This document shows positions 1 to 64,000 of a stretch of 64,000 nt of DNA, in pieces. Each line of letters opens with the position of its first letter. The first letter of the stretch is position 1. The stretch spans positions 92,380,001-92,444,000 of the forward strand of contig NC_042997.1 of NCBI RefSeq assembly GCF_006345805.1, read 5' to 3'. The position numbers were made by a program, and so were the translations under genes. Source of the stretch: Octopus sinensis (lineage: Eukaryota). Under the pieces are notes generated by a model. That model made no database searches. It was not told the DNA's origin and saw only the letters and a list, made by a program, of their open reading frames with translations.

Positions 1-233
1 TATCATCATCATCATCATAATGTTCACTTTTCCACACTTGCATGAGTCAGATGGAATTTGTTGAGACAGATTTTCTACAGCTGGATGCCCTTTCTGTTGC
101 TAACTCTCACATGTTTTCCAGTAAGGTATAACATGTACCTTATTAGTACACTTTGACAGTAATGCTTGCTTACAACTATCATGTGATTTGAAGACAAGGA
201 GTCACACACACACAATCATGCCTCTGCATGCAT

Positions 234-265
<32 letters not shown>

Positions 266-269
266 ACAC
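234..269. repeat. (CA)n microsatellite
   Basis: Direct reading. Confidence 0.95.
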
Positions 270-1076
270 TGTATGGTACCTTGGGCAAGCATTGTCAACT
301 ATATTCTTGGACTGACCAAGGCTTTGTGAATAGATTTGGTAGCTGGAAACTGAAAGAAGTATGTTGTGTGTGCACATGCATTTTCTCTGGAAATCACTAA
401 ACTACAAAAAGTGACATTATTATTATTATCCTAAATATTATGTTAATTTTTTTTACATACGTACCTGTGGTGTGTGTCACGCTTACTTCAAAGGAAGAGG
501 TAAAAAGAGAAATAATACTTAAGCAGAGGAAGTATAGTTCAAGTGAGAGGAAAAGCAGCAAAGAGGTGGGACAGGCAGGGAATGAGAGAGAAGAGATTCA
601 TAGCGCTGACAGGTAACAAAAATATAATGCATTAATGCAGGAGCATGGGTGGGAGGCAAGGAGACGTAGAGGAGGGAGAGGGGATGGAGGGGAGAGAGAG
701 TTAGACAGATAGATTGAATGAAGGAAAGGAGTGGGTACAGAATATTAGTGAAAGACAATGAAACCGTTCTCACATCGTCATATTGGGTCTCTCATAATAT
801 TGCTCCCTCACTCTTTCTTTCCCCTCCCTCTGTTTGCTTTAGTCTACCCACCTGTTGAAAACAGATAACCGTTCTTCTGCAAATGTTTACAGTAAATTGA
901 TATCTCAACTGGAGAATGATTCATTTCCTTTAAAATTAATGAATCTAGTCCTAAATTATAAGACTATTTCTTGTTACCTGTTTATAACTCAAATTCTTTA
1001 CTTGTATGTGTTGTAAATGAAAATACTTGAACTAAGAAACTTGATATATGTTTCATTTGAATTTATTTTTTTTAAG

Positions 1077-1154
1077 GATCCAAGTTTATTGGATGATAAA
1101 ATGACCCTCAAACAATTTAAAGCTGGAACCATCTTGCAGAAACAAGGCGATCAA
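1077..1154 (+). CDS. PNPLA6/7: PNPLA exon 1 in window ([26 protein letters not shown]), cNMP-binding repeat
   Basis: tttaag|GAT ... CAA|gtaaga; 78 nt, phase 0/0. Confidence 0.93.
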
Positions 1155-4100
1155 GTAAGAATTAGTTGACACTTAGAAACCACAAGTATTCATTCACAGT
1201 TTAAAACATTATTGGAACAATTTCTCTTAATTCATTTTTTGTCTTTGTTTTTTTTATTTCCATACAAAGATATTTTGATTCTATTATGTGTGACATCATC
1301 ACAGATATTTTCCCTTATTTCATTTTAATAATATTTAAGAGTAGTAAGGATGATCAAACCAAAATGATCACAGCATTTAGTTTCCTCCATCTTCATTAAA
1401 CATTCAGATCATACAGGTATTATCTTCATTTTGTGTGTTGGAATTGATGAAATATGATAGATATTTGGATCAGTTCAACTGAGCTTCAATATAAAATTGG
1501 TTTGCATGTAGTAAATCAATAATATTGACTGGGATGTGATTAGAAGATAATTTTGTGTTGCTGTGTCATTCAATCAAACCTAAGTAATGGTTGAAGTGAA
1601 TTTACTTATATTGCTGATACTTTAATAAATGAATAAATTTCATTTGATTTAATTCCTGTATGCTATAAATATGTACTTTTATGCCACAAAGTCGATATTT
1701 TTATAAATAAAATTGAGTATATTTTTATTACTTGGATTTAAAATATGTAATGATAAAAGTTAAAAATCAAACAACTATAAAATAAAATTGATTTTGTTCA
1801 AATGTTGGTTTTTGTTTTATAGTATTTAATATTTATTTTATTTTTAGGATTGTAACTTGTTTTTTGTTGTGTCTGGTACATTAAATGTCTCTCAGAATTT
1901 GGTAGGACATGAAGAAAAAGAGGTTAGTTTTTCTACCCTTATCTAATAATTCTTTCATAATTGAATATAATCTCTATAATTCAATCTGACAAGTTGTGTT
2001 CTGCAAGAATCAATAACTAAAAATTGAGGTACATGAGTGTATTGTGAGAGGAGAAAAACCAAAACAAAACAATGTTTTTGATTAGGAAATTAGAAAAATC
2101 TTTTTCTTATTAAGCTTACCCATAGCCTTTACAAGGCTTTTCAGTTTTATAAGACCAGTCTGGTTGATGTTATGCTTGCACTGCTCTCAGGTTAGTTCTT
2201 GAGTAAAGATGAGCAGAGGGAGTCCCAGATGAATTTTTTTTTTTTAAATTGAGTCTGAAGGATGGAGCATTGTTCATAAACTTTGTTGGCCCATTGAAAC
2301 TGATGAGTTTCATCATCGTTTAATGTCCGTTTTCCATGCTGAGATGGGTTGGATGGTTTGACAGAGGTCGGGAGAGCCAGTGGCTGCACAGGCTCCAGTC
2401 TGATCTGGCAATGTTTCTACAGCTGGATGCCCTTCCTGATGCCAACCACTCTGAGAGTGTAGTGAGTGCTTTTATGTCCTACCAGCATAGGAGCCAGTCA
2501 AGCAGGCATGGCATTAATCATGTTGGGATAGTGCTTTTTACATGCTGCTAGCATGGGGGCCCAGTCACTGGGTACTGGCATCGTGTGGCTGGTGTATTTT
2601 ACATGCCACTGACATGGGAACCAGTCAGGTGGACCTAGCATCGACCACATTCAGATAGTGCTTTTTACATGCCACCAGCACGGGAGCCAGTCAGCGGGGA
2701 CTGGCCATAGCTACAATATTGGTTTTACTTGACTCAACAGGTCTTCTCAAGCATATATCAGCCGACACATCAGGGGTACTCAGCTGGGTTGGACATGCGT
2801 GGTTGCGATCTCACTTTAGTTGCCAGGCCTTCTCAATGACAGCATATCTCCAAAGGTCTCAGTCTCCTGTCATTGCCTCTGTGAGGCCCAATGTTCAAAA
2901 GTCATGCTTCACCACCTCATCCCATGTCTTCCTGGGTCTACCTCTTCCACAGTTACGGATTGGCACTTCCTCACACAGCTGTCCTCATCCATACATAACA
3001 CATGACCATACCAATGCAGTTGTCTCTCCTGCACACCACATTTGATGCATCTTATGCCCAACTTTTCTTTTAGGGCACTTACACTCTGTCTTGTATGCAC
3101 ACTGACATTACACATCCAGCAGATCATACTAGCTTCATTTCTTTCAAGCCTACGTATGTCCTCAGCAGCCATGGCCCGTGTTTCACTGCTGTGTAGTATG
3201 GCAGTTCGTACACATGCATCACACTCTACCTTTCATCCTGAGTGGGAGGCCCTTAGTTGCCAGCAGTGGTAGGAGGTCTCTGAACTTTGCCCAGGCTATT
3301 CTTATTTTAGCTGCTACACTCTCAGAGCAACCACCCCCACTACAGACTTGGACGCTTAGGTAGCGGAAGCTACTAACTACTTATAGTTTCTCCCACTAGC
3401 ATGTGATGGAATCTGTTTTCTGTACATCTTCAGTGTTTATTGCCCCTGTCCATCTTCCACACAAAAACTATTTTCCCCGTTAACCTTCCTTTGATATTGC
3501 TGCACCTTTTATGTGTCCATAACTTACGCTGGGTGCATCATATGGAGTTTCTACCCATGCCTTTTCTATAGATCGAGCAGGGCCATCTACCTGTTGGCAT
3601 TCATATTTGATTGCTTGCTTATAAATATAAAAAGATTTAAATGAGGAGTCATAAGAGCTGGATCAATAAGATGTCAGCCTTTTAGCTCTTGGTTGAGAAA
3701 CTGTTCTAGCACCCTGCCACAAGTAGAGAGATGTGCTTTGGAGTACAGAACTCCTTATACAAAACTGGAGTACAAAACTCCTTATATCATATTTATTTTG
3801 AAGCAGTTCAGGTAAAAAATAGCTATAAAAAATGCTATGAGTAGAATTAGTTTGAAATTAGTGAATGGTTTATACTGAGATTAAATCCTTTCTCATGAGT
3901 TTTGTTTTAAGTTACTTTCTTTTTTTTTTTTAGACTGTTGAAATTGGAAAAAAAACAATCAACTGTATTTTTCTTTTTTCAGACATTGCTGTTTAGTGCA
4001 GGTCTTGGTCGTCTTGTTGGTGCATTAGCTGTGTTAACTGGAGAACCATCTATGTTTACTGTACGATCAAAGACGGAGTCAGAAGTAGTACTCATATCCA

Positions 4101-7100
4101 AAGCAGATTTTTACTCGTATGTATAACTTTTTCTTACTCCTGTTTTAATAATTTGAGATAATAGTCTATGGGCCACAAGGGCATTAAATTTTGCTTCATT
4201 GTTTGGGATTAGCTGCTGTTAGCTAAAATTTTCCTCAATATATCTAGTTGGCAAAACGTTCTAATTAACAGTTGAACTGTTAGCATTAAGAGGGTATATT
4301 ACCTGTGATAATAATTGTTCTAATACAATACAGACGTTTAATTTTCAAAAATTTGTTCCTTCCACATTTATATGAAATAAGGAATATAAAATTGCCAAGC
4401 AAAAAGTATGGACATTTTACTGAAATAAATGTATTTATTAGGCTTTCAGTTTTTTGTACATCTGAACTAGATTTAAATATCTATGTTTGTTCCACATAAA
4501 AAGTGCCTGTGCCAGCACTATGTAAAAGCATTCAGTACACTCTGTAAAATGGTTAGCATTAGGAAGGGCATTCAGCTGTAAAAACCATGGCAAAACAGAC
4601 GATTGGTGCCTGGTGCAGCCATCCAGCTTACCAGCTCCTGTCATACTGTCCAACCCATGCCAGCATGGAGAATGGACATTCAATAACGATGATGACGCTA
4701 TATCATCATCATCATATATATCATTATCATTTTAGGACAGTTTCCCATACTGATGTGAGTTGGATGGTTCAATAGGTGTTCAACAAGTCAGAGAACCACA
4801 TCTTGCTACAATGTCTCATTTTTGACATGTTTTCTACAGCTGGTTGCTCTTCCTAACACAAACCATTTTGTAGAGGGTACTGGGTGCATTTTTTTATGGC
4901 ATAAGCTGTGTTGCAGTTGGTTTGCTGTTATGACTAAAGAGCCATCTCAGGCCTTGTGTTGTTGCTGCTCAAATCAATTACCAATTATGTACAGAATGCA
5001 CTGGCCAGTTTTTGTGGAATCAGCACTACCAGGGTCACCTTCCATGTTGGGAGGAACAAATTTATTGTGAGAATAAGGGAGGGAACAGTTATATCAATGC
5101 AAGTGATTAATGGCTTTTGTTTAAAGTCTGAAAATGGGATGTTTTTGTTTGTTGTTAAAGTAAAAATATTTTCTCATTTCGAAAATTAAACTTTTTCAGA
5201 ATAATGAAAAAGCAACCTTCCATAGTACTTCAAGCAGCCCATACTATTGTCAAGAGAATGTCTGCCTTTGTGAGGCAAATTGATTTTGCTTTGGATTGGA
5301 CAATGCTAGAAGCTGGTAAAGCTTTGTTCAGGTAAAAAAAATCAAAATATTTCTTAGTTTCTGTATGACTTTAAAAAGAAATTTTCAACAATGAAAACAC
5401 TGAATTTGTAAAGTATGACTTATATTGTCTCTTTCACGTATGCTTACACACGCACACACATGCATGCATGCACTCACACAAACACATACACACACACATC
5501 ATCATCATCATTGTTCGACCGTGGTCGAGACAATGGAATTTACCATGTTGCGCCAGACTTCACGGTCCATCATAGCATTACGGAGGTCCTGTTGCTGGAT
5601 GCCTGTATCCCTGGAGATTACATCAGGGTAGGAGAGTGTGTGCCCTCTGGTGTTGCGAGTAGATGGCTTCCAGAGGAGAAGAGTAGAAATTACTTCTTTT
5701 TCAGCTCTACAACAATGTCCAGCAAACTGGACTCTCCTACCCTTCACAAGAGATGACACAGGTGGTAATTTCCCATATATTTGCATTTTAGTTGGATTTA
5801 GCCTCCACGAGAGATTTTGAGCTCTCATAAGGAGGCGAGTGTAGGTTCCATCCAACCGCCTCTCAAGCTTCTTTGATAACGTCCAGGTTTCTGAGCCATA
5901 TAGTAGGATTGGTTCGACTGTGGCTTTGAATATTTCAAGTTTGAAGTCTCTACTTAGATTTGATGACCAGATCTTATGCGTGTCATTACAGGCTGACCAG
6001 GCCATACCCTTTCTAGTTAGAAAGTCTTTTCCAGATGATGATATGTATGACCCAAGATATTTATAATCAGAAACCATATTTAAAGGTGCACTGTTGAGAG
6101 TGTGGATGATGCAATCACTGTTGGACAGGCACTTGTTTATGTATTCAGTTTTGGTCTCATTAAGGTAAAGACCTACACAATTTGAGGCTTGTTCAAGAGA
6201 TTGTAAAAGAGACTGGGCATTGGAGAGAGAATCACTGATAAGAGCGATGTCGTCAGCAAAGTCAGTGTCTGTCAAGTACTCAGCTGGGTGTCTGGAACTT
6301 CTTCTTGGTTTTATTTCAAAGCCCTTGCCAGAGATGGTATCAACTGACACACACACACACACACAGTCCTTAACTCCTATTCTTTTTATTGCAGCTTATT
6401 TTTATTTTGTCTCACTTTCAGGTTATTTTTTATTATATTACAAAATGTATTGTGGATTTGCATCCTTCAGATGAGTTCATCACATCATCTTCCCTCCTAA
6501 TTTCCAGAAGAAAAATTCATAAAAAAAACAAAAACAATGTTCATATAGCTTTGCTCTCAGAGTTAATTGTATCTAATTGCATTGCTCTGTTTTTTTTTTC
6601 CTTCTCTTTTTTTTTTTCATCAGAATCTTTTTGTAAGTATTTATTTTTAGTATGTGCTAAAATAATTTTGAAGAAAACTTGTTTAGGGAAGATTTAGTAT
6701 GCTCCTCCAATGAAACATATTTCAACCAATTTAGACTGCATCAGTTCTGTATTCAGATTGTATGCAGTACATACATCTTGACTATTTTTCAACTACTGCT
6801 CTAATAATGTTTGACAAAAATTATAGCAAAATGCAATTGTTCTATAGTTCGTTACATAGTTGAATAATTGTTACAAATTACATAATATATATCACTAACT
6901 ACCAACCATTCTGTCTTCATTAGGCAAGATGACCCGTGCAACTCGATCTATATCATCCTGACTGGGCGTTTACGATCAATCATTACTACTCCAAATGATA
7001 AGAAAGAACTGGTTGGAGAATATGGCCGTGGAGACCTTGTTGGCATTGTAGAAGCATTAACCCAGACCCAACGAGCTACAACATTGATGGCTGTGAGGTA

Positions 7101-10100
7101 AATTACTCTAAATTAATGATTCAAGTTGATGTTTAACATCATTATTCCAATTTGCTAGGGTTTTTTTTTTCTATTAAAGGGTTGATACCAGCTCTTTAAG
7201 TTGTTAAAACTTTGAATTATATAGTGTGCTCTACTTGAGTAAGGAACTATAGCTCTTCATTGTGCCTATTTACTGCACCATTTACAACATTAAGGATTGC
7301 TTCATTGCTCTTAATTCTCTGATAAATTATAAACTTTTGACCGTCAACCAATAGATCACTGTTTAATGATTTACAAATAGTAAAACTTGTATTTCTATTG
7401 CTTTAAACAATATGTCAATTTAATGATGTTTCTGTTTTAATTTCAGTACCAAAATGTAATGTTTTCTTTCATTCTTTCTCTCCATTTTAGAGATACTGAA
7501 CTTGCTGATATACCAGCAGAATTATTAAATCACATTAAAAGAAAATACCCACAGATTGTTGCTCGTCTCATTCATTTGTTGGGGCAGAGACTGCTTGGTA
7601 GTCTTCAAAGCAGATCAGGTAATGAATCATACTGATTAACAAAATGACATATTGGTGTTGTAATGTTCTGTGTGCACAAATATTGTAAGGTTCAGTTATA
7701 TTGTTTGTAATGTTAGTCTCTTTTCTGCTTCACTTATCACATCTTGCATCAAATTTTACTCATATAAAATCCTCTCCACAACACTTGTCATAGCTTACTA
7801 CTAAATAATTTTATATATTGTTTATTTGTTTGTAAGTTCAACCATTGAATGCACTCCATTAATTTGAGAGTTATAAATGTTTACTATATATGTATATGTA
7901 CTGTTTACTTGAATTCCATGTTCATGTAAAAATATTTTGCTTTGTTAGATAAAATGAAACCTAATTGCCTTGTTCAGTTATTGGGCTGTGTCAAGAAATG
8001 AAATGAAGTATTCCCTGACAAAGCCCACTGACTGAACAAGTCAATTAGGCTTTTTTTTAACTCAAACAAAGTAACATTTTTGCCTGAATTTGAAGCTCAA
8101 GTTGCTGTCAAACACATCTTCACAGCACACTCATTTGCCCACATAAAAACTGATATATTGGTAAGAAAAAAAATGTTAATTTGTTTAGAAAAGTTAACGT
8201 TTTCAATGTTCTCATTCTTATGAACCAATAAACAAATAAAAAAAAGTATGTCTATTTCATTAACACTTTAAAATGTATTTACTTTTTACAGCCCCACTGA
8301 GTATAGAGAACCGGCTCTTAGTTTCAAACCTTTCAACTGTTGCTGTTGTCCCTGTCTCACGTGATGTACCTCTTACTAATTTTGTCCTGGAACTACAACA
8401 TGCTCTCAATGCAATAGGTAAATCTTGTTTTAATATTTAGTTTCTATTATAAGGCTTGGTGCTGTGTTGTTGAACCCCTAGACCAGCTTTCATTGAGAAA
8501 ATGTATTACCATACCACTATAATATATCTAGGGCTGTTTTATCCAATATGTTCTTACTTCTTTAAAACTTTCTTTCAAACTGTAAGAACAAATTTGAGAT
8601 GAGCAATTTGGTTGCTGTATCTAGCTTGTTTGCTCAAAGACTGGGAATGACAGGAATAGTAGAGCAATGAACTAAATATCTTACAGTATTTGTTTTTGTG
8701 TCTCTACATTGATTTCAAATTCTGCTGCAATTTATTTTGTATTATATTTTTTTTTTGAGAGGTGGGGTTCCATAAATTAGTTTCCAGTAATAGTCTTGCA
8801 AGTTACATGGTGTCTTTACTAGTGCTGGTACCATGAACAAGCACCCTGAATACTCTGTAAAGGCATCCAGCTGTAGAAACCATGCTAAAGTAGACAATGG
8901 AGTATAATGCAATCTTTGGAACCATTGGATCCTGTCAAACTCTCCAACCCATGCCAATATGGAAGACAGACATTAAAAGGTGATAATGATGAATTTAGGG
9001 TTGATTTAAATGACACTTGCTTTTCTTTTCAATGTATTGGTTTAAAAAAATCAATACTTCAATGAAAATTGGTACCAGTATACCAACACACTTAATAAAC
9101 TAAGTTTATTAAAGGATTTGCTTCCTTAAACAGACTAAGAAATGAGTTTTATAAATGGAATTTATTCTTAAAATATCTCTTGTTGATAGAAATCATTTGA
9201 TTTGTGGAGCATTATATCATTTTAATTACCTGTAGGAAAATTAATTGAACATCACTGGCTTATAATTGAATCCTTTTGTATACTTGTAATGTGTAAAGCT
9301 AAAATTTTTCTTTAAGCATGAAAGATTCCTTAAGGCAGCTGTAAACAATTTCAGTGTATCTTGTATTATTAAATGAAGACAAAATCATCATCATCATTTA
9401 ATGTCTGTTGTCCATGCTGGCATGGGTTGAATGATTGACTGGGCTGGCACACTGGAAGGCTGCGCCAGGCTCTAGTGTGATTTGGCATGATTTACTCTGG
9501 CTGGATGCCCTTCCAACTGCTCTCGAGAGTGTTATGGGTGCTTTTACATGCCACTGGCATGGGTGTCATTTGTGTAACACCAATATCTGCCATGACTGCA
9601 ATTTTGTTCAGCTTGATGGGTCTTCTTCTTAAGCACGACATAATGCCAAAAGTCTTGGTCATTGCCTCCGTGAGTCCCACCACTTGAAAGGAACTCAGCC
9701 ACCTTGCCTCCGTGAAGCCCAGTGTTTGAAAGGAACTCTGTCAGACTCAATGCTCAAAAGGTACTTTGCCTTCGTGAGGCCCAACATCCAAAGGTTGATC
9801 TTTTTTTACATGCCACCATTACGGGTGCACTTGACTTGATGGGTCCTCTTAAGCAGAGTACATGGCCAAAGGTCTCGGTCATTAGATATGTTATATAATG
9901 TTATTTAGTTCATCATTTATATTGTCATTGAAGAATTCTTAATTTGTTTTCTGACCAATTATGATTTTGAAAGTAAATAACTTTGTCATCAAATCTTACA
10001 CCAGGCTTTAAATTTATTTTGTAGGTCCAACTGCTCGGATCACTAGTGAGATAGTCAGTGCAAGAATTGGTAGTTCTGGATTTAACAGGTAATTATAGAA

Positions 10101-13044
10101 CTAATATTCTAATTTCTGTATTTCTCTATGAAAGTTTTCATTGTATCTGTTTTAGAAGCTATAATTTAAAGGATTTAGTCCTACTTTTATTGAAGAAGAT
10201 TAGGACACTTATCAAAAACAATAGAGTTCTAAACAAAATTATTTATAGCATTTGGTCTCGTCCATCTAAAATTCTGTGTTGAAATCTTATCAGGGTTAAT
10301 GAAGCCTTACTGTGAGGGACCACCCTGAGATCTTATCACAACTATTTTATTTCTCTTTCCTGCCCCCACTCTCACTTCTATAATGTGAGACCCTATGTAA
10401 CTCCTCTGCAGCATGAAACCTGTTCTGTTCTGGCCTTTTCTCATTAACTAGCATAAAGCCACCTCCTTTTCTACTGTTGTCCCATTCAGTCAAAATGATC
10501 ATGCAAGCTGCATTGCAACCTCACTAGTGTTAGTGCCCTGACAAAACCTTCAATGCAATCTAAAGTGGTTGGCATTAGGCAGGGTATCTAACTGTAGAAA
10601 CAAAACCAAAACAAACAGTTGAGCATGATGCAGTCTTTGAAACCATCAGGTTCTGTCAAACCATCCAACCCATTCCAGCATGGAACATGGATGTTAAAAG
10701 ATAAGAACGATGAAAGTTGTGGTCTTATGCCAATATAAGAAGTCAATAATTTAGAATTGTGAACAAATTTTTAGAAATTGCCTTAAGTAGAGGTAACAGA
10801 ATTAAAGCTTTTAGATTTAATCATTTCATGTTAAATCAAAATAGATTTCTCTAAACTTTTCTTTAAATTGTTGACATCCAGTAATGCTCTCTAGCTCACT
10901 TCTCTTCATCTTAGTCTTTGAACCACTTTCAAGAATTCAGTTTTGGGTACTTGATTGAAGATTCTTATAAAAAAAATCAAAGGAACAAGAAAAACTTTAT
11001 AGTTTAAGAGACCATATTTGTGTCAAATTAAGGTACTTATTAGTAAAAGAGTTCACAAGGAAGTGGTTTTTCTCTTATGCAGGCGTGAATTAAGCAAGAT
11101 CTCAATATTTTGTAGTTAATGCAAACAATGGTTGCAAAATCACTTCTGTCAGTTTAACTAAGAACCAATTTCAGGTGTGCTAAATCAATTTGAATTGTTA
11201 GCAACTTTGAATTGCTCAGATGACTTGTTGACATAGTAGATATATTTTGCATGATTAAAATAGTTAATGAAGTGATTTGGCAGAATTGTTAGTACTTTGG
11301 ACAAAGTGCTTAGTGACATTTCTTCCTGCTCTTTACATTTTGAGTTCAAATTCTGCCGAAGATGACTTACCTTTCATCCTTAAGGTCAATGAAATAAGTA
11401 CCAGTTGAGTACTGGGATTGATGTAATCAAGTATTCCCCTCCTCTAAAATTGCTGGTCTTGTACCAGAATTTGAAACCAATATGGTTTTAATGTGAGAAG
11501 TTATTGATTATACAAAGATTTAAAACTGAAACTGATGGAGAAGTTTAATAACTGTTCTAAAATCTTCATTTCTCTCGAATTTATATAAAAGGCAAATTGT
11601 GTTGTTAATGCTGATAAAATATTCAAATTTCATAATAGGTGAATACTGTTAATACACATTTACTGATAAGAAAAGTTAATAGAGATGACTGAAAAAAATC
11701 CGAAGTTTTTATTTTCAGCAAATTGCATCATTTTGTGACCTTTAGTAGAAAACAAATATTAACAAGGCTCTTCTCTCTGTTTGCAGAATGACACTTCATT
11801 CTGGGGTCTCTGTTGGTCTATGGAAACCATGCATCTGCATATATATGATTAGGCCTGGGCAAGATTTTTTGAGGAATAATTATCATTATAATAGATGTGC
11901 TGTCAGGAGTTAGATGAATCTAAAATGTCTCATTAATGTTCTTTTTCTTTAAAAGAAATTAGCTGGTAATTTTGCTGTTTTATGAAATTTCAGTTTGAAT
12001 GACTTCCGTTTGTTCAGCTGGCTTGGACAACATGAAGATATTAATCGAATGGTTTTATACCAATGTGATAATACAATGACACGATGGACTAAGCATTTTG
12101 TGAGGCAAGCTGATTGTATCCTAATTGTTGGTGTTGCCACAAATGACCCCACATCATTGGGTGAAGTATGCACTAATCTTTAAAATCTTAACTTTACCCA
12201 TGCTACATAGTAAATGTAATTTACCACTATAACCTTCTCATTAAAATCGTTTTTCAATCCTATGTGTGTGTATATATATATATATATATAAGTAATCACA
12301 AATGGTTTTCTCTTTCAAGTTCAGAAGTTAAGAGCAGTTTTTAACTGGCACTGACTTCTGTTACTAGTTTCTTCACCATATGTATTGTAATTGTCAAGTA
12401 AATAATTCATCTAAACTGAATGTTGTCACTTAAAAGCTAATTGATATTCCTAACTACTTTTTTTATAACATTTATTTTGCAAAGTATTTTTTAGACTAAA
12501 TTTTTCACAAGTGCATATATGTACATGAATTATCTTATTTTATTGGAAAGAAAAAGGCTTTTTTTTGTTAGAGTAACATATTTAGTAATTAATGAAAACT
12601 AGGAAATATTTTGTAGCACATTAAATTGTACCTTTATTTAATTTAACTAAACAATATTTGCACATCAGGTTTTCAACAGTTAAATCCCCATTTGCATGTA
12701 TGTGGGTGTTAAATATAAGCTATAGCACAATTTTTCTTTAGATGCTATGCACTCTGTTTGTTACATTGCAACAAAATGTCTTTAGTTATTTTCCAAGTAC
12801 AGTATCCTATTATTGCCATTTATATATATTGGGCCATCCCATAAGTAATACAGTTTTTTTATACTTCTTTTATTTTTCAAAATTAAAATAAATGAAATTC
12901 TTTTTTAATCTAAAATATACGCTCCTTAATTTTCTACAATACTCTTCCTTCTATCTGGAAGACGCTTCCAAAATTCACTTGTCCGTGATGAAAAATACTC
13001 CTCCAGTACTGTTCTGACCTTGTCCACAGAATTCATGGTTATTC

Positions 13045-13106
<62 letters not shown>

Positions 13107-16100
13107 TACTTGGTTAATATTTGGTCTTTTAAAATGCTATAAAATTCTAGTTCAAACCTTTGTGCTTCAGGTTGAAACACAGTTGGAAAACATAGCTGTT
13201 CGAGCTCAAAAAGAATTAATTTTGCTACATAAAGAAGGTACTGATACACCTCGCAGAACAGCTGATTGGTTAAATGCACGTGGTTGGTGCTCCTCGCATC
13301 ATCATATTCGTTGTCCCAAGAGAGTGTTCAGTAAGAAAAATAAAGAAAAAACAGTAAGTTCTTATTTCTTTTGTTTTTTTTTTCTTTGTCCTTTTGACAC
13401 TACACTTAAATTTGTAATTGTATGTATATTTGCAATTTGCTGAAATTTATTTTTTAATACATCGGTTTTTCTCTGGTTTGATAAAGTTTTCGTTTTTACT
13501 GTGCCTGCTCCTTATATTTCATGTAAATATCAATAGGTGCAAGCCTTGCTGGTTGGTTAAGAATTTTGCTTCCAGTCCACATCGTTTTCGGTCCAGTCCT
13601 ACTGCATGGCACTGTGGGTGTCTATGATAACCTCAGGCCAATCTAAGCCTTGTGAAAGGATTTGGTAGATAGAAATTGAAAGAGGCCTGTCATATATATG
13701 TATGTATGCCTGAGTGTGTGTGTTTGTGTCCCCTTGTCTTGACATCGCCTGATAATTGCAAATGAATGTTACTGTCATACAAGCAGTATCATTCATTTTC
13801 AATTTCTGCAAAAATGTCAAACATGTCTGGGTACAGGGAAATATTACTTTACTTGGTAACATGTGCAGGTTGGTGACAGGAAGGGCATCAAGCTATAGAA
13901 AATCTGCCTTGGTAAGCTCTGACCAATGCAAGCATGGGCAAAGTGTGCATTAAAATGATGATGATGATTAATATTTAAAATAACTATTACAAGTTTGACT
14001 TTTCTCTTTGTAGAATTAAAAAAATTTTTTTTTTTTTTACCAAATGTCATATCTTTAATGCATGAGGAAAACAACAATGATTGTGTTTGTAAAAATGAGA
14101 GTGAACATGTTTGGTGAGTGGATGTGTTTGGCAAGTGGTGTTTACTTGTTTAGTCTGAAGAGTAGCAGAAGCAGGTTTCAGATATTTTGGGAACTCATCA
14201 AGTCTGGGAGCAGTTTTATGTTTAATTTGGATTATAGTAAACTTGAGTATATTTCTAGTGCGATGTAGTTCTATTTAGAAATAGTTTATGGAGGCATTTA
14301 GATTTTCTTTCTTTTCATAGTTCAATAATCTGAAATATAGTAGTCTGTGATCTTGCTACAATGCAAGTTTGAATATATTTTGTGTGTGTGTCTGTGTGTC
14401 CAATTATAGCATTAACCTTTTATTAAAATTATAAAAATTTTATTAAAATTATATCAAGGTTGAAAAAATAGGCAACTATGGTATGCTGAAGTCATCTCAG
14501 TTGACTTATATCTCTTCCCTACAAAATTGTGATCTTGTGTCAAAATTAGAAATCAGTATTGTTGGTATTCAGTTAAACTGTATAGCAGTAATGTTGAAAT
14601 GTATTTTACTGTTTTGCTTCAACCAGTTTAATCAACTTTTTACAGTTATACGAATATGTTTGGCAGTACCTTTTCACCATTTAATCATTAAACTTATAAA
14701 GATGTATATTAACACCAGAAAGGGTCCGGGGAAGAATTTGGTTAACTTCAGGTACTGCAAAGTGTGGATAATCAAATATTTTGGGCTCTTGATCTAGAAT
14801 TGGATAGGGAAGATAAAGGCCAGCTAATGCATTGAGCCAGGGAAAAGGAGCCAGTTTTTGTGAGGGAAATGGAGAAAATGGTGATTCCATGGATAACAAT
14901 ACATGCTTATATTCACTAATTTTATCATTTTAAAGCTAAACTTGAATATTTAAATTTGATTTTTGTTTTTCATTTTCAGTTAGAAACATATAAGAAACTA
15001 TTTGAATCAGAGCCAGACCGTATGTCTGATTTTGCCAGACTAGCACGGTTCCTCACTGGTACATCAATAGGTTTGGTGCTTGGAGGAGGTGGTGCTCGGT
15101 AAGAGATTTTTCTTCAGCAAAATAATTAGAAAAAAAGCAATTGTTCATTTCTCTAATCAGTCAGTTACACTATGAATTTTATATTGCCAAATTTTTCTCT
15201 AAAAACTTCGTCTTAAAATAATTGTATGTTGAAATCTTGAGACAAAATGCATAACAAAAAATACAATGCTTTATTCAGTTAGGTAACTCAGTTGCAGAAG
15301 TATGTTCAAACATCAACAGTAGTTGTTTCATTTGAGATTACTATGGAGCAAATCAGTTTACAGTCATTTGGATAAAGCCAACATTAGAATATCATTGTAA
15401 TCACTGTAGGAGTATTTCTGAATTTTTTCACAATCTGGGATAGGCTTCACAATACTTTGACACTTATTAAAATACAGAAAAATAAACGGAAAATTAATGA
15501 AAGCAAACCTTTTTATTAATTAGATAGATTGACCTATTTTGTTAAATAGGTTATGAAATTAGTTACAATTGTCTGACTACCAGAAAAGTTGTGAGTATTT
15601 TATTTTAAAGCAAGCTGTCTATGATCAAGTTCTGGTTATTATTTGGTGTCTTTTTATTTTGCTTACATCAATTAGGCTCTTGGAAAATGTTCTCCAGCAT
15701 GGCCCCAGCCTCTGGTTCAAACCAGTATAAGAATTAAAGAATAAATGCCAAAATATATCATTATTTTCTCCTCTAAAAGTGGATTTCACATTAACGAATT
15801 TTGGCTGTGACTAGCAGCTAGTATAGGGATAGGCTTTGCCATATTAACTTGCCGTTTTTACTCTATATATTGAATGTTTTAGTTTAGTCCCAATAGAATC
15901 TCATTGCTTATAGACCATAATTGCTTCTACAGGATAAAGTAAATATATTATGTTTAGAAATTAACTTTACTAGCAGTTATATATATATTTTTTAATGTTC
16001 ACCAAGTATTATGTCATTATTACAAAATTTAAACTTGTATTTAGAGAGAGGTTTTATATTTTCAGTTTTGATATTTATGCCTTTCCCTGCAAAGAGTGGC

Positions 16101-19100
16101 TTCAGCTAAGAGCCAAAGTTGTCATGCTGTCTTATTTGATGTTTACTAGGGCTTGAACTAAACTACGGGCAAACCAGCTCAGTAGCTAAAGCATTTTACA
16201 TTAAAATTTAAATATTTTCAGAGCTATAAGATATTTAAGAATTTAACCAGAAAGTTTTTTTTTAATCCTAATTTGGATGGATATTTGCATATTCTTTTGG
16301 TAAATGTCTCATTTACAACTGCTCTTTCAATTGCTGCTCTGTGAATTGTGAATAGGAATGAACCTAGCCTCACAGTTCAGAGAAATAAGAGTGGAACTTT
16401 TAAATTAAACATTTTGGAACATGTTAAGTAATTTACTTTGTATGGGAGTATACCAAACAAAATTTGTATGGTTTTGTTGAGATAATTGACATTTCTCATT
16501 CACAGTAATTGTTTATATTGTAAAAGAAATATTTTGTATGTTATAAATATATGTTGAAAATATGTTATAAATATATTTTCAAATAGGAATTAGAAGCAGT
16601 GCTAGTGTTATAAACATTTCCACAAATACTCAATGCATGTGCTTTGCTTGTTCACTGGCAGGCTGTTGCTTACTGCAGTGGGGATGACTCCCTGAAAGCA
16701 CTGGGTGTTGAAACACTTGAAAGTCATAGACAGATGAGACAACTTTCCCCAAATTCCATTCAGGAGTGATGGACATCAATGCTTTGCCATTTTTGTGGCT
16801 TATCACCATCAAGTACCTGAACTGAACTGGATGCAAACTGACTCACCTGTCCATGGCTATATACTAGTAGTGTAAAAGCTGTTTGCTGGTATGCCCTGAT
16901 AATGCATATGTAAGAATAAATTCAAATATGAATTAGAAGTAGTGCCAGTGTCGAGAAATTTTCTCCATAACAAAATAGTGAATGACTTTCTTATGAGTTC
17001 AAATATGTCTCAAACATATGTGAACTGGTAACAAGTTTATATTTGTACACATCACTGCTCAGTGCTTCGCTTTCATATTTGTATGTTATCTCTACTTAGC
17101 AGAAGTTAAGAACAGGTTTGGATACCTACTTCCATTATTGACTGGAATTTGACACAAGAAATTTTTAAAATTTTGCTTTTGGTAATGTGAGAAAGCTAAT
17201 AGTTATAAAAAGCTGAGAGACATAACTTAATGGTTGTTATTGTTTAGCTCTTGTAAACAGTCTGAAAATAGATTCTGATATTAATTTAGCTGAATTAATA
17301 CTGTGTAAAAGATAATCTATCATGATTAATAAGACTCTTTATTTTCTATTCTTTCTGTTTAGTGGGATATCTCATATGGGGATGATCCGAGCCATGGCAG
17401 AATCTGGAATACCTATTGATATTGTAGGAGGTACGAGCATTGGTTCCATAATGGGTGCCATTTGGGCTGAATCTCAAGATGTTACCAGATCAGTACAGAG
17501 AGCACGCGAATGGTCTAATGTAAGTAGTAGGAAATAGTTTGTGTCTCTTTTTATTTACTTATTTATTTACTTTATGTATGTGTGCATCATATTTGTTTAC
17601 TGGAATGTATATTCCTCATCTAGTTTTAATATTCCTAAGTTTTTCAGTAATTTTCTTTTTCTGTCATCATTTGGCAGCGTTGTTAGAGAATTGTAAAAAT
17701 TGTGGTAATTGTTTCAGCTTTCTACTCTCTAAGTTCAAATCCTGCCAAGATCAATTATGCCTTTCATCCTTTCAAGGTCAATAATAAAGTACCAGTCCTG
17801 TACTTGGGTTGAGTCTTCTCTATTTATATGTCTCTCTCTGAAAGAAATTAGCTGTGGTCAGATCTGGAGAGACTGGCTCCGCCAAGTCTAACAAAAGTAC
17901 CCAAGATGCACCAGCTACCATGACAGCACCTCTTTAACTCTGCCAAGGAGTTAAAGGCCTAAAGAAATGTTTCAAATTTAGACATTTAAGTACTGTTTGT
18001 GCGATTGTTTTTAAAGCTGAATAGTTTTCCTAGTTGCTAATCATTAAAAAAAAAATGTCAATTTGGCAAAGTGAGGTAATCAAAATTATGTGCCTTATCC
18101 TGAAGCACAATTAAATGTCAGGCTCTAAAAGGAAAATTCAACAGTGAATGAAGTAGGATTCAAAGTTACTGTTAAGGCTTTCTTTAGCCTTATTTCTTTT
18201 TAAATCAGTATTATTTCGAATTATTAAATATTTTTAAATGCTGGTATGAACTTTTAGAAGAGGTTGAAGATTTAGTATTTTGTCAAACCCCACTTCCTAT
18301 TTCTATTCATTGGTATTCTAGAGAAAAGCATAAGAGACATATTGTTTAATAATAATAATAATGAAATTATTGTATACAGTGCTCAGGTACTATATTGTGT
18401 AGTTTGTAATTCTTATTTATTAGACTTAAGTTTTTTGTTAGATATGTCATCCATGTATGTGTATGTTGGAGTGTATGCTTATATATTTCTGCCTGTAAGA
18501 GTTCTAGTTGGGAAGGGTGTCAAACAAGGAGACAACATCTCTTCACCACATCTCAAAATGGTCATCAGAGACAGTGATCAGAAAGGTGGTGTTAGCTTTA
18601 ACAGCAAGTTCCTAACACATCTCTGATTTGTATGCATTGTGCTTATTGCAGAAACCTCAGATCAAATGCTAACCATGCTAATAGAGCTGAACCCCAAGAA
18701 TTCAGTAATAGGCCTCAAAATAAACCACCTAAAAACAAAATGCATGCCATCTACAAATATAGCATATAGTTAAAAGGTGGTGGGAAGCAATGAAATTGAA
18801 GGGATAAAGGAATACATCTACTTCAGACGAGCTGTAAATATATCCTGAGACATGAAAGCTGACATTTCAGGTAGAATAAGAGCAGAGTGGAAGTTCTTTT
18901 GCTTTAATTAAAGATGTGCTCAAAACAATGCTGGACAAGGCTCTGCATGCCAATCTCTTTGATAGTACCATCTGATTGCCATTCTTATATGCAAGTGAGA
19001 TGTAGGCTACAATGAAGAAGAAAGAATAGTGACTATCTGATATAGAGTTGCAGTGGAAAGATCCATGTTAGAAATATCACTGTGGGAGCATGTCCAAAAT

Positions 19101-22100
19101 GTGGTAATTTGAGAACAGTGTAAAATGAAATATAGGATCATGGAATATATAAAAAACATTAGGTTGGACATTTTGCAAAATTAACAAATAATAGGTGGAC
19201 TTGTGCAGTTGTCAAGTGGTATCCAAGAGATCAGAAGACCTCTAAGACAATAGGAAAAGGAGATAATCAAGGAAAGAATGAAAGCATTGTGACCTGTGAT
19301 GTTTATGAATATCTGGTCAAGGAAAAGAAAATTATACTTTAAAATTTAAGTTTTAACTCCACAAGAAGCACTATCATTTTTGTCAATTTCAGCTAGATTT
19401 TCTTGGAAAATTTTTGTTAGTAAATTGCTTCATAGTCTCTAAAGCTCTATCAATGATCCATTTACAATATTGAAATTAGAGGTTATATATTTTAGGGTCT
19501 AAATCTTTTGAGCAGTAAGCCTACAAAATTATTGGATTGCTCCCACTTGAAATACTAACTGAACACTTTTCCATCAATTATCTCTACATGTCTAGACAGA
19601 GCTAATTGGGATGGCACAATAATCGTAGTTTATATTTTATTTATCACAATATCTCATTTTATATAGTTTTGTCTTTCTTTTTTAGCTTTCTCTATTCCTC
19701 TTCTATTTCCTATATATCTTTTTGAAACCTTTTAACAGGAAATGACTTCGTTATGGAAGAAAGTTCTTGATCTTACCTATCCTGTTACGTCCATGTTCAC
19801 AGGTAAGACCACTTAATACGAGTCATTTTATTTGTTGATGTTTTTTAAATAAAGTCTGACAGAAGCATGACTTGATGGTGAGGAAGGAATAGTTTACACG
19901 GGAAGAAAATTTAAGTTAAGAACCAATTAAAATTTTAAGATACTCTCCAGGTATCTCTATGTATATACCTTAGTTTTCAGCATTTTTATACTTGTCATTA
20001 CTGCTAATTAAAGTAATTAAAATAAGGTTCATATATATGCAAACACTTTGTAAAATGCGAATTTTTGCACTACTATTGACTTTTTCATAATTCTATATCC
20101 CAACACTTTCTCAGGTAAATAATAAATGTAAAATATTAAACTTATTTCTAGTTGGTTTATTTACCTCACACCATCCATATATAAATTAAACAACCACGGA
20201 GACATCATACAACCTTGTCTTAACCCCACCTTCACATCAAATCACTCACTTATTTTGCTACCCATTTTATTTTACGTTTATTTTATTATAATTAATTCAC
20301 TACATTACATACACTTCCCAGTGTAGATATAATATAGTTTCTTACTATTCTTTTGTAGGATGTGCCTTTAATAAAAGTTTGGAAAATGTATTTAAAGATC
20401 GTCAAATTGAAGATCTTTGGATACCCTACTTTTGTGTCACCACTGACATTTGCTCTTCTTCAATGAGAGTACATACCACAGGTAAGGAAAACATTATTTG
20501 GTCTACTAATGTCTCTGAAATTAATGTGATACTTCATAATACATGCTCTCTTAACTTTAAACTTTATTTCAAGAAATAACTAGAATAACTAGATGATATA
20601 TTACTGACTACAATTAAATGTAACTGCAGCCATTATTTATAACTTAAACAAAATATACCTTAAATTTACAAGAATTTCAGCTTTTGTGGAGAAAAAAATC
20701 AATGCAGATTATGAAATCCAGTTTTGTTCTATTTGATTGCATCAGCAACATCAATAGTTTAATGTCCATTTTTTTTTATGCTGGCAGGTTTTATGAAAGC
20801 TTTTAGAAAAACTTTTATCTTTGATGCTCTTGAATTTGATATTAAGTTGACTTAAGAGGCAGAGCAGGCAAAATGCTTAGTGGCTTTTCATTCATCTTTA
20901 CATTCTGAGTTCAAATTCTGCCAAGGCTGACTTTGCCTTTCATCCTTTTGGGGTTGATAAGAAAAGTACCAGTGGAGCACTAGGGTTGAAGTAATCAACT
21001 TACCTCCACCCCTGAAATTGCTGGCCTTGTGCCAAAATTTGAAACTAATATTAAGTTGACTTAGTTTAATGTGTTTGACTTTTGATGACATGGCCAGAAT
21101 ACAAACTTCACTATAGTTATTGCACTTGACATACAGGCAAGTCACAATACTTGTTTCTCTCTGTCTAGATAAATGATGAATGAACACATTGGGTGATGTA
21201 GTCCTGTACTATGAACTCTTAAAGGATAGGATGGTACAACTAAAATACCTTTGATCGTATGCCTACTGGATTAAGGCTAACCTAATCCATAGTGTTGAAT
21301 AATAATGGACAAAGAAATTTATATAACATAATCAAAAATGCTAACTAGGTAAAAATAGATTTAAAACAAAGTAAAATATGCTAAATTGTCATTAGTCTTC
21401 GTTAGACCAGCTTTTCTATGTTGTTAAGTATCTTTATTTGTTTTAATGCATTCTACTTTCACTCTCTTTTATATTTACCTATCAGTCATTCATTTATCTT
21501 TTAAATTTTGATGTGAGAGATTGTTACATTTTCTACTTATAGGTTCTCTTTGGCGCTATGTTCGAGCCAGTATGTCTTTATCTGGATACCTTCCACCTCT
21601 TTGTGATCCAATTGATGGCCATCTATTATTAGATGGTGGATATGTTAATAACCTTCCAGGTACGTGGCTTTCTATAAGCTTTTAATCCTTTAAAGTTTTC
21701 TGTAACTGAAGTATTTGATAAATTCTTAGTAAATTGGCTTAGAATATACAAGGTATTATTAGTTTAACTGGAAAAGTTAAACTAATGGTTAAGAAGTTCA
21801 CTTTGTAACCATATGCTTTTGGATTCAGTCTCAATGCATAACAGCGTGAGTAAGTGTCTTTTACTATAGCCTTGGACCAACCAGTGACTTATAAGTGAAT
21901 TTGAGAGACAGAAATAGAAGGGAGCCCATTGTATATATGTGACGTGTGTGTATAAATGTGTATGAAAGTTATTTCACATTTGTCACAGCTTGAGCAAAAC
22001 AATGATAATATTAAAATTCCTTGTTGATATTAGGAATGGTATTTTGTAATCTCTTACTTGAAAATGCAGGTAAGGGTTTACAACAGGAAGAATAGCCAGC

Positions 22101-25100
22101 TGTAAAATCCTGTCTCATATAATTCCTATTCTAACCCATGATAGCTTGGGAAAACTGATGTTAAAACAAATTTCAGTTCAACTTTGCACTTTATAGAATA
22201 GTTTCACTTATTTTTAGTGATATACTACTGATAGACACAAAACCTAAAGGGGTCATAGAAAAAGTTTTTAAATGATGGTATTTGTTGCTAACATAGCAAT
22301 TAGGAATTTCATTAGAATTTTAACTCCTTTGTAAATACCGCATTCTTTGATGTCATCTTCTAGTTCTTAATATTTGGAATATTTATCATAATGAATATTA
22401 TTAACAGATACTCTTACTGTAGTGATTCTGTACATGTTTTTGAATATCATTACCTAAATTGAATAAATTAATCAAACTGTTATTGGATACTGTGTGAGTC
22501 TGTTCATTGTCTTGGGTGCTTGGATGGAGTGGTTTAGATTGTTGTATGTGTATCTATTGTAAACTGTCATCCTAGATAAGAGGAAAATAGTCTAGTTGTT
22601 TTTATTGATTTTGTCAGAAAGTAACAGCATATGATTATGACTAATACATTTATTTTATTTTTAATTTTCTTGTTTTCTGTTTTTTTTTTTCCAGCTGATG
22701 TGATGCGTGCTAAAGGTGCTCAAACAATATTTGCTGTTGATGTAGGCAGTCAAACTGAAGATGAACTCACAAATTATGGGGATGAACTCTCAGGTTGGTG
22801 GCTTCTCTGGAACCGCTGGAATCCATGGGCAAAAAATGTGAAGGTATGATTATATTTTCTTTGACTTATCCCCTCTCTATACTGGTATTTCCTATCAACT
22901 ACACCTCCACCTTTGTTTCTCACTCACTACAGTCATCTCTACTCCCATCTCTAATCATCTATTACTCTTGCCCTTCACTCTTGGGAAACTACTCCCTCTC
23001 ACCCCTAATCCACTGTCTGTATCCTTAATTATATACATCTTGTATTTTGAGATGCTGTGGCACCACATCATCACCAACTCCACCTTCTTTCCGGCTACTT
23101 CCACCCACCCAGTAGCCATGTATCTCCTCTTTTGCAGGACACTTGTGCTTTCCTTTCTATCATACTTTAGTCTTTCAATACCTGATATAAAACCAATGTC
23201 ACCCACCTCAAATACTCCCAACTACTTAGTCAAGGGAGCTTTTTGTTTTCCTTGTTCCAGTCTTGCAAGTTACTTGGTAACCTCACTAGTGCTGGTAGCA
23301 CAAAAAAAGCACTCAATAACACTGTAAGGTGGTTGGCATTAGGAAGGGCATCCAGCTGTAGAAACCATACCGAAGCTGACCTTGGAGCTTGATGTGGCCC
23401 TAGAGCTCACTGGATCCTGCAAAACTATCTAACTCATGCCAGCATGGAAAACAAACATTAAATGAGGATGATAAGAGGATTATATCTAAGCTCAATAAAC
23501 CACCAAACTACATATCAATTTGTAATTCAGTTTTCTATCATTGAGTTTCTCTTTTTTCTCTTTTGTTACATAAGTGTAATGTAGGTATTTCAAAATATCT
23601 CATGGAGTGAGTGTGGCCTGCATAGTTATGGGCTGCCCTTTTTTTGGAAAAGCATAGCACCTGATTAGCCATCCTGTCAAAGATATGGCAAAGTCATGGG
23701 ATTGCAGCATGGTAGTTATGAAGAGCTCAACTAAACCAACTGTGCATCTTACGTGGATGCTGAGTGCAGGAATTCTAATAGATCAATGGCCAGAATCACC
23801 AAGCTCTATCAAGAGAACAGCGGCAATGCATCTATAGGGGCGGTACCCATGGCTGTGTAATCAGCTAATAAAAGATCCACTATGGATCAAACTCCTAATT
23901 CAAATTAATAATAATGAAACTGGATGTCATAGGAATCTGTAAAAGTGGCAGAGAGGTGGGGAACCCCACAGAAGTGTAGGTGTTTAATCCTTTAACCAAA
24001 AACAGTATACAACACCAAGGATTAGCTACAAAGTATTGACACTCCAGCTGAAATTTTGACATTTTATTTGGTTAAAATTGATTATATGAGTATATAAAAC
24101 CAAACCAAGGATTTAAAAAAATCCTTCCCCTTCAAGTGTTGAATGAATTTTGTTGCTGGTAGATTTCATGAATGGGTTGAGCTAAATGTTTAATGTTTGT
24201 GTTCATATTCCAGGTACCAGACATGAATGAAATCCAGTCTCGGCTAGCATATGTATCGTGTGTGAGACAACTTGAAATGGTGAAAAATAGTGACTACTGT
24301 GAATATGTGAGACCACCAATCGACAAATTCAAAACATTACAATTCGGAAGCTTTGATGAAATATATGCAAGTTTATTTAATTATTTAAAAAAAATAATTC
24401 ATTTTTATTTGAAAACATATTATTATATCTAAATAGTGAGAAATCCCAAAAGGGTCTGTGGCATAACATTATTTGACAGGGTACTTAGCTTGGAGATAAG
24501 GTCTCTGTAGGTTAAGTCACTACTTCTCTGCATTGAGAGGTCACACAACAAACGTGATTAGAATGTCACAGGAAAGAATCATAAGACAAATTCTTCAAGC
24601 TTAACCAATTGGCAGGAGACCTAGGGGTATACGATGGTTGGGTAGTCACCATACTCTCGGTTGGTCATGCTTGGGAATGAAAAAAATACATTAAAAGTAT
24701 AAGGGATCAAATTATCGATAAAAAAGAAAACCCATAACTATCTCACTAAGAAAATAAAGAAAATATAATGGTGTGGCATTAAGCAGCAGAAGATGGTGGG
24801 CGAGGGAATAACAGGTGGTCACACCTGAACAAATGGTGTGTTAAGCTATGCCTCATGGACATGATTGCAAAGGTGTTGCCACAAAAAATGGTCAGTGATA
24901 CTTACTGCTGTAACCTGCCCACCTCACAGGGCTCTGTTTCAAAACAATCAAATCTGTTTCAAAACAAATATAAACCTCATTTTAGTTTCCATTCTTTTGA
25001 TTTTGTATTTATTTTATAAACTGTTACTATATTACAAGAATCATTAATTTTTACAACTATAATAAAACTGCAAGAAGGTCTCACATTTACAGAATTATTA

Positions 25101-28100
25101 GAGTTCTAATCTTTCTGTGACTTCTTTCATGGTATCTAGTAGTAGATAGCAGATGGTATTCAGTAGTAGATATTGTCCTATGATGGACTTGTCCCATGAT
25201 GCACTTGTGTCCTGTTTAGGGCAGAGTGTTGTAATCTCAGTATACCATGCAAACCAGATTAAGTGTTCAGATTGTAAATGTACATCTTTTGACTCTATGT
25301 AATATGATTGATAATAAAACAAAAGTATACATGACACTATATGCAAGGTAGTATGGCTACACCACTGTGGATTTTTCCTTTTTTAAAAAATTTTTTTTAG
25401 AGTACAATTGTTTTTATTAACCTAGTTTTTACAGGAATCTTTAACTATAGTAGAAAATAACAATCACTTCAAATGTTATGTTATATGTCTGATTTTTTTC
25501 CTCTCTCTCTGAAATATTGTCTTGTAGGAAGTTGGTTACCATCATGCTAAAACACTGTTCAGTGGCTGGATCAAAGGAGGAATTTTAGAAGATCTTTTCA
25601 AGGAAAAATCAGAAGAAAGAAAGTTCAAAAAGAAAGCATCGCCATTATTTGTAAGAATATCATTGAAAGATTTACTGTTTTTCTAATAGTTGCCATTTCT
25701 GTACATTTTTCTTAGCTTTGTATTGTGTGTGTATGTGTATATTTACATACATACGCACACACATAATGTGAAGTTTATTGACTTGTTACAAAACTGGAAT
25801 TAGCAAATTAGTAAAATATTTTGTGTGTAGTGTCTTTTGTTTTTTTTTTATCCTTTTGTTGAGATATTTGAATTACTATTTTAAACATACCAATAAATTA
25901 ACACCCTAAACTTACTTGTCATTTTGACTGACTTGCTTTGTCTTCGTATTCTCCTCCTCACTGGTCTTCTACTAGTCTCTTTTTGTTTCCTTTCTTCTTA
26001 ACAATTGATCTTAAATGTTGAAACTGAATATTAACATAATGTAGTCTTATATATCCATTCAGTGTTGACTATCAGAAATAAAGAGTACTCAATACCATAG
26101 TAGAGATCAATATTTTGTTCAAATCATTGCTTCTCCGAGTTTTGCCCGTGGATGTACAGGGTCTTCAGCTTGGAGGAATGGGCTATGACCATGGCCTTGG
26201 AAGACCCTCTGAGACCAGAGATATTGTTGCAGTTAATGTTCTTCTTGAATAACTACAAGTTCATGATTGTTGTAAGGAAAATTCAGAGGGAGGACAGTCT
26301 GAGAAGGAAGGATTGAAAAGAAGTGAGGAAGGGGAAAGAGACAGTATGGGCAATGAAGAAATGTGAATGAATTTGGTAGGTCTGATAGAAGTGGCATGAG
26401 ATCAACCACCTACAAGGAACAGAGGTTGTAGTAGTGATGGCAGAAGATACAAAATGAGGAAATAGCTTGTCTGTGGTCCAGGGGTTGTGAGCAAGTTCAT
26501 GCCAATCAGTCAAGTGACCCAAGTAACCTTTTTTTTTTTGCATGAGGTTCATGATGGTATTTACAACTGCTCAATTCTAAACACTAGTCCTGGCACTCTT
26601 GGTCTTCCAGAAGGACTGGGAGATGTGATGATTTGCTGCACTTGATAAGATGCATCAAGCACATACAGGCTTGTCCTTCAGGTGCTGGTGCTACTTAAAA
26701 AGCACCCATGTTGGTGCTGCATTAATGCACCTATGCTGGTACTATGTAAATGCATCTGTGCCAGTGGCACATAAAAACATCCAGCACCTCTAAGTGGTTG
26801 GTGTTAGGAAGGGCATCCAGCTGTAGAAACCATGCTACAACACACAGTTCGAGTCTGGACAGCTCCCTGCTAGCTAGCACCATGTCAAACTATCCTACCC
26901 ATGCCAGCATGGAAAGAGGATGCTAAACTATTATAATGACGATGAAACATTTTTGAAACTTGTGTGGCTTTGTTGCTAGCTGTTTTGGTAATAGTGCAAC
27001 TGCTACAGTTGATGTTGATGTACACAATTGAATCACAAGAGCTTGAGGAAGTATAAATGTATGCTGGGTAACCGAGATATTATAGTGTTTGTAGTACAGT
27101 ATAGTGTTGTTAATTTTGAAATTTTTATATTCTTGTGTCACCTATTTAAGATGTAAGCTTTTATTGAACATATACAAACCATTCACGCTGTGTCCATTGT
27201 ATATTTATAAGTATGAGGTTTAGTGCTTTGTACAAGGTCCCTATTTAAAGGTAGTAAAGACTTTGAGTAATATTTGTTTGTTTTAGGAATGACATAGAAA
27301 CCTCCTCATTATTGTTATTATTTTGAAAGTCTTCTGTTGCTCTGTTTAAGATGTAACAGGTTAATTTGTTTTAATTAAATGACTGTAGTCAGTTAATTTC
27401 AGTGGTTTTGATTGACTGTGAGTCATCTGGCAGAATTTGCTTTACACCAGAAAACAGTTATGATATTCTATCCTACAGATTGGGCGGGATTCTTACTTTT
27501 TGGGTCAAATTCTTCCAATCTTAGAATTCAAACCAATCAAATTCAGCTGCTATAAAATAGTTATATGAATTAACCTTTTGGGGTTTTCTGAATACTTTTT
27601 TCATAGCAACTAATTATACAGGAAATAATGTTTTTCTTAGTGTTGCTGTTTCATCCTTTTATATAAATACATCTTTGTGTTTAATACTAGCATTAGTATT
27701 ATGATTGCGAAAGTGTTAAATCTGGTGTATTGTTCAGATAATTAGTATTACCTATTTGTTTATTGCATTCTTAAACATTAAAGTCTACATGATATCAGAT
27801 ATATGTAGTAATTACACACCCTCCCACACACACACTATTTTTATTCTGAAATTTTTGTACTCTTTAGCAGGCTGATATGAGCCTTTTACAAGGCAGGAAG
27901 TAAAGTGGTGATCCTAAAATTACAGGCCAAGGATATGTATCTACTCCATTCCAACTCCTAGTAAGGTTATTGATGCTAATGCTTCAGCTAGCTATTATAT
28001 ATTCATATAATATATACACACAAAAGTCCTTATTAGATCTTGTATTTTTGGATAAAACTATAAACCCTTTTCAGCTTTTTGCAGCTTTAAAAAAATCATA

Positions 28101-31100
28101 TAACAATATGCACTTCTAAATCTTTTTATTCAATTTGTCAACAAGCAGATTTTGTTTTTTTAAATGTCTGACAAATATCTTGCATTTAACTATTTATGGG
28201 ATACATAAAAATTGATTTCTTTTCCTTGCATGAACATTCCTACCATAGCTTATTTCAGCTGTCAGTTATATTCCAGTTGGTATTGGTTAATAATGAGCAT
28301 AACTTCTGTTTTATGAGTTTTTGAAAATCATTTAAGCTTGGGTAACTTATAAAACCATTTGAGCATGTTATTTGAACCATAGAGCTTGTTATGAAGAAAT
28401 ATTGTGAATATTTTCTTTCTATTCTCCAACAGAATATAAGTAAATGATTAGAAATTGGGTGATGGGGCAAACCGTTGATCATGTCAACCCTATTACTTGA
28501 CAGGTACATGACTTCCAAGTCATCTTCTCTTGAGACATGAAGGGTTTTAGAGAGGTGGGAAAATGTTAGTTATGCTATCCTTTCTTATTCACTGTATAAA
28601 TTGAAATAAGCTAACCACAACTAGTAAATGAAATCTGGTCATAGAGTTGATTTACCAGAAACTTATTTACTCTAGAGTAATTGTAAATGTTTACTAAACC
28701 TCAAAAAGCTTCAAAGATTAGTTTAGCTCCAGTTTTATGGTCTTAAAGCAGATAGTGATCGAATATACTTAATAAAGTATTTGTGTTAATCATAACATTT
28801 CCACATAATCTGATAGCTATTTCTGATAGATAGGTAAAAGATAAAGAATTAAGTGTACTCCAAAATCACAAGAAGCCTACAACTTTCAAAATGGCTAATG
28901 AAAGCTATATCCACTTAACTATTTCTCTACAACTATAAGTCTTCTGTGCACATTGTCTCTTTTATGTACCGATTCTGTGTGTCTTTAAACACCATCATTA
29001 CCAAATTTAGCAATGTAAATTAGAAGTTAGGCTTTAGCTGTGTTCCTTGACTCCCACTTGGCAGCTATATTACTTATATTGTTAATGAAATTGAAAAGGA
29101 TACAAATCTTATACCTCTTAGCATTGTTCCTTTATAAAGCTCCAATTTTACTGTTTGGTTTAGAATTGATCCTGGAGAATACATTGTTAAATTCTATTGT
29201 TCTGCATTCCAATTTTACATTTTGCTTTAGCTTTTTTACAAAGTATATTTTCTTTCATATACACATATGATGTTATATTGTGTTATTCAGTGTCCAGTTT
29301 AATATTGGTTTGCTACAGTTTATATTCTTATTAATCTACATTTATAATTCCTTATTTTCTGCTTTCACCATATGGCAATGGCCTTTATATTTCTTCATTG
29401 TATTATATCTTGATATCCTTAGATTTGGTATGTGAAATGTATCTGAAGTTAATCATAAATCATTAGCCTTTTTTTTTTTTTCCTTATTTGTGAAATATTT
29501 AGTTATAAAAATGGAATGCATTCTACAAGAGGTACCTTATTTTCATAACTTTGAACTTTTATCATTGATTAAATAATTTTGTTCACTCTTATCCTGTCAT
29601 CCAGTGAAAGAATGTCAGAATGAATGATTGTGGCAACAGAGAAAACACATTTATATTGAAGCAATGGCAAACAACAATCATTTATTTATCTTTACATCTG
29701 TTTTTAAATGAACCCAGTAATTATAATGTTCATTGAACTTTATGGATTTTTTTAGGGCAGGAACAATGTCCAAGATCTTTTCAGGCCTTCTTTGACACTG
29801 ACCAGATTCTATAAAAATAATTGTCTATTGTGTTTTATGAATTTATCACATTCCATTTGAATAGTTACACAAATGATCCACAATGGATAATACAGTAAAA
29901 AGCATTAAAGAGAAAAATAGTGCTCTGTCTGTACTAGAGATTTTTTATTCAATTTTGCTCTATTCTTTTCTTAGCCATCAATGCCTACTGTGGCTAATTT
30001 CACTGATCTTGCTGAATTGGTCAGCAAGATAGAAGATCATGCTGTTAACTATAGTTCTGAGAGTGAAGGTAAGTATATTATCTTTTATTTATATATAGTT
30101 TTACATGCATTTTTTTTTTATTTTGAGAATAAATCTGGTGATAGGTTGTACAAATTTTGAATATATTATAGTTACTGGTAACTGGGTAAGCTATTGCAAA
30201 CTCAGCAATATGTTAAACTTTGGACTATTAGTCTAGTCATTGGCTGTACTGAAAACTTTTAACTTCTTTAACCTCATGACCTTGTTGTTAGTCCAATGTT
30301 TTATATTCAGGAACAAATATGAAAAACATTCCTGAACACTCAGTATTTTCCTTTTGTACTTTGATTTCGATGTTTTCTTTTGACAATGGCAACCAACTTA
30401 GCTGTAACTCCAGTTTGGTTTTCTGTGATTATTTTGTGGAAACTGTTACAGTATGTAAAGCAACTATATTCTTAAGATAAATGTATTATTAAGGTAGAAG
30501 GGGTAGACTCAGGAAGACATGGACCTAGGTGGTGAAATATGATCTTCAATTGTTGTGCCTCACAAAAGCAATGACATGTGACCGAGACTTCTGGTGATTT
30601 GCTGTACCTGAGAAAATCTGTCAAGCTAAGTGAATTGTGGTCATTGCCATTGACATGTGCTGGTGACATGTAAAATACCCAGTACACTCTTTAAAGTGGC
30701 TGGTGTTAGGAAGAGTAGCTAGCTGTAGAAACCAAGCCAAACAGATGACTGGAGCTTGGTGCAGCTCTCCAGCTTACCAGTCCTAGTCACACTGTCTAAC
30801 CCATGCCAGCATGGAAAACAGATGTTAAATGATCACACACACACACACACAGCCTTCTCTCAGTTTACATCTACCAAATCCATTCACAAAACTTTAGGCA
30901 TCCTCAGTTTTAAATAGAAGTCACTCAAGGTGCCACACAGTGAAACTGAACCTGAAATCACTGGTTGTGGAGTGAACTTCTCAATACAGCCATGCCTGCT
31001 CTCAAATAATGTAGGAGTGGCTGTGTGGTAAGTAGCTTGCTTATGAACCACATGGATCTGGGTTCAGTCCCACTGCGTGGCACCTTGGGCAAGTGTCTTC

Positions 31101-32561
31101 TACTGTAGCGTCAGGCCGACCAAAGCCTTGTGAGTGGATTTGGTAGAAATCAGTGCCTGAAAAACCACTGAAATGTGGCTGTTATATTGCTACTGGACAT
31201 CTTCCACTGAAGAGACTGAGCAGTTTGAAATCACATGATCTGGCAGTTCTGCTCGTAGCAGATGATTCTTGTTTGACAGTGATATAAATATAAATGCTTT
31301 TATATACCATTCACTTGTATGAGAGATCCACTCATGGTAAATAATGCAGAATTTTGTGTTCTAATATAACATCAACGTTAAGTTGGACATAAAGATTGCC
31401 TTTTGGCATTTGTACTACTTCTGTTGCTATCAATTATTTTTTAATAAGTCTACTGGATCTATGTGACATTGGTGCCTGAAACAACACTGAAATTTCAGAT
31501 ACCATTGATAGCGAGATTTAGCTGTTATGTTGCTACTGGATGTCTACCACTGAGGAGACTAGGTAGGTTGAAATCATGTGCTCTGTCAGTTCTTATACCC
31601 ATAGCAGACGATTCTTGCCTGCCAACAATATGCTTGCTTTTATGCACCATACATCCATATGAGAGGTCCTCTCAAAATAATATAGTATTCAGTGTTCTAG
31701 CAAAATATCTGTTAAATTTGGACATATGTATAATGTATGTATATGTCGTAGTAATAATTTGTTAAATTGTTTAATTTTTCCTACAATAGAGGAAGTAATT
31801 CATGAAGAAGAGTTTGATGATAGGCACAATTCTCCTGGCTCAACCTCATCAGAAGCTGAACCTTTACCTGAAGAAGAATTAGTGACAAAACCAAATGTAA
31901 GTTGACTTTGTTTTCCCTATTGAAAAATTACATAATTTTTTTTTAATGATTTTAGCTCTGTTATAACTTTATAATGTAGATATCTCAGAGATATTTGAGT
32001 AGTCAGCAGATTTAGACATTGAAATTGGAAAATAAATAAATAGATAAAAAAAATAAAGAAGAAAAAAGAGAGAGAAATTATATAAGCTTAATTAGAATCT
32101 GTAATGATATGGATTGAATTTCCTGAGCTTAGTGATTGAGATGACTGCCTGTCAAATTATATTGACATTGCTTTAAATGTAAAATAGAGGATTCAGAAAA
32201 AAGAAACATCATTTTCAACAGCATCTTCTAGTGGAATTAGAATTGTCAAATAGTAAATACAGACAGCTTACAAAGTGAAATAAGTTAGTTAGCTGTGAGG
32301 TCTGATTTCATGCAAGACTCTCCATCAGAACAATAAGAAATTATTAGTAAAATTAAATAATATGGAGCATTTATGGTTATTTTCCTTTATTCATGTTTAA
32401 AATATGTTCATTTTGATTGCAAAAGTTACGGTAACATTGTCAGTGTGTTGCATGTATTTGATTTGTTTTAATAATCATCAATTTGTGGTACTCTTATTTT
32501 CTCTCCCCAGAATCCAGTAAGGCAAAGAACTTCACATACAAAGAAAAAGTCTTCCACTTAA
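1077..32561 (+). CDS. PNPLA6/7: Spliced gene, 3' portion: neuropathy target esterase / swiss cheese (patatin-like phospholipase, PNPLA6/7 family); 21 coding exons, 2523 nt including stop, 5'-incomplete
   Basis: The joined exons give an uninterrupted 840-aa frame that tracks remembered human PNPLA6/7 motif by motif ([95 protein letters not shown]). All acceptors are AG, all donors are GT except one GC, and phases match at every junction. Confidence 0.97.
1848..1922 (+). CDS. PNPLA6/7: PNPLA exon 2 ([25 protein letters not shown])
   Basis: ttttag|GAT ... GAG|gttagt; 75 nt, phase 0/0. Confidence 0.92.
2311..3600 (-). mobile_element. 5'-truncated, degenerate RTE-clade LINE: ORF end, 3' UTR with internal tandem repeats, (GAT)n tail
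   Basis: Minus-strand fragments [62 protein letters not shown]. The UTR carries several related gactggctcccgtgctggtggcatgtaaaaagcac units and ends in gatgatg. Confidence 0.85.
3983..4116 (+). CDS. PNPLA6/7: PNPLA exon 3 ([44 protein letters not shown])
   Basis: tttcag|ACA ... TC|gtatgt; 134 nt, phase 0/2. Confidence 0.95.
4498..4712 (+). mobile_element. RTE 3'-UTR tail copy (family A); further copies at about 1-130(-), 4725-4900(-), 8815-8992(+), 9385-9870(-), 10505-10712(+), 13870-13968(+), 23285-23475(+), 26620-26945(+), 30465-30832(+), 61675-61755(-)
   Basis: Shared core ttaggaagggcatccagctgtagaaac...ccaacccatgccagcatggaa...ttaaa(tgat)n, matching the tail of the 2311-3600 LINE. Confidence 0.85.
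5200..5331 (+). CDS. PNPLA6/7: PNPLA exon 4 ([43 protein letters not shown])
   Basis: tttcag|A ... AG|gtaaaa; 132 nt, phase 2/2. Confidence 0.96.
5498..6345 (-). mobile_element. Young 5'-truncated RTE-type LINE with an uninterrupted RT C-terminal ORF (5508-6362 in the ORF track)
   Basis: [35 protein letters not shown] and WRNMV motifs with no stops; stop TGA is the start of a (TGA)n tail; flanked on both sides by (CA)n. Confidence 0.92.
6924..7097 (+). CDS. PNPLA6/7: PNPLA exon 5 ([20 protein letters not shown]...[27 protein letters not shown]), cNMP-binding repeat
   Basis: cattag|G ... AG|gtaaat; 174 nt, phase 2/2. Confidence 0.96.
7491..7618 (+). CDS. PNPLA6/7: PNPLA exon 6 ([42 protein letters not shown])
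   Basis: ttttag|A ... G|gtaatg; 128 nt, phase 2/1. Confidence 0.95.
8292..8417 (+). CDS. PNPLA6/7: PNPLA exon 7 ([41 protein letters not shown])
   Basis: ttacag|CC ... G|gtaaat; 126 nt, phase 1/1. Confidence 0.95.
10025..10088 (+). CDS. PNPLA6/7: PNPLA exon 8 ([21 protein letters not shown])
   Basis: ttgtag|GT ... AG|gtaatt; 64 nt, phase 1/2. Confidence 0.93.
11994..12165 (+). CDS. PNPLA6/7: PNPLA exon 9 ([25 protein letters not shown]...[21 protein letters not shown])
   Basis: tttcag|T ... GAA|gtatgc; 172 nt, phase 2/0. Confidence 0.96.
12829..13045 (-). mobile_element. Mariner 3'-end fragment
   Basis: TA-flanked end TTGGGCCATCCCATAAGTAA; minus translation [30 protein letters not shown] resembles a mariner transposase C-terminus. 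Confidence 0.6.
13048..13103. repeat. (TA)n microsatellite
   Basis: Direct reading; it ends about 67 nt upstream of exon 10. Confidence 0.95.
13171..13353 (+). CDS. PNPLA6/7: PNPLA exon 10 ([20 protein letters not shown]...[29 protein letters not shown])
   Basis: cttcag|GTT ... ACA|gtaagt; 183 nt, phase 0/0. Confidence 0.96.
14980..15098 (+). CDS. PNPLA6/7: PNPLA exon 11 ([39 protein letters not shown]), patatin oxyanion loop
   Basis: tttcag|TTA ... CG|gtaaga; 119 nt, phase 0/2. Confidence 0.97.
17363..17519 (+). CDS. PNPLA6/7: PNPLA exon 12 ([36 protein letters not shown]...AREWSN), catalytic Ser motif GTSIG
   Basis: gtttag|T ... AAT|gtaagt; 157 nt, phase 2/0. Confidence 0.97.
18490..19320 (+). 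mobile_element. Old, decayed RTE-like LINE RT fragment
   Basis: [18 protein letters not shown] (RT GVxQGD motif), followed by degenerate RT and thumb sequence with many stops and frameshifts. Confidence 0.7.
19739..19802 (+). CDS. PNPLA6/7: PNPLA exon 13 ([21 protein letters not shown])
   Basis: taacag|GAA ... G|gtaaga; 64 nt, phase 0/1. Confidence 0.96.
20359..20481 (+). CDS. PNPLA6/7: PNPLA exon 14 ([40 protein letters not shown])
   Basis: ttgtag|GA ... G|gtaagg; 123 nt, phase 1/1. Confidence 0.97.
21543..21659 (+). CDS. PNPLA6/7: PNPLA exon 15 ([38 protein letters not shown]), catalytic Asp motif DGG
   Basis: ttatag|GT ... G|gtacgt; 117 nt, phase 1/1. Confidence 0.97.
22695..22843 (+). 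CDS. PNPLA6/7: PNPLA exon 16 ([19 protein letters not shown]...[18 protein letters not shown])
   Basis: ttccag|CT ... AAG|gtatga; 149 nt, phase 1/0. Confidence 0.97.
24214..24366 (+). CDS. PNPLA6/7: PNPLA exon 17 ([21 protein letters not shown]...FGSFDEIY), ends at a GC donor
   Basis: ttccag|GTA ... TAT|gcaagt; 153 nt, phase 0/0; joins EVGY to match the conserved FDxIYxVGY. Confidence 0.94.
25528..25650 (+). CDS. PNPLA6/7: PNPLA exon 18 ([41 protein letters not shown])
   Basis: ttgtag|GAA ... TTT|gtaaga; 123 nt, phase 0/0. Confidence 0.93.
27871..27960 (+). other. Candidate alternative (poison/truncating) cassette exon of the PNPLA gene, [29 protein letters not shown]
   Basis: Acceptor atttttgtactctttagcag, donor CTA|gtaagg, 90 nt, phase 0/0 between phase-0 exons; single in-frame TAA at 27901-27903. 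Confidence 0.5.
29975..30068 (+). CDS. PNPLA6/7: PNPLA exon 19 ([31 protein letters not shown])
   Basis: tcttag|CCA ... G|gtaagt; 94 nt, phase 0/1; conserved FTDLAE motif. Confidence 0.93.
31013..31147 (+). mobile_element. tRNA-head SINE family B; other copies at about 270-380(+), 13550-13860(+), 21810-21960(+), 30853-30997(-), 33385-33660(+), 34910-35090(-), 50930-51140(-), 51975-52280(+), 56991-57414(-, full length), 57560-57760(-)
   Basis: Head ggctgtgtggtaagtagcttgc...gggttcagtcccactgcgtggcaccttgggcaagtgtcttc with A/B-box-like motifs, repeated many times. Confidence 0.85.
31790..31896 (+). CDS. PNPLA6/7: PNPLA exon 20 (acidic tail [36 protein letters not shown])
   Basis: caatag|AG ... 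AAT|gtaagt; 107 nt, phase 1/0; acidic Ser/Pro-rich tail like the vertebrate NTE C-terminus. Confidence 0.85.
32511..32561 (+). CDS. PNPLA6/7: PNPLA terminal coding exon ([16 protein letters not shown])
   Basis: Strong acceptor ttttctctccccag|AAT; phase 0; TAA at 32559-32561; VRQR echoes the LRQR of vertebrate NTE tails. Confidence 0.85.
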   Translation, partial: NPVRQRTSHTKKKSST

Positions 32562-35500
32562 CATGCTACCCAATTTCCAATGAAGTGATCAGAAAAAAAA
32601 AGCAAATACAAAAAAACAAAACAAAACAAAACAAACAAACAAAAACAGCCTGATGTTTGAGCAGATGAATGCTGTTTATTTTCTATTGTAAATTGATTTC
32701 ACCAATATGTCGACATTGTCCTATCTGGAGCAGAATTAATGGTGCAGATTATGGCTTGGAATTCTCAGAAAGTGTACTCAAACTTTGAAATTTACGGAGA
32801 AATGATGGGTGCTTCTTTTCTATATCTGGTGGAATAATCTTCACAAATTTTGAGAGATAAGTGTATTTTGACAATAAAAACTGCAGATATACATTTTTTT
32901 TTCTTTCAAAGATTCATTTGAGAGATGATTGGAGTGGATGAGTCAGAAAGAAGTTTATAACTGAACTGTAGTTAACCATGGTTATAGTCAATACAAAAGG
33001 AAAATTGAATGAAATTAGATATATTTACAAACCTGCACAACTTCAAAAATTGAAATATAAAAAGAGAAAAAGCTTGGAATCATAATATGTGGAAGGACAA
33101 TGTGTGTTCCAGAAAGTTCAGAGTTTAGACATTTAGATTTGTTGTACTTGTCAACTGTGGGTGTTATGATCCTCCTCTCCTTCCTCTGTCAATATAAGCA
33201 GTTTCCTTTTGAGTAGAAGACTGTTGTTTGTTTGAAGCATCACAAAATGTACAGAAAATCAGTATGTTATAGGTGATAGCAATGTATACAGAACATTAAA
33301 TATAGACAATGCCAATTTAGAACCATTACCTGAGAAATATGTAATTAGTATTGATATTTCTAGTTAAAAAAATCTATGTCTAAGGCTTTCAAGAACCAGA
33401 GCCTTGTGAGTGGATTTGTTAGACAGAAACTGAAAGAAGTCTAGTGTGTGTGTATGTAGTCTGTGTTTGTCCCCCACCACTACTTGACAACCAGTGTTGT
33501 TGTGTTTATGTCCCTGTAACTTAACAGTTTAGCAAAAGAGACTGATTGATAAGTACCAAACTTTAAAAAAAAGTTCTGAAGTCAATTCGATTGACTGAAA
33601 ATTCTTCAAGGCTGTGCCCCAGCATGACTGCAGTCTAATAATTGAAACAAGTAAAAGAAAAGATATAAATTACTTGTCCATTTGTTGGCATTTTCAATGC
33701 TTGTATATGATATCCTCATTATCACATATTTAAAGATATTGAAATTTAGGGTTGTGCTTTGTGTTTCATGGTCTAAGTATCAGTGTGGGGTGACACATGC
33801 ATGGAGAAATTGGGTTAAATATTATGAATTATGATATTCATATAATTTATTGGCACCCGTTCATTTCAAGCCAATTGTTAAATCTACCCACAGCTCTAAA
33901 TTTCTCTCAGGACTAATGAAATATTTATGAGGTAGTATTTCAGTATCCTTATTAGGGTTGTTTTTGATATTTAATGTTCTATCTGTATTTCTATTGTCTA
34001 CTACAGCACACTGATTTTCTTTAGACTACTTTGATACATGCATTTGTGCGTGAGAGAGAGAAATTCATAGTCATCAAGTTAGATAACCCTTTGCTATGTT
34101 GTTCTTATATATTTTAACCTTCTTTGATCCTTTGCTAATAACCTCAATGTAATTTTTCATCCTTTTCTGAATAATCTTCAATATTTGTTTCATATATGCA
34201 GATATCAATGTAATTGCTGTATCCATGCACTTCTGCTGGTGTGAGGATTAAGGAAAATGTGGAATGTCTCTGTCCTCCTAAATTTTAATTTCTTATTTTT
34301 TAACACAGCCTATGTATATATTTTTTACAGCTGTCTTCATTTCCTTGTCGAATACATTTGGTTATCCTCATAAGCTTAAATTTAATTCACTAAAAAATTC
34401 TAGTGTTCTTTGAGTGACCAAAATGAAATAATTACTCTGAAGAATTTGCACTTCTTACAGTAAAAATTTATTTCTTATAGTTCCAATCTTACAAGTTTTT
34501 GCACGATTTCTTTGTTTCAGGAAAAAATATTTTCGTCTAGTGTTTGATTGTGACACACGGTGTGATATCACAAGTTATTGTTGATGTGACAAAACCTGAT
34601 GTTATTGTTTTCTGTTGCTCACCACTTGGGTGAGTTTGACAATTAACTGTGTTTCTTTGTTCAATTGTTTGTTCATTTTATGTCCATTTTTCCATGCTTG
34701 CTTGGATTGGATGAATGTGTTTTGAAGTATTGTTTTTACAGCTGGATTTCTTTTCCACCACTAACTCTTATCTGCTTTTTAAGTAAGGAATCTCTTATTT
34801 AACATAGTTTTGAAGGCACAAAGTGCCCTATGATTTGTTAGTAGAGGAAACTGACAACCACATCGCTCATTGTACCATATAGGTGATCACAGATTATAAA
34901 GTAAAACATACACACACACACACGTGTTTCATTGATGGTCATCTTTCAGTTTCTGTTTATTAAATCGACTCACAAGACTTTGGTCATCCTGGGGCTATTG
35001 TGGAAAACACTTGCCGAAGGTACTGCTCATTGAGACTGAACCTAGAAACATGTGGTTGGGAAGTAAACTTCTCTATCATACAGCTATTCCTATAAATCTA
35101 TTTTAATGTTATTGAATATCACTATCCTCAGAGTGGCACAGAGATAAGTAATTAAATATTTAACCACTTTGCAATTTAAATATCTCGTGCTTTTGTTTTA
35201 GATACAAAATATGTGGCTGTTGGTCTGCTGAAATTTGTTTTTTGATCTATCTAATATTCCTTTATAAATGACAACATTCCATTTTTGTGTTCTGTCCTTA
35301 AATGTAGCATAAACATGTGGCTGTTAATAGTTGTTGAAGCTTTAGTTATATTTAATAGGTCAAGTCATGTAGAAATTTCCTTGCCAGCTCAATTTTTCCC
35401 TCAATGCAGAAGAGGCTGGTATTTTATATAAACATTTAGTGTTTGAGTTGTTCAGCCCCAGGTCAACCCTAAATGAACCCTAAACGTTATGCGTTTCCTT

Positions 35501-38500
35501 TAAGGGAAATACAAGGACTGCTTTATCCAATTTGCCCTTCCATTTTTAAAGACAGTAGGTGTTGAGGTGTGTGAGGGGGCAGGGGTGGGTCAGAAGTGAC
35601 TACTATTTCTAACAAATCAAGTGACTACATCAATACTACCTCATCAGCTCATATCTGTTAAGTAGTTGGAGTGATGCTCTTTATTAACACACAGTTTGAA
35701 AGTATATTAAAACATTTCCCTTTTTCAAATATTTCATATCTTGTTGAACTAAGGATGTTTCTATCATATAAGATTGCCAAAGTTTGATTCCCAGTGTTAC
35801 CTATCCTTTGATTTCATAGTTATTCTTGCTCGTTTCTTTGGTTTGCAAATTATCCTTTTCCCAGAAGGCAAATTTCTGTTGCGTTGGTTAAAAAAAAGAA
35901 AAAAAGTATTATTTCTTTTTACTGTATTTCCTTCTAGCTGTCACTCAGTCGAGTCAATTAGATTGAAATTGGTAGAGTTACGTCCCTTGCCCTGAGATGC
36001 AGCATTGACTTCGGTAATATTTCAGCTCCTTAAAATCAAAAATGTATAAATTTGTTACTACTATAATATTTTTGAATAACTTCTGCTATAATATTCGTGA
36101 TAGTGTTTGTCATTTAGTAACTTGTAGAGTGTAAATACCATTTTTTGTTTGTTTTTCACATTTAATAAATTTTAGCTTTCAGAAATGTTTTCACAAGAAG
36201 CTGGAGAATATATTTTTGGTACATATTTCAAAATTTTAAATGAGTTTTGAATGATTGGTTTTGGAAATAAGTAATTCTTAATTATATTTCCATATTTATT
36301 TGTTAAATATATTAATGATTATGTTATTCTATGTGTCTCATTTAAACCTTATTGTTAAGATTGGCAAACCACTTTTGTGAGAACATTCTTATATTTTGTG
36401 CCTTTTTGAAGAGGCTAATAAGAATCTTTTCTGCATCAGCCTTCTCTAGATCCTATCCCTGCTTCATGATCAGGATCCATCTTTTTATCGATCCCTCCCA
36501 TACACATACATTGGGAAATATATATATGTAAAGGATAGTATGATATTTTACTTTGATGGCTCCACTAAACTACTAAATGATATAAGTAAGAGGGATATCA
36601 TTTAGTAGTACATGTTAAAATTAGAAAAATTTATGGCTGTGTAGTTTAGAAGTTTGCCTTGCAATAATGTAATACCACAATGTCATACCTTGGGCATGTA
36701 TTCTACTAATGTTTTAGGTTGGCTGAAGCATTGAGTGACATTTAAAAGAGTAGAACTGTGCAGTTTGTTAGATGTGTCCGTGTTTAGCATGGAATTGTTA
36801 ATTTGTGCCAAACAAAATTACTTTGGGGTCTTTGATTCCATCTTGGTTACTTCCTTTTATTCTCAGATTGACTTTGCCATTCTACCTATGTGGTTTTTTA
36901 AATAAGTATCATACAAAGTACTGGGTTGATACAATAAACTAAAACCCTTGAAGGCAATACCTTGCATAACTGCAACTGAATAATTGAAATCAGTAACAGA
37001 ATATCTCTGATACTGATGTAATATTACATTCTGAGGTGCAATGCCATCGCAGTTTTTTCTTGCAGTAGGAATACAGACTCTAAGATTTTATCAAGATTAT
37101 CTTAATTCCATTTATTTGTAGTGTGATCTTTACATTTCTTTCAAAGTCTACCCTACAAATTTATTGGAATATCAAAAGGCAGTGTTCTTTTAATGAAAAC
37201 AAAGATGGTGTCATTTGTCCTGGTTTTGTGTGAATATATCTATGTATATGCACACTAACAGAAAAAAATTCCTTCTAATCTAATTTGGTTGTGTTCTGGT
37301 GTGATGTGATTCTGGACATAAATGTAACAAATCACATTTTTGGTGATATTTTACTTGTATCGGGAGTCTGTCGTCTTTTATTGCAGAATAAATTTCACTT
37401 AATGGTAATGTTCTTCTTTGTGATATTCAACCAAGAATTTTGGCTATTATTTTTGGAATAATATGCAGTAAGATGAGGTTGAATGTGTTTGGTATTCTGT
37501 TTCCATTTTACATGGATGGGTGATTTTGCTTTATTAAAGGAAATATTTTTACATAATACCTTTTGCACTCTACCATGAAGATGGAATTGAACCTGTTGTC
37601 AGTCAGAAAACTAATGCAGGGTTATTTGCATTTCATGGGTTGCAATACATTAGATGTAGTAAGGTTTGAACTCATGACCATGTAATCAATAGTGCTATTC
37701 CTGTCTTTTGTTTACATGTATTATTTTGAAGAAACTGTTTGAATTGGGAATCGTTATGCGTTTCCTCAAGGTACTAGATGGCTGGATTGTTGGAGTATCA
37801 GACAGAATAATTTGTAGTCTGTCTTAGCTCTTTACATTTTGAATTTAAATCCTGTTGAAGTCAACTTTGCCTTTCTTCCTCTTGTAGTTGATAAAATAAA
37901 GAACCAGTCAATGATAATGACTAACACCTCGCCCTCAAATTTCAGGCCTTGTGTTGTGTCTATGCTAGAAACAGTAATATATTTCCTAGTTATAATTACA
38001 AGATTAAATTAACCAATCTTATTACATTTGCCATAATGCTTATGCCATTGCTTCACTCTTAAGATCAGAGACAACATTTTTGCATTGGGAATGCACTTTC
38101 TCCTCATAGCACACCAATTTGTTTTTTCCAATGCTATTTTTCTTTTCTTTTTTTATTTAATATTTGAGCCTTCTTGCTTCTCTCCTGGGAAAGAGAACTA
38201 TTGGATGTCTTCATGGTTCATTTAATTCTTATTTAAAGAAACCTTACTGTTTTATGTTTCTAGGTTTCATAATTATAATCTCATCATTTTTATTAAGGTG
38301 TCAATAAAACTGAGATAAATGGTATAGTTATAATGGATAAAACATGATTAGTATGTTTTAATGTTATTAGCTTCTTAATCTTTGCATTTTAATTCGTCTT
38401 CATCCTGCAGTCATGTGTTATCTAATAACTATGTCTGAGTCTCCTGATAATAGATAAAGCATGATTGCTTTATGTAAAATAGCATTCTTTACAGATTTCT

Positions 38501-41500
38501 AAAATCCTAAAGCATATGAAAATATTTTGATTGGTGATAAGCTTTGCATCATATTTGGTTAGTTCTGAAAACATGTTTGGTCATCAAGGGATAGCAAATG
38601 TTTTATATTTTCTTTTTTTGTGATGTTATATATAAACTGAAAGAGTGAAAATAGTGAACTTGGCTAATATAATTATTGGCAATAGTTTTAGTTTTCTTTC
38701 ATTTGTGCAGTCATCAGAATTATTTGATTGAAATTTTAATAGAAAACATCCTCACCATTTAACATCCATACATGTACATGTATATTTTACATTTTGTTTC
38801 CATACTGTCATGGTTGGAATTATTTGTCCATTTCAAGTATCTAACATTTTTACTAAATCTTGCTTCAATTGAGTTAGTACTTTTAACTATATTATTCTTT
38901 TGCCTAAATTAAGATGTTATTTGTTGTAATTGGATGACAGCCAACACTGCCTGCATCACCTGCCTGCCACCCATAACAGCTTCAGCTTTACAGATTCCCA
39001 AGGGGTCTCTGATTCTTCCAGTTCTGGATTTTCTATGATATAACATTTCCACATATAGTGATAATTAAGCTAGTGTTTTAAGGTGACCCCTACCTCTCAT
39101 ACATTTGTTAAGACACTATCTCTAGAAGGGTTACCAGCCAAATCGTAAGAGGCCCTCTTCTCTATGAGACAGACTGCTGTACACCAACCTAATATTTGTT
39201 ATTGAACAAATATATTTACTGCTAGCTGCCATTTCTATTGTTAATCAATCAGTTATTATGTGAAATCTGTTGACTATTCACAAACTGATATAAGCAGTTA
39301 TTTTTTAACCCTGCCTCGTGGCATGGAAGATGGCTATAGTATTAACATTTCAATAAAATGTTTTCAGCCAAAAATCTTCAGTAAATTTTATATGATAAAA
39401 AAACAAACAAAAAGTAGTGTCTCATGTCTGTGAAAAAGGCCAAAATTGGCTGATGTATCACAGAGTTATTTTGTGGTAAGGTTACAAGAGATGATGGTGG
39501 TCAGTCACCGAAACATTAGCCATTTGTTTGCGTGTGTGAATAACATATATAATATGAAAATAAAACACTTTTGATAAAATCTGAATTGTTCATTCAGTTG
39601 TTCATTCAGTTGTTTATAAATGAAAGCAAGTGTCATCACGTGGCTTACTGACCTTTGTGAGCTTAAGACACAGCTTTATTTCAAATCTTCATTTCTTGTT
39701 GAATTGTTTTGTTTCCCATATACCCCTACTGCTCCTATTGTTCAAAATTCACTGTTTCTCCTTGCACAAAGCTAGCAGAATTTATCAACCATAGATTGAT
39801 ATCTCTCATTAGGGAATGTCAAGGAAATGACTTTATTTGATGAGATGGATATCTTAGGATTGATATAAATAAATGTGCAGTCTTTTCAATATTTTTTTGA
39901 AATAAAGGTAAACAAAACATAAAGACTTGTGCCTACTGAACTTCTTTCTTATAGCTTCCTACATATTCTGTGGAAAATTATTTGACTGCATTTTAACGTT
40001 TTTCCATAACACATTAATACACAACATATACTCCACAGAAGCTGAAGGCAGGAAAAGCATGCATGTACATCATTCTCATATTCTTCCTTCCCTATAAATT
40101 TGAAATTTTGTGCCTAATCATATAAGATCAATATTCATGTTACATACTATTTTATTTTCTATTTGTATGTTGATAAAGATACCATGGTTAACTTTCTCTT
40201 TTTTGTCATTCAACTCTACCATCAACTTCACTAAATGCTTTATACCCACAATTCCACTCACAAAAACCTTTCACTAATAACTAGTACTGTTTACTTTTCA
40301 CTGGTTCCACTTGCTTCCACAGTTGACAAATTTGTAAAATCTTATAGCTGAACACTACTAGACCCAAATATCCAGTTGTATTTAAATTGTTACCCCATGT
40401 AATGCTTCCTTTTTGAAAGGATATCCTAACTCTGCCAATAGGGATTCTTTTCAAATGGAGTATGAATGCAGCTATATGCCATAATCCCCTAGAAAGACTA
40501 TTTTGGTTCCTTTATTACTCAGTTACTTCTACATTATAATTCATGTTTTACAGAGGTAATTAATAAACAAGTCTGAATGATTTATTTCATGAGTAAAGTG
40601 TTCAGAACCACTGCATAGCTATTTTTTTTTTTTTTTTTTTCATACATACCACATCTCAACTACAATCTCTTTCTCTCTCACACACACACTTTCTTATCTC
40701 TATCGCTCTCTCTATCTGTTGGATGTCTGGAATGCAGGAAAATAAATAAGATATTAAACTAAGATGGTTAACACTCTTAGTGTCAATATTTTAAATTTCA
40801 CTTTTGAAACTTTATATAGATATAAGCAAATAGATTTCTAAATTCATCATTTTCCTTTTTCTCAATTTATCCTGATGTGACTTGTCATTAAGTTTCTTTT
40901 TTTGTGTGTATGTATGTGTGTGTGTGTGTTTTGTTTTTCCTTTTAATTCTATAATCTATATTTGTGTTTACTTGCCTGAAAAGCAGAAAAAAAAAAATTA
41001 TTATTTTACACTTGCAATTTTATTTAATATTGAGTTAATTTGAACTAATTATTCCTGAATTTCCTATATTTCCTATAATTTGATATCTGCTTCAAAGACT
41101 TTCACATTCCCTTTTAATATAGTAGTGTGTCTGTGAGTATATATTTGTCTGAGCAGATAGTGATGTTGGTTCAGCTATGTACACATTGTTTGTAATCACC
41201 ACTCCAAAAGAATAACTATCTTCCATCAAACAAACAAACAGAAGACCCAAATAATACATGATTTTGTATGTTTTACATAAAACCATATACTGTTGGTTTT
41301 ATATATGTGAGTAGACCTATTAAAGGTATTTTAACAGTAACATTTCCATCTTTTCATGTATTGGGGACTATATTTTTGAATGTATCTTTAAGATTGTAGG
41401 ATGTGATTTGAGGGCAATTTAGTTGCTATTTCTTGTAAGTCTTGTTTATCACATGGTGGCTTCTCCCAAGTTTATTCTACAGCTGGAGTTTTTTGTTCTT

Positions 41501-43254
41501 ATACTTACAATCAGAGGTTGTGATACAGTTGTCCTGACTGTTTTTTATCTCTTCACTATGTGTTTTCATTTAGTGCTATAAAAGCAACAATTAATTACCA
41601 GTTCTATGAACCTGTGAAGTTCATAGTAAGATTAACTCTATTATAGATTATCAGCCACATGCAAAATTTTATCTTTCCTCGTCCACAGTGGTCCTCGGTT
41701 ATTTTGGCTCAAACATTCCCATTTGATTTTGTAAAATCAAGCCCCTTCCCTGTCCCCTCAACATCACATTGCACTTATACAAGTATACTACTTTTGGCAT
41801 CTTTATTTTAAGGAAATATTTGTTGCTTATTAAGGTGCCATAAGAACAATAATGGTAAATTCTAATTTATATAAATTTTAATTGGGTTGGAGAAAATCAC
41901 ATCTTAATATAAATCTGAAGAAAGACGGTGAGCTGGCAGAATTAACACACCGGTCTTTATGTGCTGGATTCAAATGCTACTGGAGTTGACTTGACCTTTC
42001 ATCCTTTTGAAGTTATTAAATAAGCAGTAGTTGAGCACTGGGATTGATTTAATCAACTTAGCTCTTCCCCTGAACTTTCTGGCCTTGTGCCAAAATTTGA
42101 AACCAATATAAACCTGAAGTAATCAGAGTATATCTAGAGAATATGCTCAACTTGTGGGAGTGTTAAAACTTTAAGCAAGTGGAAAATAATAGTGATACCA
42201 TATGAAGTACTGTTGTGACAGAGGATGTGGTAGCAAACCCCTTTATCTGTAAATATGGGAAAATAACTTATGCAAAACAATATTCTTCACAGAAATGAAA
42301 TTGTAAAATAGCATTTTGAGATCAATTTAGAAATGATTATGAAAATTGTACAATGAATGGCAAAAACAGAAAAGATGTTTTCCTTCAAATATGCAGTTAT
42401 GTCTTGATGTCTGCTAACCATAATAGTGTCCCCTTAAGTTCCACAGTCAGTTATGTTAGTAGAATTTATTTTTTTTATCCAGAAAAACTTCTACAATTTT
42501 AATGTTAAAAAAACCCCTTGCAATTTGTTGGTGTTAACAGAACAAATAACTCTACAGCACTCTTGATAGGGAGCATAATGCCCATGTACTCAAAGTAATA
42601 ACTCATTAGCCCTCAGAATAGTTTCAGCAATTTGCAGAATAAACTGTTTCTCTTTTTGGAGTGTATTTCATATCAAGAGACATTTCACCTTTCATGTAAC
42701 AGTGTAATTACTGATTAGGATACGTCTGATTATCACCATAAGATTGAGAAACAATAGACAGCATTTCTGAAAAAATGATTCACCAAAGCTCTGTGACTTT
42801 CCCAACTTCAGTATGAATCTAGTTCTCAAATTTCCCTGATTTAAAAATTTTTTTAAAAATTCCTAATGTATTTAACCTGTTTCTGAATTTGTTTGTTTGT
42901 TTGTTTGTTAAATCCTAGAAGTATGGTCTTTGAACATTTATCACAGCTGTTTATACAGATGATCTTTCATAGTCTTATTGAAAACTTTGTACTGGCAAAG
43001 TAAACTTAGAGGTAATAGAGGGTCTTATGGGAACAGGGCTCATAACATAAATGATAGAAAAATTGAACCTTTTTTCTCATTATTAGATGCCATTTTAGGG
43101 ATAGAAGTTTTCAAATTAAAAATTACATTCAAGCAATCTGATTACTAGCATTGCTGTTTTGCACTTAATTTCAAATATCTATATATATATATATTACATC
43201 CTTACATCCTATATAAACAAACATAAGCTTGTCTTTTTAGCAGTATTGAAATGT

Positions 43255-43405
43255 ATAGGAAGATATATATTTTTTTCAATGCATAAATGCTGATAGAACA
43301 GCAGAGACAGGATAAAATCCTTACAGAGAGGAAAAATTTGTCAGAATTTTATCCTGTCTCTGCTGTTCTATCAGCATTTATGCATTGAAAAATATATCTT
43401 CCTAT
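43255..43405. repeat. Long inverted repeat (about 60-bp arms, 47 bp perfect, 27-nt spacer)
   Basis: Arm 43255-43318 is the reverse complement of 43346-43405, apart from a 4-nt length difference in a TA/T run. Confidence 0.95.
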
Positions 43406-44876
43406 TTGAACCATATTTATATATAATATATATATTTATATATACTGTGTGTGTGTACTAGCTATGCATGCAGACTGTCAGCAGTCATCTGCTACTTTAG
43501 ATATGCTGCAATGTGTGTTTATTTTTGTACATTTCTTTGTACTTAGTGACTTGGTTAGTAATATTAAAATATTGTCATCCATTGGCTTAAGATTATACAA
43601 ATGATTAGCTCAGTTGTCCTATAAACAATTAGTCACCCAATTGAACAGAGTGGCTGTAATTATAATGATGTATTTGCACATTAAAGTTATTTTATTTAGC
43701 ATTTTGTATCCTTTGCATGATGTAATATCTCCCTGTTATTTAGTAGAATAACAGAAACTGTTTCCTGTTTAGAATAGACACAATAATTTATTTTCATGTA
43801 AAGCATAGTGTAAAAATCTGAATCTAGTTGAAGATTACCATTCTGTAATGTATTTATGGAAAGGTTTATTTTTTTACCTTTTTCTCCTATTATTTGCATT
43901 AATCTCCAATGTAATACACAAAGGTAAAGGTTCAAATTTAGTTAAAATTAATAATTCTATTCTTTATTGCTAAAATATATGACTAAAAAATATTTGTACT
44001 TGGAAAAGCATGTTTATACATTTTATGAGTTCTGTCCTGTCTTATGTGTAATGGCCCTTCCCTTTGATATACACTGCCCCATTCTCTAAATTTTCTATAA
44101 TATTCTCAAGGATCTGTTACTGTCCTGTTTGAGAATTGCTGGTCTATGTATTTGTGTATTTTCATTCATTAACTGCTTTCTTCATTTCAATAAATGCTAT
44201 GAAGCGAAGGAGAGGAAGATATTTTCACTTTTCAAAACCATGAAGTAAATTTGTTTACATAGATGTCTTTATTAATTTTTTTTTTTTTTTTCTTTTGTTT
44301 ATAATTTCATGACTAACAGGAAAAGATAATTTTTATCAGAAAAGTGAAAACTTTATAATAACAGTATTCTGAAAGATACTCAGTTATACTTGCTTCATCT
44401 AGTCTGCCAATTATTCTAATGGTTTTTAAATTAAATGTTTATCAAAATCCTTGCCATTTTGTCTAGATATATATTTTTTTCCTTCCTTTTCATTTTTGTA
44501 AAATACTGATGTTATATTTAAAAAACAAAATGTTTGTTTAAAGAATTAAAAAAAAAAAACTTTTGCTTTAAGAAATGCAATTCATATATAATACATCTTG
44601 GAATCGTTTTTTTTTTTTTATCAATATTTGTTTTTAAAAATAAGTTTTGTTCAAATTTTAAAGGTTTAAATGTCTAAAAACTCAAAGAATGGATTCTGTT
44701 TACATTCTGATAGGCAATGCAATTCCTGTAAATACCACACAGTTATTACTGATGTATTTATATTTTTTTTAATCATGATATAAATTATCATGGTATAAAT
44801 TACTATTACTATTTCTACTACAATTTCAAATGTCATTTTGTACATTATGGATTTGTATCACACAATTTTTTTTCAA

Positions 44877-44948
44877 AATAAATACCTGAATTACTAAAAA
44901 AAAAGTGATTTATTTTATTTTATATTCTACTTTTTGTAAAAAAATAAA
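44877..44948 (+). terminator. Candidate distal polyadenylation signals (AATAAA at 44877-44882 and 44943-44948)
   Basis: AATAAA pair at the end of a long U-rich block, followed by GU-rich gattgttagtt. AATAAA is common in AT-rich DNA; a proximal one lies at 32873-32878. Confidence 0.3.
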
Positions 44949-45220
44949 AGATTGTTAGTTATAGGTTTCCAGTTAACCAATCACTTGTTCCTTGCATTTC
45001 TGATGGCTGGAATTGCAATAGAGTGTCAATGCAATGTGGTTGGAATACACACTGAAGTATTTTGTGTTTAATGTATGGGTTTATTGATTTTCTTGATATG
45101 TATTTCTTTTACTGATATACATATATGACAAGCTACAGTTAATGTCTAACAAACTTTTACTCACCAAGGCATTGATCAGTCTGAAGCTGTGGTGGTAGAG
45201 GGGCCATAATATAACATTAA

Positions 45221-45434
45221 CCTTTTGCATTTAAACTGGCCATATCCAACCAAAATATTCTGCTTTATGTTCAAACTGGCCAGATGTGGCTTCTCACATC
45301 AGCCCTACAATATCATTGTAAAAATTAAGTTATCTCATCAGAATCCTCAAATCTACAAGGTAATGTATGATTACTTGAAAACAATGTCACTAAATAAGCA
45401 TTACTTTTGATAGAATAATGTGAATGGTGAAGGG
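45221..45434 (+). mobile_element. TTAA-flanked MITE (piggyBac-like ends)
   Basis: TTAA|CCTTTT ... AAGGG|TTAA; second copy in opposite orientation at 46019-46236. Confidence 0.65.
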
Positions 45435-45644
45435 TTAAACTCAGAGTTATATGGTTGTAAAAGGAATTTCTTAGCCTTACAACAATCCTGTTCCTCAATT
45501 AATCTTAGCATTATTATGTCTCAGGAGGCATCTGTGAATCAGTGCATTTCTGACTGTTCACAGTTCAATTCACTTCAACTCAGAGTACTGATAAATACCA
45601 GAAATATGCTATGAACATGTTTTCAAGTTAACCTTGTTGACATT

Positions 45645-45857
45645 ACAAGATGCAGCACGGATTTTTGTTAGTGAACAGGTCGCGGTCTTATAGCGACGAA
45701 AATATTTTGACAAATTAAACTTAAATGTTGAAGTGAATCGAACGGCTTTTGTGTGTTTCTTAAATGGCTTACAAACATCTTCCACGCTGCAATTGTTTTT
45801 GTTCCATCACACGATCTCAGATCAAATCATTTGCTATGCAAGTACATCTCCGTAAAT
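45645..45857 (+). mobile_element. 213-bp direct-repeat-flanked element carrying a hammerhead-like fold (Penelope-derived or retrozyme-like candidate)
   Basis: CTTGTTGACATT at 45633-45644 and 45858-45869; CpG-rich relative to its flanks; hammerhead topology at 45664-45714. Confidence 0.6.
45664..45714 (+). ncRNA. Candidate minimal type I hammerhead ribozyme, G3:C8 variant
   Basis: Stem I UUUGUUA/UGACAAA; core GUGAACA; extra G; stem II GUCGC/GCGAC; GAAA; palindromic stem III AAUAUU; H17 = U45707. Confidence 0.55.
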
Positions 45858-46018
45858 CTTGTTGACATTGTGCTTTACTAATGAATTTTGTTATTGTCAT
45901 ATCTTGGTTGGGAGATGTCATAGCAGACATAATTGCCAACCATGAATAATTAATTTAACTTAGAAATATTGTAGGGAAATTACGTGTATACACAGCCATT
46001 GCATCGAACATCTCTTAA

Positions 46019-46236
46019 CCCTTTGACATTCAGATTTCTTTGTTAAATGTATTGCTTATTTATTCACATTGTTATATGTTAATCAGGTATTATCTTGTAG
46101 CTTTGAGGTTTCAGTGGTGTGTTTGTATAATTTTAGAATGACATGGTAGTGTAGGTGTTAGTTTGGATCTGGTCAGTTTTAACATAAAGCAGGTAGAATA
46201 TTTGGGCAGGATATGGCTGGATTAAATGCTCAAGGC
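46019..46236 (-). mobile_element. TTAA-flanked MITE, inverted copy of 45221-45434
   Basis: TTAA|CCCTTTG ... CAAGGC|TTAA; the reverse complement of its end (catttaatccagccatatcctgcccaaatattctac) matches the start of the first copy. Confidence 0.65.
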
Positions 46237-46499
46237 TTAAGCCTAGCCTCTCTTTAGTAGAAAAAATTACAAACTATCCTATAATAAATTCAACTGGATC
46301 AACTATCTTAATTAGCCTACCTATTAAAATAAGTAGGCTATCATTATCAAAAGTTGTTGATATAGAAATGTTAAATGATCAACAAATTGGATACAGTATG
46401 TCCTAATTGCTACAGTCTACTTTTTAAATAATCAAACTTTGTCATTTAGCAGGACTTCTACTTCTCAAATGTTTTTCAACTATTGCTCCTTTCCTTTAT

Positions 46500-48170
46500 T
46501 GCAATGCCTCCTTGCTACTATTTTTTTTATATACCCAGGCCTATTTCCCATTATTTTAGGAGGGGGTGGCCACAACAAGACACACACCAGGCATTCCATT
46601 CATTTCCCAGCTCAGTGCAACCCCCAATATCAGCAGCGGGGCCCAATAGCATATACTGGTTTACCCCAACCGCTTCATGCTGGTTCCGTACCCTTTTGAG
46701 CATCATCAGATTCATTCATCTGTTCACAAATACTCTCCAAACTTTCCTGTCATTTATAAACTCTCTTGCCTCTCTCATTCCAACACCTCTAACCACCAAA
46801 GCTTTCCTCACTCCATCCATCCACACAAACTGAGGTCTATCTCTGGTTCTACTGCATACCACTTCTGCCTTCATCATCCTCCTTACTATCCACTCCTCAT
46901 CCATCCTCTCCATGTGGCCAAACCCCCTCAACATTTGTCTATCCATTTTGGTTGTTAGTTTTTCTCTCATTCCTGCTCACCGTTGGTTCCTCCTCATTCC
47001 TTATCCTTGTCCATCCATGTCACACCAACCGTAGCCCTCAGACATCTCATCTCGCCTTCTTTCCGCCTCTCTCGGCCCTCATGTCTCTGTACCATATAAC
47101 ATTGTTGGCACAATCATACCCATGTACACGCCTCTTTTTGCTTTCATACTCAACCTTTTATCTCTCAGCATACCTTTCACAACTCCAATTATCTTACTCT
47201 CCTCCCTCACTCTGTATCCCACATCCTCAGTCACCCCCCCCATCCACCATCATATGCGATCCCTGATACTTAAAAACACTCACCTCTAACATCTCACCAT
47301 TTATACTCACATTCATCCTACCAGCCATTCCATCTCTCGAACATTTCATCACCTTACTCTTAGCTACATTCACTTTCAGTTTCCTCCTCTCACACACTCT
47401 TCCAAACTCTACCACCAGTTTCCTCAGTTGCTCTTCTGAATCCGCCACCAGTGCTGTAACATCAGCAAAAATGGACTCACCTTCCATTTCTCCCCATTTT
47501 CTCACTAAAATATACTACCTATCTCCTTTGTACATCCTCACTTCCCTTCAACAAATTTCTATTTACATCCTTCACCCTTTCTTCCCTTCCTCCAACCACC
47601 TTCCTTACCCTCTGTACCTCTTTCTAAAACATCTTTTTATTTCTTACAAAATGCTCACTTAACTTTTCCTGAACCTTTCACTCGCCTCCCACTTCGCTAC
47701 CCTCACCACTCTCTTTACCCTCCTCTTCACTTCTCTGTAGTGATCATAAGCTTCTCCATCTCTTTTCTGAACCACTCTTCAAAGGCCCTTTTCTTCTCTG
47801 CCACCACATCCCTTTCCTGCTCATTCCACCACTCACTACATTTCCTCACACCCATTCCAACCACTCGCGTACCACATACCTCAGAAACACAACTCATTAC
47901 TGTCTCTCTAAAAGCCTCTCACTTCTCCACATCTCCCACCTCCCGTTTCTTAACCTGTTCATATTCATCTCTCAGTTTCTCTACATACTCCTCTCTCCTA
48001 TCCAGTTCACTCACCTTCACAACCGCTCTCCTCCATGTCACTCGTTTATAATTCCATTTTGAGCATACCTGCAACTTACTCTGTACTAAGAAGTGATCTG
48101 ACACTTCTCCACCTTCACCTCTCATTACATGCACATCCACCAACCTTTCTACCACTCTCTTATCAATTGG
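46500..48170 (-). mobile_element. Degenerate RTE-clade LINE with an internal deletion
   Basis: APE endonuclease end VSDHFLVQSKL, then FADVTALVADSEEQL..LKVNVAKSKVM (RT), then MLRGFGHMERMDEE..RDRPQFVWMDGV (thumb and C-terminus). RT motifs upstream of FADD are missing. Confidence 0.88.
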
Positions 48171-48537
48171 ATATGACTATAAACTACATCCGGTAGTGGG
48201 GCCCTGGTTTCAGGGTTTGAGGAGTGTGGAACTACCTCTTAGCCACTATTGATCCCAGGTCTACTCTGGCCCAGGATGGTAGCACCTGTAAGGATCCCAG
48301 CTATGGGTTAATTAGCAAACCTCCCAGTGACGGGGGAGGGGTCGGTAGAATGCAGTCGCCGTATTCCCTGCGTGGCGTAAGAGGTGACTAAAAGGGGCGG
48401 GAACGAAGGCACTTGGAATCCACTCATAACAATTTCATATTTCTAAAAAGACAATCTTGCTACTACTCAAAATTATATTCTCAGCAAAAAATTGCTACTG
48501 ATCACTATTCAGATACTATTGTCATCTCATCAAAATA

Positions 48538-49787
48538 TGAGGGTCGGCTAAAAAGTCCATAGGCTTAGAAAATACTCTCATGGAATGTGATCAAATGAGG
48601 TTTATTTTTTTACATTGTTCTTCTTGGAGTCCACACACTTCTTCCATCGGTGTTGCAGTGCTTCGATCTCATGGTTAAAAACGTCAACAGCAGATATGAC
48701 GTCATTATCATCGTCTAACTTGTCCCCAGCTAAGCGTTTTTTTTTTTTTCGTATTGGGGAACAGATGATAGTCAGATGGAGTCAAATCATGAAAATAGGG
48801 ACGGTGATCAATCACTTCAAAGCTACAGTCATGCTCAGTAGCCATTAAAACCAAGGACTGGTGTGCTGGAGCATTGTCCTGATGAAACAAGACTCCTTTC
48901 GTCAATTTTCCTGGGCTTTGATCTTGATAGCCTTTCATAATTGCATCAGGTTGGCATAATACTCTCTATTGATGGTGTGGCCCTTTTGAAGATAGTCAAT
49001 AAACACAATGCCTTTTGCATCCTCCAAAACTGAGGTCATCACCTTCACTGCAGGTGAAACGACTCTGGCCTTCTTTGGAGGAGGTGAGGAGGAATGTTTC
49101 CATTGCATAGATTGTCTCTGGCTCAAAGTGACAAAACCAACACTCATTCACTCATCCTGGGTTGGAAAACGTTTATGGAAAGCAGCTGGATTTGTCTCAA
49201 ACAATTTCAGATTTTCCCGTGGTGTGATCACCTTCGTATGCTTTTGATCAAGTGTCAGAAGACGTGGCGCTCACCGAGCAGAAACGTTTGTCATATTAAG
49301 TTCATTGTACAGAATATTCTGAACCCTTCCACTGGATATGCTAATAGTACTGGCTATTTGATTTATAGTTAATCACCTGTCATCCATCAGCATGTGGGAA
49401 ACATGATCGATGTTTTCCTTGGTGGTGGCAGTTGCAGAACGTCCAGACGTTGGGTCATCTTAAAAAGACTTACCCTTCTTATAAATTCAGCTGTCCACTT
49501 TTGCACTTGATAAAACTGGAGCATCATCCCTTAATGTAGCAATCATGTCGGCGTGAATATCTTTGGGGGCTAAGACCTTTTCCTGAAGGTACTTGATAAC
49601 ATCATGATGCCAAGTTTTGTTGATTTTTCAAGAGAAGTCATAACTAGTTACTTTTGAAGTCTCCTTTGAACAGGCAGATGTCCGTTTACCTCGAAAGGAA
49701 TAAAAAATTTTAATTAATGCGCGCAAGATTTCACTGCTCTAGCATCGCTCTTTTAAAGTCAGCCTAGAAAAGTTTCAGCCTACCTCA
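48538..49787 (-). mobile_element. Near full-length degenerate mariner (DD34D) DNA transposon, about 1.25 kb
   Basis: TA flanks; imperfect TIRs TGAGGGTCGGCTAAAAAGTCCATAGGCT / TGAGGTAGGCTGAAACTTTTCTAGGCT; transposase fragments PPPKKAR..KVM..GIVFIDYLQKG and LFHQDNAPAH..DLTPSDYHLF, broken by frameshifts. Confidence 0.92.
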
Positions 49788-50619
49788 TAATATGGAATGT
49801 CAAAATATTTTGTCCACAAATAATACGTGATGATTCACACACAATAAAAATTGGAAATATTTTTGAAAATTAGGACAATTAAAGAAATGCAGCTTACAAA
49901 TTCTTTTTGAATGGTGCTACTATTACCATCACTCACAAATATTCTAGACCTGTATCCAAAACAGGTCATCCTTCACTAATATAACGGCTTTTCATCAGAA
50001 CCAGGAAGCTGCATAGTATTTGCTCAAAGCATCCCCAGGATATCTATTTCTCAAATTCTTTATCTTCTCTCGTCATCACTGTCTCATCCCACAAATCTTT
50101 CTGATCAATCTTTCCTCCCTAGAATAAAACCCCTCTGGAATGTCTTCCCTACATAAGTTTTTCTAAAGGGCGTCAACCGGATACTGGCATATATGAACAT
50201 TAATCGGTGGTCATCAGCATTAAAAGCTAGGCGAATATTAGGTATGAAAGCTGAAAGCCTCGACCAAATATATTGAGCAACATATTGAGCTCAAAATCAT
50301 ATCGTGATTTATTTTATTTTAAAACCAATAGCAGTGTGGTGTGAGATATTGTATTAATTTCTAGTTGCTGCAACATCACTAAATTTACACCACTTGTAAA
50401 GATATGAATATTACAATATCCGATTTCCTCATTATTTTAAAATATGTAGTGAAAAAATTATACAAAAGAAACCAATGATTTCCACATTATATTAGAACTT
50501 CACTGAAACGATTTTCCCGTTTTCTGTCCTTTCTACTCTACTACAAACATACCTATTTTTCTGAACTAACAGAGTCAAATCTGTTTGATGCACCTGCTTT
50601 ATTTCTTGTCACCAGTACC

Positions 50620-50843
50620 TATTTCTTTACTACCCACAAGGGGCTAAACACAGAGAGGACAAACACACGGATTAAGTCGATTATATCGACCCCAGTGCGT
50701 AACTGGTACTTATTTAATCGACCCCGAAAGGATGAAAGGCAAAGTCAACCTCGGCGGAGTTTGAACTCAGAACGTAACGGCAGACGAAATACGGCTACGC
50801 ATTTCGCCCAGCGTGCTAACGTTTCTGCCAGCTCGCCGCCTTA
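50620..50843 (-). mobile_element. tRNA-head SINE family C (Meta-domain-like core), full-length copy with 12-bp target-site duplication; other copies at about 11270-11485, 20855-21050, 37790-37975, 41920-42110, 55540-55660, 55805-56020, 56705-56905, 62195-62410, 62430-63196, 63660-63730
   Basis: GTCACCAGTACC at 50608-50619 and 50844-50855 flanks aaggcggcgagctggcagaaacgttagc...ctgagttcaaa...gactttgcctttcatcctttcggggtcgat. The Meta-domain resemblance is from memory. Confidence 0.88.
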
Positions 50844-51142
50844 GTCACCAGTACCGTTCCATATCCCACAATCCCATTTCCTCTAACTCTTTCTGCCGTA
50901 AACTGCATTCTTCTGGAACTCCTGCTTTATCTTTTACTTGTTTCAGTCATTGGACTGTGACCATGCTGGGGCACCGTCTTGAAGGGTTTTAATGGAACGA
51001 ATCGACTCCAGTATTTATTTTTAAAGCCCGGCATTTACTCTATCGATATTTTGCCGAACTGTTAAATTATGGCGACCTAAACAAACCAACACCGATTGTC
51101 AAGTGGTGGTGGTGGTGGGGGGGGGGCACACACAAAGACATA

Positions 51143-51922
51143 CACTGGCCAAAATAAGTTTAAGACCGATATTGACAGTTCTATTCTTTCATTAACTTTT
51201 TAACAAAACTATAAAACTATTTTGCATTTTACAGTATGTGTAGAACTTTTTTCTCTTTCGAATGATATAGGCATTATAAATCTTTCTACAATTTGGACGG
51301 CGTCTAACGTAAGTCTTTCTATGTGATCCAAAGACGCAGAAGTGGGATTCGTCGCTCCAAAGAACTTTTGACCAGTCTTCAGCCGTCCATTCAATATGGC
51401 TTTTAGCAAACTCGATCCGCTTCCACCAGTTCGTCTCAGAAATTATCGGCTTCTTTCGAGCAATCCGGCCGAACAGTCCAAATTCTTTTCTGACAGTTTG
51501 TGGTGTAAAGCTGATGTCAGTTTCTTCCGATAATTGCTTGCAAATGTCCACTGCTGTTAGCATTCGGTTACCTTCAGAGAGCCTATGAATTCACCTGTAC
51601 TGTTGTTTTTCTCAGAGCGCCCGTTCTTTGCCGATCTTTGTATTGGCCAGTGGCTTGGTAAAGCTTCCATGCTTGAACACAAGCCGTTTTGTTGCATCCT
51701 AATTATTTGTTAATGTTCATGAAGGATACATTTTGCTGAAGAAGCAACACGATCTTTGATCTAGTAACTGGGCTGATACTACGACGCTTTCCCATAGTGA
51801 ATTAATGCGTAACAATGATCGATTATTAAACAAAACAATGCAGTACGACCAGCCATATGACCATCCATTTGATTTGTTAATTTGCATAATCTTGGTACGC
51901 TCTTAAACTTATTTGCCGACAG
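51143..51922 (-). mobile_element. Internally deleted Tc1-like transposon
   Basis: ORF 51192-51563: RIARKKPIIS..RIEFAKSHIEWTAEDWSKVLWSDESHF (first catalytic D of Tc1). The ends share AATAAGTTTAAGA in inverted orientation. It sits next to a family B SINE fragment. Confidence 0.85.
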
Positions 51923-53269
51923 TTTCATGGGAGCTTGATAAACATTCAAATTATCTACAGTAAAACATATACACTGGCTGTGTGGTAAGTAGCTTGCTTA
52001 CCAGTCACATGGTTCCGAGTTCAGCACTGCGTGGCACCTTGGGCAAGTGTCTTCTACTATAGCCTCGGGCCGACCAAAGCCTTGTGAGTGGATTAGGTAG
52101 ATGGAAACTGAAAGAAGCCCGTCGTATATATGTATATATATGTGTGTGTGTGTGTGTTTGTCCCCCCAAAATCGTTTTAAAACCGATGCTGGTGTGTTTA
52201 CGTCCCCGTAACTTAGTGGTTCGGCAAAAGAGACCGATAGAATAAGTACCAGGCTTACAAAGAATAAGTCCTGGGGTCGTTGTGAGTTTGAACCCAGAAC
52301 ATAAAAATGTTATAACTAAATAACGGTATGGTAGTATTTAAAGGAGTTTTAGTTGCTATATTTTTAGCAAGTCGAGCATCTATGTAGAAGGTTTTACTTG
52401 ACTACTCATTCGTTGGTTCACTATGCTGAATTCAATTATCGCGGGAAAATTTATATATAATTGACTGATATTCTATAGAAGAGGAAATATTTTCTTTTCT
52501 TCAATGAACGCCTTAGACACAACAGAATAGCACTAAACTTGAAAACCGTATAGATCTTGAACGAACAAGGTAACTTCTATATAGTCGTTCGACCTTTTAG
52601 AAGCAGCAGTGAAATCTCCCTCAAATTACGCACTACTGTTTTGAAAAGCAAGGAACACATTGGATAATGTAATGCAGAAGAGACGGACGGGATACCCACG
52701 GCTCGAACGTTTTTCATCGTAAGTCGTAATTAGGATTTACCTAAGGTAAAGGACAGTGACCAACTAGAAATGTGAAAGAACTCTTATATATTTTGATAAT
52801 TTAACGTTAAGACTAATTTAATAACAATGAAAGGATCCCAAGAAAAATAAGATTAGTTTGTCGTCTCTTGTATTATTAAGAGTTTATATTGAACATGGCC
52901 GTTCCAAGAAGAGAAAGCAAAGTTCGAAAATGTGACTACTACTGTTGTCTGATTCTGTTAGAGAATGTTGTGCTCATCTTAGTATTTTAGTCCGACAGTT
53001 CGGATGATTGTGTGTGTGTGTGCGTGCTTGCATACATACGGTCTCAAATCTGTATTAATGTCATATGAAACATATTCAGTATTGTGACACTGAAACAATA
53101 TTTGCAGCAGAAGAAAGAGACCAGCAACTATCTTGCCCAAGTTTGTGACCACGAAATCAATAAGATAATTAAGAGAGTTAATGAACTTGAGAAGAGGTAT
53201 GACATAAGAGACGATACAGATCTCTTCCCAAGAAGCATTGGCAAAATCTATTTATCAGAAAAACAAAAT

Positions 53270-54043
53270 ATAAAAGAAAAATGGACCAGTACTTGGTACT
53301 TGGGTACATAGTATGTCAAACACAAACCACAGAAAGGACTGATCATGTCAATGTCTTAGCAAGGAGTACAGACAAATTTATGACATCCTATTTCGAAGGC
53401 TATATATACGCAATCCAAGAACAAGAAACCCCAATCAAATAACTAGAAAATAAAAAGCAGAAAACGTTGACAGACAACAAACGTAGGCTGTGCAAAACCA
53501 AGACTGACAACATTAATCTCATTTTTGCCGACTGCAAGAAAATATCTCCCAGATATCATCTACCAATGGGCATGACGTGGTGGCCAGAACAAGATATCAA
53601 AAAAGAAAACATCTACAGACGATTTTGACTATATTGAGACTGATGTTTCAAAAGAATACTGGTGGAACTTAAAAATTAAAACAACCAGCAAGATAAAACA
53701 TAACCGACCAGATATTGTTGTGTGGGACCACAACGAAAATATATGTTGTGTTGTGGAAATCAGTTGCCCTGTAGACACTAATGTAATAAGAAAAATATAA
53801 GAGAAAGAAGACATCTTTGGACCATTGATAAGGAATTTGCAAATCCAGTACCCAAAATGCACTTTCAGATTTATATCTATTATTACTGGAACAACAGGAT
53901 ACATACCAACCCATCTGGAACAAAGTATAGTTGAACTTGGGACATTGGAAAGAAAACGTAAATCTTTAATTCATACACTACATATAATCATGATATCTGG
54001 AACTCTAAAAACCTGCACGAATTTCTTACGGTTTAAAGGATGA
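53270..54043 (+). mobile_element. 3' fragment of an R2-group (R4/Dong-like) non-LTR retrotransposon with restriction-like endonuclease
   Basis: FEGYIYAIQEQE, degenerate CCHC knuckle RRLCK...DCKKISPRY...HDVVAR, and RLE motif KHNRPDIVVWD...VVEISCPVD; in-frame stops present. Confidence 0.82.
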
Positions 54044-54120
54044 TGAACAGAACAAAATACTTCCTTTCACAACCTTGCTATCAAGTAGGTGGCCAGTCAA
54101 AATTTATTCTTAATTAAACC

Positions 54121-54176
54121 GAGAAAGAAAGAGAGAGAGAGAAAGAGAGGGGAGAGAGAGAAAGAGAGAGAGAGAC
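54121..54176. repeat. (GA)n-rich microsatellite
   Basis: Direct reading. Confidence 0.9.
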
Positions 54177-54329
54177 AGGGGGTAGTTTTGTTGGTGATGC
54201 AAACTTTATTTAGGCAAATCTGTTTGCCGAACAACTGCTTCTGTTGGAGAGTTGAAATTGGCGTTTTATTATATTCTATTTTATTTAAGAGATACAACAG
54301 CTAAAAAGACTTGTTTGTCCGCCTCATAG

Positions 54330-54900
54330 TCTCGGTGGACAAAATAGAAAGGGAGTTACCCCGAAGGATGGCGAAGGAGACGCGCTGGAGCTTCCACTCC
54401 GACTCACAAGGCTCGCACTTGCGGATAGCCATCTCTGCAAAAATACTGACAAATCAAGTCAAGCTTTGATTAAGCTAAACGGAGCTTAAAAGAAGAGCGA
54501 AGGATAGATAGACTGTCAAACAGAGGTTTGTCAGTCACAGAGAGAGAATGAAACTGATCTGCAGCACTCGCCTGCTGCACGGACATCTTCAGTTGTTTGA
54601 TGTCAACCATCTTTAGGTCTCCTGCTTCACATCCATACAAGGCTATTGGCCAAACCAGGACTTTTGGAAGTTTCAGGTTGGTGCTTTTGTAGAGGTTGCA
54701 GTTTCTCCATATTGTCTTGAATAGTTAAGGGCTGACCTTCCTGCATCAAGACTTGCTTCGATTTCTCAGCTACAGTCTACTGTTGGGTTAACAATAGAGT
54801 CCAGGCACTCGGACTTATCAACCCAGGCTAGCTGGACCCCTTGGTATCGTATGGCAGGCAAGCTGCTCTGGTTCTCTGATGGCTACCGTTATCTTCGTTT
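54330..54900 (-). mobile_element. Degenerate RTE (BovB-like) LINE fragment
   Basis: FKTIWRNCNLYKSTNLKLPKVLVWPIALYGCEA matches the RTE thumb consensus IW..TK..L..LV..IA.YGCE. Confidence 0.72.
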
Positions 54901-55666
54901 GTTTTGTGCTGATCTCTAGCTGAAGCTCACAAGAGACTCGGCTAACTTTCAGAGAAAGGGTTACTAATAAAACACGATCTTTATCGACCAAATGGTTAAA
55001 TATTCTAATTGCCTGTATCATTCTGTCAGTTTTTCTTATTTTGTATCTGCTTAGCTGCCTGTCTTTGTATTTAATTGTATAACCAGTTAGATAATTCTCG
55101 TTTTGTCTACCTGTCTGTCTATCTGTTTGCATGCATCTTTTTGCTCCCTTACACAGTCTCTCCCTTTCTTTATTCTTCTCTCTTCTTCCCGCCACATTAT
55201 CCTTTACTCGCTCCAAGCATGTTTGCATGCATTCATCTACCTGCCTGTCTCAATTTTTTTTTGTCTTTTTGTAGCTGCGTGTCCTCGATGTGTCTCTGCA
55301 TCTATCTCATTCCCTGTCTGTTTTTATCCACTTCTCTTTCCCTTTCTATCCAGTTTGCTTGCTAAATTCTTTTTATTTACACAGCTGCTGTATGTCAGAA
55401 CATCATCAGCCAGCCATTTAATCCATTTCTAATCAAATAGTTCTAACATCTGTAGTAATCTACTTAGAAACTACATATGTGCCAGCCCCTTTCTCTACAA
55501 ATGCATTATGTGTCAACTCGCTTTTTTCCCTTTTTTTAAAATATATACTTTAAGTGGTGGATTGGCAGAATCATTAGCGCGTCGGACAAAATGCATGTGC
55601 CATTTATTGCTATTTGCGTACTGAGTTCAAATCTCGCCGAGGTCAACTTTGCTTTTGGTGAAATAT

Positions 55667-56663
55667 TATAATAAACAATCCTCCCTCTTTCTCCTGAAAC
55701 TTTGAATGCTTGAGCAAGGGACCAAAAAAATCATTTATATATATGTGCGTGTGCGCGTGTGTGTGTGTGAATAAACAATATATCAGTATAGATAAAGAGT
55801 AAAGTGACGAGCTGGAAGAATCGTGAGCACGTCGGACAAAAATGCTTAGTGGCATTTTGTCCTTCTTTATATTCTGAGTTTAAATTCTGCCGAAGTCGAC
55901 TTTGTCTTTCACCCTTTCGGAGTCTTTAAAATAAATACTAGTTGAGCATTGGGGTCGATATAATCGACTTACCCACTCCTCCGAAATTGCTGGCCTTGTA
56001 CTAAAATTTGAAACCCATATAAATGAAGAGTGAAAAATATATACTGAAGTAATCCTTGTAAGTTATAACATCGTGAAATACATAAGTAAATACATAACTT
56101 TCTTGTTTGGTTTTATTACACGTAATGCATTTATGTTTGTACGCAGAGAGTGAAAGGAAATCTGCAATACTGAGAATAATAGTTATTTCTGGCCGAAATT
56201 TTTGAGGTTTTCTTAAAGGGAGCCAAAATGTGATGAGAAATCTTTATTCCATTATGTTTATATAATCCTATATTTGATCAACAAATTTCCTAATTAATAC
56301 ATTTAGTGTGTATAGGCCGACAAAGTTGCATATATCTGCGTTATGAAACGATCCCGCAGTGATGATGAATGAACCCATGGAGTCTCATTTTTTGATCCAG
56401 ACAGAATATTGAAGAGAAGCGCACTTTTTGCTTGCGTAATTTCTATTTTTACGACGCCTATGTTATTGCATCTTCTGGTAAAACATAGTCATGTTTATTA
56501 TTTTTATTTTTAAATCAGATTCTGCCGGCTCGTCACTTTACTCTTTATCTATACTGATATATTGTTTATTCACACACACACACATATATATAAATGATTT
56601 TTGGTCCCTTGCTCAAGTATTCAAAGTTTCTGGAGAAAGAGGGCGGATTGTCTATTATTATAT
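55667..56663. repeat. Inverted duplication: arms 55667-55822 and 56518-56663
   Basis: The ORF track shows the same peptide SSLYSLSILIYCLFTHTH on opposite strands; the arms are reverse complements with few mismatches. Confidence 0.9.
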
Positions 56664-59600
56664 CATTGTTTTTCTATTGTTGGTCTCTAGTTGCCTTTCT
56701 AATACTGGTTTCAAATGCAAGCAAGGTCGGACAAGGGAGTTAGTGATTACATCCACTCCAGTGTTCAAATGGTACTTTATCAACCCCAAAAGGATAACGG
56801 GAAAAGTTGACTGGTGGATTTTGAACTCAGAACGTAAAGTCGGACGAAATGCCGCTAGACATTTCGCTCGGCGTGCTAACAGTTCTACCAGCACACCGCC
56901 TAAAGTAAAGTCGGAAGAAATGCCGGTATGCATTTTGTCCGGCACGGTAGCCATCTTGCCAGCTCGTCGCCTTTGTTGCCTCTATATTATTTACTCTCTT
57001 TTACTCTTTTACTTGTTTCAGTCATTTGACTGCCGCCATGCTGGAGCACCGCCTTTAGTCGAGCAAATCGACCCCACGACTTATTCTTTGTAAGCCTAGT
57101 ACTTATTCTATCGGTCTCTTAGGCCGAACCGCTAAGTTACGGGGACATAAACACAGCACCATCGGTTGTCAAGCGATGTTGGGGGGGGGGGGCAAACACA
57201 CACACACACATATACACTCACACACACAAACACACACACACACACATACACGACAGGCTTCTTTCAGTTTCTGTCTACCAAATCAACCCACAAAGCTTTG
57301 GTCGGCTCGAGACTATAGTAGAAGACACTTGCCCAAGGTGCCACACAGTGGGACTGAACCCGGAACCATGTGATTGGTAAGCAAGCTACTCACCACACAG
57401 TCACTCCCGCGCCTATTGTTAATCTTTTTTAACATTTTCTTTTTGATGGGTCCTATTGCTATTTTAACCGAGCTAATTTGCCTACATTTTAGATTAGATG
57501 TAAGTCTTCCTGGCGGTTTGAAAGAGTGAAATACACTTCACCTTAGTTATACTCTATTTTATCTTTTCTTTTATTTGTTTCAGTCTCTGGACTCTGGTCA
57601 TACTGGAGTACCACCTTGAAGGGTTAAGTCGAAAAAATTGACCCATGTACCTATTTTTTAAAGTCTGGTACTTATTCTATCGTTCCGTTTTGTCGAACCG
57701 CAAAGTTACGGGAACGTAACCAAATCAACATCGGTTGTGAAGCTGTTGGTGGCATGTAGGGAACAAACACAGATCCTTCAAATTTATCCAATATTTATCC
57801 GAAGGAATGCCGCTAAACATTTTGCTCTGCTTTCTAATGAGTCTGTCAGCTCGCCACTCTATGAAATAATAATAATAGTTTCAAATTTAGGCAAGCAGAG
57901 TTAAGCTCAGCGAAATTTGAACTCAGAACGCAAAGAGCCGGAACAAAATAATGAAAGCTCCAACTATTCTACCATCGTTATTATTTCTGAAAGAAGTAGA
58001 ATGTTACACAAGTTGGGGACATATATAGTCAATTTAATCAATGCTAATACTTTATTGTATCTACCTCTGAGACACGAAATAGTAAACCCTGGTGAAATTT
58101 GAGCATAGAATGTAATGTCAGTTTACTGCAAATCACTTTTCCAGCGATCAATTGATTTTGCTAATCAGTATTTCATATGGAAAAAAAGATAAGAGTTTGT
58201 GTCATTTAGGCTTTTCTTAAGCGCATTACCGAACTCTGTAAAGTGAACTGGTTTCAGGTAGGTTTCGAAACCGTATGAATGACAGTCTCAGCTCAAAAGG
58301 AACTTAATCTTGTGCTGCAATTATGAATTAATATAAAATTACAGCTCCAGCCCCCCCCCCACACACACACAAAAAAGAAAGAAAAAAGGTGAGGTGGGGC
58401 GGGGGATAAAACGAAAAAAAATACAAAAGAAGAACTTGAAAAAAAAATGGCTCATGGAATTCTTAAAGTTAGTCAGAAACTGCAAAGGCAAAAGTACTGA
58501 ATATAAATGTTTATAGATAAAAATATATTGTATGTAATATTGATCTTTAATTCGTGCAAGAACACCGCAAACTGGCGATGTTATCAATGGCTGTGATGAT
58601 ATCGATATAACATCAATTTCAATCCGTTCATTTGGAGTAGCTTCAGAAAGTACATACATTGTAATATTCGTTCCAGTCACTTTCAAATTCACCGATCAAT
58701 GCCATTCTTTGAAATCAACTATTTTTCCATTTAGCAACTTCTCTTGGTTTATTTGTTTTCTCTCACCATTGTTGTTCATCGTTCTTCCAGATATAATCGA
58801 TAAATCCAAATTAATTTCAGCACATTTACATGTTGTTCTGGGAACGTACTGAACGGAAGAGTAACTTCCATTGGTAGATTTAGAGAAACCAAGAACAAAC
58901 AGCACAAAAAAAAAAATCTTGTAGACAAGGTATGTTTTGTAAAGGCTCAGTCTTTCGTTTTGACATTTAACACGTAAAAAGTAGGCGTGGCTGACTTTCT
59001 TGTTACTCATGCATCCAAGTTATTTAGTTGTTTGATTTATGTAACTGGTGTTTATTTTCTAGCTTCGAGAAGGAAGAAAAGCTTATTCGATTAGTTAAGA
59101 ATCCAATTTGAAGTTTTCTCATCCGTACTAAAATCTTAATAGAAATTAGACTTCTTCAAATGTGCTATACCACCCCATGTCGTTTCCTAAACGTAATTTG
59201 TCAGTCTGAAAAATTGAACTGATAGTAACCTTTAAGCATGTGGTGTTTATGCGTCTAAGTATAACGTGTTAAATTTGATTTACGCTACATAGCCGAAGAT
59301 ATTTCCTTCAAGATTACAGTAAATATATAGTTAATCCTAGCTCCTTTTTCCGTCTTGAAACCTGATAATAATAATAAAAAAAGAATAAGCTAACAATCCT
59401 TTCAAAATCAGCCAAAAAAAGGGGTTCTTTTAATAAAAGAAGTGGGGATGTTGTCAGGGGAGCATGGTGATGAGAAGGGTTTCAGTTAATTGATAGAGCG
59501 TACAGCAACAACAGCAAAAGAAACAGCAACGAAATAAAACGAAGTAACCTAAAAATAATCTGAAGTCGAGATTGAAAGCAGAAAAGGAAAAAAAATATAA

Positions 59601-60026
59601 AGACAACACAAAATAAAAAATAACAATAATACATTACATAGTTTAATTTTTTATTTTTTTTTAGATTGACAATATTTGAGGATAACAGGAAATGTGGAAA
59701 ATAGCATCAACTTTCTTCAGAAAAGCATGAAAACATAAAGAACACAACTGACCGCGAATAGTCAGAACCGTAAGGAGGTTAATGTTCGAAGGGTAGAGTC
59801 TGAAGGAGACAGTGTGTCGCCAGGATTGTTGATAGTAATCTTTATGATTCTAACAGAGATGCCACGGGAAAATAAATTAAGAAAAATGGCGTGGATTTTA
59901 TACATTCGTACATCTCACACACACACACACGTAGTAGTTATATGCATGTATTTGCTCGCTCATGTGTATGGGTGTGTGCATGGATATACATAAATATGCA
60001 GACATACACGCATATACATACATGTG

Positions 60027-60070
<44 letters not shown>
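60027..60070. repeat. (TA)n microsatellite
   Basis: Direct reading. Confidence 0.95.
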
Positions 60071-60075
<5 letters not shown>

Positions 60076-60959
60076 CACAAATATACATATGCGACCGTGC
60101 GCGCACAAAGATGCAAACACTCACACAGACATACACCATAAACTTAAAATAGACTCGTATATTCTATATAGTAAATAATTTAAAGTAATTAAGAGAACTG
60201 GAGTGAAGGGGCGTACAGGTGCTATGTAATCAAAGTTGTAATTATAACAGCGAAAATATAATTTACAACACATGAACGATCAAAGAAGACTCTAATTTGA
60301 AATTGGAAGAAATTGGAAATTAGTATATTTTTGGTTTTCCAGAGACATTCTCGCTACCGATCGTATCTGGACTAGGGATTCGATTTTTTCTCCAAATTTG
60401 CCGCTGCCCCATAAATAGTTAATGTAAAACATAAGCTTGCAAGAATTCTTCAGACAACATCTGAAAATGATTTACATGGGATTTACCAGATTAAAGTCGT
60501 TTCCTCATTAGTCTCGGTATGATGTTTTTGGAGAAGATGATGGTAATATTGTTGTGTTTTGCTGGATTGGAGCGATAGAGGCTCCTGGTAATGATAAGTG
60601 GCGATAATACTATTAGTGATAAAAACGGTTGACGGTGGTGGCGATGATATTGATATCATTGATGATGATACTTATGATGATGAGAATGAAATATTTTTAA
60701 TGTAAAACTACTATTCCGTCATCAAATCAACAGAAAGTGTTGTCACTTAATTACTAAAGACTATATCAGTCCAATCCAAGCGCTATTACATGTTTTTCGT
60801 TTAATTCGGATTCTAAAAACCATCCTATACTTTATTTAGAACCACAATTTTCCAAATTTATCACAGATAATAGTGTAGTGGTAAATACATCACCTGCAGT
60901 TTTGTAGGCTAGTAATTTCATTGCAAAGTAATTTTATTACAAACTAATACTTCTTAATT

Positions 60960-61520
60960 TCGTTCACTTCATGTGGAGCATAGGGCGCCTACAAAAGATC
61001 TCCAACTGTCTCAATCTTTGGAAATGGATTACGGTTGTCTCCAAGTGTAGTCGCCTACCAGTGCTTCAGTTTCTGCAGACCATCTCTGTTGTTTTTGGTC
61101 TGTCATGCTTCCACTTCTCTTGCGGTGTCTATCAGAGAGTTTGCCTTATAATGTAGGAAGCAGGTTTCCGTAGGGTGTGTCCTAGCCAATCCATTGTCTC
61201 CCATTGAGCCTGAGTTTCAATAAATTGCTGGTTCACCTGTTGCCATAAAGGTTTTGTTTGTGAATCTGTCTCGCAATCCCAAAGGATGTTCCGCTGACAT
61301 CTATTCACAAACGCTTGCAGCTTGTCGATAGAGAACTTTGTACCTCGCCAAATTTCACACAAGTACTGTAGAATCAGCTTCACGTTCTTGTTAAAGGTTC
61401 TGAGTTTTGTGTTTTTTTTGACAAGGTCTTCAGCTTGGTTCGAGCATCCAGAACGCAGCTGTAGCTTGCCAAATCTTTGTCTTTTATATTCTGATCTGTT
61501 ACAACGTGCAAGGCCTCCGC
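60960..61520 (-). mobile_element. Degenerate RTE LINE 3' fragment (third RTE lineage)
   Basis: KNTKLRTFNKNVKLIL..CEIW..KLQAFVNRCQRNIL..WLGHTLRKPASYIIRQTL. Confidence 0.82.
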
Positions 61521-61638
61521 GAACCGATACATCGTTGGTAAATTTATTATGATTTTTATTCACAGCATAAATATATTGCATTTAACTAACAATGGAAAAT
61601 AAATTCAATGGCCAAACAAGTATCAACATTAATTTTAT

Positions 61639-61671
<33 letters not shown>

Positions 61672-61784
61672 CATAATCATCATCGTTTAACATCCACTTT
61701 CCATGGGTTGGACGATTTGACTGAGGTCTGGCGAACCAGATGGCTGCACCAGACTCATATATATATATATTTTCGATTCCTAGA

Positions 61785-62094
61785 CCGGGCGTTGTGAGTG
61801 TTTATTGAGCGAAAACACCTAAAAGCTCCACGAGGCTCCGGCAGGGGATGGTGGTGATCCCTGCTGTACTCTTTCACCACAACTTTCTCTCACTCTTACT
61901 TCCTGTTTCTGTTGTACCTGTATTTCAAAGGGCTGGCCTTGTCACTCTCTGTGTCACGCTGAATATCCCCGAGAACTACGTTAAGGGTACACGTGTCTGT
62001 GGAGTGCTCAGCCACTTACACGTTAATTTCACGAGCAGGCTGTTCCGTTGATTCGGATCAACCGGAACCCTCGTCGTCGTAACCGACGGAGTGC
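61785..62094 (-). mobile_element. Interspersed repeat family D with a highly structured, non-tRNA 5' head
   Basis: GC- and CpG-rich 310-bp block with nested hairpins (CGUCG-GUUA-CGACG; GUUCC..GUUGAU/AUCAAC..GGAAC), bounded by (TA)n. Confidence 0.6.
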
Positions 62095-62429
62095 TTCCAT
62101 ATATATATATGAAGAAATTAATCAAAATTACTTTTTTAATGAAATCACAAAACTGTATTCAAAAGATAACATTATTTGAAAGGGAAGGAAAGCGGTAGCT
62201 GGCAGAATCGTTAACACACTGGACAAAATGATAAGTGGCATTCTGTCCATCTTTACGCTCTGAGTTCGAATTCCGCCGAGGTCGACTTTGCATTTCATCC
62301 TTTTGGGGTCGATAAAAACAAGTACCAGTTAAATACTGGATTCGATGCAATCAACTTCCACCTCTCCTCAAAAACTACTTTATCTGCGCCAAAACTTGAA
62401 ACCATTATTTGAAAGTGAGGGAGAGAAAA

Positions 62430-63196
62430 ATATTTTTTCTACTCTAGGAACAAGGCCCGAAATTTTTGGGGAGGGAGTGCCCGTTGATTAGATCGACTCC
62501 AGTACGCAACTGGTGCTTAATTTATCGACCCCGAAAGGATGAAAGGCAAATTCGACCTCGGCGGAATTTGAACTTGGACGTAAAGACAGACGAAGTACCG
62601 CTAAGCATTTCGCCCGGCGTGCTAAAGTTTCTTATTTCTTTACTGCCCACAAGGGACAATACACAGAGGGGACAGACAAACGGATTAAGTCGATTATATC
62701 GATCCCAGTGCGTAGCTGGTACTTATTTAATCGACCCCGAAAAGATGAAAGGCTAAGTCGACCTCGACGGAATTTGAACTCAGAACGTGGCGGCAGACGA
62801 AATACCTAGTTCTTTACTACCCACAAGGGGCTAAACACAGAGAGGACAAACAAGGAGAGACAAACGGATTAAGTCGATTATATCGACCCCAGTGCGTAAC
62901 TGGTACTTATTTAATCGACCCCGAAAGGATGAAAGGCAAAGTCGACCTCGACGGAATTTGAACTCAGAACGTGGCGGCAGACGAAATACCTATTTCTTTA
63001 CTACCCACAAGGGGCTAAACACAGAGAGGACAAACAAGGAGAGACAAACGGATTAAGTTGATTATATCGACTCCAGTGCGTAACTGGTACTTATTTAATC
63101 GACCCCGAAAGGATGAAAGGCAAAGTCGACCTCGACGGAATTTGAACTCAGAACGTAGCGACAGACGAAATACGTTTCTGCCTGCTCGCCGCCTTG
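62430..63196 (-). repeat. Head-to-tail tandem array of family C SINE units (three near-identical 174-184 bp units plus one diverged unit)
   Basis: Unit starts (tttact) at 62639, 62813 and 62997; periods 174 and 184 bp. Confidence 0.9.
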
Positions 63197-64000
63197 GGAG
63201 GGGAAAAATTAAGCAAATAATCAGTTAAGCAAATAATCTTGTTGCTATAATTTCGTTGTTTTATGTTTCACACGACTCAAGAACAAAAGTTACTTGATAA
63301 TATTAGTATATTAAAGGTAATGAACAAAGCTGAGACAATATTATCGTTCAACTGTCGTACAAAGTTGATTTTTCTCTCCATCCTTACAATATCAATAGAC
63401 AAGTACCAGTGATAATCCTTGTTCTGTTGCCAAAATACTTAATATCTACGCTCATTCTCTACGGCACCGCTATCTTGCAAGAGGAAATCTGGCGCTCTGT
63501 AATTTTGTTGATTACACTTTTCATTATGAAACAGTGAAAAGCAACTATTAGATTATGTTGGAATTCAATATATTTTGCCAAAGTGTCACCATCATATAAT
63601 TATTACTACTAACAGGACCCGTAAATATTTCACGGAATTAATGGTAAATTTATTGGATTAGAAGGCGGCGAGCTGGTAGAAACGTTAGCACGCCGGGCGA
63701 AATGCGTAGCCGTATTTCGTCTGCCGCACATGTGTTCGTGAAGTAAGAATTGCTGTTTCGTGGTGTTAATACTGTTAACAACTGTTGTTTCTTGTTAAAC
63801 TGTTGAATAACTTAACTGTTGGAGTTTTCAATTGAAAACACTTAGTGCTTGTGGTAGCACGCGTTGTTCATTCCCCCTTTGGGGGGGAAGAATGTCGTCT
63901 AGCATGGAGCCTACCGTTGGAGCAGAAATACTTGTTTCTCCTGTTGAGAGGAGGAAATACATGTCCGGCGAGGAGCCAACTACAGACAAGGAAATAGGGG

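Follow-up and report, generated by a model that had tools for sequence, protein, structure and literature searches.

An exon-shaped, stop-carrying cassette in a long intron of the octopus NTE/PNPLA6 gene, read most readily as a pseudoexon

Results

A candidate cassette within an octopus NTE gene

The DNA analyzed here (hereafter, the window) is a 64,000-nucleotide stretch of the Octopus sinensis genome (contig NC_042997.1, positions 92,380,001 to 92,444,000). Its plus strand carries most of a gene for neuropathy target esterase (NTE/PNPLA6; sws in the fly). Stop-free stretches bearing cyclic-nucleotide-binding and patatin motifs extend from ~1 kb to 31.9 kb, and their translations match NTE proteins of molluscs, arthropods, and vertebrates. 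We delimited 17 NTE exons by their AG/GT boundaries; those from 11994-12165 through 31790-31905 concatenate into a single clean frame that ends in ...KPNVS and a stop codon. NTE is a neuronal lysophospholipase whose dosage matters, its loss leading to neurodegeneration in flies, mice, and people.

Some details of this gene are worth recording in their own right. The intron after exon 24214-24366 begins with a GC donor (TAT/GCAAGT, at 24367-24372), and the frame into the exon at 25528 is kept only with this GC-donor boundary at 24367. A further NTE exon, absent from the gene model, lies on the plus strand at ~10022-10086 (ends approximate), between 8417 and 11994; its translation matches vertebrate ...GPTLLLTSDIIRARLGSSALD.

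Within the long intron between two constitutive exons of the gene (Table 1), an original prediction had singled out a 90-nt, exon-shaped cassette interrupted by a single in-frame TAA and had proposed that it may serve as a poison exon, a truncating isoform, or an exon gated by RNA editing. The sequence facts on which that proposal was built are all present in the letters, namely the TAG and CAG acceptors, the 90-nt body, the one TAA, and the CTA/GTAAGG donor. The proposed phase 0/0 fit is likewise sound, since the flanking NTE exons are real and 25650 ends, and 29975 starts, in phase 0. Depending on whether the TAG or the CAG acceptor is taken, the cassette would start at 27868 or 27871.

The description of the acceptor region held in part. 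The motif TAGCAG at 27865-27870 fits the NAGNAG pattern of tandem acceptors, but the upstream TAG is weak (3.2 bits, against 8.1 bits for the CAG), which leaves the tandem nominal, and the motif is relevant only if the cassette is used. The polypyrimidine tract also exists, but its pyrimidine content of 64% places it at the low end of real tracts (59-91%) and is equalled by 18% of intronic AGs. Alternative boundaries that would avoid the stop were considered and rejected: if the donor-like GT at 27900 were used, the exon would be 29 (or 32) nt long and would shift the frame, and the acceptor-like AG at 27924-27925 gives a length of 35 nt, which shifts it as well.

A (CA)n run lies at ~27817-27835 on the plus strand, some 35 nt ahead of the cassette acceptor, and CA repeats are frequent across the window, where they translate as 'THTHTH'. 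CA repeats in mammals can bind hnRNP L and influence neighboring splice sites.

Table 1. Coordinates of the candidate cassette, the surrounding NTE gene features, and repeat copies in the window
Feature	Position	Strand	Description
Upstream constitutive NTE exon	25528..25650	+	ends in phase 0, ...PLF; donor TTT/GTAAGA, score 5.5
Host intron	25651..29974	+	4,324 nt, phase 0; A+T-rich
Acceptor region	27836..27870	+	T-rich tract interrupted by GAAA and GTA, then TAG 27865-27867 and CAG 27868-27870
Candidate cassette body	27871..27960	+	90 nt, 30 codons; most likely a pseudoexon
Single in-frame TAA	27901..27903	+	overlaps donor-like GAA/GTAAAG (GT 27900-27901, 5.7 bits)
Donor-like GTAAGG after CTA	27961..27966	+	GT 27961-27962; 7.6 bits, the median of real donors
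Downstream constitutive NTE exon	29975..30068	+	starts in phase 0, ends in phase 1; acceptor cttag, strong, 11.2 bits
Last coding exon	31790..31905	+	acidic tail; stop TGA 31903-31905
Copies of the ~160-nt repeat	26756-26934, 4507-4669, 2312-2490(-), 30672-30829, 23289-23450, 10563-10715, 8859-8964, 9411-9559(-)		
Dispersed copies of the second repeat family	50616-50826, 56718-56884, 55854-55971(-), 20867-21033(-), 11304-11465(-), 41922-42091(-)		

Comparable splice-site pairs are frequent in NTE introns

Splice sites were scored with position weight matrices trained on the real sites of the NTE gene (17 acceptors and 16 GT donors), the real sites themselves being scored leave-one-out. By this measure, which reports match to consensus only, the CAG acceptor (8.1 bits) and the donor (7.6 bits) of the cassette fall mid-range among the left-out real NTE sites. 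The flanking acceptor at 29975 is stronger than that of the cassette, at 11.2 versus 8.1 bits.

Decoys were counted as AG..GT pairs 40-250 nt apart, within 25.7 kb of NTE introns, in which both sites score at least as high as those of the cassette. Five such pairs were observed, two of them with a length divisible by three (3n), and dinucleotide-shuffled introns examined at equal thresholds yielded 2.2 pairs, 0.72 of 3n length. The probability of at least one pair of in-frame length is 0.10 in the host intron alone. When the features cited in the original prediction are written as a rule (YAG after a Y-rich tract, with a GTAAG donor), they return 28 pairs at 11 donors, 9 of which are of 3n length. 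As for the reading frame, 42% of intronic 30-codon windows contain at most one stop; of the five best splice-site pairs, the cassette interrupts its frame least often, with one stop against 2-7 in the others. The presence of a TAA in frame moreover deprives length and phase of the feature that would give them meaning. We conclude that the exon shape of the cassette, its phase and length included, is not beyond chance and is supplied by the long, T-rich intron itself.

The same intron holds a second decoy, at 28433-28503 on the plus strand. It is 71 nt long, a frame-shifting length, and carries two in-frame stops; its acceptor (9.3 bits) and donor (8.1 bits) both exceed those of the cassette.

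The cassette had also been described as having protein-like codons on both sides of its stop, and here we found a modest but real signal. Its mean exon-versus-intron codon log-odds is 0.235, close to the 0.253 ± 0.165 of real 90-nt coding tiles, and intronic windows with at most one stop have a mean of -0.134. This value ranks in the top 3.6% of intronic windows, or the top 5.1% when these are G+C-matched. Frame contrast, measured as the proposed frame against its two alternatives, falls within the top 2.3% of intronic windows. Codon, frame, and combined ranks alike are post hoc, the candidate having been picked for its protein-like look. G+C content also rises between the two splice sites and not around them, to 0.44 and 0.38 from flanking values of 0.20-0.36, a pattern shared with real exons.

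When acceptor, donor, and coding scores are combined, the cassette reaches 22.5, against a median of 22.6 for left-out real exons, and ranks 15th of 1,492 intronic pairs. The pairs that outscore it cluster at about five other loci, most of which are long and richer in G+C and some of which are transposon-derived; counted by locus, about six intronic sites equal or exceed the cassette in combined splice and coding score. Such ranks would suit a good decoy as well as a plausible minor exon, and they do not demonstrate an exon.

The intron position is shared with a relative, and no relative compared has the cassette

The skip form of the gene, in which 25650 is joined to 29975, is co-linear with every NTE relative compared, whether gastropod, vertebrate, or other invertebrate. 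In the gastropod Batillaria (P0044), residues 429-464 align by tblastn to exon 25528..25650 and residues 466-485 to the downstream exon, with nothing between. The spacing between the GY and FTDLAE anchors is 42-43 aa in 11 matches; the octopus protein would have 45 in the skip form and 75 with the cassette included. Four sequences from spliced transcripts (L001, P0121, P0124, and P0125) have 40-51 residues between the anchors and no cassette-like segment.

Genomic comparison was possible with three Logan contigs (L016-L018; source runs SRR14865049, SRR14865046, and SRR6063433; L016 span 1-3051), which carry the NTE of an invertebrate about as distant as the gastropods. Their orthologous phase-0 intron measures 194 nt (L016 1317-1510) or 165 nt (L018 1119-1283) and has no exon inside. 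Judging from these alignments, the intron position appears to be old and the cassette does not, at the distances compared (gastropod, vertebrate, other invertebrate).

NTE introns in these contigs are very short, about 165-330 nt, and their positions agree with those of the window for five consecutive exons. The donor orthologous to the octopus GC donor at 24367 is an ordinary GTAAGT, at the same position, in L016-L018.

When 1.84 billion representative proteins were scanned with phmmer, using a query that joined the upstream exon, the cassette, and the two downstream exons, 10 matches emerged, 9 of them confined to the upstream exon; two of the matches led on to contigs L016-L018. The tenth, P0123, spans the cassette. 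Its four repeats each align weakly (~30% identity), no Pfam family in it passes the cut-off, and we set this repeat protein aside as a repeat-inflated chance match. A word-index search found no cassette-bearing proteins or transcripts, and is itself a weak search that also missed the known positives P0044 and P0121. A 26-mer taken from the cassette had no exact match among metagenome contigs, and a scan for related loci returned distant NTE genes only. Nor did we find literature that deals with the splicing of NTE, or with poison exons, in cephalopods.

Two further origins for the interval were considered. Derivation from a repeat or transposon was rejected, as the window contains no second copy of the cassette and the known repeat copies lie elsewhere. 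A search for structured RNA or a snoRNA in the intron found no Rfam family at threshold anywhere in the window.

Discussion

We lean toward the view that the cassette is an intronic pseudoexon, and we infer that it goes unused or is included only at noise level. Under this explanation, acceptor-like and donor-like sites would have come to lie 90 nt apart by happenstance in a long, A+T-rich NTE intron; the normal mRNA would be spliced straight from 25650 to 29975, and the cassette would be ignored or included as splicing noise only. We favor it because equally good decoys are common and because the compared orthologues contain no insert. The cassette has much in common with the pseudoexons of long metazoan introns: exon-spaced splice-like sites, the lack of an open reading frame or of any orthologous counterpart, and the presence of several equally good examples in its own gene. 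It differs from most of them in that its scores sit at the median of real exons and its composition is exon-like, which makes it a better decoy than most. These properties are also what counts against the pseudoexon explanation: splice and combined scores at the median of real exons, composition in the top 2-5%, and a bump in G+C. To these may be added its low number of in-frame stops relative to the other best pairs and its not belonging to any repeat family of the window. On present evidence, the long NTE intron offers several convincing decoys, of which the cassette is one.

The poison, truncating, and editing-gated readings all require the cassette to be spliced in. Less likely, in our judgment, is that it is a genuine alternative cassette whose premature stop either lowers NTE output through nonsense-mediated decay (NMD) or yields an NTE without its last 69 residues. 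This proposal is mechanistically coherent, because the splice signals, which are mid-range for the NTE gene, reach a combined score equal to that of the median real exon and because the geometry of the stop meets the mammalian NMD rule of more than 50-55 nt: 57 nt separate the TAA from the cassette's own junction and 151 nt from the final one. That rule is a mammalian one and is not known to apply in molluscs. On inclusion, the protein would end at the TAA with loss of the 69-residue FTDLAE segment and acidic tail, a computed figure that replaces the earlier estimate of ~80 residues, and the transcript would likely be an NMD substrate.

The confinement of exon-like G+C and k-mer content to the interval also speaks for a genuine alternative cassette. 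Against it stand the roughly six equally scoring decoy loci in NTE introns and the lack of any counterpart in the compared orthologues, including one relative whose intron at this position is just 165-194 nt long. A poison exon, moreover, needs neither 3n length nor codon-like content, so that these features are not specific support for one. The cassette resembles the poison exons of SR-protein genes in its placement between constitutive exons and in that its stop would precede a later junction by more than 50 nt. Classical poison exons are, in contrast, defined by their observed inclusion and by stabilization when NMD is blocked, and they are often extremely conserved; conservation of the candidate cassette is absent at the distances compared.

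There is precedent within the gene family in mouse, where Pnpla6 contains a TDP-43-repressed cryptic exon with low basal inclusion; the study that describes it states that the location and the sequence of such exons vary from one species to another (PMC12297563). The mouse exon and the octopus cassette are alike in gene family and in intronic location, and the cassette, like the mouse exon, is probably skipped as a rule. TDP-43 binds UG repeats, whereas the RNA next to the cassette acceptor carries a (CA)n repeat, and no homology between the two is implied. If true, a regulated poison exon or a truncated NTE isoform in a cephalopod would be real but conventional gene regulation; nothing seen here is new in kind.

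We consider it improbable that the cassette is, or was until recently, a normal coding exon contributing 30 residues to the linker ahead of FTDLAE. The TAA would then reflect a mistake in assembly or sequencing, a polymorphism in the sequenced animal, or a disabling mutation of recent date. A 3n length, a phase of 0/0, and exactly one stop accord with this idea, as do a codon log-odds (0.235) near that of real coding tiles (0.253) and a frame contrast in the top 2.3%, and the insertion point falls in a poorly conserved linker that varies from 42 to 51 aa among relatives. The TAA at 27901-27903 nevertheless stands in the sole sequence at hand, so that the interval is not open in the phase of its neighbors. 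No relative has an insert resembling the peptide, the sole library match over the cassette (P0123) was judged spurious, and the statistics just cited are post hoc, for a candidate chosen by its protein-like look.

Last and least credible is an editing-gated exon, in which ADAR would turn both As of the UAA to inosine (read as UGG, Trp) and thereby license a 30-residue insert in neural NTE; we regard this as highly improbable. The conversion of UAA to UGG is chemically possible, and the first A of the UAA has the 5' U that ADAR favors in its neighbor preference. Stop-loss events from UAG to UGG are included in coleoid editomes and allowed for in studies of them (PMC8382921), and fungal editing opens premature stops (PMC4817773). 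Against it, the fold of the 290 nt around the TAA is ordinary (z of -0.44, with 66 of 200 shuffles doing at least as well), and the 25 longest inverted repeats of the intron all leave 27901-27903 uncovered. A single RNA molecule would have to be edited twice, and inclusion of the cassette is itself only a candidate event. The resemblance to known stop-loss A-to-I recoding (coleoid UAG to UGG; Fusarium PUK1) is that of an in-frame stop editable to Trp in principle; the UAA of the window differs in needing a double edit, without supporting RNA structure, and in lying in a candidate exon rather than an expressed open reading frame. If the cassette were spliced in and edited in neurons, what would otherwise be a poison exon that destroys the transcript would instead contribute 30 coding residues to the NTE linker; cephalopod RNA editing would then control which isoform is made instead of changing one amino acid, a new use of editing. 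The editing reading finds no support in our observations.

Other features of the window

Two families of repeats are scattered through the window (Table 1). The first, an interspersed family of ~160 nt with copies 70-79% alike, lies mostly in NTE introns; its copy at 26756-26934 shares an intron with the cassette, about 940 nt upstream of it. The second comprises about four tandem copies of a ~185-nt unit, 78-85% alike, at 62483-63173, together with dispersed copies up to 91% alike, some of which lie in NTE introns.

An antisense open reading frame at 5508-6362 on the minus strand (284 aa), within an NTE intron, weakly matches reverse transcriptase (PF00078, 27.7 bits versus a cut-off of 29.6) and is probably what is left of a retroelement. 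The decoy with the highest combined score (5792-6015) falls within it. Downstream of the NTE gene, the open reading frame at 51192-51563 on the minus strand matches the Tc3-type transposase helix-turn-helix (HTH) domain (PF01498, 40.3 bits versus a cut-off of 31.5), and by this match it looks like a Tc1/mariner fragment. The interval 46001-48000 shows strong strand asymmetry (GC skew -0.51, G+C 0.41), and all three plus-strand frames there give long, stop-free, low-complexity translations rich in S, P, L, T, and H.
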